Shown: piece by piece, positions 1-64,000 of the stretch
How positions within the stretch are numbered: the first letter of the stretch is position 1
How the letters are laid out: the number at the start of each line of letters is the position of its first letter
DNA from: an uncultured beta proteobacterium
Lineage (GTDB): Bacteria; Pseudomonadota; Gammaproteobacteria; Burkholderiales; Rhodocyclaceae
Direction: 5' to 3'
Assembly: GCA_963741765.1 (NCBI GenBank)
Contig: CAVUJN010000031.1
Coordinates: forward strand, 6,606-70,605
DNA length: 64,000 nucleotides
Notes under the pieces: generated by a model
What the model saw: the letters and a program-made list of their open reading frames with translations, nothing else
Database searches by the model: none
Told to the model about the DNA's origin: nothing
Position numbers and translations under genes: made by a program

Positions 1-2
1 TG

Positions 3-518
3 CTGCTGGTCGCACGGCTCGTACCCGGCGGTCTTGCCGGCGCGCAGCGAACCATCACCCTCGCCCTCGGCATCGCCCTGTTGCTGACCGCCATCGCACT
101 CTTGCTGCGCCGCCGCCTGCAGACCGTGGCTAAGGCGCGGTCGGCAGTCAGCGCGTTGGCCGACCGCGCCTGGCCTACGGTACTGGCCGGCGCCGTACTG
201 GGTGCTCTCGTCGCGCTCTCCTCGGTTGGCGCCGGCGCCCTTGGCGTGACCACGCTGTTTTTTCTCTACCCGGGCCTGGCGGCGATCCGCATTGTCGGCA
301 CCGATCTCGCCCATGCCGTGCCGCTCACGCTGCTTGCCGGACTTGGCCACTGGTGGTTCGGCAACATCGACTGGCTGCTGCTCGCCACCCTGTTGATCGG
401 TTCGCTGCCCGGCGTCTGGCTCGGCAGCCACCTTGCACCCCGAATTCCCGAGCGCGTTCTGCGCCCCCTCCTGGCCACCATGCTGGCGCTGGCCGGCGGG
501 AAATTGATTACCGCCTGA
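3..518 (+). CDS. Sulfite exporter TauE/SafE family membrane protein (5' truncated by window edge)
   Basis: Frame is open from position 3. Hydrophobic protein with GAVLGALVALSSVGAG and IVGTDLAHAVPL motifs typical of TauE/SafE; lies directly upstream of the cys operon. Confidence 0.9.
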   Translation: MLVARLVPGGLAGAQRTITLALGIALLLTAIALLLRRRLQTVAKARSAVSALADRAWPTVLAGAVLGALVALSSVGAGALGVTTLFFLYPGLAAIRIVGTDLAHAVPLTLLAGLGHWWFGNIDWLLLATLLIGSLPGVWLGSHLAPRIPERVLRPLLATMLALAGGKLITA

Positions 519-532
519 ACAAAGGAACCGCC

Positions 533-2227
533 ATGTACAACTACACCGACACCGACCGCCAGATCGTCCGCGAACGCGTTGCCCAGTTTCGCGACCAGAC
601 GCATCGCCACCTTGCCGGCGAACTGAGCGCCGACCAGTTCCGTCCGCTGCGCCTGCAAAACGGCCTGTACCTCGAAAAACACAACCCGATGCTGCGCATC
701 GCCATTCCCTACGGCCAGTTATCGGCCGTGCAACTGCGCGCGTTGGCCCGGGTGACCCGCAACTACGATCGTGGCGTCGGCCACTTCAGCACCCGCCACA
801 ACCTGCAACTCAACTGGGTTCGTCTCGAACAGGTGCCGGACATCCTCGCCGATCTGGCCCAGGTGGACATGCACGCCATCCAGAGTTCCGGCAGTTGCAT
901 CCGCATCGTCACCACCGACCCGCTGGCCGGCGTCGCGCCGGGCGAAGTGGCCGATCCTCGCCCCTGGGCCGAAATCTTCCGCCAATGGTCCACGCTGCAC
1001 CCGGAATTCGCCGCGCTTCCGCGCAAGTTCAAGGTGGCCTTCTCGGGCGGACCCGACGACGCGGCCAGCGTGCGCACCCATGATCTCGGCTTCGAGCTGA
1101 CGCGTGACGCGGCGGGCGAACCGGGTTTCCGCGTCTGGGTCGGCGGCGGCCTGGGCCGCACCCCCATTCTCGCCAAAGTGGTTCGCGAATTCCTGCCCTG
1201 GCGTGACCTGCTCAGCTATGCCGAAGCGGTGCTGCGCACCTATAACCTGCATGGCCGGCGCGACAATCTCTACAAGTCACGCATCAAGATTCTCGTGCAG
1301 GCGCTCGGCATCGAAGAATTCACCCGGCAGACCGAAGCCGAATGGTCGCACCTGCAAGGTGGCCCGCTGACCCTCGGCGAGGCCGAAGCGGCGCGGGTTG
1401 CCGAAAACTTTGCCGCGCCGGATTACGACGTGCTGTCGGGGCTTGACGTCAGCTTCGAGTTTTCGCGCCGTTTCGACAAGGATTTCGCGGCCTGGGTCAA
1501 ACGCAACACCCACGCCCATCGCCAGCCCGGCTACGCTGCCGTCACCCTGTCGCTGAAGGCACCCGGCCAGGCACCCGGCGATGCGACGGCGGAACAGATG
1601 GAAATCGCCGCCGACCTCGCCGAACGCTTCAGCTTCGGGGAATTGCGGAGTACGCAGACGCAGAACCTGATCCTGCCCGATGTGCGCAAGCGCGACCTCT
1701 ACAAGCTCTGGCAGGCCGCCGCGAAGGCGCACCTGGCGACCGCGACGGCCGGGCTGTTGAGCGACATTGTCGCGTGCCCCGGCGGCGACTATTGCTCGCT
1801 CGCCAACGCGCGTTCGCTGCCATTGGCGGCGGCGATCCAGAACCGCTTTGGCGACCGTTCCGAACTGGACGACATCGGGACGCTGCGGCTCAACATCTCC
1901 GGCTGCGTGAATGCCTGCGGCCACCACCATGTCGGCGCCATCGGCATTCTCGGCGTCGACAAGGGCGGGCAGGAACGCTACCAGATCACGCTGGGCGGCA
2001 GCACCGGACCCCGCGCCGCCATCGGGAGCGTCATCGGCCCGTCGGTTGCTGCCGCCGAGGTACCGGAAGTCGTCGCCCGCGTCATAGGGCACTACCGGTC
2101 ATGTCGGCACCCCAAGGAAGCATTCATCGACACCGTAAAGCGCATCGGCGCAAAAAATTTCGCCGCCGCCGCGTATGCAAAAGAAATTCCCACCATCGAT
2201 TATGAAAGAGAGGTTGCAAATGGCTAA
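533..2227 (+). CDS. cysI: Sulfite reductase hemoprotein (siroheme/4Fe-4S; nitrite/sulfite reductase family)
   Basis: RLQNGLY, LRIAIPYG, ACPGGDYCSLANA and ISGCVNACGHHH motifs; AAAGGA RBS before ATG at 533. Confidence 0.93.
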   Translation: MYNYTDTDRQIVRERVAQFRDQTHRHLAGELSADQFRPLRLQNGLYLEKHNPMLRIAIPYGQLSAVQLRALARVTRNYDRGVGHFSTRHNLQLNWVRLEQVPDILADLAQVDMHAIQSSGSCIRIVTTDPLAGVAPGEVADPRPWAEIFRQWSTLHPEFAALPRKFKVAFSGGPDDAASVRTHDLGFELTRDAAGEPGFRVWVGGGLGRTPILAKVVREFLPWRDLLSYAEAVLRTYNLHGRRDNLYKSRIKILVQALGIEEFTRQTEAEWSHLQGGPLTLGEAEAARVAENFAAPDYDVLSGLDVSFEFSRRFDKDFAAWVKRNTHAHRQPGYAAVTLSLKAPGQAPGDATAEQMEIAADLAERFSFGELRSTQTQNLILPDVRKRDLYKLWQAAAKAHLATATAGLLSDIVACPGGDYCSLANARSLPLAAAIQNRFGDRSELDDIGTLRLNISGCVNACGHHHVGAIGILGVDKGGQERYQITLGGSTGPRAAIGSVIGPSVAAAEVPEVVARVIGHYRSCRHPKEAFIDTVKRIGAKNFAAAAYAKEIPTIDYEREVANG

Positions 2228-2741
2228 GTTGATCAAGAACCGCGACATCGTCGCCAACGACTGGAAGATTCTGACGCTCGCCACCGGCGAATCGCCAGAA
2301 GCGGCAAAGCTTCCCTGGGGCAACGTATTGGTCCCGCTCGCCGTCTGGCAGGCCCGCAAATGGGATCTCGTTCAACGGCAATGGGAGCAGGGCCACCTGC
2401 TTGGCGTCTGGCTCGGCCCGCAGGACGATCCCGCTGCAATTGCCGGCGACCTCGCCGACCTGAGCGCCATCGCCGTTGACTTTCCGGTCGCCGGGGACGG
2501 GCGCGGCTATTCGCTCGCCACCCTGCTCCGCACCCGCTACGGCTATCGCGGCGAACTGCGCGCCATCGGCGCCATCGAGCGCGACTACCTGCACTTCCTG
2601 CGCCGCGCCGGTTTCAACAGCTTCGCGGTGAGCGATCCGGAAAGCGCCATCGTCAACCTTGACGCTTTCTCCGCTTCCTACCAGCCCGCCGCCGACGGGC
2701 CGCTGCCGCTGTCCCGGCGCCCACCCGCGCTCGCCGCCTGA
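2220..2741 (+). CDS. DUF934 family protein (cysI-associated)
   Basis: IAVDFP..GDGRGYSLATLLRTRYGYRGELRAIG and L.R.GFNSF motifs; usual position after cysI. Confidence 0.9.
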   Translation: MAKLIKNRDIVANDWKILTLATGESPEAAKLPWGNVLVPLAVWQARKWDLVQRQWEQGHLLGVWLGPQDDPAAIAGDLADLSAIAVDFPVAGDGRGYSLATLLRTRYGYRGELRAIGAIERDYLHFLRRAGFNSFAVSDPESAIVNLDAFSASYQPAADGPLPLSRRPPALAA

Positions 2742-2753
2742 AAGGATCCCGCC

Positions 2754-3560
2754 ATGCAACGCGACAATTTCTCCGATTTGGCCGACCCTGCGCTGCTGCA
2801 GGCAGTGGCCGCCAAGGCCGAACGCGCTGCCCGCTTCCTGCGCGCAGCCGGACGCGACTATGCCCCGGTCGTCTTCGCCAACAGCCTCGGCGCCGAGGAC
2901 ATGGTGCTGACCGACCTGATCTGGGGCCAGAAAGACGAGCCCATCGACATCGGCATCTTCTCGCTCGATACCGGCCGCCTGCCGGCCGAAACCTGCGCCT
3001 TGATCGCCGCCGCCGAGCGCCACTATGGCCGCCGACTCGACGTCTTCTATCCGGAGCGCCAGAGCGTCGAAGCCTTGGTCGCGACTCACGGCATCGACGG
3101 CTTCTACGACTCTGTGGAAGCGCGCAAATCGTGCTGCGCCACACGCAAGGTCGAACCGCTGCGCCGCGCCCTGGCCGGCAAGAAAGCCTGGGTCACCGGG
3201 CTGCGCGCCGCGCAATCGCCGACGCGCGAAACCCTCAAGCCGGTGAGCTTCGACACCGTTTTCAACCTGGTCAAGCTGAACCCGCTGGCCGACTGGAGCG
3301 AGGATGAAATCTGGGCCTACCTGCAGGTTCACCGCGTACCTTACAACGCCCTGCATGACCGCAACTATCCGAGCATCGGCTGCGCGCCCTGCACGCGCGC
3401 CGTCAAGCCCGGCGAGGATGTGCGCGCCGGCAGGTGGTGGTGGGAATCGCCGGCCACCAAGGAATGCGGCCTGCATGTCGTGGATGGCCGCCTGCAAAGT
3501 GTGGCCGCCAGCCACGCTGCCGTCGAAGCAACGGCCGATCGCGTGCCGGCGGCAGCATGA
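2754..3560 (+). CDS. cysH: Adenylyl-sulfate (APS) reductase, 4Fe-4S type
   Basis: LDTGRL, SCC..RKVEPL, YPSIGCAPCT and RAGRWWWE...KECGLH motifs. The CC plus CxxC cysteines mark the APS-reductase subtype, consistent with no cysC in this operon. Confidence 0.93.
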   Translation: MQRDNFSDLADPALLQAVAAKAERAARFLRAAGRDYAPVVFANSLGAEDMVLTDLIWGQKDEPIDIGIFSLDTGRLPAETCALIAAAERHYGRRLDVFYPERQSVEALVATHGIDGFYDSVEARKSCCATRKVEPLRRALAGKKAWVTGLRAAQSPTRETLKPVSFDTVFNLVKLNPLADWSEDEIWAYLQVHRVPYNALHDRNYPSIGCAPCTRAVKPGEDVRAGRWWWESPATKECGLHVVDGRLQSVAASHAAVEATADRVPAAA

Positions 3561-4477
3561 GTACGCTGAATCTCGGTCGCCGCACCCTCAGCCATCTCGA
3601 CTGGCTGGAGGCCGAAGCCATCCACATCCTGCGCGAGGTCGCCGGCCAGTGCGCGCACCCGGCGCTGCTGTTCTCCGGCGGCAAGGATTCGATCGTGCTG
3701 CTGCGGCTCGCCGAAAAAGCCTTCCGCCCCGGCCGCTTTCCCTTTCCTCTCCTGCACATCGACACCGGCCACAACTATCCGGAGGTCGTCGCCTTCCGCG
3801 ACCGGCGCGCCGCCGAACTCGGCGAGCGCCTGATCGTGCGCTCGCTCGACGATTCGCTGGCGCGCGGCAGCGTGGTGCTCAAATCGGCCAATGAATCGCG
3901 CAACAAGCACCAGTCGGTGACGCTGCTCGAAGCCATCGAGGAACACGGTTTCGATGCCTGCATCGGCGGCGCGCGGCGCGACGAGGAAAAGGCACGCGCC
4001 AAGGAACGCATCTTCTCGTTCCGCGACGAATTCGGGCAATGGGACCCGAAGAACCAGCGCCCGGAACTCTGGGATCTCTACAACGCCCGGGTAAACAAGG
4101 GCGAGAACATCCGCGTCTTCCCGATCTCGAATTGGACCGAACTCGATATCTGGCAATACATCGCCCGCGAGGCGCTGGCGCTGCCGTCGATCTATTTCGC
4201 CCATCGCCGCGAAATCGTCAGGCGAAACGGCCTGCTGCAGCCAGTCACCCCACTCACCCCGGCGCACGAGGGCGACGCGGTGGAAACCCTCACGGTGCGC
4301 TTCCGTACCGTTGGCGACATCACCTGCACGGCGCCGGTCGAATCCGTCGCCGCCACGGTCAACGACATCATCGCCGAGACCGCCACCACCACCATCACCG
4401 AACGCGGCGCCACGCGGCTCGACGACCAGGCGTCGGAAGCCGCGATGGAGCAGCGCAAGAAAGAAGGGTATTTCTGA
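3557..4477 (+). CDS. cysD: Sulfate adenylyltransferase subunit 2
   Basis: LEAEAIHILREV, FSGGKDS, GGARRDEEKARAKERIFS, VRFRTVGD; ATGA overlap with cysH. Confidence 0.96.
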   Translation: MSTLNLGRRTLSHLDWLEAEAIHILREVAGQCAHPALLFSGGKDSIVLLRLAEKAFRPGRFPFPLLHIDTGHNYPEVVAFRDRRAAELGERLIVRSLDDSLARGSVVLKSANESRNKHQSVTLLEAIEEHGFDACIGGARRDEEKARAKERIFSFRDEFGQWDPKNQRPELWDLYNARVNKGENIRVFPISNWTELDIWQYIAREALALPSIYFAHRREIVRRNGLLQPVTPLTPAHEGDAVETLTVRFRTVGDITCTAPVESVAATVNDIIAETATTTITERGATRLDDQASEAAMEQRKKEGYF

Positions 4478-5766
4478 TGAGCGCCCCTGAAAACCTCCCG
4501 GAAATCGATAACGGCCTGCTGCGCTTCCTCACCTGCGGCAGCGTGGACGACGGCAAGAGCACGCTGATCGGCCGCCTGCTGTACGACACCCGCGCCATTC
4601 TTGCCGACACCCTGCACGCCATCACGCACACCTCGCACAAGCGCGGGCTGACCAATGTCAACCTTTCGCTGCTGACCGACGGTCTGGTCGCCGAACGCGA
4701 GCAGGGCATCACCATCGACGTCGCCTACCGTTACTTCAGCACCGGCACGCGCAAGTACATCGTCGCCGACGCGCCGGGCCATGAGCAATACACGCGCAAC
4801 ATGGTCACCGCGGCATCAACCGCCAACCTCGCCATCATTCTTGTCGATGCGCGCAAAGGCGTATTGGCGCAGACCCGGCGCCACGCGCTGATCGCGCATC
4901 TGGTCGGCATTCCGCATCTGGTCGTCGCGGTGAACAAGATGGATCTGGTCGGTCACGACCCCGCGGTGTTCGAGCGCATCCGCAGCGACTACCTCGATTT
5001 CGCGGGCCAGGTCGGCATCGGCGATGTCCGCTTCGTGCCGATGTCTGCGCTGAACGGCGACATGATCGTCGAGCGCGGCGACCGTCTGGACTGGTACACC
5101 GGTCCGACCCTGCTGGAAATTCTCGAGAACGCCCCCGGCGCCCACGGCGAGGCGGACAAGCGCGACGAGCCGTTCCGCTTCCCCGTGCAATACGTCTGCC
5201 GCCCGCAGCAGTCCGACGACCCCGGCCTGCACGATTATCGCGGCTACATGGGGCGCATCGAATCCGGTTCGATCGCCGTCGGCGACGCCATCGTCATCCT
5301 GCCCGCCGGTCGCGCCACGCGCATCAGGGACATCCAGATCGCCGGCCGCTCGCAGCCCATGGCCATTGCCGACCAGTCCGTCACGCTGTTGCTGGAAGAT
5401 GAAATCGACATCTCGCGCGGCGACATGATCGCGCGGGACGGCGCCCGGCCGGAAATCACCCAGGCCGTCCGCGCACAGCTCTGCTGGCTTTCCGAGACCC
5501 CGCTCGACCTGCGCCGCCGCTACCTGATCCGCCATACCACGCGCGACACCCAGGCCAGGCTGGCGAGCATCGATTACCGCCTCGACATCGCCACGCTGCG
5601 GCATGAACCGGCGACAAGCCTGGCGATGAACGACATCGCCCAGGTCGCCTTCCGTCTCGCCCGGCCCATCTGCGCCGATCGCTACGCCGACAACCGCGCG
5701 ACCGGCGCCTTCATCGTCATCGACGAAGCAAGCAACAATACCGTGGGGGCCGGCATGATCGTCTGA
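4477..5766 (+). CDS. cysN: Sulfate adenylyltransferase subunit 1 (GTPase)
   Basis: LRFLTCGSVDDGKSTLIGRLL, EREQGITIDVAYRYF, DAPGHEQYTRNM, VNKMD; TGATG overlap with cysD. Confidence 0.96.
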   Translation: MSAPENLPEIDNGLLRFLTCGSVDDGKSTLIGRLLYDTRAILADTLHAITHTSHKRGLTNVNLSLLTDGLVAEREQGITIDVAYRYFSTGTRKYIVADAPGHEQYTRNMVTAASTANLAIILVDARKGVLAQTRRHALIAHLVGIPHLVVAVNKMDLVGHDPAVFERIRSDYLDFAGQVGIGDVRFVPMSALNGDMIVERGDRLDWYTGPTLLEILENAPGAHGEADKRDEPFRFPVQYVCRPQQSDDPGLHDYRGYMGRIESGSIAVGDAIVILPAGRATRIRDIQIAGRSQPMAIADQSVTLLLEDEIDISRGDMIARDGARPEITQAVRAQLCWLSETPLDLRRRYLIRHTTRDTQARLASIDYRLDIATLRHEPATSLAMNDIAQVAFRLARPICADRYADNRATGAFIVIDEASNNTVGAGMIV

Positions 5767-5857
5767 GAAGCGTGCTGATTCACGGTCTGAAGCCCCCTTC
5801 CTGCGCCTGCTTCCTGCGCCCGATTTTCAGGCCATTTTCCGGGTCGACCGCAACGCT

Positions 5858-6835
5858 TCAGGAAAAGACGGGTTCCTCGAACAGTGAGCGGATCGTCACC
5901 TTTTTGATCTCCGGCCGATCCGGCACCGCGTAGAGCACCGGCGTGATCATCTCCTCGAAGATGCCGCGCAGGCTGCGCGCACCGACCTTGAATTCGAGCG
6001 CCAGGTCGGCGATCTGCCCGAACACCGCCGGTTCGATCACCAGTTCGACGCCCTCGTTTTGCAGGATGGCGCGGAACTGCCGGTAGATCGAATGCTGCGG
6101 CTCGATCATGATGCGCACCATCATGTCCTTCGACAGTTCCTTGAGCCGGGCGATGATCGGCAGGCGGCCGGCGAACTCGGGGATCAGCCCGAAGCGGAAG
6201 AGATCGGTTGGCTTGACGCGGGCATTCAGGCGGTCGAGCATCTTCTGGTCGTCGCTCGCCGCCGTGGCGATGAAGCCGAAAGCCTGAGTCTCGGCGAGGA
6301 TGGATTCCAGCCCGACGAAGGCGCCGCCGCAGATGAACAGGACCTGCGTGGTATCGATGTAGGCGCCGCTCTTGAGGCGCACGGTCGCGCCCTCCATGAT
6401 CTTCAGCAGCGCGTGCTGGACGTTTTCACCAGAGGCGGCGCGCGCCTGACCGCTGATCGCTTTCAGCTTGTCCACCTCGTCGATGAAGACGATGCCACGC
6501 CCGGCCTTTTCGGCATCGCCGCCGGCGCGTTCGAGCAGGCGCTGGAGGATGGCGTCGAGTTCCTCGTTGACGTATTCGGTCTGCGCCAGCGACGTCGCGT
6601 CGGCGGTGACGAAGGGCAGTTCGAGGATGCGCGCCAGGGTTTCGCACAGCAACGTCTTGCCTGTGCCGGTCGGGCCCATCAGCAGAATATTGCTTTTGAG
6701 CATTTCCAGGCGGTCGACCGCAACCATCTCGACCTTGCGGAAATGCGAATAGACGGCGACGGCGAGAATCTTCTTCGCGTCGTCCTGGCCGATCACATGG
6801 CGGTTAAGCTGGGCGACGATTTCACTCGGTTTCAT
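5858..6835 (-). CDS. ClpX-like AAA+ ATPase lacking the N-terminal zinc-binding domain
   Basis: Starts MKPSEIVAQLNRHVIGQDDAKK; GPTGTGKT Walker A, IVFIDEVDK Walker B, ILFICGGAF-like segment, PEFAGRL, GARSLR. About 325 aa; no clpP nearby. Confidence 0.88.
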   Translation of the reverse strand: MKPSEIVAQLNRHVIGQDDAKKILAVAVYSHFRKVEMVAVDRLEMLKSNILLMGPTGTGKTLLCETLARILELPFVTADATSLAQTEYVNEELDAILQRLLERAGGDAEKAGRGIVFIDEVDKLKAISGQARAASGENVQHALLKIMEGATVRLKSGAYIDTTQVLFICGGAFVGLESILAETQAFGFIATAASDDQKMLDRLNARVKPTDLFRFGLIPEFAGRLPIIARLKELSKDMMVRIMIEPQHSIYRQFRAILQNEGVELVIEPAVFGQIADLALEFKVGARSLRGIFEEMITPVLYAVPDRPEIKKVTIRSLFEEPVFS

Positions 6836-6978
6836 CGATGTATTCCTCGGCGTGAATTCACAGCAGACGGGAAGGCTGTGAAGATCGGGGCAAACAACCC
6901 TGCCGCCATTGTGAAAGCCGCGCCGAAACTGCGCCAGCATTTTTGCCCTTTTTTGCGGGTCAACCGCAACAAACCCCA

Positions 6979-7240
6979 TCACCGGGTCTTCCGCTGTTCC
7001 AGCCAAACCGCATCGAGCACGCGCTCCACCTCGTCCTGATTCAGCATCGCCGCCCATTGCCAAATGCGACAAAAACGCCGTCGCCTCCGGCACCCTCAGG
7101 CCGCGCGGATGGCTCATTCCGTGAAAATGGACAAAGACCGCAATCCAATGGACATATACATGTTCGCTACGTATGCTGTAACGACGAAGCCGTAGCCCGG
7201 CACACAATTGATCCAGCAGGCGCGGCGAACTTAAAGCAGG
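6979..7240 (-). pseudogene. Integron integrase (IntI) remnant, internally deleted and truncated
   Basis: Minus strand reads SPRLLDQLCAGLRLRRYSIRSEHVYVHWIAVFVHFHGMSHPRGLRVPEATAFLSHLA (7228-7058). This parallels the IntI1 N-terminus ([54 protein letters not shown]). A second frame gives LNQDEVERVL (7044-7015), matching IntI 'VVLTPDEVVRIL', then a stop. Confidence 0.8.
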
Positions 7241-7248
7241 GCAGCGAG

Positions 7249-7317
7249 GTCTATTCCCTCACTCCACTGCACCTTGCGCACTAGGCCGCGCTTGGTCGGT
7301 GAGTTCAAACCTTAGGC
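7249..7317 (+). repeat. Degenerate integron attC site
   Basis: GTCTATT...CACTCCAC...GCGCACTAGGCCGCGC...GGTGAGTTCAAAC-CTTAGGC. L boxes ACTC(C)AC/GTGAGT pair with one extrahelical base; R'' and R' cores are mutated (GTCTATT for RYYYAAC, CTTAGGC for GTTRRRY). Confidence 0.7.
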
Positions 7318-7356
7318 GCACGCCATCACCGTTCATTCACCCTTGGAGAACAATCC

Positions 7357-7809
7357 ATGAAGACCATCCAGTTTGTGCTATCCCTGGTTCTCGTTGCATT
7401 TTTGTCGCATGCCAATGCTGCTGACGGCCTTGTCGCAGTCAAGAGCCCATATGGCGCAAAGGCGACCATGGACAAGTTCGAGATCATTGTCAAAGACAAG
7501 GGGCTGGTCGTCTTCGCTCGAATAGATCACGCTGCAGGCGCAGCGAAGATCGGCAAGACGCTTCGGCCTACAGAGGTCCTCATCTTTGGCAATCCACAAG
7601 GCGGGACGCCATTCATGGAGTGCGCGCAGTCGGTCGGAATCGACCTGCCACTCAAGGCTTTGGTTTGGGAGGACGCTTCCTCGCAAGTATGGCTGGGTTA
7701 CAACGATCCCATGTATTTGGCACAGCGTCACGGGGTAGCTCAATGCGCGGTTGCCGAGAATCTTCGCAAGGCTCTAGCCGGGTTCGCGGCGGCGGCTGTG
7801 GCACCTTGA
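7357..7809 (+). CDS. DUF302 domain exported protein (probable integron gene cassette)
   Basis: Signal peptide; VFARIDHAAGA, LIFGNPQGGTPFM, GIDLPLKALVWED motifs. Preceded by attC and followed by GCCTGACCATTCG (attC-like left arm, 7818-7838). Confidence 0.88.
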   Translation: MKTIQFVLSLVLVAFLSHANAADGLVAVKSPYGAKATMDKFEIIVKDKGLVVFARIDHAAGAAKIGKTLRPTEVLIFGNPQGGTPFMECAQSVGIDLPLKALVWEDASSQVWLGYNDPMYLAQRHGVAQCAVAENLRKALAGFAAAAVAP

Positions 7810-7852
7810 CCAGTAATGCCTGACCATTCGCCGAACGGTTTTTCGCGCTACC

Positions 7853-8533
7853 CTATTCGCCTACCAGAACGCCATCATTGAGGTGCAGCACGCGGTCGGC
7901 ACGCGCCGCCAGTTGCAGGTCGTGCGTCACCATCACCAGGCTGGCCCGCTGGGAGCGCACCTGACCGAGCAGCAGATCGAAGACGACGCCGGCCGTCTGG
8001 CGGTCGAGGTTGCCGGTCGGCTCGTCGGCGAGGATGCACGACGGCGAACTGACCAGCGCCCGGGCGATGGCCGCGCGCTGGCGTTCGCCGCCCGACAACT
8101 CGCCAGGGCGATGTTCCAGACGATGACCGAGGCCGACGGCAGTCAGCATTTCGCCGGCCGCTTTCAGCGCCGAGCCGCGTTCCTGACGGCGGATCAGCAG
8201 TGGCATGGCGACGTTTTCCAGCGCCGAGAATTCGGCCAGCAGGTGGTGGAACTGGTAGACGAAGCCGAGGTGCCGGTTGCGCCAATCGCCGCGGTCGACC
8301 TCGCCCAGGGCCGAAAAATCACGCCCCTTCAACTGGACGCTGCCGGAAGTCGGCGCGTCCAGCCCGCCGAGCAGGTGCAGCAGCGTGCTCTTGCCCGAGC
8401 CCGACGCGCCGACGATGGCCAGCGTTTCGCCGGCCGAGACTTCGAGGTCGACGGCCGACAGCACCGTGACATCGAGCCCGCCGTTGCGGAAAGCCTTGCC
8501 CAGCCCGCTGGCCGCGAGAATGACCTCACTCAT
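7853..8533 (-). CDS. lolD: Lipoprotein-releasing ABC transporter ATP-binding protein
   Basis: [46 protein letters not shown]. Confidence 0.96.
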
Positions 8534-9773
8534 AGCGCAGCGCCTCCGCCGGATTGACGCGCGAGGCGCGCCAACTCGGGTAGATCGTCGCCAGCAGCGC
8601 CAGCACGAAGGCGATCAGCGTAACGCCCCAGACATCCCCCCATTGCAGTTCGGAAGGCAGGTCGGAGATGTAATAAACCTCCTTCGACAGGAAATGGATG
8701 CCCAGCATGCGTTCGATGAAGGGCACGACGACGTCGATGTTGAGCGCCAGCGCGACGCCGCCGGCAATGCCTAGGCCGAGCCCGATGAAGCCGACCAGCG
8801 CACCCTGCACGACAAAGATCGTCATGATCGACAAGGGCCGCGCGCCAAGGGTGCGCAGGATGGCGATGTCGGCCTGCTTGTCGGTGACCGCCATGACCAG
8901 TGTCGACACCAGGTTGAAGGCGGCGACGGCGACGATCAGCGACAGAATGATGAACATCATGTTCTTCTCGATCGCCACGGCGCGGAAGAAATTGGCGTGG
9001 CTCTTGGTCCAGTCGCTGAGGTAGGCGTTGGCGTCGATCAGCCCGGCCAGTTCGCGGGCGATGCGTGGCGCCTGGAAGAGATCGTCGACCTTGAGCCGCA
9101 CGCCGCTGACCCGGTCGTCCATCTGATAGAGCGTCTGCGCGTCCTGCAGGTCGATCAGCGCGAGGCCGCTGTCGTACTCGTACATGCCGACCTCGAAGAT
9201 GCCGACCACTTTGAACGACTTCAGGCGCGGCAGCACGCCGGCCGGCGTCACCGTCCCCTGCGGCGCGATCAGCGTCACCTTGTCGCCGGTGAACACGCGC
9301 AGCGCCCGCGCCAGGTCGGCACCGAGCACGACGCCAAATTCGCCTGGGCGCAGATCGTCGAGGCTGCCGCTCTTGATCGTCTTGCGGAAATCGGCGACAC
9401 GATCTTCCTGCTCAGGATCGATGCCGCGCACCAGCGCCCCCTTGACCCCGCCGTCGAAGGTGAACATCGCCTGCGACTGCACGAACGGCGCCGCCGCGCG
9501 GACATCCGGATGCTGTTTGGCCTGTGCGGCAATCGCCGGCCAGTCGCTCAGTTCGCCGTTGATGCCGGTGATCTGGATATGCGAGGCGACGCCGAGGATG
9601 CGGGTGCGCAGTTCCTTCTGGAAACCGTTCATGACCGACAGGACGACGATCAGCGCGGCGACGCCGAGGCCAATGCCGAGCATCGAGATCAGCGAGATGA
9701 AGGAAATGAAATGGTTGCGCCGCTTGGCGCGCGTGTAGCGCAAGCCAATCAGCAGTTCGTAGGGCAGTGCCAT
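8526..9773 (-). CDS. lolE: Lipoprotein-releasing ABC transporter permease LolC/LolE
   Basis: [61 protein letters not shown]. Confidence 0.93.
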
Positions 9774-9850
9774 GCAGTCAGGGGCCAGGCGGTAAAAGCC
9801 GCTATGGTACACTCAAGCGCATCCTTGGAAGCTTCCCGGCGCCGATTTCC

Positions 9851-10867
9851 GTGCATCTGACCCTGCTTGTCCCCGAACTGATCTGGCCGGAACCGGCCGA
9901 TCAGTTCGCCCTCGGAAAACTCGCCGCGCCAGGTTGTGAATGGCTGCTCGCCCATGCCAAATCGGAACGCCACCCCCGTCGCCCGTTCGAGACCGTTCTG
10001 GCCGACTGTTTCGGGCTCACCGATCCACCCTGCGGTGCGCTGCGCCTGCTCGGCGAAGGCAGTGAAGAATCCCGCAACGGCCACTGGCTGTGTGCCGACC
10101 CGGTGCACCTGCGTTTCCATCAGGAACGCATCGTTCTGGCCGATGCCAACGCCTTCGACCTTGCCGAGCACGAGGCGCACGAAATCGCGCAGGCGCTCGA
10201 CGCCGAGTTCGCCGACATCGGCCGCTTCCATGCCGCCAGCGCCACGCGCTGGTATCTGCGCTTGAATGCGGCGGTCGACCACCCGGCAGCGCCACTTTCC
10301 GCCGTCGCCGGGCGCCGCGTCGATGGCGAGCTGAACGGCAGCGCGCTGCCGCTGACCCGCTGGCTAAACGAAGTGCAGATGTTCCTGCACGGGCATCCCG
10401 TCAATACGCGGCGCGAAGACGCCGGCCAGCCGGCGATCAACAGCCTGTGGCTGTGGGGAGGCGGCACGCTGCCCGCCGGTATCGAAAAACAGTTTTCGGA
10501 CGTCTTCAGCGATGATCCGCTGGCCATCGGCCTCGCCCGCGCCGCCGATATTGCGGCGCATGACCGGCCAGCCAGTTTGTCGGCGATGTTCGGGCAAGCC
10601 GGCGCCAATCCGCTGGTCGTCCTCGACCAGCTGTTGCCCAAGGCTTCCCAGGAAGACGGTGAAGGCTGGCGCAACACCTTGGAGCAACTTGATGCCGACT
10701 GGTTCTTGCCGCTAAAAAAAGGGCTGGGAACCCGCGTCGACCGCATCAGTCTGATCGCCCCCACGGTCTATGGCGAGCTGCACTACACGCTGACCGCCGG
10801 CGAGCGCTGGAAATTCTGGAAAAAAGGCAAAGCGCTCGCCACCGTCGCGCAGGAACTCGCCGCATGA
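9851..10867 (+). CDS. Conserved protein upstream of recJ (phosphoglycerate-mutase-like / RpfE-type family)
   Basis: GTG start; WLCADPVHL, LNEVQMFLHGHPVN..RE..GQPAINSLWLWGGG motifs; typical position 5' of recJ in Betaproteobacteria. Confidence 0.75.
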   Translation: MHLTLLVPELIWPEPADQFALGKLAAPGCEWLLAHAKSERHPRRPFETVLADCFGLTDPPCGALRLLGEGSEESRNGHWLCADPVHLRFHQERIVLADANAFDLAEHEAHEIAQALDAEFADIGRFHAASATRWYLRLNAAVDHPAAPLSAVAGRRVDGELNGSALPLTRWLNEVQMFLHGHPVNTRREDAGQPAINSLWLWGGGTLPAGIEKQFSDVFSDDPLAIGLARAADIAAHDRPASLSAMFGQAGANPLVVLDQLLPKASQEDGEGWRNTLEQLDADWFLPLKKGLGTRVDRISLIAPTVYGELHYTLTAGERWKFWKKGKALATVAQELAA

Positions 10868-12552
10868 CCCGCATCGTCGCCCGCAACATCCCGCCACGCA
10901 CCGTCTGGCAACTCGAACAGCAAGGCCTGCATCCGCTGCTCGCCCGGCTCTATGCGTCGCGCGGCGTCACCGACAAATCCGAACTCGACTACGAGCTGAA
11001 ATCGCTGCTGCCGCCGGCGACCCTGACCCACGCCAGCGATGCCGCGACGCTGCTGGCCGACGCCATCGAGGCCGAAGCCAGGCTGCTGATCATCGGCGAT
11101 TATGACTGCGACGGCGCCACGGCCACCGCGGTCGGCATGCGCGCCCTGAAAATGCTCGGTGCCGACGTCAACTTCCTGCTGCCCGACCGCTTCAAGCTCG
11201 GCTATGGGTTATCGCCGGAAATCGTCAACGTGGCCGCACAATCGTCGCCCGACCTGATCATCACCGTCGACAACGGCATCGCCAGCATCGAGGGCGTCAA
11301 CCGCGCCCGCGAACACGGCATCGCGACGTTGATTACCGACCACCACCTGCCGGCAGAAACCTTACCCGAAGCCGATTGCATCGTGAACCCGAACCAGCCG
11401 GGCTGCGACTTTCCGTCCAAGTGCATCGCCGGCGTCGGCGTCATGTTCTACGTGATGCTCGCCTTGCGTGCCGAACTGCGCGAACGCGGTTATTTTGCCG
11501 AACGCCCGGAACCCAATTTCGCCAGCCTGCTCGATCTGGTGGCGCTGGGCACCGTCGCCGATGTGGTCAAACTCGACCGCAACAACCGCATCCTGGTCAG
11601 CCAAGGGCTGAAACGCATGCGCGCCGGGCAGTTGCAACCCGGCCTCGTCGCCCTGTTCAAGGCGGCGGGGCGCGACCCGAAGAAGGCAACGGCGATGGAC
11701 CTCGGCTTCATCCTCGGCCCGCGCCTCAACGCCGCCGGCCGCCTTGCCGACATGCGCCTCGGTGTCGAATGCCTGCTCACCGAAGACCCGAGCCGGGCGC
11801 TGCAGATCGCGCAGCAACTCGACGCGCTAAACCGCGAACGGCGCGAAATCGAATCCGGCATGCAGGAGCAGGCACTGATCCTGCTCGAATCGCTCGATGC
11901 CAATGACGCCGCCCCCGGCATCGCCCTCTTCGACCCCGAGTGGCACGAAGGCGTCGTCGGCATCCTCGCCTCGCGCATCAAGGACAAGCTGCATCGCCCG
12001 GTTTTCGCCTTCGCACCCGGCGAGGGCGGCATCATCAAGGGTTCCGGCCGCTCGATTCCCGGCCTGCACCTGCGCGATGCGCTCGACCTCGTCGCCAAAC
12101 GCGCCCCCGGCCTGCTCGTCCGTTTCGGCGGCCATGCCATGGCCGCGGGCGCTACGGTCAACGCCGAAAACTTCGAGAAATTCCGCGATCTCTTCGTCGA
12201 GGTCGTCGGCGAACTGCTGGCTCCCGCCGACCTGACCCGGACGCTGGAAACCGACGGCGCCCTCGAAGGCGGCTACATTTCGCTCGAAACCGCGCGCCTG
12301 CTGCAAAACGAAGTCTGGGGCCAGGGTTTTCCGGCGCCGCTGTTCATGGACGAATTCGAGGTCGAGCAACAGCGTGTGCTCAAGGAAAAGCACCTCAAGC
12401 TGCGGTTACGCAAAGGCGGCGCGCGTTACGACGCCATCCAGTTCAACTTCGGCACCCAGCCCGGCAACAAGACCCGCGTCGCCTACCGGCTGGAAATCAA
12501 CGAATACATGGGCGTCGAGACGCCGCAGCTGTTGGTCGAGCACCTGGAATAG
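10864..12552 (+). CDS. recJ: Single-stranded-DNA-specific exonuclease RecJ
   Basis: GDYDCDGATAT, ITVDNGI, ITDHH (DHH), LVALGTVADVV, GPRLNAAGRL, GGHAMAAG. Confidence 0.97.
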   Translation: MTRIVARNIPPRTVWQLEQQGLHPLLARLYASRGVTDKSELDYELKSLLPPATLTHASDAATLLADAIEAEARLLIIGDYDCDGATATAVGMRALKMLGADVNFLLPDRFKLGYGLSPEIVNVAAQSSPDLIITVDNGIASIEGVNRAREHGIATLITDHHLPAETLPEADCIVNPNQPGCDFPSKCIAGVGVMFYVMLALRAELRERGYFAERPEPNFASLLDLVALGTVADVVKLDRNNRILVSQGLKRMRAGQLQPGLVALFKAAGRDPKKATAMDLGFILGPRLNAAGRLADMRLGVECLLTEDPSRALQIAQQLDALNRERREIESGMQEQALILLESLDANDAAPGIALFDPEWHEGVVGILASRIKDKLHRPVFAFAPGEGGIIKGSGRSIPGLHLRDALDLVAKRAPGLLVRFGGHAMAAGATVNAENFEKFRDLFVEVVGELLAPADLTRTLETDGALEGGYISLETARLLQNEVWGQGFPAPLFMDEFEVEQQRVLKEKHLKLRLRKGGARYDAIQFNFGTQPGNKTRVAYRLEINEYMGVETPQLLVEHLE

Positions 12553-12576
12553 GCTGTCACCGCCACGGCGCTTAAC

Positions 12577-13001
12577 TTACGGGCGAATGCTGCCCCATCC
12601 CTGCTTCTGCTTTCGACGATCTCGACCGCACCCGCAGGCACGTACCCAATCTTCGGATGCATGTCATCCTTGGTCAGTTTCTGGCCCTTCATCGTGTTTT
12701 CGCACATCAGCACCTTCACCCCACTGTCCAGTGCTTCGTCGATGCGGTTGCCCAGCGGCGATTCCATCTTGAGCATGCCTGCACCATTGCCAAAAACGAC
12801 CACCTCGATATCGACCTTGTCCTTGCCGTAGGCATTCTGGTAGTTCTTGACGACATTCAATGCCTGATTCCAGGTCTTTGGACTGTCGTCGCTAACCTGG
12901 ACAACCACACCTGTCTTGGCCGTATCGGCCAGCACTGCGGGAGAGAAGAATACGAGGCTGGCAATGCCGAGGATTAGGGAAGCGAAAGCTTTGCGATTCA
13001 T
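12577..13001 (-). CDS. DsrE/DsrF-like exported protein (apparent -1 frameshift near 12612)
   Basis: Signal peptide; VVVQVSDD..KTWNQALNVVKN, IEVVVFGNG, VLMCENTM, IGYVPAGAVEI. Adding one A restores the family-like end EKQKQGWGSIRP* (stop at 12577). Confidence 0.8.
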
Positions 13002-13104
13002 GATGTCTCCTGTTCTTATTTGCGGGAAAGCCGTTGGATGGCGCTGCAATGATAGCAGCGACACTATAGGACATGTGGGCGCTGGCGATGTTCAATCACC
13101 GGCG

Positions 13105-13140
13105 AAAAAATGCCCGGGCCGGAAAAGTCCGGGCCGGGCA
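13105..13140 (-). terminator. Rho-independent terminator after FKBP gene
   Basis: 13-bp stem with one mismatch (TGCCCGGGCCGGA / TCCGGGCCGGGCA) followed by a T6 run on the minus strand. Confidence 0.75.
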
Positions 13141-13155
13141 CCAAATGCTGTTGTT

Positions 13156-13563
13156 CTACTTGGCAATCTCAAGCAGCTCGACTTCGAAAACCAGCGTCGA
13201 GCCGGGCGGAATTCCCGGCACGTTCTGGTTGCCGTAAGCGAGTTCGGGCGGGCAAACCAGCTTGGCCTTGCCGCCCACCTTTATTTTCTGCACCCCTTCC
13301 GTCCAGCACGGAATCACCCGAGTCAGCGGGAAGGTGGCAGGCTGCCCGCGCTTGTGGGAGCTGTCGAATTCCTGGCCATTGACCAGCGTGCCGCGATAAT
13401 GAACCTTGACGGTATCGCTGGCTTTCGGGTTGGCGCCCGTCCCTTCCTTGAGGATGGTCACGCCGATTCCGGAGGCGGTCTTCTCCTCCTTGGGTTCAGC
13501 GGCCTGCGCCTGAAGTGCGACTGCGAAAACAAGTACGGCGGTGGTCGTGACAAGCTTGTTCAT
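13156..13563 (-). CDS. FKBP-type peptidyl-prolyl cis-trans isomerase (exported)
   Basis: VKVHYRGTLVNGQEFDSS, FPLTRVIPCWTEG, PPELAYG, IPPGSTLVFEVELL. Confidence 0.95.
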   Translation of the reverse strand: MNKLVTTTAVLVFAVALQAQAAEPKEEKTASGIGVTILKEGTGANPKASDTVKVHYRGTLVNGQEFDSSHKRGQPATFPLTRVIPCWTEGVQKIKVGGKAKLVCPPELAYGNQNVPGIPPGSTLVFEVELLEIAK

Positions 13564-13676
13564 GGATATGCCTTTGCAAGGTTTGAAAATCGGACGGGGA
13601 ATGCACCGGCACGATTGTGCCTCGGATTTATCCAGAATTCACTAAGAGAAAAGGCCGTCCCCCGCATTCCTCCCGG

Positions 13677-14127
13677 CTACTGCAGCCAGAGCAGGGATTT
13701 CGCCACCCAGCCCGAGTCGCCCTCTTCATCCTTGACCTTGATCCAGTCACCCTTGCTGCCTATTCTCCGGAACGAATAGTAATGTTCCACCGGGCTCCAG
13801 CTGACCTTGCGGTAGTTCGTGCCCGGTCCGGTTCTTACATTGGCTGTCAACTTCTTGACCACGGCGCAGTGAACACTGGCACTGACCAGTTTCTTATAAA
13901 TCCAGTGACGATCCCCGTCCACATCCCTCACCTGATACCAGTCCCCTTTTTGCCCGATTTTCTGCAGGGGCATGTACTTGTAGACCTCCCAGGACTTGTC
14001 GTAATTGGTACCCGGCCCGGAACGCAGATTGGCTTCGGGAACGGTAGACGCACAACGCGGCTGCATTGCCGGACACCAGCACCAATGAAAACATCAACAA
14101 AAATACGGAATGTAAAGACTTGGTCAT
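13677..14127 (-). CDS. Tandem bacterial SH3-domain exported protein (apparent +1 frameshift near 14046)
   Basis: Two repeats ANLRSGPGTNY...GDWYQV.D and ANVRTGPGTNY...GDWIKV.D. The signal peptide MTKSLHSVFLLMFSLVLVSGNAAALCV is in an adjacent frame; removing one base joins them. Confidence 0.82.
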
Positions 14128-14605
14128 GCATTGACTCCTGATTTGCAACGGGGGGATTCCCTGACCCACGACAATGCCGAATTCGCAATAGAAAAAGCGG
14201 CGACCGTGCAAGGGCTCGCGCCAGCGCGCGGGTCATGAACTGACGGGGACAGCCACACGCTGACTCCCGTTCTGAAAACGAAGGGGGATTACCTAGCGGT
14301 ATGAGCGCAACAATGACCGCGTAGCGGCCGAGCGCCAGAAAATAACCGGCAGCAGGAACCGCCGGCATTTGGGTCGTGAACAGGACGACTGTAGCGCATG
14401 CTTATCAACTTGCACTTCGCCGACGAATGTACACATGAGGAAGTCCTTTCTGTGGATTCGGGGTCGATTAGCGGGCGATTATGGCACGTCGCTCCGATCA
14501 TCGCAAAAATGGCGCCGGGGCTTGCCCGAACTTCCGCAGTTGCGCAGACTCCAATCCCTACATGCCACCGGCAACATCGCCACAAGCACAGCGGAGGAAC
14601 GAACC

Positions 14606-14845
14606 ATGGAAAGACCCGTACACAGCCTGTCTGCACTTTTTGCCCAACTCGGCCAGCCGGATGATGAAAAATCCATCATTCACTTCATCGAGAGCCACCG
14701 TCCGCTGGCCGACGACGTGCTGCTGCATGAAGCCGCATTCTGGACCCCTTCGCAAGCAGCGTTCCTGCGCGAAGCCATCGCCAACGACGCCGATTGGGCC
14801 GAAGTCACCGACGAGTTGAACGTCGAACTGCGCGCCCGACACTAG
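14606..14845 (+). CDS. DUF2789 family small protein
   Basis: [46 protein letters not shown]; GGAGG RBS. Confidence 0.88.
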
Positions 14846-14855
14846 GCTGGCCGCC

Positions 14856-16259
14856 ATGACCCGGCTGGAAAAGGACTCGTTCGGCACGATCGAAGTTGCC
14901 GCAGAACGCCTGTGGGGCGCGCAGACACAGCGCTCGCTGGCACATTTCGCCATTTCCAGCGAACGCATGCCCGGCGAACTGACCCTCGCCCTGGCGCTGA
15001 TCAAGGCCGCCTGCGCCAAGGTTAACCTGGAGCTTGGCCTGCTGCCGGTCGCCAAGGCCGGCGCCATCATCGCTGCTGCCGATGAAGTGGCAGCCGGCCG
15101 GCACGCCGGGGAATTTCCGCTCTCGGTGTGGCAGACCGGTTCCGGCACGCAGACCAACATGAACATGAACGAGGTGCTGGCCAATCGCGCCTCCGAATTG
15201 CTCGGTGGCGTGCGTGGCAACGCGCGGCTGGTGCACGCCAACGACGAGGTCAACCTCGGGCAATCGTCAAATGACATTTTCCCGACCGCCATGCATCTGG
15301 CCGCCGCTCTTGGCATTTCACACCACCTGCTGCCGGCGCTGCGCCGTCTGGTCGTCAGTTCCGAGGAAAAATCCGCTGCCTTCGCCGACATCATCAAGAT
15401 CGGCCGCACCCATTTGCAGGACGCGACACCGCTGACACTTGGCCAGGAGTTTTCCGGCTACGTCGCCCAATTGCAGCACGCCGAAGCCGTGATCGGCACC
15501 AGTCTGCCCTCGCTCTACCCGCTGGCGGTCGGCGGCACGGCAGTCGGCACCGGACTCAACACCCATCCCGAATTCGGCTTTCGGGTCGCGGCGAAACTGG
15601 CGGAACAAACCGGCATTCCCTTCACCAGCGCCAGCAACAAGTTCGCCGCGCTGGCTGCCAACGACGGTCTGGTCGCCGCGCATGGCGCACTGAAGACGCT
15701 GGCCGTGGCGCTGATGAAGATCGCCAACGACATCCGCTGGCTGGCCTCCGGCCCGCGTTCCGGGCTTGGCGAAATCAGCATCCCCGAGAACGAGCCGGGC
15801 AGCTCGATCATGCCGGGCAAGGTCAACCCGACCCAGTGCGAGGCACTGACCATGCTCTGCTGCCAGGTCATGGGCAATGACGTCGCGATTGGCATCGGCG
15901 GCGCTTCGGGTAATTTCGAGTTGAACGTCTTCAAGCCGCTGATCGCCCACAACATGCTGCAAAGCATTCGTTTGCTGGGCGATGGCATGGCCAGTTTCGA
16001 CCGTCACTGCGTACGGGGCATCACCGCCAACCGCGAACGCATCGGCGAACTGATGGAGCGCTCGCTGATGCTGGTCACTGCGCTGGTCCCGCATATCGGC
16101 TACGACAAGGCCGCCGAGATCGCCAAACAGGCCCATCATGAAGGAACGACCTTGAAAGATGCGGCGCTGGCGCTGGGCCACGTCACCGCCGAGGAGTATG
16201 ACCGCTGGGTTACGCCGGCGGCGATGGCTCACCCGGCTGATTCACAGCCCTCTACTTGA
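14856..16259 (+). CDS. fumC: Class II fumarate hydratase
   Basis: [49 protein letters not shown]. Confidence 0.97.
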
Positions 16260-16268
16260 CGGCAGTCG

Positions 16269-16697
16269 TCATGCCGCGCGCTGGCTTGAGTGCGCGAAAT
16301 CGTTTGTCGTGGCGGGCAAGGGTGCATGCATTAGTCCCGGCCCGAAGGTACTGAAATCGGATTTAGGGAGGCTGGCAAGTTCCTGGTCATTTATGTCGAG
16401 GTTTTCCTGCAGCATTCCCCACTGGTCGCGGAAGGTCTTGCTCGGTCCGACTCTCGCCAGCAGGTAGTTGGAGCCGGTCTTGGTTTCGATGATGTGAAAT
16501 CCATTGATGGCCTGGACGCCGACGATCAGGCTCGTGCGGATGTTGCTGCCGTTCCGGGCGGACTTGTGGCCATAGACGGTTCCCGCCGCGACGGCACCGA
16601 TCGTGGCGTTGAAAAGGACGCCGTGAATCTTCATTGTCGGGGACGCATCGGAAATCCGCTTCGCTTGGGCGAGGAAGTATTCGATTGGCTGTTTCAT
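16269..16697 (-). CDS. Hypothetical protein
   Basis: 142-aa ORF in an otherwise empty interval; contains G.VYGH....GS.IRTS..V.....IETKTGSNY.L segment. Confidence 0.55.
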   Translation of the reverse strand: MKQPIEYFLAQAKRISDASPTMKIHGVLFNATIGAVAAGTVYGHKSARNGSNIRTSLIVGVQAINGFHIIETKTGSNYLLARVGPSKTFRDQWGMLQENLDINDQELASLPKSDFSTFGPGLMHAPLPATTNDFAHSSQRAA

Positions 16698-16992
16698 GAT
16701 GTGACCCGCTTTAGTCATTTGCGATGAGTGAATTGTGATCGAATGCGACTGCGCCGCACGTGAGCAATTTCACGAGTTGCAGTGAATAGTTTCGGCGCGG
16801 ACCGCAACATCAATTCCCTGGCTGCCGCATATGGCCCCAAACTCAATTTTCTTCGCGGAGCAGCAGGGCAAGCAGGCTGATCCGAACCTGCGCCCTGGGG
16901 TTCAATGTTGAACTCGCGATTCAGGCTGACGTCTACTTCATATCCTCGCCTGCAAGCCATATCCCCTCAACTCAACACGCAGGAGGTGCAAG

Positions 16993-17352
16993 ATGAACAA
17001 GGCGGAATTGAAGAGTTTCGGGAAGCCTGAAGAAGTCCGGGAATTCCCCAAGGGCCGGGTCGATCTGCTCAAGATCGGCGGTGCGACGGTTGGTCGCGCA
17101 ACTTTCGAGCCGGGCTGGCGATGGTCAACCTCCGTCCAGCCCATCGCCAGGACGAAAAGCTGCGAAGCCCCGCATTTTCAGTATCACGTGTCAGGCGTCC
17201 TGATGGTCCTTATGGATGACGGGACCGAACTCGAGTGCAAGCCCGGCGACGTCTCGCTTCTGCCATCAGGCCACGATGCCTGGGTCGTGGGAAACGAGCC
17301 GGCGGTCGTCGTCGATTTCCAGGGCATGGTCGACTACGCGAAATCTCATTGA
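16993..17352 (+). CDS. Cupin-domain protein
   Basis: AGGAGG RBS; FEPGWRWS, CEAPHFQYHVSG, LPSGHDAWVVGNEP. Confidence 0.9.
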   Translation: MNKAELKSFGKPEEVREFPKGRVDLLKIGGATVGRATFEPGWRWSTSVQPIARTKSCEAPHFQYHVSGVLMVLMDDGTELECKPGDVSLLPSGHDAWVVGNEPAVVVDFQGMVDYAKSH

Positions 17353-17386
17353 AGAAATCGGAAATCGAGCGCTGAGGAGTACAAGC

Positions 17387-17752
17387 ATGAATGACATCCA
17401 TCGATTGGAAATTTGCCTCCAACCCCCGCAAGCCGCCCCCGAGGGCTTCATGTCGGAGCTGGACCACTGGTCGCCGAAAGTCGCGCATCGCATTGCTGCG
17501 GCGGAAGGCGTCGTTCTCGAAGAAGATCATTTCGCCTTCTTGCACCACCTGCGCGACCATTACCGGAACTGCGGCCCGACCTGGACCGCCAGCGCGCTGG
17601 CCCGCGCATTCAAGGACGAATACGCCAGCCTCGGTGGCTCTCGCTATCTCTACGCGTTGTTCCCGAAAGGGCCGATCGCCCAGGGCTGCCGGATCGCCGG
17701 CCTGCCCTTGCCACACGACGCGCTCGACACTTCGTTCGGCAGCGTCCATTGA
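17387..17752 (+). CDS. TusE/DsrC/DsvC-family protein lacking the C-terminal cysteine (RspA-like)
   Basis: W..VAHRIAAAEGVVL..DHF, GGSRYLYALFPKGPIAQGCRIAGLP; ends FGSVH instead of PxxCV. Confidence 0.88.
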   Translation: MNDIHRLEICLQPPQAAPEGFMSELDHWSPKVAHRIAAAEGVVLEEDHFAFLHHLRDHYRNCGPTWTASALARAFKDEYASLGGSRYLYALFPKGPIAQGCRIAGLPLPHDALDTSFGSVH

Positions 17753-17840
17753 CGGCCGCTTGAGGCGGCGTGTACGGTATTCGGTCATTCGGTTGGCGAC
17801 CACCAATACAAAGCACCCATGACACACTGGAGAAACGAGT

Positions 17841-18227
17841 ATGCGAGTAGCCAAAGAGGACGTGGACGTAAAGATGGAAATCCCGGGTGCCGTGATCCGT
17901 CAGCGAACAGACTTCGGTGATGCCACGGGATTAGGCAAGATCAGTGCGGAGTGTTTCAGTCTCTCGGCGGGTGTCGATACCACTCCGCTCTTCCGAGGAC
18001 TGGACGGCAATTTGTGCCAGTGCCCCCACTGGGGTTTCGTCCTGCGCGGCCGGCTCACCACTACCGACGCGGACGGTGTGATGGAAACGGTCAACGCGAA
18101 TGATCTGTTTTACTGGCCACCAGGGCACAACGTAAAGGTTGACGCAGACGCTGAAATCGTCATGTTCAGCCCTCAGCATGAGCACAGTATCGTCATCAAG
18201 CACATGATTGAAAAGGTAAATAACTGA
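17841..18227 (+). CDS. Cupin-domain protein (second paralogue)
   Basis: GGAG RBS; CQCPHWGFVLRG, FYWPPGHNV, EIVMFSP. Confidence 0.85.
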   Translation: MRVAKEDVDVKMEIPGAVIRQRTDFGDATGLGKISAECFSLSAGVDTTPLFRGLDGNLCQCPHWGFVLRGRLTTTDADGVMETVNANDLFYWPPGHNVKVDADAEIVMFSPQHEHSIVIKHMIEKVNN

Positions 18228-18251
18228 TTCCGCTGTCGGCAGCCGGGCGCT

Positions 18252-18284
18252 GCGCGCCAGAGTCGCTGGCGCGCTCCCCTTTTT
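18252..18284 (+). terminator. Probable terminator hairpin after second cupin
   Basis: Perfect 9-bp stem GCGCGCCAG/CTGGCGCGC with a 5-nt loop, followed by TCCCCTTTTT. Confidence 0.5.
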
Positions 18285-18309
18285 GGCCGCGATGCGCTAT
18301 AAAGTGCGG

Positions 18310-18897
18310 ATGAGGATTACGCAAATCACCCTCCTCGTCCTGCTCGGTTGCGCGCTGCCGGCCCAGGCCGAGGTCTACAAATGCCGCCAACCGGACGGGC
18401 GGACGGAAATCTCGAATTCGCCTTGCAGCGGTGGCGCCAGCACGCTCAAGTCGGTGCCTGACGACGTGGTTCCCGAGGCCAGTCGCCGGCAGGCAGAACG
18501 TGACGCCGACCGCCTGGAAAACTACGCGGACAAACTCGACGCGCAGCGCAGGTCCAACGAGGCTGCCGAGCGCAAACTGCTGAAGGAACAGCAGGCGGCG
18601 GCCCGCCTGGGACCGGCGCCAGCCAATATCGAACACTGCCTGCAGACCGTGGATCGGATGGTGCTCGATTCGACGCGTCGCGGCGAACTCGAAGATGGCT
18701 GCCGGACTACAGGTTCGGTGCAGCCTGTTTATGAACGTGAACAGATCTACTACGGCGGAACGGGTTACATCCGTCCCCCGCTTCCGCCACGCCCAACGTA
18801 TCCGCCGCGCCCGATCCCGAAACCACTTCCCGAAACGATCACCCCGGCAAAACCTGTCGATCTCTACAAGGTTCCGAGCACCCCGCGCACGCGCTGA
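18310..18897 (+). CDS. DUF4124-domain exported protein with Pro-rich tail
   Basis: Signal peptide then AEVYKCRQPDG..EISNSPC (DUF4124 pattern); coiled-coil middle; PRP-rich C-terminus. Confidence 0.8.
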   Translation: MRITQITLLVLLGCALPAQAEVYKCRQPDGRTEISNSPCSGGASTLKSVPDDVVPEASRRQAERDADRLENYADKLDAQRRSNEAAERKLLKEQQAAARLGPAPANIEHCLQTVDRMVLDSTRRGELEDGCRTTGSVQPVYEREQIYYGGTGYIRPPLPPRPTYPPRPIPKPLPETITPAKPVDLYKVPSTPRTR

Positions 18898-18914
18898 TCA
18901 CCGGAGCGGGCGGT

Positions 18915-19229
18915 TCAGGCTTTCTCGTGCTGCGTGCCGTCGCGACTCTGGCTACCCAGCGTCAGTTCGGCATCGCTGTTGAGTGCATCGAAGAAGGCCT
19001 GGACGGCTTTCGGGTCACCGGTCGCCGCGAAGGTTGTCTGCCCGCATGAGCACTGGCCGACCCAGATGGCATCGATATCCCGCAAACCGCGCGTACTGAC
19101 CGGATGGATAACCGTCACATCGGCATTACAGCCATTACAGACCAGTTTTTCCGGTCGTGTCGCCTCGATCCGAGCCTGTGCCTGCGCAATGCGCTGTTCG
19201 ACGTTGCCGCGCTGTTTGGCTTGCCCCAT
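18915..19229 (-). CDS. Small hypothetical protein with putative zinc ribbon
   Basis: N-terminal MGQAKQRG; CNGC and CSCG cysteine pairs; GGGG-AAA RBS region. Confidence 0.7.
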   Translation of the reverse strand: MGQAKQRGNVEQRIAQAQARIEATRPEKLVCNGCNADVTVIHPVSTRGLRDIDAIWVGQCSCGQTTFAATGDPKAVQAFFDALNSDAELTLGSQSRDGTQHEKA

Positions 19230-19320
19230 GAATTTCCCCCTCGTCTGAAAATACGTAGCTTCGATTGTAGCGCGCCGGCCTGACATTCGCCGGAGGCAGC
19301 GCTTGTGGCAAGATGCGGCC

Positions 19321-20208
19321 ATGAAAACGAATCCCCACCTCGCCGGCATCGGCTTCGGCCTGCTGGCCTATGGCATATGGGGCTTCTTCCCGCTGTTCTT
19401 CCACCAGTTGGCGCACGTCTCGCCGATGGACGTACTGTCCAACCGCGCAGTCTGGGCCTGTGTCTTCGTCGGCCTGCTGCTGACCCTGCGCGGCGGCTGG
19501 GCCAGGGTTGCCGGCGTCTTTCGCGCGCCTCGCCAGATCGCCATGCTGGCGCTGGCGGCGCTGCTGGTCGGCAGCAACTGGCTGGTCTTCCTGTGGGCGG
19601 TCGCCAACCAGCAGGTGGTGGCTTCCAGCCTCGGCTATTTCCTGACGCCGCTGGTCAATGTGCTGCTCGCTCTGGCCGTCCTCAAGGAGCGCCTGAACCG
19701 GCTCGAATGGGTTGCCGTCAGCCTCGCGGTCGCCGCCATCGCCAACGAGATCATCACGCTCGGCAGGCTGCCCTGGGTCTCGCTTTTCCTGGCCGCCACC
19801 TTCGGCACCTATGGTCTGGTGCGCAAGCAGGTACGGGTCGATGCGCTGTCCGGCCTGTGGCTGGAAACACTGGCCATGCTGCCGGTCTGTGGTCTCTACG
19901 CACTATGGCAGGCGCAGCAAGGCCACCAGGTTTTTGGCGGTCACGACCTGTTGACCGCAACATTGCTGATCGGCGCCGGCATTATCACCGCCTTGCCGCT
20001 GATCGCCTTTGCCGCCGCCACGCAGCGCCTGGATCTGGCAACCGTCGGCATGCTGATGTACATCAATCCGACACTGCAGTTTCTCACTGCGGTGTGGATT
20101 TTCGGAGAACCGATGCAGCCGGAACGGCTGATCAGCTTTGCCCTGATCTGGCTCGGCCTCTTCGTCTTCAGCTGGAGCATGTGGGGCAAATACCGGAATC
20201 GCGGATAA
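19321..20208 (+). CDS. rarD: EamA family transporter RarD
   Basis: AYGIWGFFPLFF, SLGYFLTPLVNV, TFGTYGLVRK, GMLMYINPTLQF. Confidence 0.93.
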   Translation: MKTNPHLAGIGFGLLAYGIWGFFPLFFHQLAHVSPMDVLSNRAVWACVFVGLLLTLRGGWARVAGVFRAPRQIAMLALAALLVGSNWLVFLWAVANQQVVASSLGYFLTPLVNVLLALAVLKERLNRLEWVAVSLAVAAIANEIITLGRLPWVSLFLAATFGTYGLVRKQVRVDALSGLWLETLAMLPVCGLYALWQAQQGHQVFGGHDLLTATLLIGAGIITALPLIAFAAATQRLDLATVGMLMYINPTLQFLTAVWIFGEPMQPERLISFALIWLGLFVFSWSMWGKYRNRG

Positions 20209-20215
20209 TCCGGCG

Positions 20216-21559
20216 ATGTCCCGCCTGCTCATCTACACCATCGTCTTCATCGAGGGCTTTTGTTCGCTCGGCGCCGAAGTCATCGCACTGCGCCGGCTGG
20301 TGCCACACGTCGGCAGTTCGATCGTCGTCACCGCCCCGACCATCGCCTTCTTCCTGCTCGCGCTGGCCCTTGGCTATGCCGCCGGCGCCCAGGTCGCCGC
20401 CAACTACACAACCGTCGTCGCGCGCAATTTCCTGATCTCCGCCGCATTGGCCGGATTCGGGCTGGCCGGCATCACCGTTGACTGGCTGTTCGTCCACCTG
20501 CAGCCACCGCTGGTGGCGTACTTCATCTTCATCGGCGGTGTTCTCTGCCCGCTCGCCTGGCTGCTCGGGCAGACGGTGCCGATCCTGACCAACCTGATGA
20601 AGCATGCGCGCACCGGCGAGGCGAGCGGCATGGCGCTCTACTGGTCCACGCTCGGGTCCTTCCTCGGTTCGCTCAGCCTGTCGCTGCTCGTCATGCAATG
20701 GCTGGGCGTTTCGGCGGCGGTGCTTGCCTGCAGCCTGCTGCTGGTCGCCGGCACACTGCTGCTCGGCCACCGCGATGTGAAAATGGCCATTTTTTGCCTG
20801 TCGACCGCAGCAATCGCCATCGGCTTCAACCTGCACCACGACGTCACCGCCGACACCGCCTATGCCGAATATATCGTCGGTCCGGCCGACCTGCCCGGCC
20901 AGATCGACCCGCGCGCCTTCTGGGTCAACAAGTCGACCGCTTCGCTGATCGACGATTCCGAGCCGCCCAACTACACGCGCTACATCAAACACCTGCGTCA
21001 GATCCTGCTCGACGAACTGGGCTTCCGCGACCGCGACATTCTCGTCCTCGGCGCCGGCGGCTTCACGCTATCGCACCGCGAGCCGAGCAACCGCTACACC
21101 TATGTCGACATCGATCCGGCGATCAAGGAGATCGCCGAAAAGCACTTCCTGCGCGGCCCAGCACGCGGCGAGTTCATCGCCGACGACGCCCGGCGTTTCG
21201 TCGCCACGACCGAGCGCCGTTTCGATGCGGTCGTCGTCGATGTGTATAGCTCGCACACCTCGATTCCCGGCCACTTGGTCACCCGCGAATTCTGGGAAGG
21301 GACGCGCCGCGTTCTGAAACCCGACGGCGTCCTGCTTGCCAATCTGATCCTCGACGGGCGGCTGGAAACCCCCTACGCGCGCAACCTGCTGGCCACCATC
21401 GACAGCGTTTTCGGGCGTTGCGCGGTCAACGTCCTGCACAAGGCAAAAATGCTGGCCAACGTCGAGGTCACCTGCTTCGCCAGCAGCAAGCCCGGCCCGA
21501 CCGGGATCTACGTGGACGAAAAAAACCGGGCGGACCTCGATCTCGCCCGTTCACGCTAG
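20216..21559 (+). CDS. Membrane-fused spermidine-synthase-like SAM-dependent methyltransferase
   Basis: About 7 N-terminal TM helices, then ILVLGAGG, YVDIDP, ADDARRF, FDAVVVDVY. Confidence 0.85.
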   Translation: MSRLLIYTIVFIEGFCSLGAEVIALRRLVPHVGSSIVVTAPTIAFFLLALALGYAAGAQVAANYTTVVARNFLISAALAGFGLAGITVDWLFVHLQPPLVAYFIFIGGVLCPLAWLLGQTVPILTNLMKHARTGEASGMALYWSTLGSFLGSLSLSLLVMQWLGVSAAVLACSLLLVAGTLLLGHRDVKMAIFCLSTAAIAIGFNLHHDVTADTAYAEYIVGPADLPGQIDPRAFWVNKSTASLIDDSEPPNYTRYIKHLRQILLDELGFRDRDILVLGAGGFTLSHREPSNRYTYVDIDPAIKEIAEKHFLRGPARGEFIADDARRFVATTERRFDAVVVDVYSSHTSIPGHLVTREFWEGTRRVLKPDGVLLANLILDGRLETPYARNLLATIDSVFGRCAVNVLHKAKMLANVEVTCFASSKPGPTGIYVDEKNRADLDLARSR

Positions 21560-21671
21560 TGGCCTGCTTCCAGTTGGCCTGACCAAACAAAAGCGCGGGA
21601 TTTGTATGTCCGGCCAGGCGCGTGCCCCAGCAATAGCCGTCGCTATCGCGAAGCAGGCCACGAACGATCGA

Positions 21672-21995
21672 TCAGACGCAGCCGGTGGGCTTGGGCAGAC
21701 CACCGTATTTGGTGATCGGCTTCATCGGCCCGGTCATCCAGATCGAGAACAGTTCTTTCTGATCGACATCGAGAAACTTGGCGAATTTGCGGATCGGCGG
21801 CACCGACTGAAATTCGTCATAGTATTCGCGCGCCTTCACGATTTGCTGCCATTTGTCGTCGGTCAATTCGACGCCATCCTCGGCGGCCATCGCACGGCCG
21901 ATTTCTTCGCTCCAGTCGTCCATGCTTTCAAGGTAACCATCGCCATCACGTGCCGGCAAGTCCATGCTTAACTCCTTTGTTTGGGTAACAGCCAA
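21672..21995 (-). CDS. TusE/DsrC/DsvC family sulfur relay protein
   Basis: RDGDGYL..MDDWS..IG.AMA..DG.EL, SVPPIRKF, GPMKPITKYGGLPKPTGCV; has the penultimate Cys, lacks the second Cys of true DsrC. Confidence 0.92.
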   Translation of the reverse strand: MAVTQTKELSMDLPARDGDGYLESMDDWSEEIGRAMAAEDGVELTDDKWQQIVKAREYYDEFQSVPPIRKFAKFLDVDQKELFSIWMTGPMKPITKYGGLPKPTGCV

Positions 21996-22034
21996 CGGCT
22001 GAATTAGTTGAAATACATATAGTTATATTTAATA

Positions 22035-22059
22035 GTACCTGACTTAATTAGTCAAGTAC
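22035..22059. promoter_or_regulatory. IscR/Rrf2-type operator upstream of tusE-like gene
   Basis: GTACCTGACTTAATTAGTCAAGTAC matches 22 of 25 positions of the IscR type-1 consensus ATASYYGACTRWWWYAGTCRRSTAT; sits in an AT-rich stretch 40-64 nt upstream of the ATG. Confidence 0.7.
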
Positions 22060-22075
22060 TTCACTCCATCGCCGA

Positions 22076-22402
22076 TCAATCCTTCTTCCTGGCACTCGCC
22101 CTCGGCTTGCGCGCGACCGGTGTTGCCTTGGCTGGTGTTGCCTTGGCTGGTGTTGCCTTGGCTGGTGTTGCCTTGGCTGGTGTTGCCTTGGCTGGTGTTG
22201 CCTTGGCTGGTGTTGCCTTGGCTGGTGTTGCCTTGGCTGGTGTTGCCTTGGCTGGTGTTGCCTTGGCCGGTGTTGCCTTCGCCGGTGTTGCCTTCGCCGG
22301 CGGCGGTTTCTGGTAACCGCCGAGCGCGCCCTTGGCGGGACATATCTTGAAGAACGGACACTTCTCACAACCGGCAACGATGGCGATCGGACAGACTTTC
22401 AT
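22076..22402 (-). CDS. Small four-Cys protein with (AKATP)12 basic tail
   Basis: MKVCPIAIVAGCEKCPFFKICPAKG then AKATP repeats and PVARKPRASARKKD; GGAG RBS upstream of ATG 22402. Confidence 0.75.
   Translation of the reverse strand: MKVCPIAIVAGCEKCPFFKICPAKGALGGYQKPPPAKATPAKATPAKATPAKATPAKATPAKATPAKATPAKATPAKATPAKATPAKATPAKATPVARKPRASARKKD
22119..22298. repeat. 15-bp tandem repeat, 12 copies
   Basis: GGTGTTGCCTTGGCT x9, then GGTGTTGCCTTGGCC x1 and GGTGTTGCCTTCGCC x2. Confidence 0.97.
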
Positions 22403-22463
22403 TTCACTTCTCCTGTAATTTCCGCATTCACGCGGCTTCCCCAATTCGGAAAGCAGCCGTGCC

Positions 22464-23198
22464 TCAATGGCGACGGCGGCGAGCTTCGTAAAGGCAGACA
22501 CCGGCCGCCACCGAAACATTGAGGCTGTCGACGCTGCCGTGCATCGGAATGCGTACCAACTGGTCGCAGGTCTCACGCGTCAGGCGGCGCATGCCCTCGC
22601 CCTCGGCGCCGAGCACCCAGGCCGTGGCCTGCGGCCAGTCGGCAGCGTAAAGGTCATTTTCCGTCTCGCCAGCGGTGCCGACCACCCAGATATCGCGCTC
22701 CTTCAGTTCGCGCAACGTACGCGCGAGGTTTGTGACCATCACATAGGGCACCGTTTCAGCGGCGCCGCTGGCTGTCTTTGCCGCCACATCGGTAAGCCCG
22801 ACGGCGCGGTCCTTGGGCGCGATCACGGCATGGACGCCGGCCGCATCGGCGACCCGCAGGCAGGCACCAAGGTTCCTCGGATCGGTGATGCCATCGAGCA
22901 CGAGCAGGAAGGCCGGCTCGGTCAGGGTGTCGAGCACGTCGTCGAGATGCGCCGCCTTGCGCCCCCCTTCGACGCGGGCGATGACGCCCTGATGCTTCGC
23001 GCCGGGCGCCATGCCGTCGAGCCGCTTACCGTCGCTGACGACGATCCTGACCCCCTGCAACTCGGCATGTGCCAGCAAATCTCGTGCGCGCGCGTCATGG
23101 CGCGCCACGTCGACCATGATCTCCTTGAGCGAATCCGGATCATGGCGGAGCTTGGCAGTGATGGCGTGAAAGCCGTAGATCAGGCGCGAGGAGGACAT
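22464..23198 (-). CDS. rlmB: 23S rRNA (Gm2251) 2'-O-methyltransferase
   Basis: [52 protein letters not shown]. Confidence 0.96.
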
Positions 23199-23268
23199 TT
23201 CGGCACTCTTTTCCGGAAAGGGGGCGAGTCTACCATCGCGGTTACGCGCCTCCGGATGACTGGCGCGG

Positions 23269-25482
23269 TCAACTGCGTTTTTTCCCTCTTTTTGCCGACG
23301 GTGCCTCGCCGGTCACGAGGACGAAATCGATCTTGTTGGTTTCCAGGTCGGCGCGCACCAACCTGACCCGCACCCGGTCGCCGAGCCGGAAGCGCTGCCC
23401 GGTGCGCTCGCCGAGCATCTGGTGCTTGATGTTGTCGAACTGGAAGTAGTCGGCACCCAGTTCCGAAACGTGCACCAGGCCCTCGATGTAGATCGTGTCG
23501 AGCGCCACGAAGATGCCGAAGGCGGTGACGGCCGAAATCGTGCCGTCGAACTCCTCGCCGATGCGTTCCTTCATGAAGAAGCACTTGAGCCAGCTCTCGA
23601 CATCGCGTGTCGCCTCGTCGGCACGGCGCTCAGTCGCCGAACAGTGCAGGCCGATCTGCTCCCAGTTGCCGACCGGCGTGTATTTTTCCTGCGCCAGCAC
23701 GGCCTTGATGGCGCGATGCACCAGCAGGTCGGGGTAGCGACGGATCGGCGAGGTGAAATGCGTGTAATGCTCGTAGGCCAGCCCGAAGTGACCAACGTTG
23801 TCGGGGCTGTACATGGCCTGGCGCAGCGAGCGCAGCATCACCGTCTGCAACAACTGGAAGTCCGGGCGCGGCCTGATCTGCTCCAGCAGCTTGGCATAAT
23901 CCTTGGCCTTCGGGTCATCTCCGCCGCCCAGCGGCAAGCCGAATTCGCCGAGGAAGCTACGCAGGTTCTTGAGCTTTTCCTCGCCCGGCGCTTCATGGAT
24001 GCGGTAGAGGCAGGTCTGCTTGTGCGCGGCGAGGAAGTCGGAGGCACAGACGTTGGCCGCCAGCATGCATTCCTCGATGATGCGGTGTGCCTCGTTGCGC
24101 ACCACCGGCACGATGTTCTCGATCTTGCCCTGATCGTTGAACAGCATCTGCGTTTCGGTGGTCTCGAAGTCGATCGCCCCGCGCTCGCCGCGCGCCTTGT
24201 GCAGCGCGTTGTACAGTTTGTAGAGGTTCTGCAGATGCGGCTGCAACGCCCGCTGGGCGTCGCTCTCCGGCTGCGCATCTCCCGACAGCCAGGACCAGAC
24301 CTGGTTATAGGTCAGCCGTGCGTGCGAACGGAACACCGCGCGATAGAAACGGTATTTGCCGATCTTGCCGGTCGCGCTGATCTCCATGTCGCAAACCATC
24401 GCCATCCGTTCGACATCGGGGTTCAGCGAGCAGATGCCGTTCGAGAGTTTCTCCGGCAGCATCGGAATCACGCGACGCGGGAAATACACCGAGTTGCCGC
24501 GCTCCATCGCCTCCTTGTCGAGCGCCATACCGGGTTTGACGTAATGCGAGACGTCGGCGATCGCCACCACCAACCGCCAGCCGCGACCCTGTTTTTCGCA
24601 GAACACGGCGTCGTCGAAATCGCGCGCCGTCTCGCCGTCGATGGTCACCAGCGGCAGGCCGCGCAAATCCTCGCGTCCTTCCAGATCGGCCTTTTTGACC
24701 TTGTCCGGCAACGCCTTGTTCTCGACCAGCGCGGCCTTCGAGAACTCGAAAGGCAGGTCGTGCTTGCGCAGGGCGATCTCGATTTCCATTCCGGGATCGG
24801 CATAAGTGCCCAGCACCTCGGTGATGCGCCCGATCGGCTGCGAGAACTTGCTCGGCTGCTCGATGATGTTGACCATCACCACCTGCCCGGTCTGCGGCTT
24901 GATCTTTGCCTTTTTTTCGGGCGGCACCAGAATATCCTGGGCGATGCGCCGGTTTTCCGGCACCACGAAGATGACGCCATGCTCGACGAAGACGCGGCCG
25001 ACGACCCGGTTGTTGGCCCGTTCGGTAACCTCGACGATGCTGCCCTCCGGCCGCCCCTTGCGGTCTACGCCGGTCACGCGGACCAGCGCGCGGTCGCCAT
25101 GCAGTACCTTGCCCATCTGGTGCTGGTCGAGAAAGACGTCGGCGCTGCCGTCATCGGGAATCAGGAAGCCGTAGCCGTCCGGGTGGCCCTGAATCTTGCC
25201 CGGCGTCAGGCTCGCGCGCTCGGGCAGGATGTAGGCACCCTTGCGGTTGCGCATCAACTGGCCCTCGCGCTCCATGGCGCCGAGCCGGCGCTGGAACATC
25301 TCGCGCTCGCTGTCGGCGATGTCGAGCAACCCGGTCAGTTCGGCAAAGGGAACGGGGCGCCCCTCGTCGGCCAATATCTGCGAGACATACTCGCGCGACG
25401 GCAGCGGAAATTCATAGCGGGCAACCTCGCGTTCGAAGAACGGGTCGGCCCGGCGGGTCTTGGACAGCTTTTTTCTTGACAT
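23269..25482 (-). CDS. rnr: Ribonuclease R
   Basis: [52 protein letters not shown]1 domain. Confidence 0.97.
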
Positions 25483-25523
25483 GTCTTTTTCTTTCTTTAT
25501 AATTCGCGGCTCTTCGCACCTAT

Positions 25524-25608
<85 letters not shown>

Positions 25609-25621
25609 GCGATTTTGATCG

Positions 25622-25649
25622 AAGGCCATGTTAATTCAAGGCCTTTTTT
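25622..25649 (+). terminator. Terminator after tRNA-Leu
   Basis: AAGGCC...GGCCTT stem followed by a T run. Confidence 0.6.
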
Positions 25650-25828
25650 CATTTTCAGCGCCAGATTCCGGTCGACCGCACCGTTCAGGGAATTCCCTTG
25701 GCGGGCAATGCGATCCGACTTTTTGTACGGCCATTGTCTCACAGGGCGAATCCCCACCCTGTAACAATTCCTCACAATTCTGTGCCTGCCGGTCGTCATC
25801 GCCCACGGTCCTGAAACGTTACTCGACC

Positions 25829-26230
25829 ATGAAAACGATCATCAAACCAATCAGCATCGCACTCTGCCTGGCGCTTTGTGCATCCACACCGGCGCTGGCC
25901 GACCGCGGGCACGACCGCAGCCATTACCGGCCGGCACCCAGGCACCATGACGGTGGTCATCATCGCGGATACGGCTGGGCCGGTCCGGCCGCCTTGCTCG
26001 CGATCACCGGCATCGCCGCCGGCATTGCCGCATCGAACTACTATGCCCCGGCGCCGGTCTACGTCGAGCCACAACCGGTCTACGTCGCACCGCAGCCGGT
26101 CCATGCTGCCCCGCGCACTGTGTACGCTGCCCCGGCAGCCGGCTACTGGCACTACTGTGGGTCGGCCGGCCAGTATTATCCTTACGTCAACGACTGCCCG
26201 GAAGACTGGCAACTCGTTCCGGCACGTTGA
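25829..26230 (+). CDS. Exported His/Gly- and Pro-rich hypothetical protein
   Basis: Signal peptide, HHDGGHHRG segment, hydrophobic patch, PVYV.PQP repeats, C-terminal YWHYC....QYYPYV..CP..W motif. Confidence 0.75.
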   Translation: MKTIIKPISIALCLALCASTPALADRGHDRSHYRPAPRHHDGGHHRGYGWAGPAALLAITGIAAGIAASNYYAPAPVYVEPQPVYVAPQPVHAAPRTVYAAPAAGYWHYCGSAGQYYPYVNDCPEDWQLVPAR

Positions 26231-26307
26231 TCGCCGCCGGCACATGGACTGAATGGCCGACGGATCGTACAGTACGCTACCGAGGCCGCAATACTGCACC
26301 AGACTTC

Positions 26308-27213
26308 ATGCACCGACTGATTTTTTCGCTGCTACTGATTACCTGCACTCTCCCCGGCTTTGCAGGTGCCAAGCAACCCTACCCATTTTCAGTGAGTGCC
26401 GAACGGCGCGCCACGGGACACGACCTGATTGCCAGAAATCGCGGTCCGGCACCGGTTTCCGTGCGGCTCACACTGACCGCCACCGAGAATACCAGGAGCA
26501 GCCAGCCGCTGCCCGTGCTGGCCGTGATACGACCACACAGCGAGCTGTTGCTTCTGCAAGTCCGGCCGGCCTACCCGGGGCGCAGCCTGCGCTTCTCGAC
26601 GCAATCGATATTCAGCATCGGCAGTTTCTACGGCATTCCGGATCCGCGAGCCAGTTACCGGCTGCCTTTCGAGGATGGGCGCAGTTTCGTCATCAGCCAG
26701 GCGGCTGGCGGCCCGCTGACGAGTCACAGCGAGAAAGATAGCGAGTTCGCCGTCGACTTCACGATGCCCGAGAACACGCCCGTCATCGCCGCCCGCGATG
26801 GCGTGGTAATCGAGATCGAAGCGGCGAATCGCGAAGGCGGCAAGGATCGCGCACTTTTGGCCATGGCCAACTACGTGCGCATTCTGCATGCCGACGAAAC
26901 GGTGGCAACCTACGCCCACCTGGCGCCCGACGGGGTGCGCGTGCGCAGCGGCGACAAGGTAAGCGCCGGGGCAGTTATCGGCCTGTCCGGCGCCACCGGC
27001 TACGCCTCCGGCCCCCATCTGCACTTCGTGGTGCAGAAACTGGAAAGCACGAGCCGGGGCTTCGCGATGGCTTCGTTGCCGATCCGCTTCCGCGTCGGCA
27101 ACCCGTCCCATGTCTTCGTCCCAAAATTCGGCCAGTTGGTGACAGCCGATTATTCAACGCCCGGCAAGGCGCCGCCTTTGGTCAACGAAAAACGGGCCGT
27201 CGAGGCCCGTTGA
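26308..27213 (+). CDS. M23 family metallopeptidase
   Basis: AVDFTMPENTPVIAARDGVV, NYVRILHAD, YAHL, IGLSGATGYASGPHLHF. Confidence 0.9.
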   Translation: MHRLIFSLLLITCTLPGFAGAKQPYPFSVSAERRATGHDLIARNRGPAPVSVRLTLTATENTRSSQPLPVLAVIRPHSELLLLQVRPAYPGRSLRFSTQSIFSIGSFYGIPDPRASYRLPFEDGRSFVISQAAGGPLTSHSEKDSEFAVDFTMPENTPVIAARDGVVIEIEAANREGGKDRALLAMANYVRILHADETVATYAHLAPDGVRVRSGDKVSAGAVIGLSGATGYASGPHLHFVVQKLESTSRGFAMASLPIRFRVGNPSHVFVPKFGQLVTADYSTPGKAPPLVNEKRAVEAR

Positions 27214-27236
27214 CCGCACCAGTCAGCATCAGGAAA

Positions 27237-29697
<2,461 letters not shown>

Positions 29698-29701
<4 letters not shown>

Positions 29702-29883
29702 GAGAGCACCATGATCAGGACAAGGCCGATGATCATCGAGGTCAAGCCGATGAAGCGGATCTGGCCGTCCGTTAGTTGAACGAGCCGGCGAAAGGTGTCA
29801 CGCCACGCCGCCGGCGCGATGAAGGGCATCAGACCTTCGAGCACGAGCATCAGCGCGAAGGCCAATAACAGCGTCGAGGTCAT
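29698..29883 (-). CDS. DUF2065 family small membrane protein
   Basis: [22 protein letters not shown]; conserved position after hflC. Confidence 0.92.
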
Positions 29884-30767
29884 TTGCCTTTGTCGTTTCC
29901 GTGGCCGGCACCCTTCATGTACTTAAAGAACTCCGAACCCGGTTCAACGACCAGCACGTCACTCTTGTTGCCGAAGCTGTCGCGATACGCTTCAAGGCTG
30001 CGATAGAAACTGTAGAACTCCGGATTCTGCCCGAACGCCTTGCCATAAATGGACGTTGCCTGTGCATCGCCCTCACCCTTGATCTTCTGGGCATCGCGAT
30101 AAGCGTTGGCGATGATGACTTCACGCTGACGATCGGCATCCGCACGAATTTTTTCCGCTTCCGCCGCGCCCTCGGAGCGCAATTCGTTGGCCACCCGCTT
30201 GCGCTCGGCTTCCATGCGTCGATAGACCGCTTCGCTGACTTCGTTGGGCAACTCGACCCGCTTGAGGCGGACGTCCACAATCTGGACGCCAATCTTGCGC
30301 GCATCGGTATCGGCCTTGACGCGCATGTCTTCCATGATCTGATCGCGTTCGCCAGAAATCACGTCATGCACCGTACGTTTGCCGAACTCCTCGCGCAGGC
30401 CGGCGTTGACCGTCTGGTTGAGACGGGTCTTGGCACGCGCCTCATCGCCGCCAACCGAGATGTAATAGAGCTTCGGATCGACAATCCGCCATTTGATGTA
30501 GGAGTTGACCAGCACGTTCTTCTTCTCGGATGTGATGAAGCGCTCGGGATCGTTATTGTCCAGGGTCAGGATGCGGTTGTCGAAAAAGCGGACGTTCTGG
30601 ATCATCGGGATCTTGAAATACAAGCCAGGCTCACTGATTACCCGCTTGACTTCACCCAACTGGAAAACCAGCGCGAACTGGCGCTGGTCGACGGTAAAGA
30701 TCGACATGGCGGCAATGACCAGAACGGTCACGATACTCAATGCAACAATGTTCAATTTGGAGTTCAT
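29880..30767 (-). CDS. hflC: Protease modulator HflC
   Basis: VFQLGE, PGLYFKIP, ERFITSEKKNV, RMEAERKRVANELRSEG. Confidence 0.96.
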   Translation of the reverse strand: MNSKLNIVALSIVTVLVIAAMSIFTVDQRQFALVFQLGEVKRVISEPGLYFKIPMIQNVRFFDNRILTLDNNDPERFITSEKKNVLVNSYIKWRIVDPKLYYISVGGDEARAKTRLNQTVNAGLREEFGKRTVHDVISGERDQIMEDMRVKADTDARKIGVQIVDVRLKRVELPNEVSEAVYRRMEAERKRVANELRSEGAAEAEKIRADADRQREVIIANAYRDAQKIKGEGDAQATSIYGKAFGQNPEFYSFYRSLEAYRDSFGNKSDVLVVEPGSEFFKYMKGAGHGNDKGK

Positions 30768-32071
30768 CAACGGGCCTCCCGATCGCGGGAACGCAACGAG
30801 GGCTCGCGCGGGCGAACCTGGTTACTGAGTGAGGTATCAAGTTGTGGCGGCGTCTCGCTCGAGCCCTGAGGCGCAGCCCTTGACGTAGCGGCCCGCGGCA
30901 TTGCCATCGCATCAGGAACTGCAGAACCCGCCGCTGTGGCCGCGCCGGCACCATGAATCATCTTGTCCAGAGGCAGGTAGAGTAGATTGCCCTGCCCCTT
31001 GGCATCGACCAAGACCTTGCTGGTATTGGAATATACCTGCTGCATGGTCTCCAGATACAGGCGCTGGCGGGTCACCTCGGGCGCCTTGGCGTACTCTCCC
31101 TGGACCTGGGAAAAGCGCGACGCATCACCCTCGGCGGTCGAGATCACGCGTTGCTTGTGACCGCTGGCCTCTTCCATCAGGCGCGCGGCATTACCCCTGG
31201 CTTTTGGAATCACATCGTTGGCGTAAGCCTGGCCTTCGTTTTTCTGGCGTTCGAGATCCTGACCAGCCTTGACCGCATCATCGAAAGCCGACTGGACCTG
31301 CTCGGGGGGCTGGGCATTCTGCATGGTCACCTTGGAAATAAGGATGCCGCTTTCGTAGCGGTCGAGAATGTCCTGCATCAACTGGGAGGCCTGGGCAGCG
31401 ATCTGCTCGCGCCCTTCATAGAGCACGAAATTCATCTTGCTCTTGCCAACGATTTCGCGCACCGCAGTCTCGGCGGCACCCATCACCGCATCATCCGGGT
31501 GACGGTTGTTGAAAATATAGGCGACCGGGTCCTTAAGAAAATACTGGACTGCAAACTGGATATTGACGATGTTTTCATCGTCGGTCAGCATCAGGGCCTC
31601 TTTCATCACCTTGTTGCGTTCGCTGCCGCGATAGCCGATTTCGACCGTCCGCACCCCGGTCAGATTGACCAGATCGACTGTCTGGATCGGCGCCGGGAAG
31701 CGCCAGCGCAGGCCAGGATCGGTAGTTTCCTTGTATTTTCCGAACTGCAGCACGATCCCGCGTTGCGAGGCATCGACGATATAAAAACCGGACGCCAGCC
31801 AGACCACGACCGCCAGCGCCGCCAGCAAACCGATACCGCCCCCAAGAAACTTCGGGTTGAAATCGATTTTCGGCAGCTGCGGGCCGTTGCCGCCGCCACC
31901 GTTGCCGCCCCCGCCTTTCTTGCCAAACATGCCGTTCAGCTTGCGGTTGAAGTCGCGCCACAATTCTTCGAGATCGGGCGGCCCCTGATTGGGCCGGCGC
32001 GGATCACCCCCATTGGGCTTGTCACCGTCGCCACTGCCTCGGTTACCCCACTGCGGGTCGTTGAGTGACAT
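30767..32071 (-). CDS. hflK: Protease modulator HflK
   Basis: MSLNDPQWG, QGPPDLEELW, MLTDDENIV, YAKAPEVTRQRLYLETM. Confidence 0.96.
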   Translation of the reverse strand: MSLNDPQWGNRGSGDGDKPNGGDPRRPNQGPPDLEELWRDFNRKLNGMFGKKGGGGNGGGGNGPQLPKIDFNPKFLGGGIGLLAALAVVVWLASGFYIVDASQRGIVLQFGKYKETTDPGLRWRFPAPIQTVDLVNLTGVRTVEIGYRGSERNKVMKEALMLTDDENIVNIQFAVQYFLKDPVAYIFNNRHPDDAVMGAAETAVREIVGKSKMNFVLYEGREQIAAQASQLMQDILDRYESGILISKVTMQNAQPPEQVQSAFDDAVKAGQDLERQKNEGQAYANDVIPKARGNAARLMEEASGHKQRVISTAEGDASRFSQVQGEYAKAPEVTRQRLYLETMQQVYSNTSKVLVDAKGQGNLLYLPLDKMIHGAGAATAAGSAVPDAMAMPRAATSRAAPQGSSETPPQLDTSLSNQVRPREPSLRSRDREAR

Positions 32072-32107
32072 GAATATTCCTAATGTTGGGATCATCGATA
32101 TTGGGAT

Positions 32108-33262
32108 TCAGTTGATGTAATCGGGTTGTGCATTGCGAGCGGCCTCCGCCAGTTCTTTCCGGCGACTTTCGGCTTTTGTCCGGGCATATTCGGCAAGGGA
32201 TTCACGCAACAGTTCCATCCCTTCACCTGACCGCGCACTGACACGAACGCGCGCGATATTACCATACTCGTCCCGTTCGACCCCGGCGGCCGCCTCAGTC
32301 AGGTCGATCTTGTTCCAGACGATGACCTGGCGCAGGTCGCGGGCACCGATCTCGGCGAGGACCTTGTTGACCTCGAATATCTGCTCGTCACGGGCGTGGC
32401 TGGCGCTATCGACGACATGCAGGAGCACATCAGCGTCGATCGCCGCCTCCAGCGTCGCATGGAAGGCATCGACCAGCGCATGCGGCAGGGCGCGAATGAA
32501 ACCGACAGTATCGGAAACGACGACATTCCCGGCACCTTCGATCCACAATTTGCGCGAGGTGGTATCGAGCGTCGCGAACAACTGGTTGGCAACATAGACG
32601 CCGGCGTGGGTCAGCGCATTGAACAACGTAGACTTGCCGGCATTGGTGTAGCCGACCAGCGAGACATTGAGCACATCGCCACGCATCCGCGCCTTGCGTT
32701 GGACGCCGCGCTGGCGCGACAGCTTTTGCAGCCGCTCCTTGAGCAGCTTGACGCGGTTGCCGAGCAGACGGCGGTCAGTTTCGAGCTGTGTTTCGCCCGG
32801 ACCGCGCATGCCGATGCCGCCGCGCTGCCGCTCAAGGTGGGTCCAGCCGCGGACCAGACGGGTCGACAGGTGTTCCAGTTGGGCGAGTTCGACCTGCAAC
32901 TTGCCCTCGGCACTGGCTGCGCGCAGCGCAAAGATGTCGAGGATGAGGCTGGTCCGGTCGATCACGCGACACTTGAGTTCACGTTCGAGGTTCCGTTCCT
33001 GGGCTGGCGACAGTTCGTGGTTGAAGATCACCAGATCGGATTCGCCAGCCGCCAGCATGGCCGCGATTTCCTGCACTTTGCCCTTGCCGGCGAAGGTTTT
33101 CGGGTCCGGAGCGTGACGTCGCCCACCGACCTCTGCAACAACCGTCCCGCCGGCCGATTCGGTGAGCAGGCGCACCTCTTCAAGCTGGTCTTCGAGATCG
33201 GGCTGGCCGAAATCGAGCTGAACAATCACCGCACGTTCGCCAGCAGCGGGACGTTCAATCAT
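32108..33262 (-). CDS. hflX: GTPase HflX
   Basis: GKGKVQEI, LSPAQERNLE, GPGETQLETDRR, GYTNAGKSTLFN, DTVGFI. Confidence 0.97.
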   Translation of the reverse strand: MIERPAAGERAVIVQLDFGQPDLEDQLEEVRLLTESAGGTVVAEVGGRRHAPDPKTFAGKGKVQEIAAMLAAGESDLVIFNHELSPAQERNLERELKCRVIDRTSLILDIFALRAASAEGKLQVELAQLEHLSTRLVRGWTHLERQRGGIGMRGPGETQLETDRRLLGNRVKLLKERLQKLSRQRGVQRKARMRGDVLNVSLVGYTNAGKSTLFNALTHAGVYVANQLFATLDTTSRKLWIEGAGNVVVSDTVGFIRALPHALVDAFHATLEAAIDADVLLHVVDSASHARDEQIFEVNKVLAEIGARDLRQVIVWNKIDLTEAAAGVERDEYGNIARVRVSARSGEGMELLRESLAEYARTKAESRRKELAEAARNAQPDYIN

Positions 33263-33325
33263 GGACATTTCCGAAACGGGGAATGACTGGCCCGCCAAAG
33301 CGGCAGGCCTTTGGGCAGAAGACGA

Positions 33326-33562
33326 TTACTCCGCCGCCTGTTCTTGCTGAAGGTTGACCGGACGCGCCGGCACCACCGTGGAGATCGCGTGCTTGTAGAC
33401 CATTTGTGTAACGGTGTTCTTCAAAAGCACGACGTACTGGTCGAAAGATTCAACCTGCCCCTGCAATTTGATGCCATTGACGAGATAGATCGAAACCGGA
33501 ACGTGTTCGCGGCGCAGCGCGTTGAGGAAGGGGTCTTGTAGCAATTGCCCTTTGTTGCTCAT
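33326..33562 (-). CDS. hfq: RNA chaperone Hfq
   Basis: [34 protein letters not shown]. Confidence 0.98.
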
Positions 33563-33633
33563 GGTGTAGAGCTCCATGTGTGTTGTTATGAGTTGTCTAA
33601 TGTACCCAAAATTGCCTTGGGACGCTAAGGTTT

Positions 33634-34966
33634 TTACTTCTTGTCCTTGTCGGCAAAAGGATTCTTGCTGGTCACGAACTGGATGCGCAGCGGCGTACCC
33701 TGCAACTTGAACGCTTCGCGGAAGGTGTGTTCAAGATAACGGCGATAGCTGTCCGTGATCTGATCGACGGCATTGCCATGAACCACGATGATCGGCGGAT
33801 TGGAGCCGCCCTGGTGGGCATAGCGCGGCTTGGGCCGGAAAACCCCGTGCTTGGGTGGCGCCTGCTTGGCCACCGCATCGATCAGTACGCGTGCCAGGCG
33901 CGGCGTGGACATCTTGGTCATCGCCGCCTTGAACGCAGCATCGACCGAACGGAACAGGGCCTCAAGGCCGACATTGTTGCGTGCGGAAATGAAGTGGAAT
34001 TTCGCGAAATCGAGAAACTTCAGCTTGCGCTGCAGGATCAGGCGCGTCTGCTCGCGGGAATAGGCATCGAGTCCGTCCCACTTGTTGACCGCGACCACCA
34101 GCGCGCGCCCCGACTGCACGATGAAATCAGCGATATGCGCGTCCTGGTCGGAAACATCGGCCTGCGCATCGACCATCAGGATAACGACATTGGCATCCTC
34201 GATCGCTTTCAGTGTCTTGACCACCGAGAATTTCTCGATCGACTCGAAGACCTTGCCGCGCTTGCGCATGCCGGCCGTATCGACCAGCACGTACTTGCGG
34301 CCGCCGCGTTCGAAATCGATCTCGATCGAATCGCGCGTCGTCCCCGGCGCATCGAAGGCGATGACACGCTCTTCGCCGAGCAGTGTGTTGATCAGCGTCG
34401 ACTTGCCGACGTTCGGACGACCGACGATGGCAACGCGGATCACATCGGACTTCTCTTCGTCCTCTTCCGGCTCGGGAAAGGAGGCAAGCGCCAGATCGAC
34501 CAGGCCGCGTACGCCCTCGCCGTGAGCAGAAGAGATGGCGTTCGGTTCACCGAGGCCGAGTTCGTGAAAATCCGCCTCGACCATCCCGGAATTCATGCCT
34601 TCCGCCTTGTTGACCGCAACGAATACCGGCCGCTCCAGGCGCCGCAGCTTGTTGGCAATCTCCTTGTCGTGCGGCGTCAGGCCTGAACGCCCATCGACCA
34701 CGAAAATGACTGCGTCGGCCTCGGCGATCGCCTGTTCGGTCTGGCGCGCCATTTCGTGCAGGATACCTTCCTTGACCAGCGGCTCGAAGCCGCCCGTGTT
34801 GAACGACCAGATAAGGCTTGCTACCCAGTTTGCCGTGGCCGTAATGACGGTCGCGGGTCAGGCCGGGCAGGTCGGCGACGATGGCGTCGCGCGACTTGGT
34901 GAGACGGTTGAACAACGTCGACTTGCCGACATTGGGCCGGCCGACGAGAACCAGGGTTGGTTTCAT
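33634..34966 (-). CDS. der: Ribosome biogenesis GTPase Der/EngA (apparent +1 frameshift near 34800)
   Basis: Two GRPNVGKS P-loops lie in different frames; span is 1333 nt (3n+1); the break falls in the DTGG motif. Confidence 0.93.
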
Positions 34967-36114
34967 TGCGCCTCGACCGCGCTGACACTGCCACCGGTAG
35001 TCTGCACCAGGAAGCCGGAACCGATGGTCTGGACCGGCGTGCGAACCGGTGCGCCGTCGGTTTTCTGGCGCGCCACGAAACTGCCATCCTCACGCGACAG
35101 GAAATGGATTATGCCCTCGCCATCGGCCACGGCAACCACACTACGCTGGACAGCCGGGCCCGAAACACGGCGATGAAGCAGCTTGTCCTGCTTCCAGACG
35201 CTGCCACCGCTGTTGCGATCCAGCGCATGCACTGCACCGCGTTCGTCGACCACGAACAGAAACCGGTTGTCCAAGGCCAGCCCCGATGCCGACGAGAAAT
35301 CACGGCCCCAGAGCAGTGTCCCGCCTTGCGCCATGTCGAAACAGGCGACCCGCCCCTGGAAGGCCACCGCGCAAATCATCCGCCCGTCGATCACCGGCAC
35401 GGAAACGATATCGGCAACCCGATCCAGTTCGGTAGCGCCCTTGGGCGACGCTACCGGCGCCTCCCAGACCGGTGCGCCGTTTTCCAGCGCCAGGGCAACC
35501 AGCTTGCCGCCCGGGAAGCCGACGAAGACGAAGCGATCGGCAAAGACCGGCGGCGCCGTGCTGCGCAGCGCCAGCGACGGCGTCGACCGTTGGTAGATCC
35601 ACTTGCGGGCGCCGCTGGCGGTATCCAGCAGCACCACCCGATTGTCGCCGCTCTTGACGACGACGCCATCCGGGCCGACGGCCGGGGCCGCGAGAATCTC
35701 GCTGGTCACCCTGGCGGTCCACTGTGGCTGTCCATCCGCAGCGGAAAATGCCAGGACATCGCCCTTGGCGGTGCCGACGACGACCAGCCGCGAATCGGCG
35801 CCAACGCCCGCCGACAGTTCCTGCTCCGCCCGGATCGACCACTCCGTGCGCCCATCGACCAGCTTTCTGACCGTGCCGTCACGCGCGGCAACATAGACCG
35901 CATTGCCGACCACGGCCGGCGTGAAGGTGTAGTTGCCGGCCTTGCCGACGCCTGCCGACCACAATTCCCGCACATTGACGGTTGGCTCGAGTTTGACCAG
36001 GGGCGCCATTTTCGGGCCCGAGGAAGCAAACGGGTTGATCGAGTCAAGTGCCGAACAACCGGCAACGAGAAGGCTGGCTACAGCCAGCAAGGGGAGCAGG
36101 CGGCGCGCCATCAT
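34963..36114 (-). CDS. bamB: Outer membrane protein assembly factor BamB
   Basis: Lipobox LVAGC, PQQ-like beta-propeller repeats, [11 protein letters not shown]; conserved synteny. Confidence 0.94.
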
Positions 36115-36761
36115 GCCACCTCGCCCAGGCTGTCCAGCTTCTGCTGCAGCAGTTGGCGACCGGCAGCAGCGCCCCGGCTCGCAAGAGTTTCGCTCTTGTC
36201 CAGTGCCGCCTTGTAGGCGCTGCGCGCTTCGGATTTCTTGCCCTGGGCCGCCAGCACATCGCCCTTGAGTTCGAGGAAGCGGGCGGCAAAAGCTGCCGCA
36301 TGGGCCGAATCCAGCTGCTTGAGTGCATCGTCGTAGGCCTTTTCGTCAAGCAACACGGCGGCCAGGCGCAGGCGGGCGAGATCCTTGATCTCTTCCTGGC
36401 CATTATCCGCCGCCCAAGTGAGCTGGGTTTTGGCTGTTTTCAGATCACCCGCCTCGAAGGACTGGCGTGCGGCGACCAGCGCGCCAAGCGACGCGTAACT
36501 GGTGTTGCCGAATTTCTCGGCCAGTTCCCCGGCCGCCACTTTCACTTTCTGCGCGTCGCGCACGGCCGCTGCCTGTTCGAGCACGGCGTAGATGGCCGAA
36601 GCCTTGGCTGCCTGGTTGCGCTGGTACCAGGTCCAGCCCTGCCAGCTGACGACGACTAGGGAAGCGGCGACGACGATGCCGGTCACCAGGTTGCCGTACA
36701 TTTTCCACCAGGTCTTGATGGAGTCTATCTGTTCCTGCTCTTCGAGGTCGTAGTGAGCCAT
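36111..36761 (-). CDS. yfgM: YfgM family TPR-like membrane-anchored protein
   Basis: YDLEEQEQIDSIKTWWKMYGN, ARLRLAAV, ELKGDVL. Confidence 0.92.
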   Translation of the reverse strand: MAHYDLEEQEQIDSIKTWWKMYGNLVTGIVVAASLVVVSWQGWTWYQRNQAAKASAIYAVLEQAAAVRDAQKVKVAAGELAEKFGNTSYASLGALVAARQSFEAGDLKTAKTQLTWAADNGQEEIKDLARLRLAAVLLDEKAYDDALKQLDSAHAAAFAARFLELKGDVLAAQGKKSEARSAYKAALDKSETLASRGAAAGRQLLQQKLDSLGEVA

Positions 36762-36765
36762 GCGC

Positions 36766-38055
36766 TTAATCCTCTTCGTCCGAATCGATCAATTGTCCGA
36801 TGATGGCTTCCGCCAGATCATCGACCGTCAGTTTCAACTGCGCCGCACCTTCCTCGCGCAGGGGCTTGAGCTGCGCCTCGCCGGTCGCCGCCTCGTCATC
36901 GCCAATGATGACAGCAAAGGTCGCCCCGCTGCCATCTGCCTTCTTCATCTGCGACTTGAAGCTGCCGCCGCCGCAATGCTGGAGTACGGCGATGCCCTGG
37001 TCACGCAGGCCTTCGGCGACGCGGAAGGCAAGACGCGCCGCATCGTCACCCTGGTGCACAAGATAGACATCGGGCGCCGGCGCCGCGGGTTCGCCGCCGG
37101 CTTCCTTGATCAGTGCGATTAGGCGCTCGATACCCATCGCGAACCCGCAGGCCGGCGCCGGCTTGCCGCCGAGCTGGCCGACCAGACCGTCGAAGCGCCC
37201 GCCGGCGCAGACCGTACCCTGGGCGCCGAGTTTGTCGGTGACCCACTCGAATACCGTCAGGTTGTAATAATCGAGGCCGCGCACCAGGCGCGGGTTGATC
37301 TTGTAGGGCAGCCCGGCGTCACGCAGGATGCGCTGCACGCCCTCAAAATGCGCCAGCGACTCGGCACCGAGGAAATCGATCAGCCGTGGCGCGCCGGCGC
37401 ACAAATCCTGCAGCGCCGGGTTCTTGGTGTCGAGGATACGCAACGGATTGGTATATAGCCGGCGCTTGCCGTCTTCGTCCAGCCGTTCGGCGTTTTCCTC
37501 GAAATAGCTGACCAGCGCAGCCCGGTGCTGCGCACGCTCGTCCGGCTGGCCCAGACTGTTGATCTGCAGCTCGATGCCGTCAAGCCCGAGGTCGCCCCAC
37601 AGACGGGCGCCCATCAGGATCATTTCGGCATCGATGTCGGGACCGGCATAGCCGAGCGCCTCGACGCCGACCTGATGAAACTGTCGATAGCGCCCCTTCT
37701 GCGGACGCTCATGGCGGAACATCTGGCCCAGGTAATAAAGCCGGGCCGGCTGGCGGGCGATCAGGTTGTGCTCGATGACCGCGCGCACGCAACCGGCCGT
37801 TCCTTCGGGGCGCAAGGTCAGCGCCTCGCCGTTCAGGCTGTCGATGAAGGAATACATTTCCTTTTCGACGATGTCGGTCACTTCGCCGATCGCCCGCTTG
37901 AAGAGCGGCGTCGGCTCGACGATCGGCAGCCGGATCGGCCGGTAGCCATAGCTCTTCAGCCACGAACGGATGGTCTCCTCGAACAGCTCCCAGAATTCGG
38001 CCTCGGCGGGCAGGATGTCGTTCATCCCGCGCACGGCTTGCAGCGTTTGGCTCAT
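36766..38055 (-). CDS. hisS: Histidine--tRNA ligase
   Basis: [49 protein letters not shown]. Confidence 0.98.
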
Positions 38056-39281
38056 GACTTCAATTTCTTGACATAGGTGCGCTGAACGTAGCGCTCGATG
38101 ATCTGCTTGAATTCGCTGGCGATATTTTCGCCCTTGAGCGTAACGGTCTTTTCGCCATCCTCGAAAACCGGGGCCGACGGCGCTTCCCCGGTACCGGGCA
38201 GCGAGATGCCGATATTGGCATGCTTCGACTCGCCCGGGCCGTTGACGATGCAGCCCATGACGGCCAGTGTCATGTTCTCGGCACCGTCGTAATGCAGCTT
38301 CCACTCGGGCATCCTGGCCCGGACGAATTCCTGCACCTCGCCGGCCAGTTCCTGGAACAGGGTGCTGGTCGTCCGCCCGCATCCGGGACAGGCCGCGACC
38401 ATCGGCGTGAAGGCACGCAGGCCCATGGTCTGCAGGATTTCCTGGGCGACGATGACTTCCTGGGTCCGCGAACCGCCCGGCTCCGGCGTCAGCGAAATCC
38501 TGATCGTGTCGCCTATGCCTTCCTGCAGCAAAACCGCGAGCGCTGCGGTCGACGCGACAATTCCCTTGGATCCCATGCCGGCCTCGGTCAGTCCGAGATG
38601 CAGTGCGTAATCGGCACGCTGCGCCAGTTCGCGGTAGATGGCGATCAGGTCCTGCACGCTCGATACCTTGCATGAGAGGATGATCTTGTCACCGGCCAGC
38701 CCGACGTCCTGCGCCCGGGCTGCCGATTCCAGCGCCGAGGTCACCATCGCATGGCGCATGATCGCGGTCGCGTCGAGCGGTTCGGACTTGCGGCTGTTCT
38801 CGTCCATGATCCGCGCCATCAGGCTCTGGTCGAGACTGCCCCAATTTACCCCGATGCGCACCGGCTTGTCGTACTTGCAGGCCAGTTCGACCATCTGCGC
38901 GAACTGCTCGTCCTTTTTTTTGCCGAAACCGACATTGCCCGGGTTGATCCGGTACTTGGCCAGCGCTTCGGCACAGGCCGGGCTGTCGCTCAGCAGGCGG
39001 TGGCCGTTGTAGTGGAAATCGCCGATCAGCGGCACCGCACAGTCCATACGGTCAAGGTGCTCGCGGATTTTCGGCACGGCCGCCGCGGCTTCCGGCGTAT
39101 TGACGGTGATCCGCACCAGTTCCGAGCCGGCGCGCGCCAGTTCGGCGCACTGAATTGCGGTAGCCAGGTAGTCGGCGGTATCGGTATTGGTCATCGACTG
39201 GACGACGACCGGTGCGCTACCACCCAGTTTCACGTGTCCGATCAAACAACTTCGCGTCAGGCGCTTGGCAACTGCGGTCAA
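38052..39281 (-). CDS. ispG: 4-hydroxy-3-methylbut-2-en-1-yl diphosphate synthase
   Basis: [41 protein letters not shown]; TTG start with GGAG RBS inferred. Confidence 0.96.
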
Positions 39282-39285
39282 CGGC

Positions 39286-40257
39286 TCACTCCAGCACGAG
39301 GCGGGCAATCTGGCCCTTGGTATGCGGCGCCAGATCGATCGCCTGGCCACGCCAGAACAACTTGACCCCTGGTGCGTAACCGATGACCAGTGAGAGCGGC
39401 CCCTGACCATTCACGCCTTCCTCCGAACCGGCAGCACCGCGCTGCGAGAAAATCACCTTGTTGTCGCGATCGCGCACTTCAACCCAGGATTCCTTGGCAA
39501 AGACGAAACGCAGCTGCGCGGCATCCGCCACCGCTGTTTTTTCAGCCGGGGTGGGCTTTTCGCTGGCAGATGGAACCGCGGGGGTTATCCCGGGTGGCAC
39601 CCCCGGAGGCACCACTGCCGGCGCGTCGAGTTTGGCTGGCGCCAGTTCGCTGACCGCCTGCGCTTGCGGATTCATGACCTGCTCCTGTGTCGCACCCGGC
39701 GGGAAGACCGGCTCAGCCGGAGCGGCCGGCGGAGCTGAAGCGACCAACGGCGCAGTCGCCGCCTCCTGGCGCGACAACGAATCGATCAGGCCCTGTGCCT
39801 TTTCGCGCAGCGCCTGGAGATCATTGGGCAACAGCACGTAGGCCAGACCAGCGAGGACCACGAGGAGGAGGCCGGCAAAAACTACCGTTCGATCCCGGCG
39901 TGGCTGACTGCTCGGCATCGTCGCCATCCGGGTATCCGAAACGTTCAGGCTGTCGGCCGGTTTTTCGAGTGCCGCATCGAGCAGTTCCATCAGCGGCGCC
40001 GGGTCGATCTGCAGTACGCGTGCATAGTTGCGCACGAAACCGCGAATGAAGGTTTGTCCCGGCAGGCCGTGCCAGTGGCCGCGCTCCAGAGCCTCGACCT
40101 GGCGCGTGCCAAGCTTGAGGGTCTGCGCGATATCGCTGACACTCAGCGAACGCATCTCGCGTGCCAGACGGAGCCGGGCGCCGACGTCCGGAAGTGGTCC
40201 GCTGACAACCTCTGCCGGCTGATCCGGCTGGCGATCCGGGCTCACTGACTCGGTCAT
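39286..40257 (-). CDS. rodZ: RodZ-like HTH / DUF4115 protein
   Basis: [20 protein letters not shown], one TM helix, C-terminal ESWVEVRD; conserved synteny. Confidence 0.9.
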
Positions 40258-41117
40258 TCAAAGTTACCCTTCAGGAATTGCTGGTACTCGTTCGATGTCG
40301 GATAGCGGCTGCGCAACTGCGAAGCATAACTACCCTCGCCTGCCTTGTTACCCAATTTGCGCTCGAGGCGTACGCCCAGCCAGAGCGCCTCCGGCGTCGG
40401 CGGTTCCATTACCTTGATTGCCTCGTTCAGATAGACCTTGGACTCGTCGAGATTGCCGCGCTGATAGAAAACATTGGCCAATTCGTAACGCGCATCCGGC
40501 GCCGCATTGTGCGACACGCGCAGCGCATTCAGCAGATAGCCCTGCGCGCCCTCCAGATCACCTGCCTTGGTTGCGCACTTGCCGGCGTTCGTATAGGCCA
40601 CGTCCGGCGTTGCATAGAGCGGATCCTTCAAGGCATTCAGGAAATACTGGATCGACTGCCGCGGCTGGCCGGTTTCGCAAAGAAACCAGCCATAGTTGTT
40701 GTTGATATCAGGATTATTCGGGTCAATCTTGAGCGCCCGCCGGAAATCCTCCTCGGCCTTGGCGTTTTCCTTGAGCTTGGCATAGATCAGGCCGCGCATG
40801 CTGTATCCCTGGATATAGTCGGGATCGGCTTCGATGGCGATGCCGGCCTCCTGGAGCGCCACCTTCATGTTGCCCGCCTGGTAGTAGGCGCCGGCCAGTT
40901 CGGTATGAATCTTCGCGCGCAGCCTGGGGTCGGCCGGACGGACAACCTGCGCCTCAGCCTCCGGGGTGACGACCGTGGTCGCTCCGCCGCCGCCCGGCGC
41001 ATTGCTCGGTCGGTCGGTCTTGATCCAGTCGTAACTCTGCTGCGCATGGGCGAACAGCGCGCTGCATGCACCCAAACAGGCGACCAAAATCTGCTTCTTC
41101 ATCATCAAGCCGGTCAT
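40254..41117 (-). CDS. pilW: Type IV pilus biogenesis/stability TPR protein PilW/PilF
   Basis: [28 protein letters not shown]-like motif, TPR repeats. Confidence 0.9.
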
Positions 41118-42208
41118 GTCCTAGCCTCCTGAAGTGGAATGATTCGCCGGTCGGCACGCCGGGTCTTGTCCAGCACCTGCCCGGCCAGTTGGCCGCAGGC
41201 GGCGTCGATGTCGTCACCGCGCGTCTTGCGCGTCGTGGTAACAATGCCCGCCCCCATCAGTATGTCGGCAAAACGCCGCACCCGCTCCGCCGGCGAACGC
41301 CTGAATGGCGACCCCGGGAAGGGGTTGAAGGGAATCAGGTTGAACTTGCAATGCACCGTCTTGACCAGCGCCAGCAACTCGCGGGCATGGGCATCGCTGT
41401 CGTTGATACCGTCGAGCATGATGTACTCGAAGGTGATGAAATCGCGCGGCGCCTTGTCCAGATAACGGCGACAGGCCGCCATCAGTGCCTTGAGCGGATA
41501 TTTTTGATTGATCGGCACCAGTTCGTCGCGCAGGCGGTCGTTCGGCGCATGCAGCGAGACGGCCAGGGCCACCGGGCACTCGTCGCCCAGACGGTCCATG
41601 ACCGGCACCAGACCGGACGTGGAAACGGTCACGCGGCGCCGCGACAGGCCGTAGGCGTTGTCATCGAGCATCAACTTGAGCGCTGTTACCGAATTTTCGA
41701 AATTGGCGAGCGGCTCGCCCATGCCCATCAGCACGACGTTGGAAATGACCCGTTCGTCACCGTGGACCGCACCGAGCGCGTGGTTTGCCTGCCAGACCTG
41801 CCCGATGATCTCGGCCACCGTCAGGTTACGGTTGAAACCCTGCTTGCCGGTCGAGCAGAAGGCACAGTCGAGCGCACAACCGGCTTGTGTGGACACGCAA
41901 AGCGTGCCGCGGTCGTCCTCGGGAATGAACACCGTTTCCACCGCGTTGCCGTTGCCGACGTCGATCAGGAACTTGCGCGTGCCGTCGTCCGACAACTTGT
42001 CGGAAACGATCGCCGGCGGCGCCACGACCGCCCGCGCCTTGAGCTTGTCGCGCAGGCTCTTGGCGATGTCGGTCATGGCGTCGAAATCCGCCACGCCGGC
42101 ACGATGCACCCAGCGTAGCACCTGCTTCGCGCGGAAGGGCTTTTCGCCCTGCCCGGCAAACCAGGCGGTCAGGCCTTCGGCATCGAAATCCAGCAGATTG
42201 ACGGTCAT
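41114..42208 (-). CDS. rlmN: Dual-specificity RNA methyltransferase RlmN
   Basis: [15 protein letters not shown] radical SAM motif, [15 protein letters not shown]. Confidence 0.97.
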
Positions 42209-42242
42209 GCAGCGTTGGCTTGGCGAATGAGTCGGCGAAAGA

Positions 42243-42671
42243 TCAGCGACCGGAGTAGACGCTCATGCCGGGGAAGAAGAAGCCGATTTCGACCGCAGCG
42301 GTTTCCGGGGCATCCGAGCCATGCACGGCATTGGCGTCGATCGATTCGGCGAAGTCGGCGCGGATGGTGCCGGCGTCGGCCTTCTTCGGGTCGGTGGCGC
42401 CCATCAGTTCGCGGTTCTTGGCGATGGCGCTCTCGCCTTCGAGCACCTGGATCATGACCGGGCCGGAAATCATGAAGGAAACCAGATCCTTGAAGAACGG
42501 ACGCTCCTTGTGCACGCCGTAGAACTGGCCGGCTTCCTGCGGCGATAGCCAGGCCATCTTGGCGGCGACGACCTTGAGGCCGTTGGACTCAAAACGGGAG
42601 TAGATCTTGCCGATGACGTTCTTGGCGACGGCGTCGGGTTTGATGATGGAGAGAGTACGTTCGATAGCCAT
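42243..42671 (-). CDS. ndk: Nucleoside diphosphate kinase
   Basis: [26 protein letters not shown]. Confidence 0.98.
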
Positions 42672-42742
42672 TTGATTGCTCCGCAGTGCTAGACAGTTGA
42701 AAAACGGGCAATTTTAGCAGATATGAGGCAAACGCGCCCCGC

Positions 42743-43426
42743 TCAACGCTGCGCGCTTTCCGGCGGCGCCGCCAGCAACGGGTCGCGCAGGCGGGCAAAA
42801 TGCCGTGGCGCAACGTATTGCAGCAATTCCTTGCCGTCCTTGTCGACCATCACGTCGAGACCGAACTTCGGGTACAGCAGGTGGGTGCGCTTTTCGGAAA
42901 CCACGAGGCGCTCGCCCGGCTCGCCGAAGCGCTGCATGACCGTCGCCTCGTCCAGATTCACCGTCGGGATCACGCTGATGGCGCGGATCGGCAGCCGGTC
43001 AGCGGCCGCAAGGTCATCCGGATGCAGCGTGATGCGGCGCGTCGTGCTCTCCATGTGCTTGGCCTTCAGCGCCCGCTCGCGCATCGCGGAAATCGCCTCG
43101 TTTGTCGCGTCAACCGTAACGATCATCTTGGCTAGCACGAAACCCAGCGGCACCTGCGAATAATAGCCTTCCAGCGAACCGATCTCGTTCGGCTCGGCGA
43201 TGATCGCCACCTCGATCTCGTCACCCAGCCGCCGCCGTACGTCGCCCAGCGTGCTGGCACCGGGCTTCAGCCCGAAGACTTCGCTACCGCCCTGGTCGTC
43301 CGCGACGATCTGCCATGGCAGGTTGGCGTTCGGATCGACGCCTTCCTGCTTGCCCGAGCCAGGGATGAAAAACGGCACGATCAGCGCGAGCAGGATGAGG
43401 GCGATCAGGGTCAGGGCGAATTTCAT
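42743..43426 (-). CDS. Conserved hypothetical exported/membrane-anchored protein
   Basis: N-terminal hydrophobic segment, LPWQI, FGEP; host-like codon usage. Confidence 0.75.
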   Translation of the reverse strand: MKFALTLIALILLALIVPFFIPGSGKQEGVDPNANLPWQIVADDQGGSEVFGLKPGASTLGDVRRRLGDEIEVAIIAEPNEIGSLEGYYSQVPLGFVLAKMIVTVDATNEAISAMRERALKAKHMESTTRRITLHPDDLAAADRLPIRAISVIPTVNLDEATVMQRFGEPGERLVVSEKRTHLLYPKFGLDVMVDKDGKELLQYVAPRHFARLRDPLLAAPPESAQR

Positions 43427-43581
43427 GGGGATGGGAACCACATAGACGGAGGACGAATTCTGCCATAGCCCCTGGCGCGCCGAGTGCACATCCGGCGAAG
43501 CCCGGCAAGACCGGCTTGGAACCCAAATAACGGCGCGGAGTCTCAGTGTTGCCATCTTTGTAACAACTCCCGCCGGAAAGA

Positions 43582-43609
43582 CAAAGCCCCGACCGGGGCC
43601 GGGACTTTG
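43582..43609 (-). terminator. Terminator after dctM
   Basis: CAAAGTCCCG...CGGGGCTTTG stem on the minus strand, followed by TCTTT. Confidence 0.65.
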
Positions 43610-43630
43610 CGGGGCAGTACTTCAGAATCC

Positions 43631-44914
43631 TCAGAGCATGCCGAGTTGCCGCGGCAGCCAGAGTGAGAGTTCCGGCCAGTAGGTGACCACCATCAGGAAG
43701 CCGAGCATCGACAGCAACCACGGCCAGACTGCGACCGTCAGTTCGGTGATGCCCATCTTGGTGATGCCCGACGCCACATAGAGGTTCAGCCCAACCGGCG
43801 GGTGACACATGCCGACCTCCATGTTCACCACCATCAGGATGCCGAAATGCACCGGATGGATGCCCAGCGCAGTGGCGACCGGGAACAGGATCGGCGCGAA
43901 GATCAGGACGATCGACGACGGTTCCATGAAGTTGCCGGCGAGCAGCAGGATGACGTTGACCGCGAGCAGGAAGGTGATGACGCCCAGCCCGTTGCCCAGC
44001 ATCCAGTCGGCCAGCGCCTGCGGGATGTTCTCGTTGGTCATGATGAACGAGAAGAGCACGGCGTTGGTGATGATGTAGAGCAGCATCGCCGACATGTTGG
44101 CCGAGTTGAGCAGCACCTTGGGGACGTCCTTCATGCCCAGGTCCTTGTAGATGAAGACGGCGCAAATGAAGGCGTAGACCGCAGACATCGCTGCTGCTTC
44201 GGTCGGCGTGAAAATGCCGGAGTAGATGCCACCCATGACCACGACGATCAGCAGCAGACCCCAGACCGAAGCACGGAAGGACTTCCAGCGTTCGCCCCAG
44301 GTCGCCTTGGGCTGGCGCGGGTAGTTGAACTTCTTGGCGCGGTACCAGGTAACGCCGCCCAGCACGCCAGCCAAGGCCAGGCCCGGGATGACGCCGGCCA
44401 TGAACAGGGCGCCGACCGAGGTATTGGTCGCCACCGAGTACATCACCATGACGATGGACGGCGGGATCAGGATGCCGAGCGCGCCGGAAGTCGTGATGAC
44501 GCCGGCCCCGAAGGTTTTCGGGAAGCCCGCCTTGACCATCGCCGGCAGCAGGATCGAGCCGATTGCCACAACGGTCGCCGGACTGGAACCGGAAACCGCG
44601 GCGAACAGCGCGCAAGCCAGCACGCCGCCGAGACCGAGGCCGCCGTACCAGTGGCCGACCATGGCGGTGGCGAAATTGATCATCCTTTTCGCCACCCCGC
44701 CGTGGGTCAGGAAGTTGCCGGCGAGAATGAAGAACGGGATGGCCATGATCTCGAACTTCTCGATACCCGTGAACAGTTTGAGCGCCACCGATTCGAGCGG
44801 CACGGTCGTCATCGTGAACAGGAAGGTCAGCACCGTCAGGCCAAGCGAAATCGAGATCGGCATGCCGGTCAGCATGAGAACGGCCAGCAGGCTGAAAATT
44901 ACGAGCGCGTTCAT
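43631..44914 (-). CDS. dctM: TRAP transporter large permease
   Basis: AIPFFILAGNFL, AVSGSSPAT, GALGILIPPSI, GMCHPPVGLNL. Confidence 0.95.
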   Translation of the reverse strand: MNALVIFSLLAVLMLTGMPISISLGLTVLTFLFTMTTVPLESVALKLFTGIEKFEIMAIPFFILAGNFLTHGGVAKRMINFATAMVGHWYGGLGLGGVLACALFAAVSGSSPATVVAIGSILLPAMVKAGFPKTFGAGVITTSGALGILIPPSIVMVMYSVATNTSVGALFMAGVIPGLALAGVLGGVTWYRAKKFNYPRQPKATWGERWKSFRASVWGLLLIVVVMGGIYSGIFTPTEAAAMSAVYAFICAVFIYKDLGMKDVPKVLLNSANMSAMLLYIITNAVLFSFIMTNENIPQALADWMLGNGLGVITFLLAVNVILLLAGNFMEPSSIVLIFAPILFPVATALGIHPVHFGILMVVNMEVGMCHPPVGLNLYVASGITKMGITELTVAVWPWLLSMLGFLMVVTYWPELSLWLPRQLGML

Positions 44915-45693
44915 TGCTTGTCTCCCTTGTCGTCATGGGCGCGGCGCTCGCCTTGGCGGCGTTCGGGATCGGGTTTGCCGTCGGCGGCATTGTTGCGGCG
45001 CTCCTCGCCGCTGCGCCGGTCGCCGAGCATCGGATTCTTGAGGTCATGCATGTGCAGGTTGTCGTCCATGCCGTAGAAGTCAACATCGGCCGGTGGCACG
45101 ACATCTTCCAGGCCATCGACATGGCCATGATCGTGGTGCGGCAGCTCGCCGGTTTTCAGGAACGACCACGTGACCTGCAGGAAACGGAAGCACATCAGCG
45201 AGGAACCGAGCGGAATGGCACTGTAGACGATCCAGGTCGGCCATTCGAGGTCGGGCGTGGTCGGGCCTTCGTAGTTGTCGCCGGTATCGATGCCGAAAAA
45301 CTTGAAAATCGCATAATGGGCGCCGTTTTCCCAAACGAAGTGGGCGCCAAGCGCGGCGACGGTGCCGGTAAAGAGTGCCCCGGCCAGCAGACCGAAGACG
45401 ATGAATTTGCCGCGCATGCCGTCGTCTAAACGGTTGATCAGCACGTCGACGCCGACGTGGATGCCGGTGCGCACGCCATAGGCGGCACCGAACTTCGCCA
45501 TCCAGACGAACATGATGATGCAAAGCTCCTGCGCCCAACTGAAATTAAGAGACAGCAACCAGTCCTGCAGGATCGGAACGTCAACCCCCGCCATGTAGCG
45601 GTGGGCGACAGATGCGAAAATTATCAAGGTGGCCGCCCCCATCAGGAAGGTCACCAGCAATTCTTCTATGTGATTAAGCGCCTTGTTGATCAT
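44911..45693 (-). CDS. dctQ: TRAP transporter small permease
   Basis: WAQELCIIMFVWMAKFGAAYGVRTGIHVGVD; 4 TM helices. Confidence 0.93.
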   Translation of the reverse strand: MINKALNHIEELLVTFLMGAATLIIFASVAHRYMAGVDVPILQDWLLSLNFSWAQELCIIMFVWMAKFGAAYGVRTGIHVGVDVLINRLDDGMRGKFIVFGLLAGALFTGTVAALGAHFVWENGAHYAIFKFFGIDTGDNYEGPTTPDLEWPTWIVYSAIPLGSSLMCFRFLQVTWSFLKTGELPHHDHGHVDGLEDVVPPADVDFYGMDDNLHMHDLKNPMLGDRRSGEERRNNAADGKPDPERRQGERRAHDDKGDKQ

Positions 45694-45714
45694 TGCGACT
45701 CCCCCGGCGTATGA

Positions 45715-45734
45715 CCGGGGGCCGCGGCCCCCGG
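45715..45734. other. GC-rich hairpin between dctP and dctQ (probable mRNA stabiliser)
   Basis: Perfect inverted repeat CCGGGGGCC-GC-GGCCCCCGG. Confidence 0.55.
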
Positions 45735-45753
45735 GTGTTATCAGAGCAACGGA

Positions 45754-46758
45754 TTACAGGGACTTCGGATCGAAACCGGTTTCCTTGTAGACACTCTCGA
45801 TGACGTCCTTGCCGATGCGCGACTCCATCTTCTTGTGAACGGGCACCAGCACCTTCTTGAAAGCCATGCGCTCTTCCTTGGTCGGTACATGGACTTCAGT
45901 CTTGCCACTCGCCTTGACCGAGGCCAGATCCTTGTCGTTCTGTTCCTTGGCGATCTTGTTGGCGTAAACGGTGGATTCCTTCATCGCCGTTTCGAGCTGG
46001 CCGCGAATATCGGCCGGCAGGCCGTCCCAGAACTTCTTGTTGACGATGACGGCGTAACCCAGGTAGCCATGCTCAGTCAAACTGAGGTGCTTCTGAACCT
46101 CGAACATTTTCTGGGTGTAGAGGTTGGAAATCGGATTCTCGGTGCCATCGACCACACCGGTCTGCAGCGCCTGATAAACCTCGGAGAACGCCATCACCTG
46201 CGGCAACGAGCCAAGGGCGCGCATCTGCTCCTCAAGTACCTTGGACGACTGGATGCGCATCTTCTTGCCCTTCAGATCGGCCGGGGTGTTGATCGGCGAA
46301 TTCAGCGAGAAGGACTTGAATCCGTTATCCCAGTAGGCCAGACCGCGAATGCCCTTGGGCTCCAGCTTGCTCAGCAGTTGCTGGCCGAGCGGGCCCTGCG
46401 TAACCTTGTGCAGTTCGTTGTAGTCGTCAAAAATGTACGGGAGGTCGAATACCTCGAACTCCTTGACACCGAGCGGACCAAACTTGGCCAGCGACGGGGC
46501 GAGCATCTGGACGGCACCGAGCTGCAGCGCTTCCATTTCTTCCTTGTCCTTGTACAGCGTCGAGTTGGCGTAAACCTCGACCTTGACCTTGCCCTTGGTC
46601 AGTTCGTCCGCCCTCTTGGCGAAGTAATTGGCAGCCATACCCTTGGGGGTTTCCTGGGCGACGACGTGGCTGAACTTGATGACGATCGGCTCGTCGGCAA
46701 GGGCCGCAGCGGAAAGCACGCAGGTCATCAGACCGAACAATAGTGAAGACATCTTCAT
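45754..46758 (-). CDS. dctP: TRAP C4-dicarboxylate-binding periplasmic protein
   Basis: IKFSHVVAQETPKG, LYKDKEEMEALQLG, YWDNGFK, KMRIQSS, VYQALQTGVVDGTEN. Confidence 0.95.
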   Translation of the reverse strand: MKMSSLLFGLMTCVLSAAALADEPIVIKFSHVVAQETPKGMAANYFAKRADELTKGKVKVEVYANSTLYKDKEEMEALQLGAVQMLAPSLAKFGPLGVKEFEVFDLPYIFDDYNELHKVTQGPLGQQLLSKLEPKGIRGLAYWDNGFKSFSLNSPINTPADLKGKKMRIQSSKVLEEQMRALGSLPQVMAFSEVYQALQTGVVDGTENPISNLYTQKMFEVQKHLSLTEHGYLGYAVIVNKKFWDGLPADIRGQLETAMKESTVYANKIAKEQNDKDLASVKASGKTEVHVPTKEERMAFKKVLVPVHKKMESRIGKDVIESVYKETGFDPKSL

Positions 46759-46915
46759 AACGGTTTTCTCCTCCAGGTTATAAATTTCTGCCGGAACATG
46801 CGCCAGCAGCCTAAGAGTATTACGAAAGGCAGAAGCCGGGGCCATTGTGGATATCCGTATTGTGGTTTTCCACATCGGGAGGTCCGGCCATCGACGGCTG
46901 GTTTAACATCCATCC

Positions 46916-48895
46916 ATGCACGCTCTTCCGCCGCCCGTCAGCGCCCGCCGCCTGCGCTGGATTCTCGCCCTGCCCAAGCTGGGCGTCGTGCTGCTGCTCG
47001 CCGCCGTCGTCGCACTGCTGTGGATGCTGCACCAGAACGATATCGAGGAAGAACGCGCGAGTCTGATCAAGGACGTGCTGTGGCTGGAGCAGAACCTGCG
47101 CTTTCATCTCGCCAACAATGAAGAGCAGTTCCAGCAACTGGCCTACGACCTCGGTACCCAGGGCGAACGCCAGAAACTTTTCAGGGTTCGCGCCAACCAT
47201 GTGCTGAAGAACAATCCGGATATCGCACAGATCGTCTGGTTCGACGCCCGGCGCCAGGTGATCGATACCCTGCCCGGGGCGCAACCCGCCGACAGCGAAC
47301 TGGAGGCCTTCGGGCCACCGGTGACGCAGAAGGCTTTCGAGCTGGCCAGCCGCCTCAACAAGCGGGTCTATAGCGAACCGTTCTTCCTCAGGGGCAATAC
47401 CGCCCATTTCGCACTCGCCGTGCCGATCTTTGCGGAACGCAAGCTGACCGGCATGCTGGTCGTCAGCTATTCGATCGATGGCATGCTCGGGAATCTCGTA
47501 CCGTGGTGGTTCGCCGAAAAATACCGGGTGGTAGTGGTCAATGACAACGACGTGCAGTTCGCCGCCAAATCGAATATCGAGGGCACTCCGAACATTTCCT
47601 ACGAACTGCCCTTCGACCCACCGGGTTACGGTCTGATCATCCGCGTCACCAGCTACCAGAGCGCCGGCAATCCGCTGCAGCGCCTGCTCGCCGGCGCCAT
47701 CCTTTTCCTCGCCGCCGGAGTGTTCTGGAGCCTGTGGATCGTCCGCGACCTGATGAAGAAGCGCGCGCTGACCGAAGAAGCCCTGCGCGCTGAACACGCG
47801 TTGCGCTCGGCGATGGAGGATTCACTGACGGTCGGCATGCGGGCACGCGACCTGAGCGGCAGGATCATCTACGTCAATCCGGCCTTCTGCCGGATGACCG
47901 GGTTCGCCAGCGACGAACTGGTCGGCCACACCCCGCCTATGCCTTACTGGGTGCCCGAGCAATACGAAGAGACGATGGCCATGCATCAGGTCGTCATGGC
48001 TGGCGAGGCACCGCCGGACGGATTCGAAATTACTTTCCAGCGCAAGGATGGCGAACATTTTCAGGCACTGGTCTACGAGGCGCCACTGATCGATGGCAAA
48101 GGCCAGCATACCGGCTGGATGGCCTCGGTACTCGACGTCACGGAACGGCGGCGTGCAGAGGAACTGGCCCGCCTGCAACAAGAGCAACTGCAATTCACCT
48201 CGCGCCTGGTGACGATGGGCGAGATGGCGTCGACACTTGCGCACGAACTGAACCAGCCGCTGGCGGCAATCGCCAGCTACAACACCGGCTGCCTGAACCT
48301 GCTGGCGGGCAAGACGGACGACTGCGCAGACATTCGCGAGGCGCTCGAAAAACTTGGCGTCCAGGCCCAGCGCGCCGGGCGCATCATTCGCCGGGTGCAC
48401 GATTTCGTCAGGAAGAGCGAGCCAAAGCGCGCCCCCTGCGCCCTGCGTGAGATTGTCAACGAATGCATCGGCTTCGTCGAAGCGGAGATGCGCAAGCGCC
48501 ATGTCCGCATCGAAAGCGTCCTGCCCCCCTTGTCGCCAGTGCTGGCCGACCGCCTGATGCTCGAACAGGTCCTGCTCAATTTGATTCGCAACGGCATGGA
48601 AGCGATGAGCGCGACGCCTGAAAACGAGCGGGTACTGCAGATCTCCGCCGTCGCAAGCGGCAGCGAAGTCATCGTCAGTGTTGCCGACAATGGCTGCGGC
48701 ATCGCACCGGAGGTCCGCGAGAAGCTGTTTACGGCCTTTTTCTCGACCAAGCCGGAGGGCATGGGCGTCGGGCTGTCGATCTGCCGCTCGATCATCGAGT
48801 TCCACCGCGGCCGCCTGTGGGTCGAGGAAAATGCGCATTCGCCGACCGGAAGCGGTACGATATTCAGGTTCACCCTGCCGCTGGATACCGCATGA
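46916..48895 (+). CDS. dctS: PAS-domain sensor histidine kinase (DctS-like)
   Basis: Two TM helices, PAS (YVNPAFCRMTG), MASTLAHELNQPL, NLIRNG, DNGCG, GMGVGL. Confidence 0.88.
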   Translation: MHALPPPVSARRLRWILALPKLGVVLLLAAVVALLWMLHQNDIEEERASLIKDVLWLEQNLRFHLANNEEQFQQLAYDLGTQGERQKLFRVRANHVLKNNPDIAQIVWFDARRQVIDTLPGAQPADSELEAFGPPVTQKAFELASRLNKRVYSEPFFLRGNTAHFALAVPIFAERKLTGMLVVSYSIDGMLGNLVPWWFAEKYRVVVVNDNDVQFAAKSNIEGTPNISYELPFDPPGYGLIIRVTSYQSAGNPLQRLLAGAILFLAAGVFWSLWIVRDLMKKRALTEEALRAEHALRSAMEDSLTVGMRARDLSGRIIYVNPAFCRMTGFASDELVGHTPPMPYWVPEQYEETMAMHQVVMAGEAPPDGFEITFQRKDGEHFQALVYEAPLIDGKGQHTGWMASVLDVTERRRAEELARLQQEQLQFTSRLVTMGEMASTLAHELNQPLAAIASYNTGCLNLLAGKTDDCADIREALEKLGVQAQRAGRIIRRVHDFVRKSEPKRAPCALREIVNECIGFVEAEMRKRHVRIESVLPPLSPVLADRLMLEQVLLNLIRNGMEAMSATPENERVLQISAVASGSEVIVSVADNGCGIAPEVREKLFTAFFSTKPEGMGVGLSICRSIIEFHRGRLWVEENAHSPTGSGTIFRFTLPLDTA

Positions 48896-49494
48896 GCCTG
48901 CCGCAAGCCCACCTGGTCGACGACGACGACGCCATTCGCGATGCGCTGGCCTGGCTGCTCAAGTCGCGCAACCTGCCGAGCGCGGGCTACGCCAGCGCCG
49001 AAAACTTTCTTGCCGCATGGACGCCGGAACTCGCTGGTTGCGTGATTCTCGACATGCGCATGCCCGGTATCAGCGGGCTCGACTGTTTCGATGCCCTGCG
49101 CGAGCGCGGATCGAAGCTGCCAGTCATTTTCCTGACCGGGCATGGCGACGTGCCACTGGCGGTGGCGACGCTGAAAAATGGCGCCTACGATTTCTTCGAA
49201 AAGCCATTCAACGACAATGATCTCGCCACCCGGGTCGAGGAGGCGCTGGCGCTCGACGCCAGGCAACGCGCCGCAAATGCCGCGGTCAACTCGGTAAACG
49301 GCCTGCTTTCCACCCTGACCGCCCGCGAACAGCAGATCATGGAACTGGTGCTGCTCGGCAAGTTCAACAAGGTCATCGCCGACGAACTGAACATCAGCAT
49401 GCGAACCGTCGAGGTGCATCGCGCCAACCTGTTCGACAAAATGAAGGTAAAAACCGCAGTTGAACTGGCCAATTTGCTCAAACCCAAGCACTGA
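48892..49494 (+). CDS. dctR: FixJ/LuxR-type response regulator (DctR-like)
   Basis: [27 protein letters not shown]...[20 protein letters not shown]. Confidence 0.88.
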
Positions 49495-49603
49495 CCCTTC
49501 CCTTGCGTCCGGTTTTTCGCTAGCATTTCCTGATGCATACTCGCGTCTTTCCCGGCGCACCCTTTTTTCATTTCAGGATTTACCCCATTCCACGAGGCAA
49601 TAC

Positions 49604-49930
49604 ATGAGCGAGCACATCCATTACATCACCGATGACACCTTCGAATCCGAAGTGCTGCAATCACAGCAGCCGGTTCTGGTGGACTACTGGGCAGAATGGT
49701 GCGGCCCCTGCAAGATGATTGCCCCGATCCTCGACGATATCGCCAAGGAATACGCCGGCAAGCTCAAGGTCGCCAAGGTCAATATCGACGACAACCAGGC
49801 GACCCCCGCCAAGTTCGGTATCCGCGGCATTCCAACCCTGATGATCTTCAAGAACGGTAACGTCGAGGCGACCAAGGTCGGCGCCCTGTCCAAGTCACAA
49901 CTCGCTGCCTTTATTGACAGCACGCTGTAA
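49604..49930 (+). CDS. trxA: Thioredoxin
   Basis: [20 protein letters not shown]. Confidence 0.98.
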
Positions 49931-50094
49931 TCTCCGTACTCTCTCGCCCTGAAAGTGCGTTCTGCACTTTCAGGCAGACGCAACCGGCTCCGCGCCCCGG
50001 CGTCTTTCCCCACATCAAAAGCTTCCCAGCTTCAGCGCCCCGGTTTTCGGGCAGTCGCCCGGCCTTCCTTTTCGGCGCCACACACACTCAATAA

Positions 50095-51354
50095 ATGCAA
50101 CTTTCCGAACTCAAGATATTACACGTCAGCAAATTGCTCGACATGGCCTCCGAACTGGCGATCGAAAACGCCAACCGCATGCGCAAGCAGGAGCTGATCT
50201 ACGCCATCCTGAAAGCCAAGGCCAAGAACGGCGACACCATCTACGGCGATGGCACGCTCGAAGTGTTGCAGGACGGCTTCGGCTTCCTGCGTTCCTCCGA
50301 CACCTCCTACCTCGCCAACACCGATGACATCTATGTCTCGCCATCTCAGGTCCGCCGCTTCAACCTGCGCACTGGCGATACCATCGAAGGCGAAATTCGC
50401 ACGCCGAAGGATGGCGAACGTTACGTCGCGCTGACCAAGCTGGAATCGATCAACGGTTTCCCGCCCGAGGCGAACAAGAACAAGATCATGTTCGAGAACC
50501 TGACACCGCTGCATCCGACGCGTCATCTCAAACTCGAACGTGACATCAAGGCTGACGAGAACATCACCAGTCGCGTCATCGACATGATTGCGCCAGTGGG
50601 TGCTGGCCAGCGCGGCCTGATCGTCTCGCCGCCGAAATCCGGCAAGACGGTAATGCTGCAGAACATTGCCCACGCCATCGCCGCCAACCACCCGGATGTC
50701 GTGCTGATCGTGCTGCTGATCGATGAGCGCCCGGAAGAAGTGACCGAAATGACCCGCACCGTCAAGGGCGAGGTCGTTGCCTCGACGTTCGACGAACCGG
50801 CCACCCGCCACGTCGCCGTCGCCGAGATGGTCATCGAGAAAGCCAAGCGCCTGGTCGAGCACAAGAAAGACGTGGTCATCCTGCTCGATTCGATCACCCG
50901 TCTCGCCCGTGCCTACAATACCGTCCAGCCTGCTTCGGGCAAGGTGCTGACCGGTGGCGTCGACGCCAATGCCCTGCAAAAGCCCAAGCGCTTCTTCGGC
51001 GCCGCGCGCAATATCGAGGAAGGCGGCTCGCTGACCATCCTCGCCACGGCGCTGATCGACACCGGTTCGCGCATGGACGAAGTGATCTACGAGGAATTCA
51101 AAGGCACCGGCAACTCCGAAATCCACCTCGACCGGCGCATGGCCGAGAAGCGCATGTACCCGGCGATCAACGTCAATCGTTCCGGCACCCGCCGCGAAGA
51201 GCTTCTGCTCAAGCCCGACGTGCTGTCGAAGATGTGGGTCCTCAGGAAGCTGTGCTATCCGATGGACGACCTCGCGGCAATGGAATTCCTGCTCGACAAG
51301 GTCAAATCGACCAAGAGCAATGCCGAGTTCTTTGACGCCATGCGGCGCGGTTAA
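50095..51354 (+). CDS. rho: Transcription termination factor Rho
   Basis: [39 protein letters not shown]. Confidence 0.98.
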
Positions 51355-51451
51355 GCCAACGATTTCTATTGCAAGCGCGTGATTATTCGAGGATAATCAC
51401 GCGTTTTCCAGGTCGGCCACATCCGCCGGTCGCTTGCTTAAAGGACAAAAA

Positions 51452-51676
51452 ATGAAAGCCGATATCCACCCGAAATACAACGAAGTCGAGGTCACCTGCT
51501 CCTGCGGCAATATCTTCTCGACCCGTTCGACCATGACCAAGAACGCCTTCCACGTTGAAGTCTGCTCTGCCTGCCATCCGTTCTACACGGGCAAGCAGAA
51601 GATTGTCGATACCGCCGGCCGCGTCGAAAAGTTCAACCAGAAATTCGGCACCATGCGCGGCAAGGCCGCTGCCTGA
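51452..51676 (+). CDS. rpmE: 50S ribosomal protein L31 (Zn-binding type)
   Basis: [26 protein letters not shown]. Confidence 0.97.
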
Positions 51677-51699
51677 TTGGCCTGAGCCAGGACAGAAAG

Positions 51700-51722
51700 G
51701 GCAGCCGAGGGGCTGCCTTTTT
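51700..51722 (+). terminator. Rho-independent terminator after rpmE
   Basis: GGCAGCC-GAGG-GGCTGCC followed by TTTTT. Confidence 0.85.
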
Positions 51723-51736
51723 CATTTCAGGCCGAC

Positions 51737-53359
51737 ATGACTGACTCTCTCGCCCCGCTTCGTCGCGGCATCCGACTGCCCCCGGCCGGCTGGGCCCTCG
51801 CCGGCATGCTGGCATTCTACGTTCTGGCCGGCCTGTTCGGCCGCGACCCGTGGAAAGGCGAGGATGCCATTCACATCGGCGTCGCCTGGAACATGCTGCA
51901 CTACAGCGACTGGCTGTCACCCGATCTCGCCGGGCGCTCGTTCCACGAACCGCCACTCTATTACTGGACGGCCGCCTTCACCGGCAAGGCACTCGGCTGG
52001 CTGTTGCCGCTGCACGAAGCGATCCGGCTGGCCAGTGGCGTCTGGGTCACACTGGCGCTGGCCGGACTTTACTATGCGGGCCGCGAACTTTATGGTCAGG
52101 CGAGCGCGGCCGCCAGCCCGCTTTTGCTCGCCGGCAGCGTCGGACTGCTGATCCACGCCCACGACGCACAGCCGATGCTGATCGCCATCGCCGCCTATAG
52201 CGGCGGCCTCGGCGCCCTGGCCGCCAGTGGGCGCCGCCCGTGGCTGGCCGGAACCTTCTATGGCCTGGCGCTGGCCGCTTGCCTGCTCGGTACCGGCATC
52301 GCCCCGACCCTGCCGCTACTGGCCATCGCACCGCTCGCCTGGTGGCTGGCGACTGACCGGCGCAAGGCCGCGCACGCCGTGCTCCTCGGCCTGGGCATCG
52401 GGCTGCTGCTGATCCTGCCATGGACGCTTCTGCTGCTGGCCATCGAGCCTTCACGCTTTCATGGCTGGCTGAACAACGAACTGGCGCCACTGCGTACCCC
52501 ATTCTCGTTTTCCGGGGCCGGGCGCTTTCTCGCCCTGCTTCCGTGGTTCGCCTTTCCGGCCCTGCCGCTGGCGGGCTGGACGCTGTGGTCGCGGCGCAAG
52601 GCACTGGGCGCCATGCCGCAGTTGCTGCCGCTGGCCTTCCTGCTGCTGACCCTGCTGCTGCTGGCGCTGGCCTACCGGCCGCGCGAAATTCCCGCCCTGC
52701 TGCTCCTGCCGCCGCTGGCCCTGCTCGCGACGCCGGGCGCGCTGATGCTGCGCCGCGGAGCGGCCAATGCCTTCGACTGGTTCGCCATGATGACTTTCAG
52801 TGTCTTCGTCGGCCTGGCCTGGGTAGCGTGGTCGGCGATGGCGCTCGGCTGGCCGGAACGTCTGGCCAAACGGGTCGTCGTACTGCGCCCCGGCTTCGTC
52901 GGGCACTTCGATATCTTCGCGTTCACCATCGGCGTACTGGCAACGATCTGGTGGATCTGGCTGATCCTGACCGCGCCGCGCTCGCCATATCGCGGCCTTA
53001 CCCACTGGACGCTAGGCTTCACCACCTTCCTGCTGATGGTCACCTCGATGGTTCTACCCTGGTTCGACTACGGCAAGACCTATCGCCCGGTTGCCGAGGC
53101 GATCGCCAGCGTCCTGCCCGCGGATCACGGATGCGTCGCCGAGCGCGGGGTCAGCGATACGCAGCGCGCCTCGTTCGCCTACTTTATCGAGCTCGAGCCA
53201 AAGGCATGGGAAACCGCCGCCGGCAGGCAATGCGACTGGCTGCTGGTGATGGGCAATTCGCGGCAGGAACTGGCAGCGCCGGACGATACCTGGACCAAGG
53301 CATGGGAAGGCAAGCGACCCGCCGAACGCAACGAAAAATTCCGCCTTTATCGGCGTTGA
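51737..53359 (+). CDS. ArnT/PMT-like (GT-C) membrane glycosyltransferase
   Basis: GRDPWKGED, EPPLYYW, about 12 TM helices, FDWF; usual position after rpmE in Betaproteobacteria. Confidence 0.82.
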   Translation: MTDSLAPLRRGIRLPPAGWALAGMLAFYVLAGLFGRDPWKGEDAIHIGVAWNMLHYSDWLSPDLAGRSFHEPPLYYWTAAFTGKALGWLLPLHEAIRLASGVWVTLALAGLYYAGRELYGQASAAASPLLLAGSVGLLIHAHDAQPMLIAIAAYSGGLGALAASGRRPWLAGTFYGLALAACLLGTGIAPTLPLLAIAPLAWWLATDRRKAAHAVLLGLGIGLLLILPWTLLLLAIEPSRFHGWLNNELAPLRTPFSFSGAGRFLALLPWFAFPALPLAGWTLWSRRKALGAMPQLLPLAFLLLTLLLLALAYRPREIPALLLLPPLALLATPGALMLRRGAANAFDWFAMMTFSVFVGLAWVAWSAMALGWPERLAKRVVVLRPGFVGHFDIFAFTIGVLATIWWIWLILTAPRSPYRGLTHWTLGFTTFLLMVTSMVLPWFDYGKTYRPVAEAIASVLPADHGCVAERGVSDTQRASFAYFIELEPKAWETAAGRQCDWLLVMGNSRQELAAPDDTWTKAWEGKRPAERNEKFRLYRR

Positions 53360-53399
53360 CCGCACCCGGCCCGAAGTGCACTCGGGGCGCCGCTGTCAC

Positions 53400-53945
53400 T
53401 CAGGATTTTAGAAAATGTTCGCGGTAATACTTGAGTTCGTCGATCGACTCGTAAATGTCGGCCAGCGCCGTATGCCGCCCTTTCTTCTTGAACCCCCTGT
53501 AGATTTCCGGCTGCCAGCGCTTGCACAACTCCTTGAGGGTGCTGACGTCGAGGTTACGGTAATGAAAGAAGGCTTCCAGCACGGGCATGTAGCGTGCCAT
53601 GAAGCGCCGGTCCTGCCCGATCGAGTTGCCGCACATCGGCGAATGCCCGGACGACGAGTATTTTTTCAGGAATTCCAGCGCCGCCTGTTCGACTGCGGCT
53701 TCGTCCAGCGTGGACGCTTTGACCTTGTCGATCAGCCCCGAGCGTCCGTGGGTTTTCTGGTTCCACTCGTCCATCCCGGCCAGGGTTTTGTCTGACTGAT
53801 GGACGACCCAGGCCGGCGACTCGGCAACCAGCTCAAGTTCGGAATTGGTCACCACCATCGCCATCTCGATAATCCTGTCGCCATCCGGGTTCAGGCCTGT
53901 CATTTCCATGTCCAGCCAGACGAGGTTGTTTGCGTTGCCTGTCAT
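53400..53945 (-). CDS. orn: Oligoribonuclease
   Basis: [51 protein letters not shown]. Confidence 0.98.
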
Positions 53946-54002
53946 ATAATTAGTCAAAATCCTTGAAAAACATCATTTTCTCATAGCTTGACCTCCTGAT
54001 CA

Positions 54003-55247
54003 GTGACCAACGACTTTAGCGTTTTCTTCCTTGCCGCTTTCACGCTGACGCTTGCCGGCCGCCTGTGGCTGACCCTGCGCCAGATCCGCTTCGTTGCCGC
54101 CCACCGCGCCGCCGTTCCGGACGGTTTCACCGAGCGCATTTCACTCGCAGCCCACCAAAAAGCGGCCGATTACACGGTCAACCGCAACAGACTTGAAATT
54201 CTGACCACGCTGGTCAACGCCGCGCTGCTTCTCGCCTTGACGCTCGGCGGCGGGCTCGCCTGGCTGCACGATTTCTGGAGCGGGCGCCTTGCCGGGCTGC
54301 CCTACGGTCTGGCGCTGATTTTCAGCGTGATGCTCGTCTCGGCAGTGATCGATCTGCCCTTTTCGCTCTACCGCCAGTTCGTCATCGAGGCCCGTTACGG
54401 CTTCAACCGCATGAACCTCGCACTCTTCGTCGGCGATCTCGTGAAGCATGCGCTCCTCGGCATCGTCATTGGCGCCCCAGTGATCCTTGCCGTGCTGTGG
54501 CTGATGGGGGCCATGGGCAGTGCCTGGTGGTTCTCGGTTTGGCTCTTCTGGTGTGCCTTCAACCTGTTGATTCTGTTCATTTATCCGACCTGGATCGCGC
54601 CGCTGTTCAACAAATTCGCGCCACTCGAGGATGGCGAGATGAAGTCGCGCATCGAGGCCCTGCTGACGCGCTGCGGCTTCACCTCGTCCGGTCTGTTCGT
54701 CATGGACGGCTCGAAGCGTTCGAGCCACGGCAACGCCTACTTCACCGGCTTCGGCAACAACAAGCGCATCGTCTTCTTCGACACCCTGCTCTCCCGCCTC
54801 GCACCACCGGAAATCGAAGCCGTATTAGCACACGAACTCGGACATTTCCGCCGCCGCCATGTCGTCAAGCGCATCGTTTTCATGTTCGCCACCGCTCTCG
54901 GCTTTCTCTGGCTGCTCGGCCAGTTGATCGATGCGCCGTGGTTCTATGCCGGCCTCGGCGTGTCGGCGCAGAGCACTGCGCTGGCCCTGATCCTGTTCTT
55001 TCTCGTGATCCCGGTATTCACCTTCCCGCTCAGCCCGCTGCTCAGCCGCCTGTCGCGCCAGCACGAATTCGAAGCCGACGCCTACGCGGCCGAGCACACG
55101 GCTGCCGCCGACCTCAGCCGGGCACTGGTCAAGCTCTACGAAGACAATGCGTTAACCCTGACGCCCGATCCGCTGCATTCGCTGTTCTACGATTCGCACC
55201 CGCCGGCCGCGGTGCGCATCGCCCGCTTGCAGGCGGCAGCCCGCTGA
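54003..55247 (+). CDS. M48 family (Ste24-like) metallopeptidase
   Basis: DGSKRSSHGNAYFTG, VLAHELGH, SRQHEFEADAYA, SHPP. Confidence 0.95.
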   Translation: MTNDFSVFFLAAFTLTLAGRLWLTLRQIRFVAAHRAAVPDGFTERISLAAHQKAADYTVNRNRLEILTTLVNAALLLALTLGGGLAWLHDFWSGRLAGLPYGLALIFSVMLVSAVIDLPFSLYRQFVIEARYGFNRMNLALFVGDLVKHALLGIVIGAPVILAVLWLMGAMGSAWWFSVWLFWCAFNLLILFIYPTWIAPLFNKFAPLEDGEMKSRIEALLTRCGFTSSGLFVMDGSKRSSHGNAYFTGFGNNKRIVFFDTLLSRLAPPEIEAVLAHELGHFRRRHVVKRIVFMFATALGFLWLLGQLIDAPWFYAGLGVSAQSTALALILFFLVIPVFTFPLSPLLSRLSRQHEFEADAYAAEHTAAADLSRALVKLYEDNALTLTPDPLHSLFYDSHPPAAVRIARLQAAAR

Positions 55248-56113
55248 TGCACGGCCGCGTCGTCGCCGCCCACGGTCGCCAGTACGTCGTCGAACTCGAC
55301 GACGGGACGCTGCTGCCGTGCTTCCCGCGCGGCAAGAAAAGCGAGGTGGCCTGCGGCGACCGTGTCGACATCCAGCGCACTTCCGACGACCAGGGCGTCA
55401 TCGAAGCCATTCAGCCGCGCACCAGCCTGCTTTACCGCTCCAACGAAATCAAGCAGAAGCTGATTGCCGCCAACGTCAACCAGGTCGTCATCGTCGTCGC
55501 CACCGAACCGGGCTTCTCCGACGAACTGGTGACACGCGCCCTGCTCGCCGTCGAGAGCGAGGAAATCGAGCCGCTGATCGTCCTCAACAAGTGCGACCTC
55601 GCCGACAAATTGCCGGCAGCACGCGCGCAGCTGGCGGTTTTCGCCAGCCTTGGCTACCGCATCGTCGAGCTCTCCGCCCGCGACCATGCCGAGGATCTGC
55701 GCCCCGAACTGCACGGCTATACCAGCGTGCTGGTCGGTCAATCCGGCATGGGCAAATCGACGCTGGTCAATGCCCTGCTCCCCGAAGCCCGGGCCGCAAC
55801 GCGCGAAATTTCGGCGGCACTCGATTCGGGCAAGCACACGACGACGCACGCGACGCTCTACCACCTGGACGCGTACAGCGAACTGATCGATTCACCGGGG
55901 CTGCAGGAATTCGGCCTCGGCCACCTCGACCGTCAGGAAATCGAATACGCTTTCCGCGAATTCCGCCCCTATCTCGGCAAGTGCCGCTTCCGTGACTGTC
56001 ACCACAACCGCGAGCCCGACTGTGCCTTGATCGCTGCGGTCAACGCCGGAAACATCGACAAACGGCGTTTCGCCATTTACCACCGCATCATGGGAACACC
56101 GCGCGCCGAGTAA
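55247..56113 (+). CDS. rsgA: Ribosome small subunit-dependent GTPase A
   Basis: NKCD, GQSGMGKSTLVN, GKHTTT, DSPG, CRFRDCHH.EPDC. Confidence 0.96.
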   Translation: MHGRVVAAHGRQYVVELDDGTLLPCFPRGKKSEVACGDRVDIQRTSDDQGVIEAIQPRTSLLYRSNEIKQKLIAANVNQVVIVVATEPGFSDELVTRALLAVESEEIEPLIVLNKCDLADKLPAARAQLAVFASLGYRIVELSARDHAEDLRPELHGYTSVLVGQSGMGKSTLVNALLPEARAATREISAALDSGKHTTTHATLYHLDAYSELIDSPGLQEFGLGHLDRQEIEYAFREFRPYLGKCRFRDCHHNREPDCALIAAVNAGNIDKRRFAIYHRIMGTPRAE

Positions 56114-56130
56114 ACGGCACCGCGCCAGGT

Positions 56131-56232
56131 TCAGGATTTACCGGCCAGCCAGGCGCATGCGCCCAACCCGGCGGCGCGACCAGTAGTCATGCAGGCAGTC
56201 AGCAGATAACCGCCGGTCGGCGCTTCCCAGTC
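56131..56232 (-). pseudogene. Orphan 3' end of a HI0933/TIGR03862-family flavoprotein gene, cut by the adjacent element
   Basis: Reads DWEAPTGGYLLTACMTTGRAAGLGACAWLAGKS*, the family's C-terminal motif. Upstream of DWEAP the expected GEM(L/I) is replaced by AT-rich non-coding sequence. Confidence 0.85.
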
Positions 56233-56300
56233 GTTATAGTGGTACGCACATATCGCTTGCGCGAAAATATTTCCGTGTATAGTGTAAAGGTATATTAAGT

Positions 56301-57707
56301 ATGCATTTATACATGACTGCAAATTATGGCTATAAGTTGGTTTTTCCCGACGCCCAGCTGCTCACCGAGGCGGGCTTTGAAAAAGTCGCGCACGTCCCAA
56401 GTATTTTTGATTCTCAGCCGGGATATGCTCGATTAGCCAGTCAGTTTCTAATTGACCGAGCGTTAGGTTCTTGGGATCCTAAGAATCGAGGCGCTCGTCT
56501 CAACCCCCAGCCACCGTCCAGGGTATCTATAAGAAACATCGGCTATTGGCTTTGCAACGCGCTTGAGTGGGCAGAAGTGCGTGATGACATCAACCTGATG
56601 ACGGCGGACTACACCACGGTGCTAATTGGCCGCTACCAACATGAAATGTTGAAGGGCATCTGGTCAGCCCATCACGAGCCGCTGAGTGCCGAAACGGTCA
56701 ATGCGCGGGTGCGAACAGCGCTGGATTTCCAAATGTGGGGTGCTGACAAGGGCCACCGTGAGCCCTTCATAATTCCCACTGTGATACGTAGCTATGTGAC
56801 TGGATCCCACACCAACAGCAAAAGCCACGAAGCCAAGACCGTCGAATCGCGCAGGGGCAAGGTAAAGGTCAACAAGCGAACACTATCCTTCCCAAGAGAC
56901 GACGAGATCAAGGCATGGCGACAGCGCGTGTATGAACAACTAATTGTTGGCGCAACCGAAGGGTTGATGGTTGACCACATCCTGAATACCGCGATCCGGC
57001 GCGAGGAACTAGCCTGCTGGCGTGTTGATACCTTGCCTCTCAATCCCCAGCACTGGAAGGTCATCAACCCCAGCCAGCCCGAGGCGGTGCAGCAGGTCGT
57101 TGTCGAAATTAGGTTCGGCACGAAGGGCAGAGAGTTTTACATCGACGAATACGGCGACAAGGTAGGGCCGCAGGGCAACATTCATGTGCCCCTCTGGCAC
57201 GCAAAGCGCATTCATGAATACAGGCAAAAGGAAAGGCTGCTCTCCCTCAAACGTGCCACCAAAGGGCTCCGCGACCCAGCAAAAGCGCGGCGCATCATCG
57301 AGCAGAGTGTCCATCTTTACATCAATGCCAAGACCGGCAAGCGCTATAACGGCTCCCAAATCTATGAATTCTGGACCAACGTGGAGGGACCTAGACACTG
57401 GAGTCCACACCTGGGGCGGGATTGGTGGGCTTGCCAATATTTGTGGCAAAAAATGAAGGAACACATCGCTCTGATCAAGCAGGTACAGGGAATTGCCAAT
57501 CCCCACTCTGATCATCCTCTAGTGCGCGCATTGCGGGACATCGCCCAGACCGTGATCCAGTTCGACATCCAGCCACAACTGCGTCATGCCAGCAGTCAGA
57601 CCACCGAAATATACCTGCAGTGGCTGTTTAACCAGCTGCGCGTGCCGCTCGATCTGACGCGCAAATGGCAGGAAGAGGACGAATCAACCGAAGGTGAAAA
57701 ACCGTGA
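56301..57707 (+). CDS. Tyrosine recombinase 1 (468 aa)
   Basis: TAIRREE (catalytic R), SPHLGRDW (HxxR), QLRHASSQTTEIY (H and Y nucleophile). Confidence 0.85.
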   Translation: MHLYMTANYGYKLVFPDAQLLTEAGFEKVAHVPSIFDSQPGYARLASQFLIDRALGSWDPKNRGARLNPQPPSRVSIRNIGYWLCNALEWAEVRDDINLMTADYTTVLIGRYQHEMLKGIWSAHHEPLSAETVNARVRTALDFQMWGADKGHREPFIIPTVIRSYVTGSHTNSKSHEAKTVESRRGKVKVNKRTLSFPRDDEIKAWRQRVYEQLIVGATEGLMVDHILNTAIRREELACWRVDTLPLNPQHWKVINPSQPEAVQQVVVEIRFGTKGREFYIDEYGDKVGPQGNIHVPLWHAKRIHEYRQKERLLSLKRATKGLRDPAKARRIIEQSVHLYINAKTGKRYNGSQIYEFWTNVEGPRHWSPHLGRDWWACQYLWQKMKEHIALIKQVQGIANPHSDHPLVRALRDIAQTVIQFDIQPQLRHASSQTTEIYLQWLFNQLRVPLDLTRKWQEEDESTEGEKP

Positions 57708-59854
57708 GCATCCGCAACCCAATCAAGGATCACCTCAAGAAGCATGGCGGTGTCGAACTGGTCGAGCCGGTCCTGGCTCCAGCAACCGCCGATCCCCTCC
57801 GCTTCTGGACAAACCACCCAACGGAGCCCTATTTGGTTAACCTACATGTGTTTGCAAAAGGTGAATCGGAGAATCCCCATTCGGGCGGCGCCGGAATCTG
57901 GTCCGGCGCATTCTCCGGCCGCCCGGGGCTCATAGCCGAACTGGCCCCCGCAATCCAGGCACGCCTAACGTTGGCGGTTGCAGGTACGTGTGCAGGCTAC
58001 ACAAACGCGCTGCGCTCGTTCTGGCGCGTGTTCGATCAGTTGGAGGCTACGACCGTCCTTGACGGTCGAAAGGTGGAACGGCTGACTAGTGTGGCCCAGC
58101 TCACCCATTTACACGAAGCCGCCGCGCACCACGCCAATGTCGACTCGTCACGTTTCCAAATTTTTGTGCGCATCGTCGATGATGCGCGTCGGCTCTTGCG
58201 CCTTGCGCCCTTGTTGTGGCCCCTCCGTTCATTGGGTGAGCCGAAACGGCAATTGATTCCCGACAACCAGGCCAAGGCGATAAAGATCGCGATCAAGCAG
58301 GACTGGGAAAAGGTGCGCAAGAAATGGGCGCGGCATGACGCGATCCGTAGGGCGGAAGAACCTGACACACTCTCCAATTACGAAAGACATGATGCCTCAA
58401 TAGTTCGTCAGTACTCCGAGCACAATGAGGAGTTGCGGCACCATTGGCAGCACCTCGAGCGCATCCAGAATGCCACCAGCCGAATTCTACCGACGCCGGA
58501 GAAGTTACGAGATGGCGTATCCAACCTGAACGCGTACACCGGGCTTGAGCTGACGCTGATGCGCGCCATCGCCTTTCCGACACGCCATGAAGCCGACATT
58601 GCCTTCCATGCGGCGTTGATGGGCAGTGGCTGGAACCCGTTGACCTTAATTACCGGCATCGATGCCACCTTGCCCGAGCGCATCTTCCCGCACCCTAAGG
58701 ATGCCGGGCAGAACGTCCTGGTGGTCGATGCGCCCGCGGACGAGGTAGGCAACACAGAGGAAGTCACCATGCAGGGCAGCAAGCGCCGTGCCGGTGGGCG
58801 TACGCAGTTCTGCATGGGGCTTAAAAAGAACCCTGCCAGTCCACCCGCTATCGTTGCAGCCTGGCTAGAACGCACAGCAACACTCCGTAAGCAGTTGAAA
58901 CAGGACTGCGCGGCGGCAAGCGCCGAACTGACAAAACTCAAGGTAGGCGGGGCGCCGCAGGAAACCATCGAGCGACAGTTTATGCACGCGCAGAGCCTTC
59001 AGAGCGGCCTACGCAACGTTTGGCTATACGTCGATTTGAATGGAAAAATCAACTGGATCGACGGAAAAAGATGGGCGACTTACAGTCGCCCAGACGGGGC
59101 AAAGAAGAAACGCAGCTACCTCGACCAAGTCATCTCAGGCCTCAACGCCGAGCGGGCGGCCCGCGGCGAGCGGGAAATCGGTAACATTACCCCGAGCGAC
59201 TTCCGCGACATCTATGCCAGGTGGGTCTATAACCAGACAGGCGGCAATATCATCGCCGTTATGTTTGCATTGGGACATGCCAGCCTGAGATCCACCAACC
59301 CCTATGCCGATAACAACATCTACTCCGCCGAAGCCGACGAAACCGTGTTCCGCTTCATGACTCATTTGGCAAAGGAGCTGGAGCAAGGGCGTGTCGATCT
59401 CACCATCCTCGCGCAACTCGTGCGTCATGGACCGCTGTCTCCGGAGATGCGGGGGCGCCTGGAGGAATACCGCGGGCTGATGCTTTCGCGCATCAAGGTC
59501 GGCTGTGCCGACGTGAAGCATCCGCCACCCGACATCGAGCCAGATCACAAGGAGGGCGAGTGGTGCGGCACGCACCGCTGCCTGCGCGATTGCCGAAACG
59601 CACGGTTCCTCCCCGATTCACTGGACGGCATCTCCATGCGCGTCGAGGAACTGCTGGTCATGTCGGATTTCCTGCCGTTCGAGACTTGGATACGGGGCGA
59701 CTTTGAAAAGGAACTCGAGGCCGGCGAGTACCTACTGGCCGAGCTTTATCCTGCGGAAGCGGTGGAAAAGGCACGGACTCACTGGCGGGAAAAGATTGCT
59801 AGTGGCCATTACGTGGTACCGGGCGTGGGGCTGATTCGTAAGGAGGCGGCATGA
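57704..59854 (+). CDS. Tyrosine-recombinase-fold protein 2 (716 aa), degenerate active site
   Basis: SGWNPLTL (N where R is expected), PSDFRDIY (no H in HxxR), ALGHASLRSTNPY; Cys-rich C-terminus. Confidence 0.75.
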   Translation: MSIRNPIKDHLKKHGGVELVEPVLAPATADPLRFWTNHPTEPYLVNLHVFAKGESENPHSGGAGIWSGAFSGRPGLIAELAPAIQARLTLAVAGTCAGYTNALRSFWRVFDQLEATTVLDGRKVERLTSVAQLTHLHEAAAHHANVDSSRFQIFVRIVDDARRLLRLAPLLWPLRSLGEPKRQLIPDNQAKAIKIAIKQDWEKVRKKWARHDAIRRAEEPDTLSNYERHDASIVRQYSEHNEELRHHWQHLERIQNATSRILPTPEKLRDGVSNLNAYTGLELTLMRAIAFPTRHEADIAFHAALMGSGWNPLTLITGIDATLPERIFPHPKDAGQNVLVVDAPADEVGNTEEVTMQGSKRRAGGRTQFCMGLKKNPASPPAIVAAWLERTATLRKQLKQDCAAASAELTKLKVGGAPQETIERQFMHAQSLQSGLRNVWLYVDLNGKINWIDGKRWATYSRPDGAKKKRSYLDQVISGLNAERAARGEREIGNITPSDFRDIYARWVYNQTGGNIIAVMFALGHASLRSTNPYADNNIYSAEADETVFRFMTHLAKELEQGRVDLTILAQLVRHGPLSPEMRGRLEEYRGLMLSRIKVGCADVKHPPPDIEPDHKEGEWCGTHRCLRDCRNARFLPDSLDGISMRVEELLVMSDFLPFETWIRGDFEKELEAGEYLLAELYPAEAVEKARTHWREKIASGHYVVPGVGLIRKEAA

Positions 59855-61983
59855 ATTCACCCAACCATCTATCTGCCTCCTCCATCGACCCCGTCGATCC
59901 GGGCCGGATTGCCGCGCTGAACCGCTTCAAGCTGGAAGAGTTCCAGCACCTGTCGCAACATGACTTGCTGCTGGCGCAATCCATTGCCGGCCACGGCGAA
60001 GATTGGGGAATCTGGAAGACCCCCAAAGCCATTTACCCCGGAAAACTTCGATCCGACATTCGCTCCATCGACCTCGCCAAACGCCTGCGCGATTACCTTG
60101 CCAAGGAACCGATAGCCGAGACCTCGCTCGACGTGCTTGTGGATGAGGGGGTGCTGGTCCTAACGCGGTTGGCCTTGCTGCTGCGACTGGCACCTACCGG
60201 CGGGCAAAGCAAGTCAAAAAACCTGCGACTCAAGCCAAGTACGCTTGCACATCAGGTTTACCTAGTAGGTTCTAAAATCATCGCCCGCGCGATCCGGCGC
60301 AGGATCAAGCACCCCGACGCGACAGGACTGTTCGCCTGCCTCGACGAAGACGCCGTACGGGAACTGGGTCAGGATAAACGTACCCGAATCGAGCTTGAAC
60401 GACTCGCGACTCTGGCGGCGCGAGGCTGGTGGAGCGACCTGCCGCCGCAACCGGACGTTACCTGCACGACTAATCCACGAGGGCCAAAACAGGCCCGGCT
60501 GCTGGAGGACATTCCAGGCGAGTACCAGCCTATCCCAGACGATTGGTTGGCTGAAATTGGTCCCCGCATCCTGTGGCTGATCCGTGACCTGGGACAGAAT
60601 CTGCTTCCCTTGCTGGAGGACTTCCTCGACTATCTGGAAAGCTTGGATTGGTCGGAGATGACGAGAGACAAAATTCAAACTTGCGTCAACAAATTCATTG
60701 CGAGGCATCTGCTCGAACACCCGTGGATGGATCGCACTGGCAAACTGCTCCAACCCTGCTTCCCGCTGACGACCAGCAGAAAATCTAAGGGCAATTTCGA
60801 GTGGCCGCCTCGAAACTACAAGCAACTGAAGATCCTCAGCGGCGCCCTGCAGTCGGCGCACCTGTTTTTCACTCTACTCGCTTCTGCAGGGCGCATCGGT
60901 GAAATCGAAACGCTGCCGCGTTCGTGCGTAAGGCCCGAGCGGGACGGCAAGGACTACGTGTGCGGGTGGACTTACAAGCTCTCTGGCAGCCTGTTCGGGG
61001 ATGCCCGCCAATGGCCGGCGCCTGTGGTGCTGGTGCAGGCGCTTGGGCAACAGGCGCGCCTTGCGGCTGTCTGGAGTCGCCTGCCGCCCGGACAACTTCA
61101 AGACGGTCTCCCCACTGCTCTTCCCGCCCACCAGGCTCTGTGGCTCTCGCTCGGAGTCGGAGGCAAAGGCAGCGCGGCCAATCAGTTAGGCCACTGTGGC
61201 AACGCGCTACGGGTGCTCGCTAAACACGTGGGCATGGATCCGAAACCCGGAGGGATCAACCTGCATCCTCACCGATTTCGGAAGACCATCGGGCGGCTCG
61301 CCGGGGTTGCGCTGTTCAATTCCCCGCTGGTGCTGAAGCGACTCTTTGGCCATAAGCGTATCGAGATGACCCTGCACTACATCCTCTGCGACCCGGACAT
61401 CCGAACGGAAGCAGAGAGGGTGCTACGCGAACTGCGCATCCTGAATTGCGCCGAGGCGCTGGAGGAAGTGCGAGACGCCATCGTTGCGGGCGCCACGCTG
61501 CCCGGTCACAGCGGCGCACCGGCGGAGCGATTGGTAGAGGCGGTTCAGGCACACGAGGCCCACCTTGCCAAAGCCGGCTGCGTCTGGGTGGATGGCAGCG
61601 CCTACGAACTCGCGTACCTGATGACGGCCAACGGCCAGGGCTGGCGCTTCATCCAGAAAAATATCGTGTGCACCAAGGTGCCCGGCGAGGACGGCTTATG
61701 CCGCAAGAAGCGCAACCGGGGCGAGCCAGATACATCGAACTGCAAGCTAGAATGCAGCAACCGAATCGTGCTCGCGCTTGAACGAAGGGACGTCGGAGAG
61801 GTCGTTGAAAGCTACCTCGACGTCGCCCGTCGGGCTCGTGCCGATGAGCAATACATGGTCTTGTACGAGGCGATGCAACGGTTCGCTGAGGAACTGGACT
61901 CCTTCCCGGATATCAAGGCTCAGTACCTGGCCGACTCGGACGTGCAGTCGCTGCTCGCCACATGTCAGGAACTTCCTCAATGA
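59851..61983 (+). CDS. Tyrosine recombinase 3 (710 aa)
   Basis: SAGRIGEIETL, LHPHRFRKT, LFGHKRIEMTLHY; Cys-rich C-terminus. Confidence 0.88.
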   Translation: MNSPNHLSASSIDPVDPGRIAALNRFKLEEFQHLSQHDLLLAQSIAGHGEDWGIWKTPKAIYPGKLRSDIRSIDLAKRLRDYLAKEPIAETSLDVLVDEGVLVLTRLALLLRLAPTGGQSKSKNLRLKPSTLAHQVYLVGSKIIARAIRRRIKHPDATGLFACLDEDAVRELGQDKRTRIELERLATLAARGWWSDLPPQPDVTCTTNPRGPKQARLLEDIPGEYQPIPDDWLAEIGPRILWLIRDLGQNLLPLLEDFLDYLESLDWSEMTRDKIQTCVNKFIARHLLEHPWMDRTGKLLQPCFPLTTSRKSKGNFEWPPRNYKQLKILSGALQSAHLFFTLLASAGRIGEIETLPRSCVRPERDGKDYVCGWTYKLSGSLFGDARQWPAPVVLVQALGQQARLAAVWSRLPPGQLQDGLPTALPAHQALWLSLGVGGKGSAANQLGHCGNALRVLAKHVGMDPKPGGINLHPHRFRKTIGRLAGVALFNSPLVLKRLFGHKRIEMTLHYILCDPDIRTEAERVLRELRILNCAEALEEVRDAIVAGATLPGHSGAPAERLVEAVQAHEAHLAKAGCVWVDGSAYELAYLMTANGQGWRFIQKNIVCTKVPGEDGLCRKKRNRGEPDTSNCKLECSNRIVLALERRDVGEVVESYLDVARRARADEQYMVLYEAMQRFAEELDSFPDIKAQYLADSDVQSLLATCQELPQ

Positions 61984-62504
61984 GCGAACAGCACAAACTC
62001 GCCGCGGCCCGGCGCGGCGCCGCACGCACCGCGCAGATGGAACAGCAGGTGACCGAGGCGATGCGGGCGATCCACGCCGACCTACAGGCCAACGACGGCA
62101 TCTATCCACACAACGGCGGCGCGGTCAGCATGGCGGAACTGGCGCGGCGGGCAGGCATCAGCGAGTCGAGTTTCTACAAGAAGGAGCCAGAGAATGTCGC
62201 CCTTAAGGAACGGGCCGCGCTCTGGCTCGACACGCTCAAGAAGAAGGAAACCGTGGGGCGCATGCGCGTCAAGAAGACGCTGTCCCAACGGGCAGAGGAT
62301 TGGCATCAGAAGCACGCTGCCCTAGAGCAGCGTCACATATGCACTGAACTGGAACTGCAGGCAAGCAAGGCCGAGTGGGAAAAGGAGCACAAGGAATTGA
62401 CCGAAAAGATCGCTACCCTAGAACGTGAAAACGCCACCTTGATCGAACTACTCAAATCCGGCGGCGACCGAAAAGTGACACCGCTGCGAGTCAAGGAGAA
62501 ATAA
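61980..62504 (+). CDS. HTH plus coiled-coil accessory protein (TnpC-like)
   Basis: VSMAELARRAGISESSFY HTH-like segment; C-terminal heptad region; ATGA overlap. Confidence 0.75.
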   Translation: MSEQHKLAAARRGAARTAQMEQQVTEAMRAIHADLQANDGIYPHNGGAVSMAELARRAGISESSFYKKEPENVALKERAALWLDTLKKKETVGRMRVKKTLSQRAEDWHQKHAALEQRHICTELELQASKAEWEKEHKELTEKIATLERENATLIELLKSGGDRKVTPLRVKEK

Positions 62505-62999
62505 ATGGCCCGCCCCAGCATCATTCCATCCGTCCGGCTGCGCCTTGAGGAATACCTTGAGCAACACGAGGCCGAGTACTTGGCCCAACCCGAGGCCACC
62601 CGCAAGCCGACCCTGCCCTACACCGGTGACTTCAAGGTCAACGTCCGTGCTCTGGCCGAAGCCATTGGCCTCAAGCAGACCCAGGAGAAGTACCTGTACG
62701 AGCGTGAGGAACTGTTCAGTCTCGTAAACCTCACCGCCGAGGGCCAAGGCCTGCTGCCGATTGGCGCACGCACCCAGCCGCAGATCGACAAGTCGATCCG
62801 GGAGCGGTTGATCATGCAAGCCACGGGAGCGCGCGTAGATGCGCAGGCTGCCGTAGAGTCCAAGGCTCGGGAGGAAGCGTTGACTGAAGCCCTTGCCCTA
62901 GCTAACAGCCAGAACGCCGATTTACGAGCTGAAAACACCCGTTTGCGCGCGCGTCTGGAAATGGTTCAGAACGGAATGCTGGCGCGAGTGGACGAATGA
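62505..62999 (+). CDS. Second HTH plus coiled-coil accessory protein
   Basis: KVNVRALAEAIGL HTH-like segment; C-terminal LRAENTRLRARLE coiled coil; TAAATG junction. Confidence 0.75.
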   Translation: MARPSIIPSVRLRLEEYLEQHEAEYLAQPEATRKPTLPYTGDFKVNVRALAEAIGLKQTQEKYLYEREELFSLVNLTAEGQGLLPIGARTQPQIDKSIRERLIMQATGARVDAQAAVESKAREEALTEALALANSQNADLRAENTRLRARLEMVQNGMLARVDE

Positions 63000-64000
63000 T
63001 CAAGGCCGGCTCGACCCAAGTCACCGTTGAACGCGTGCTCTCGAAGCTGGAGAGGGGCGTGATCTTCTCCGGCCGTCAGGCGGACGGTGAGCGGATTCGG
63101 GTCAAGCTCTCAGGCATCGACCTGTCTCCTGAAATCGGCGAGACGTATCACGTTAACGGACTGATCCACACCTTCACGGATAAGTTCAAGGTCTCGGTCA
63201 AGCAGATCAATGTCAGCAAGATCACGCGGGTCAATGCCGTAGGTGCCCTGTTGATACCATTCCTTGAGCGTTTGCCGAATGTCGGGCCTGTTCGGGCAAA
63301 GCGGCTGCTTGAAGCCTTCGGTGATGATCTGACCCAAGCCCTGACCGATCCCGATCGGCTGGGCGAGGTGGCAAAGGCACTCGACCCCGCCAAGCCCGTC
63401 CTCGCCAGCAAGATTGCCGCTCAGGTGTTTTCCGCGATGACCCACAAGGCCGAGGAAGAAAACTCAGCCAGAGCAGAAGTTGAGTTCCTCTCCTTGCTTG
63501 AAAAAGCCGGAGTGACCAAGACCGGCGCGGCTCGGCAACTGTGGCGCTTGGTGGGTGGTGCGGGATCGCAGGAACGCTTGCTCAAGAACCCCTACCTCGC
63601 TGCTAGCATCCTCGATTGGAAGTCAGCCGATCACCTCGGCAAGAACCTGCTCAGGCAGGCTGACCCGAAGATCGACGTCAAGGATCACCCCCATCGCTTG
63701 CTTGGTGCGGTGGATAGCGTCTGGCGTGACCTATTGGGCGACGGGGACAGCGCCAGCGAGGAAGAACCTTTCTTAGCCCTTTTGCGTCGTCGTGGCGTCG
63801 ATCCCGATCTTGCCCTAGGCCTTGCCCGCAAGAAAGGCGCTGTGGCTGAATCTGAGGCATTGCTGCGCGCTCCTGGTGCCGCCTACATTGAGAACTCGCT
63901 GGCGAACCGGCTGCACGACATGGAGCAAGCCGTTTGCCCGGTCATTATCCCCGATGATCGACGCCTCATGGAATTAGTTAATCAAGCGGAGGCGGATACC
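62996..64000 (+). CDS. RecD2-like helicase, N-terminal part (truncated by window end)
   Basis: ATG at 62996 stays open for 335 codons to the window end (absent from the ORF track because no stop). OB-like N-terminus, HhH LPNVGPVRAKRLLEAFG, KNPY, ADHLG, GDS: the layout of RecD2 N-terminal domains. Helicase motifs would lie beyond the window. Confidence 0.78.
   Translation, partial: MIKAGSTQVTVERVLSKLERGVIFSGRQADGERIRVKLSGIDLSPEIGETYHVNGLIHTFTDKFKVSVKQINVSKITRVNAVGALLIPFLERLPNVGPVRAKRLLEAFGDDLTQALTDPDRLGEVAKALDPAKPVLASKIAAQVFSAMTHKAEEENSARAEVEFLSLLEKAGVTKTGAARQLWRLVGGAGSQERLLKNPYLAASILDWKSADHLGKNLLRQADPKIDVKDHPHRLLGAVDSVWRDLLGDGDSASEEEPFLALLRRRGVDPDLALGLARKKGAVAESEALLRAPGAAYIENSLANRLHDMEQAVCPVIIPDDRRLMELVNQAEADT

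Follow-up and report, generated by a model that had tools for sequence, protein, structure and literature searches.

The window, by which we mean the whole 64-kb stretch of DNA that was analysed, holds the truncated 3' end of a host flavoprotein gene beside rsgA, followed by an AT-rich sequence and a series of recombinase genes (Table 1). Minus-strand positions 56131-56232 comprise 99 nt (33 codons) and then a stop codon, and encode DWEAPTGGYLLTACMTTGRAAGLGACAWLAGKS. In profile searches this stub matched positions 340-375 of the 376-position NCBIfam model TIGR03862 (E = 2.9e-12) and the end of the Pfam family HI0933_like (E = 3.8e-4), in agreement with the initial annotation, which had recognized 33 remaining flavoprotein codons on this strand. 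The 5' part of the host gene is absent from the rest of the 64-kb window. A 63-residue open reading frame at 56131-56322 on the minus strand is an artefact that reads through from the left end of the inserted DNA into the stub; its NCBIfam alignment begins seven residues before the Asp codon only because ICA resembles the FCA of the true gene.

Table 1. Coordinates of the features described in the text (window positions unless a contig is named).
Feature	Position	Strand	Remarks
rsgA, flanking host gene	55247-56113	+	Convergent with the flavoprotein gene; matched by Pfam RsgA_GTPase (identical gene in contig L001)
Remnant 3' end of the host TIGR03862 flavoprotein gene	56131-56233	-	33 codons, stop codon and one base of the preceding Leu codon
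CAGTCG, 6 bp of target adjoining the left end	56228-56233		Proposed crossover or spacer region (putative role)
Left end of the element	56234-56300	+	Terminal TTATAGTG at 56234-56241; box ATATCGCTTGC at 56250-56260; second TATAGTG at 56278-56284
P1, tyrosine recombinase, 468 aa	56301-57707	+	IntA/GinA/TnpA position; catalytic residues assigned by eye
P2, recombinase-fold protein, 716 aa	57704-59854	+	Tfp-like position; without the first catalytic Arg and the His of HxxR
P3, large canonical tyrosine recombinase, 710 aa	59851-61983	+	IntB/TnpB position; R348, H474, R477, H501 and Y510 invariant
P4, accessory protein, 174 aa	61980-62504	+	Srap/GinD/TnpC position; N-terminal HTH and C-terminal coiled coil
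P5, 164 aa	62505-62999	+	Kept only in the sub-group that also has the helicase (tblastn across loci)
RecD2-like SF1B helicase, 724 aa in L001	62996-64000	+	Cut by the window end; TIGR01448, Pfam AAA_30 and UvrD_C_2
Carried TIGR03862 flavoprotein gene, complete, 428 aa	L001 19004-20287	+	134 nt after the helicase gene, beyond the window

A protein search with a related host flavoprotein identified an intact 414-residue flavoprotein (P0337) from an Azonexus metagenome-assembled genome, the last 33 residues of which are those of the stub. Its contig, L124, represents the empty site. The gene order is that of the window (orn, M48 peptidase, rsgA, flavoprotein), transglutaminase and ATP-grasp genes are also present, and the contig is 99.63% identical to window positions 52720-56233 over 3,514 nt. 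Beyond 56233 it continues into the intact flavoprotein gene (414 aa), which scores 571.5 bits against TIGR03862, for which the NCBIfam cut-off is 242.65 bits. With a slash marking the break, the sequence is TTCCCAGTCG/AGCATTTCGCC at the empty site and TTCCCAGTCG/TTATAGTGG in the window. Because the alignment with L124 stops exactly at 56233, the insertion is placed at 56233/56234, in the Leu codon before the Asp codon and one base away from the latter. The initial annotation had homology ending exactly at the Asp codon, which is right to within a single base, the host DNA extending one nucleotide further. The attachment site TTCC CAGTCG/AGCATTTC is present in L124 and in three more empty sites (L043, L044 and L047), all identical in sequence at the break point. 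In two close relatives of the host, some 790 nt separate rsgA from an intact flavoprotein gene (L045 5614-6402 and L046 1137-1925), compared with a gap of only about 20-35 nt in other host relatives.

The 67 nt that follow the junction have a GC content of 36%, compared with 62% in the host flank, and the AT-rich character described initially is thus evident. The heptamer TATAGTG does occur twice here, at 56235-56241 and 56278-56284, 43 nt apart; the whole 64-kb window holds three copies against 0.75 expected. Positions 56234-56300 are 100% identical in nine metagenome contigs. A terminal TTATNG and a CTTGC box about 20-27 nt further inward are conserved in 16 relatives that occupy other targets. 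The first TATAGTG belongs to this terminal motif, which is conserved across the family, while a second copy resembling TAT(A/C)GTG recurs about 45 nt inward in several relatives. It is plausible that the two copies are recombinase-binding sites, as had been suggested.

The recombinase module and the genes that follow

The genes for P1 to P4 overlap at their start and stop codons and the module is kept in 18 loci found in a genome scan. P1 matches no Pfam or NCBIfam model. A total of 243 homologues were found and, judged by eye, the residues invariant in their alignment fit the catalytic set R233/R234, H370, R373, H429 and Y438, lying in the motifs AIRREE, HLGR and RHAS...EIY. The AlphaFold model of P1 (pLDDT 48.7) was too poor and was left out of the fold search. 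P2 gives a weak Phage_integrase match at residues 489-538 together with weak matches to XerA and the HP1 integrase; its alignment (A4) shows SGWNP at the position expected for the box I arginine and SDFR instead of HxxR, with H525 and Y534 invariant. The profile of P3 contains HPHRFRKT...FGHK...TLHY, which aligns with the active site of the Tn1549 integrase. From motifs judged by eye, P1 and P3 are probably the catalytic recombinases.

P4 is conserved in all 14 of the aligned relatives. Three of these 14 give a sub-threshold match to DUF6262 (24.4 bits against a cut-off of 29), and there are further sub-threshold matches to HTH domains of the TetR_N type. P4 is predicted to be a small DNA-binding helper. 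In one sub-group only, P4 is followed by P5 and the RecD2-like helicase, the latter matching the RecD2 model TIGR01448 with an E value of 3e-70 but below the family cut-off.

Members of this group were found mostly in Betaproteobacteria (Azonexus, Dechloromonas, Zoogloea), with a few in Gammaproteobacteria such as Methylococcaceae and Pseudomonas. Viral contigs scanned with the P1 profile gave no match. Plasmids searched by tblastn with P1 and P3 yielded nothing beyond a degenerate relative carried by Ralstonia pRsT78, a distant relative from Microvirga, and matches to the integrases of Pseudomonas megaplasmids within the catalytic domain.

The gene content bears on one alternative explanation, namely a Tn7-like insertion in which a TnsD-type protein finds its site by reading an HI0933-family gene at the 3' end. 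The idea draws on Tn6230, which uses the yhiN locus, and on the relatedness of the target gene families. The initial annotation had cited yhiN as a reported attachment locus of Tn6230; the literature bears this out as to the locus, but the insertion lies between yhiN and yhiM, not inside yhiN (PMC10121019). At the present site the insertion is within the gene rather than downstream of it, and the first 11.4 kb of the element contain no transposase or Tns-type genes, the genes there being of the recombinase type. We attach next to no weight to a Tn7-like mechanism.

Ends of the element and recurrence at one nucleotide

A complementary junction was found in a different host. The 388-residue P0351, a relative of the host protein, follows the family as far as ...GVFCAGEML and then ends with YWYTERTTCRVSQFTLH and a stop codon. 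Its contig, L123, reads GGCGAGATGCT/GTACTG/GTATACGGAGCGCACTACTTGCCGAGTATCCCAATTC and ends 120 nt later, so that the right junction is host ...GAGATGCT/GTACTG/GTATACGG..ACTTGCCGAGTATCC. The host part stops at the nucleotide where the stub in the window begins. It had been proposed that the far end of the element may supply a replacement 3' end for the gene; this is contradicted by L123, in which the truncated gene acquires 17 unrelated codons and a stop. The element instead carries a whole second flavoprotein gene. The 5' part of a host gene lies at the complementary junction of L123, as had been anticipated, though the right end and host 5' half belonging to the window's own element are in no recovered contig. 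L123 is a single example of a right junction at the flavoprotein site, and its 120 nt of element DNA are too little for assignment to a sub-family by genes.

The box ACTTGCCGAGTATCC occurs at one other place among all loci compared, 4.3 kb to the right of a P1 homologue in Dechloromonas agitata DSM 13637 (L014; NZ_JARBJQ010000006.1). Here the ends split a small DMT-family gene at FMTFA/WYSHLK, with a left junction ATAC CAGGCG/TTATCGG and a right junction CGTATAC CGTGCG/AAAGTCAT. This 4.3-kb family member (L014 9897-14222) is degenerate, with P1 present and a truncated P2 fused to a transporter-like open reading frame, but both of its ends are intact, and the split gene lies downstream of folK; this member comes from an isolate genome and is a possible culturable reference for the two ends. 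The 15-nt right-end box used as a search query gave 35 chance matches only.

Read inward, the right end is GTATACG..(N9-10)..ACTTGCC and the left end is TTATNG..(N14-15)..(C/A)(G/A)CTTGC. Judged by sequence, the two ends form terminal inverted repeats that are imperfect. Immediately outside the left end stands CAGTCG, and the 6-bp segment separating the right end from host DNA is CAGTAC, with L123 as the right-hand partner; in L014 the corresponding pair is CAGGCG and CGTGCG. The comparison of attL with attR for a core repeat, which had been proposed, shows a resemblance within each 6-bp pair rather than an identity, and the two pairs are compatible with the footprint pattern of SE elements.

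All contigs with P1 or P5 break off close to a resolvase gene, no more than about 2 kb from the carried flavoprotein gene. The resolvase, of the serine type (L001 21001-21407), is encoded about 0.7-0.8 kb beyond the carried gene, and it is within the resolvase gene that most assemblies end (L003, L004, L005 and L039), which suggests that the cargo of the window's element holds a Tn3-type transposon or some other multi-copy sequence.

The left junction, by comparison, is well represented. P1 is unchanged on 22 metagenome contigs, and the junction is 100% identical in all six of those compared. The flanks in L004 and L005 share only 84.5-87.5% identity with that of the window, whereas over 7,767 nt of element the identity reaches 99.96%. 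L004, an occupied site, has a flank that is itself 98.4% identical to the empty site in L043; therefore one host lineage has both empty and occupied alleles. The junction CCCAGTC(G/C)/TTATA also stands next to different host tails in L030/L163-165, L033 and L167, where the elements (L163/L030, L033, L167) have 72-78% nucleotide identity to that of the window, measured over P3. In all, the break falls at the same nucleotide in five host lineages. The proposal of the initial annotation that DNA encoding the DWEAPTGG motif is a conserved protein-coding attachment site is thus borne out by the empty sites (L124 and L043) and by the relatives in L163/L030, L033 and L167, and the check that it suggested, whether homologous elements in other genomes insert at the same codon, comes out in its favour.

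Several rearrangements were noted at this locus. In L033 (JGI 3300044712 Ga0453684_0000623; positions 80-705 and 19344-19532) the first 88 nt of the left end and the host tail are inverted and lie 18.7 kb to the right of P1, while the remaining left end is preceded by AT-rich DNA and by hsdR, a type I restriction gene. GATG(G)AA / TTCCATC is common to the break points, and the same left arrangement occurs in the independent assemblies L034-L036. The arrangement is suggestive of an inversion, one of whose breaks fell within the left end. Among the cargo genes at L033 14941-19167 are two for ATPases, one OLD-like (TOPRIM/AAA_15) and one of the AAA_21 type, which, together with hsdR, look like anti-phage defence genes. 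In L166 (2816-3020, compared with L163 1434-9152) we observed a deletion derivative that retains a helicase remnant and the carried flavoprotein gene beside host genes but has lost P1-P4, P5, an IS (DDE_Tnp_1), the left end and some 26 codons of the stub. In effect, the element's copy of the gene has replaced that of the host.

Such events, together with the fact that a single junction is visible in the window, might be taken to mean that the stub is a decayed pseudogene left by an unrelated deletion or rearrangement, that the island integrated elsewhere and that their adjacency is coincidental. We consider this highly improbable, given that the break falls at the same nucleotide in five host lineages and abuts a terminal motif found throughout the family, and that the empty allele differs by the insertion only. 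The position of the junction, the empty sites, the recurrence in five lineages and the near-identity of the element across diverged hosts are direct observations, and we are confident that 56233/56234 is the attL of a site-specific, horizontally moving multi-tyrosine-recombinase element. Comparison of public-run contigs with the window junction and the empty site of L043 revealed no excision product, circle or read-level joint; the same contigs gave only the flavoprotein genes of other species or the empty form, and no right-junction loose end.

The relatives with other targets also break within coding sequences. Left junctions in comM were found at FDLP/IALG (L012 and L015), GVLF(L/M)/ (L024, L026 and L028) and LDRI/ (L023), and others are in the DMT gene (L014, L016, L017 and L018), in a radical SAM gene at GCEHGCI/ (L025) and in comEC (L029). 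Three sub-families of the group insert at three different conserved motifs of comM, which is also a landmark gene of unrelated Tn7-like resistance islands. Across the whole group, the elements appear to favour DNA that is constrained by encoding invariant protein motifs. DNA that encodes an invariant motif cannot drift, so that a target is guaranteed in many species.

The carried flavoprotein gene and a proposed mechanism

About 9 kb from its left end, and in the opposite orientation to the disrupted host gene, the element carries a flavoprotein gene of its own. The product scores 529.8 bits against TIGR03862 over profile positions 1-375, well above the cut-off given earlier, and is full length; it shares 58.5% amino-acid identity with the host protein. 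The gene has a uniform, element-like GC content. It follows the helicase in every flavoprotein-targeting relative seen (L011, L030-32, L033-37, L163-165 and L167), while relatives with other targets have no carried flavoprotein gene. The C-terminal tails, FASGL(T/A)AG(M/L)GVL(K/D)WLR, are specific to the element and unlike those of the hosts. The gene diverges broadly in step with P3, yet is better conserved (80-96% amino-acid identity compared with 68-80% for P3), and is intact in all five diverged elements. Targeted searches of the available sequence of the comM- and DMT-targeting relatives gave no copy of comM or the DMT gene inside them, and comparison of the left flanks of 20 relatives with their own interiors, for copies of other target genes, gave only noise.

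The C-terminus of the carried gene and the host stub form a 72-nt inverted repeat (72% identity) that starts at the Asp codon on both sides. This raises the possibility that the element has its right end within its own flavoprotein gene, at the Asp codon; only the 5' 1.14 kb of that gene would then be carried and the rest rebuilt from a host 3' end, and the 10.2-kb segment between the two inverted 3' ends would be the whole element. Similarity between related elements does end near the 3' end of the carried gene, and there is a precedent in a Tn554-family element with an internal att copy inside its target-gene-like gene. Nevertheless, the orientation is wrong, since a regenerating insertion would put the host 5' part beside P1 and not the 3' stub. 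The tails and GC content of the carried gene are those of the element and not of a host, and the right junction in L123 has a terminal repeat structure like that of the left end, not the 5' part of a flavoprotein gene. We regard a right end within the carried gene as improbable.

Somewhat less remote, but still unlikely, is the suggestion that the carried gene is a passenger, the relic of a past capture, or an internal landing pad for nesting elements. A 34-codon flavoprotein relic in L167 (9788-9889; about residues 330-363, with a stop codon), located between the helicase and the intact carried gene, hints at an older duplication or capture event and at past rearrangement, and the carried gene retains an intact CGACTG target core. 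On the other hand, five diverged elements keep the gene whole and more similar than P3, it has been kept even in the deletion derivative that lost mobility (L166), and no nested insertion in it was seen. That this target core has escaped insertion is a point that we count against our own best explanation. On balance, the carried gene is most likely a long-standing, selected part of the element that replaces the destroyed function of the host gene.

These observations lead us to propose a mechanism. The four-gene tyrosine-recombinase module P1-P4 would move the element, recognizing DNA that varies little, since in TIGR03862 flavoproteins the GEMxDWEAPTGG motif encoded by it is invariant. Insertion would occur in one orientation, the left end (TTATAG...CGCTTGC) joining CAGTCG and the last 33 codons and the right end (...GCAAGT...CGTATAC and the 6-bp spacer) joining the 5' part of the gene, possibly by way of a circular intermediate that carries the 6-bp spacer, as in Tn554 and SE elements. 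The expected right junction of the window's element would be ...CGTATAC followed by 6 bp (CAGTNN-like) and AGCATTTCGCCGGC. Insertion severs the C-terminal conserved motif of the host gene, and the carried copy would most likely restore the lost function; the insertion would therefore cost the host little.

An intact copy of the disrupted gene within an element has so far been noted in one staphylococcal transposon, and the target copy described here suggests that this is a recurrent strategy by which an element can settle in a conserved gene and leave its host unharmed. The locus is a clean natural experiment: near-identical hosts differ in having the site empty or occupied, and hosts that have diverged share one and the same element at one nucleotide position. 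With its ends and attB defined, the recombination system is open to direct testing.

Relation to known element classes

Multi-tyrosine-recombinase elements (SEs, GInts and Tn554) are poorly understood movers of resistance and defence genes. SEs are strand-biased circularizing integrative elements, in which recombination of attL with attR yields a circle but no empty site and, as in Tn554, 6 bp from the left flank of the donor travel with the element. The core gene order at their left end, intA-tfp-intB-srap, is the same as that observed here, with P1 and P3 displaying R-H-R-H-Y, P2 incomplete, and P4 combining an HTH with a coiled coil. SEs are likewise target-specific, with imperfect terminal inverted repeats and 6 bp at the left end that resemble 6 bp at the right. 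The SE survey, whose criterion was sequence homology of Tfp and Srap, found none outside Gammaproteobacteria, whereas the hosts here are mostly Betaproteobacteria, and the present sub-group adds P5, the RecD2-like helicase and the copy of the target gene. Against the proteins of SE-Pda04Ya311 (pAQU1; L161), the sole reference SE, the P1-P4 profiles gave no significant match, with hhalign probabilities of 0.2-2.5% and hmmsearch scores below 10 bits.

GInts (ginABCD) similarly possess three integrase-like genes and a small helix-loop-helix-type gene in a 5' operon that precedes variable cargo (PMC5385486). They are site-specific, often within or at the end of genes, have imperfect flanking repeats and are found in Betaproteobacteria and Gammaproteobacteria (PMC5385486). 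Their structure is tripartite, with the recombinase operon, the variable cargo and a short AT-rich 3' end, and they have imperfect direct repeats of 10-11 nt. Of this plan, the operon and variable cargo were seen here, the 3' end being known from the 120 nt of L123 and the degenerate L014 only. In GInts, GinA and GinB have RHRHY and the protein that lacks the first Arg is the third gene product (GinC), whereas here it is the second, and the proteins of 468, 716, 710 and 174 residues compare with 401, 437, 543 and 132 residues in E. coli Sakai. The P1-P4 profiles matched ECs_3509-3512 of that strain (L162), the sole reference GInt, with at most 8.2 bits in hmmsearch, and only at the catalytic motif. 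The few segments that align with the reference SE and GInt proteins are the catalytic boxes and the HTH, at collinear positions.

The Tn554 family, including Tn553 and 'Tn552-II' (PMC12486829), resembles the present element in pairing a large tyrosine recombinase with a smaller one, in the TnpC-type protein that accompanies them and in its orientation-specific insertion into coding sequence; it takes along a spacer of 6-7 bp, as is proposed here. DUF6262 proteins accompany its recombinase pairs, the match of P4 to this family being sub-threshold. It differs in having Firmicutes hosts and no third recombinase-fold protein, the counterpart here being the 716-residue P2. In Tn552-II there is a target-gene-like (tgl) gene, a homologue of the gene that this transposon targets, and the authors' proposal is that it rescues the disrupted function (PMC12486829); the internal att copies of Tn552-II are direct repeats, whereas our carried gene is inverted relative to the disrupted host gene.

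Two other classes were considered and rejected. Tn6230 shares with the present element an HI0933-family flavoprotein gene as its landmark, but it inserts between yhiN and yhiM with the gene left intact (PMC10121019) and relies on a heteromeric transposase, in contrast to the tyrosine recombinases described here. Membership of the Tn7-like group was rejected on account of the insertion inside the gene and the absence of TnsA/B/C/D-type genes among the genes in 11.4 kb. RIT elements have three recombinases of about 300-400 residues between inverted repeats and no fourth gene, whereas here the recombinase-type proteins have 468, 716 and 710 residues and a fourth gene is conserved.

A literature search found no published description of the P1-P4 element family. 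By its architecture, and with one reference SE and one reference GInt compared, the element is placed in the SE/GInt/Tn554 class but outside any named family. Tentatively, and with slightly less than even confidence in the combined proposal, we suggest that a further lineage of the SE/GInt class, the third and so far unnamed, may be represented by P1-P4 and have its centre in Betaproteobacteria. Each of its sub-families would have been retargeted to motif-coding DNA, namely the flavoprotein GEMxDWEAPTGG, three comM motifs, the DMT FMTFAWY, the CxxxCxxC region of radical SAM proteins and comEC, and the flavoprotein sub-family would offset the damage with a working copy of its target, possibly also an internal docking site.

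Follow-up and report, generated by a model that had tools for sequence, protein, structure and literature searches.

The window, a 64,000-nucleotide stretch of contig CAVUJN010000031.1 (assembly GCA_963741765.1) from an Azonexus/Dechloromonas-like host, ends in a run of six genes: three large recombinase-type genes (A to C), two genes for small proteins (D and E) and a gene for a RecD2-like helicase (Table 1), whose full length of 724 aa was read in near-identical contigs. The six ORFs, their sizes and the five overlaps or abutments from which the sequence-only reading had deduced translational coupling were borne out by a check of ORFs and junctions, with GTGA at 57704, ATGA at 59851, ATGA at 61980, TAAATG at 62502-62507 and ATGA at 62996. 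Each of the five junctions has a purine-rich, Shine-Dalgarno-like stretch just 5' of it, and identical overlaps were seen at about 35 related loci in a family survey, so that they are not due to chance. An alternative reading of gene D from 61962 would give 180 aa.

Table 1 Features at the left end of the element, in window coordinates
Feature	Position	Strand	Description
Host TIGR03862/HI0933-like flavoprotein gene, severed 3' end	56131..56233	-	Last 33 codons and stop; host arm of attL
Element left end	56234..56300	+	Terminal repeat TTATAGTGG, conserved CGCTTGCGCGAAA box, promoter-like AT-rich stretch before gene A
Gene A	56301..57707	+	468 aa tyrosine recombinase
Gene B	57704..59854	+	716 aa tyrosine-recombinase-like protein
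Gene C	59851..61983	+	710 aa tyrosine recombinase
Gene D	61980..62504	+	174 aa small protein, HTH-like segment
Gene E	62505..62999	+	164 aa helical protein, no family assignment
RecD2-like SF1B helicase	62996..64000	+	N-terminal 335 of 724 aa; ORF cut by the window end

The operon lies beside a severed flavoprotein gene, whose fragment translates on the minus strand as ...DWEAPTGGYLLTACMTTGRAAGLGACAWLAGKS followed by the stop. The break lies within the codon that precedes an Asp, which means a loss of about 34 residues, and the crossover spacer is presumed to be the last 6 bp of the host arm, CAGTCG (56228-56233). In two empty-site contigs with an identical flank (L080 and L083) the gene is intact (414 aa); assembled metagenome contigs run on past 56233 with AGCATCTCGCC..., giving an uninterrupted flavoprotein gene; AGCATTTCGCCGGCACAG belongs to the 5' portion of this host TIGR03862 gene (minus strand). 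Conspecific empty-site contigs match the window exactly as far as 56233; the sequences part at 56234, the position at which identity across different host backgrounds begins, so that the start proposed earlier from the sequence, 56233, was exact to within one base. The same junction, TCG followed by TTATAG, is common to four related loci (L076, L037, L040 and L022), the first of which has the same target in another host context, adjoining crcB. Among conspecific Azonexus/Dechloromonas contigs, some thus contain the element and the others an intact TIGR03862 gene, as expected of the site-specific integrative element that had been proposed. Positions 56234-64000 are the left part of a recently mobile element of more than 11 kb, integrated within the 3' portion of the TIGR03862 gene; the size, attR and terminal repeats of this copy are inferred from its relatives. 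Its right end was not recovered: contigs with the element all end at a nested Tn5053-like transposon, two metagenome pattern scans gave nothing or chance matches together with the already known L014 contig, and an exact-protein look-up of the window RsgA, sought for the right end, returned no record.

Searches of Pfam and NCBIfam with the six window proteins gave sub-threshold matches only, and recombinase status was therefore shown through family alignments and orthologues. Across 38 homologues of A the catalytic set is complete (R233, K275, H370, R373, H429 and Y438), and an orthologue from Microvirga passes the Pfam Phage_integrase threshold. The set is equally complete in C (R348, K376, H474, R477, H501 and Y510), an orthologue of which, from Dechloromonas, reaches the same Pfam cut-off; in a search with the AlphaFold model of C (pLDDT 75), Cre was both the top and the commonest structure among the PDB matches listed, none of which was significant. 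Protein B keeps K360, R501, H525 and Y534, but an invariant G309-W310-N311 places Trp where Arg-I is expected and the His of HxxR is also absent; its Microvirga orthologue reaches Phage_integrase, with 37 bits. The earlier count of three tyrosine recombinases therefore holds for A and C, while B is an incomplete member of the family. Both larger proteins carry a C-terminal cluster of Cys residues (C601, C621 and C626 in B; C607, C617, C631 and C635 in C).

Two kinds of described elements share this general layout. SE elements are strand-biased circularizing integrative elements with the genes intA-tfp-intB-srap (Idola et al. 2023; PMC10214605), while GInts carry ginABCD (Bardaji et al. 2017; PMC5385486). 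As comparisons by single-sequence hhalign and BLASTP against one GInt and one SE were too weak, they were replaced by small profiles built from plasmid-borne SEs and GInts; probabilities given below are hhalign probabilities from these small reference profiles. Protein D is, on profile similarity, a homologue of SE Srap (94.2%, E 1e-7; HMM E-value 4e-6), in contrast to 16% against GinD, and its sub-threshold matches are to DUF6262 and TetR_N. The HTH/coiled-coil label first given to D and E is supported in part, with a sub-threshold HTH match for D and a helical model for E. Protein A is close to both IntA (95.7%) and GinA (94.2%).

The resemblance to SE extends beyond these two proteins. In both cases a four-gene, translationally coupled operon lies at the left end, with protein sizes of about 430/575/680/150 aa in SE and 468/716/710/174 aa in the window, and in both a complete tyrosine recombinase stands first and another third, the second is atypical and conjugation genes are lacking; in the window family this arrangement is kept at about 37 loci. 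SEs are described with RHRY in the first and third proteins but not in the second, and are defined by a synteny block of Tfp and Srap homologues. In a small set of six aligned SE Tfp sequences, however, the candidate R/K/R/H/Y residues are conserved, so that Tfp itself may not fit this distinction neatly. SEs have imperfect terminal inverted repeats of 13-19 bp, and recombination of their attL with attR does not yield an empty site (PMC10214605). The 6 bp beside the left end enter the circle and are found afterwards in the new attR, and the 6 bp of attB stay in attL (PMC10214605). In complete relatives of the window element, short imperfect terminal inverted repeats are seen by eye together with a 6-bp spacer, and in one case donor-attL bases are present in a new attR. 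Gene order, sizes, the IntA and Srap matches, the degenerate recombinase in second position, the relatives' terminal inverted repeats and this footprint could all mean that the element is a divergent SE whose genes are orthologous to intA-tfp-intB-srap, yet this appears unlikely. BLASTP against SE proteins found nothing; B resembles Tfp weakly (9% over the whole protein, 43% over its N-terminal part); C matches IntB at 53%, no better than it matches IntA or GinB; and A is as close to GinA as to IntA. When the SE authors searched by PSI-BLAST, neither Alpha- nor Betaproteobacteria gave any homologue of Tfp or Srap, and the SE hosts reported were Gammaproteobacteria only (PMC10214605), whereas the window family is found mainly in Betaproteobacteria. 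A further difference is the E and RecD2-like helicase pair in about half of the family's members, no helicase having been reported for SE (the word is absent from PMC10214605).

With GInts the window family shares three integrase-like genes and a small protein at one end, variable cargo, a short right end, site-specific insertion into conserved genes and, in relatives, imperfect repeats at the junctions. As described, GInts begin with the operon at their 5' end, have their cargo next and close with a short right end, and they are flanked by imperfect direct repeats of 10-17 nt (PMC5385486). In the broad sense of Bardaji et al. the window element could itself be called a GInt, given this tripartite layout, its conserved-gene target, the short imperfect direct repeats at the relatives' junctions and the match of A to GinA, although we consider such an assignment quite improbable. 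Neither D with GinD nor C with GinC (21%), a pair of genes that served Idola et al. as the GInt synteny block, shows a detectable relationship, an HMM search giving E >= 0.01, and BLASTP against GInt proteins gave marginal matches only. In addition, the recombinase that lacks Arg-I is the second protein here but the third, GinC, in GInts (PMC5385486), and the helicase pair is absent from described GInts. By profiles, B and C could be assigned neither to Tfp/IntB nor to GinB/GinC, and their C-terminal Cys-cluster regions have no profile similarity to Tfp, IntB, GinB or GinC; scans of IMG/VR with GinC and Tfp returned one self match or nothing.

The misfit to RIT, Tn554 and GMT that had been noted before was upheld. 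In RIT elements three recombinases, each catalytic and about 315-410 aa long, are combined with 34-bp inverted repeats and no further genes (summarised in PMC10214605), as opposed to recombinases of 468, 716 and 710 aa, a B that is not fully catalytic and a fourth conserved gene in the window. GMT elements consist of three genes, for GmtY (DNA_BRE_C), GmtZ (Phage_Integr_2) and the StbA-like GmtX (bioRxiv 10.1101/2023.03.28.534373), whereas the core here has four genes and the six window proteins have no Phage_Integr_2 or StbA-type Pfam match. Tn554 (tnpA-tnpB-tnpC) is similar in its target-specific transposition by tyrosine recombinases, its 6-bp footprint and its small third protein, but, going by its description, it is set apart by two recombinases instead of three and by hosts among the Firmicutes. 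The phn island of Delftia, considered as a possible earlier description of the element, is unrelated and has a P4-type integrase.

We read the window element, on the strength of its protein comparisons, as a previously undescribed third, distant family of the SE/GInt class, found mainly in Betaproteobacteria. The sequence-only reading had proposed a distinct family of integrative elements. This stands in so far as the family is separate and unnamed; SE and GInt had been missed, however, and their four-gene plan covers the first four ORFs. Given profile matches of about 95% for A (to IntA and GinA) and 94% for D (to Srap), the family is a distant new one within a known kind rather than a wholly distinct class.

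The survey covered 39 GTDB loci, with hosts mostly in the Rhodocyclales and Burkholderiales and a few in the Gamma- and Alphaproteobacteria. Genes A to D occur at essentially all loci, while E and the helicase occur in about 18 of 37 related loci, with E remnants in three or four more; truncated remnants are found in loci that lack the helicase. Identity of A, B and D co-varies with that of C (r 0.92-0.98), in contrast to r of about 0.5 for E and the helicase, whose identity stays level at 50-60% across a span of 29% to 70% for C. Judged by presence and co-variation, A-B-C-D is a conserved, co-evolving core and E with the helicase a separately evolving two-gene accessory. The single six-gene module first proposed is thus better described as this core plus accessory, although an Ideonella element (L037; 9.4 kb, in comM) does consist of the six genes alone, and conservation of the helicase with the recombinase trio extends to about half of the loci. 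Our overall explanation, an integrative element of the SE/GInt class with an A-D core that represents a separate, unnamed family and carries E and the helicase as accessory genes, is given a probability of roughly 0.8.

In the full-length helicase (read in L001) the domains HHH, AAA_30/AAA_19, SH3_13 and UvrD_C_2 were recognised. Its best match in the PDB is RecD2 of D. radiodurans (3E1S; 1e-28), with which it shares the order of an N-terminal HHH, two RecA-like domains, an SH3 insert and a UvrD_C_2 tail as well as intact ATPase motifs, here Walker A GAGVGKTT and Walker B DEASM. Because it scores 237 bits on TIGR01448 (RecD2), against an equivalog cut-off of 500, it is probably a divergent paralogue, RecD2-like rather than an equivalog; unlike RecD2 it lies inside a mobile element and is coupled to a 164-aa partner. 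That partner, E, is highly conserved, with 287 homologues, all of about 165 aa and none with a name or Pfam match. Its model consists of short helices and one long helix at 92-155, and a fold search with it found no significant PDB match. In every context examined, through the survey and reciprocal E-based look-ups, E stands between D and the helicase, and the pair follows D directly with overlaps of 1-4 nt.

Alternatively, E and the helicase could be cargo, a defence, anti-defence or maintenance pair that lodges behind the recombination operon and has no part in movement. As about half of the family lacks the pair, which evolves independently of A-D, and as the helicase matches the PADLOC models typeIV_RecD and RecD_like, the helicase need not serve transposition. 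The constant position directly behind D speaks against cargo, as do the natural Ideonella element with its six genes alone, E remnants that suggest loss rather than original absence, and the lack of any match of E among the defence models searched. On balance we regard the cargo explanation as possible but doubtful. Cargo in the family includes arsenic-resistance genes, defence-like genes and nested transposons.

Complete relatives give a view of both ends. Insertion targets in the family are lineage-specific and lie in conserved coding motifs, namely the Walker B of comM, rarA (in Piscinibacter), an ABC-F gene and TIGR03862; one further element in comM measures about 12 kb and carries ars cargo. 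A right-end motif, GGGATACTCNTC, is common to the complete relatives at 26 nt from the junction, and at their ends a 6-bp spacer lies between short, imperfect inverted repeats, which by eye agree at about 11 of 14 positions in L037 and less well in L039 and L027. Junction direct repeats are imperfect and 6-7 nt long (TTCCTCG/TTCATCG and TTCTACG/ATCTACG). Dechloromonas sp. ARDL1 has two copies of a 14.1 kb element (L027 and L044). The attR spacer of L044, TGGAGG, equals the host bases flanking the left end of L027, whose own attR reads TTGAGG. This fits the SE rule with L044 as the newer copy and L027 as a donor that has been retained. The 6-bp footprint, which records one natural event in a relative rather than in the window, together with the retained donor points to a route of circular copy-out followed by paste-in. 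The host species has filled as well as empty alleles, and in ARDL1 neither copy has been lost, but these observations do not bear on how circles arise.

In SE and GInt all four genes are essential. By analogy, A and C would perform strand cleavage and joining, and B, without Arg-I, and the Srap-like D, with its HTH-like segment, would serve as non-catalytic assembly or DNA-binding partners. Perhaps the 5'-3' helicase unwinds an intermediate that is nicked or bridged by a single strand and so allows completion or replication of the circular copy, which is our best guess for its role.

The window element carries a full-length copy of TIGR03862, and the Dechloromonas element a full-length copy of ABC-F. 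Capture of flanking DNA at excision is an unlikely origin for such target paralogues, because insertion splits the target, so that no full-length copy could be obtained, and because the Dechloromonas ABC-F copy is only 57% identical to the host gene. A more speculative reading, which we put forward tentatively and think rather less likely to be right than wrong, joins these points: the family would be the first known tyrosine-recombinase copy-out element with its own replication or processing helicase, E and the RecD2-like protein acting as a pair on a nicked circular intermediate, and some lineages would in addition offset the cost of insertion by a full-length copy of the split gene (TIGR03862 here, ABC-F in Dechloromonas), as selected compensation and not as accidental cargo.

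Recognition of SEs and GInts as carriers of genes for resistance, virulence and defence is recent, and the mechanism of their movement, with three recombinase-like proteins, strand-biased circle formation and no empty site left, is still unsettled. A third, distant family with the four-gene plan would mean that this plan is older and wider than the gammaproteobacterial range reported for SE. The family also offers natural test material in a minimal element of 9.4 kb and in the cultured isolate Dechloromonas sp. ARDL1, whose two copies have left a footprint that can be read. Because the helicase pair is optional, it provides a direct way to ask whether unwinding or replication of the intermediate takes place. 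Annotating elements of this family would improve interpretation of the mobilome and of MAGs from Betaproteobacteria of wastewater and sediment.

The six forward ORFs of the feature at 56233-64000 are exactly as a sequence-only reading had described them, and all five overlap or abutment strings that it placed between them are found in the window (GTGA at 57704, ATGA at 59851, ATGA at 61980, TAAATG at 62502-62507 and ATGA at 62996), each gene junction having before it a purine-rich stretch that resembles a ribosome-binding site. The complete helicase, read from near-identical metagenome contigs, has 724 aa. RIT, Tn554 and GMT elements, which that reading had found not to fit, are indeed ruled out as the identity of the element on gene number, size or domain content. 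Left unconsidered were the GInts (ginABCD; PMC5385486) and SEs (intA-tfp-intB-srap; PMC10214605), both of which share the four-gene plan and need all four genes for recombination. The proposal of a wholly distinct class was therefore too strong: the element belongs to the SE/GInt class, within which it represents an undescribed, distantly related family found mainly in Betaproteobacteria. A literature search found no paper on this family, nor on a helicase-bearing SE or GInt.

Features of the element in the window and in L001, a near-identical contig reaching past the window end
Feature	Location	Strand	Description
Gene A	56301-57707	+	ORF, 468 aa
Gene B	57704-59854	+	ORF, 716 aa
Cys cluster, B	59504-59593	+	conserved, three or four Cys, past catalytic Tyr
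Gene C	59851-61983	+	ORF, 710 aa
Cys cluster, C	61669-61755	+	conserved, three or four Cys, past catalytic Tyr
Gene D	61980-62504	+	ORF, 174 aa; longer reading from 61962
Gene E	62505-62999	+	ORF, 164 aa
Helicase gene	from 62996, past window end	+	sixth ORF
Full-length TIGR03862 flavoprotein gene carried by element	L001 11186-12472, right after helicase, just past window end	+	530 bits to TIGR03862
Tn5053/Tn402-type terminal inverted repeat	L001 13104-13128		TGTCGTTTTCAGTAGACGACTGCAC; then TniA-like N-terminus, to 13320

For the recombinases A, B and C, Pfam searches with the window proteins were silent or sub-threshold, and orthologues reach or approach the Phage_integrase threshold (Microvirga A, 28 bits; Microvirga B, 37 bits; Dechloromonas C, 27.1 bits). 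Family alignments show invariant R233, K275, H370, R373, H429 and Y438 in A and R348, K376, H474, R477, H501 and Y510 in C. The product of gene B has an invariant G-W-N at the Arg-I place and lacks His-II, while K360, R501, H525 and Y534 are retained. When C was modelled with AlphaFold (pLDDT 75), Cre came first and recurred most often among the PDB matches listed, none of which was significant. The Cys clusters of B and C may be zinc-binding modules; Tfp and IntB of SEs have similar clusters, with a C-x19-C spacing common to B and Tfp, and profile comparison of the B and C Cys regions with these two proteins gave no significant similarity.

Against small reference profiles made from the GInts and SEs of E. 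coli Sakai and of plasmids, A matched IntA and GinA with hhalign probabilities of 95.7% and 94.2% (96.9% between IntA and GinA themselves), and D matched Srap at 94.2% and GinD at 16%. Values were lower for B against Tfp (9% for the whole protein, 43% for the N-terminal part) and for C, at about 50% each against IntB, IntA or GinB. The family is therefore roughly as far from SEs as SEs are from GInts, and leans to SEs through D, the atypical recombinase position and the behaviour of its ends.

Homologues of C at 53-75% identity number more than 220, none of them named. A scan of species-representative genomes yielded 39 loci, mostly in Rhodocyclales and Burkholderiales, with a few in Gammaproteobacteria (Methylomonas, Pseudomonas, Aeromonadaceae) and Alphaproteobacteria (Microvirga). 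A-B-C-D is present with its order kept at essentially every surveyed locus, and pairwise identities of A, B and D follow those of C (r = 0.92-0.98). E and the helicase occur in about 18 of 37 distinct loci, with truncated E remnants in three or four others, and their identities do not track C (r of about 0.5), lying near 50-60% whether C is at 60% or 30%. In every E-based look-up the pair stood directly behind D, decayed Ralstonia solanacearum copies included. The six genes thus comprise a four-gene core and a two-gene accessory that is swapped between lineages or lost, always at one coupled position; the single six-gene module proposed earlier has to be divided into four plus two. In R. solanacearum, IS3- or IS66-family elements have inserted into the A-C region and degraded the copies: on the chromosomes, L088 and L089 retain D and E together with the whole helicase or a part of it, and the pRsT78 copy (L006) has neither E nor helicase.

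The helicase combines an N-terminal HHH, AAA_30/AAA_19, a RecD-type SH3 insert and a UvrD_C_2 tail, with intact Walker motifs. Among solved structures, D. radiodurans RecD2 matches it best. The helicase score falls short of the RecD2 equivalog cut-off, and a domain search for a relaxase found none. The conserved E protein is helical, with a single long helix towards its C terminus, and gave no family or structural match. The pair may unwind, or help to replicate, the nicked intermediate. That E and the helicase are instead cargo or defence genes seems rather unlikely to us. An unwinding or replication role for the pair would fit its constant coupled position, the existence of a minimal element made up of the six genes, and the SE model, where replication has to follow a single-strand exchange (PMC10214605).

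The element is flanked by orn, an M48 peptidase gene and rsgA. The window RsgA shares 99% identity with its counterpart in an Azonexus sp. MAG and about 91% with that of Candidatus Dechloromonas phosphoritropha, which makes the host a betaproteobacterium of the Rhodocyclales. In the interval from rsgA to gene A, the minus strand carries just the final 33 codons of a flavoprotein gene of the HI0933/TIGR03862 type. Three lines of evidence place the element-host junction at 56233|56234. Contigs from a host background about 10% diverged turn identical to the window from 56210 onward, and in four metagenomes contigs reaching 56233 go on with AGCATCTCGCCGGCGCAGAAGAC, the unsplit flavoprotein gene (PGVFCAGEML|DWEAPTGGY). 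Empty-site contigs L080 and L083 have an intact 414-aa flavoprotein gene; they match the window over 120 nt past the rsgA stop, part from it exactly at 56234, and encode an RsgA identical to that of L001, itself 99% identical to the window's. With filled and empty alleles in one species, the element must have moved recently; the feature reported by the sequence-only reading exists, and its position was given correctly. At about 80% nucleotide identity, a related element occupies the identical site in a TIGR03862 gene in another neighbourhood, adjoining crcB.

Word depth in four metagenomes rises 10- to 40-fold over 56192-56232, a 40-nt stretch encoding the DWEAPTGGY motif. Many community members have this stretch in almost exactly this form, so the insertion target lies in one of the gene's most conserved parts. 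Elsewhere, L001, otherwise about 99.9% identical to the window, departs from it by about 17% at 54137-54722, in the 5' part of the M48 peptidase gene; this looks like a tract of homologous recombination between strains. In Dechloromonas sp. contigs L086 and L087 (about 4900-6165; RsgA 91% identical), the TIGR03862 gene by rsgA is called as a 176-aa N-terminal ORF only; similar sequence runs on towards rsgA with no element there, which suggests a pseudogene.

Complete relatives define the ends. At 26 nt from the junction, their right ends have GGGATACTCNTC in common, and their left ends start TTATAG, TTACAC or TTTTAC straight after host ...CG or ...GG; by eye, the two ends pair as short, imperfect inverted repeats that flank a 6-bp spacer. 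One element, 9.4 kb long and inserted in the comM Walker B codons of an Ideonella MAG, has no content but the six genes and a right end of about 370 bp; another of about 12 kb in comM carries arsenic-resistance cargo, and a complete Piscinibacter element sits in rarA. Dechloromonas sp. ARDL1 has two copies differing at 3 of 14,117 positions (99.98% identity), one in an ABC-F gene (L027) and one in a methyltransferase-like gene (L044). At L027, attL reads ...TACC-TGGAGG|TTTTACGG, TGGAGG being host ABC-F sequence, and attR reads ...CCGTATAC-TTGAGG|ACTTTCTG; at L044, attR reads ...CCGTATAC-TGGAGG|CCTTTCTG. The newer copy therefore bears, beside its right end, the six host bases flanking the donor's left end. 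This is the six-base asymmetry described for SEs, with the donor copy retained, and the footprint, a single event, supports a circular, copy-out-like route. An inverted family right end, GGGATACTCATC...CCGTATAC-CAGTCG|, lies at L014 5345-5400 (on the same contig as L072), some 1 kb ahead of a close relative's gene A. The six bases of this right end's spacer are those of the TIGR03862 target, as if left by a donor at that site.

The 3' end of the element-borne flavoprotein gene forms a 72-nt inverted repeat (72% identity) with the severed host fragment. Full-length TIGR03862 paralogues are also carried by the elements of L015 and L076, and the Dechloromonas element splitting the ABC-F gene carries an ABC-F paralogue (L027 15346-17247) with 57% identity to the host gene. 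The paralogue directly follows the helicase in both lineages, inverted relative to the host target, and may compensate for the insertion. The terminal inverted repeat at L001 13104-13128 has two mismatches to the Tn5053/Tn402 consensus, and a transposon is nested in the cargo at 13104-13320. All contigs end at this repeat, and the element length of >11 kb is a lower bound; the right end of the window's copy, sought beyond the repeat in metagenome contigs, was not recovered. L076, a related element with the identical target in another host, has cargo unlike the window's: at 14865-20495 an SMC_N/AAA_23 ATPase (889 aa) is followed by an nSTAND3-domain protein, and these look like defence genes.

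The chief leads are a natural SE-type footprint outside Gammaproteobacteria and the pair of E and RecD2-like helicase, an accessory in about half of the family's members. A further lead is that two independent lineages each carry a full-length paralogue of the target gene that they disrupt.
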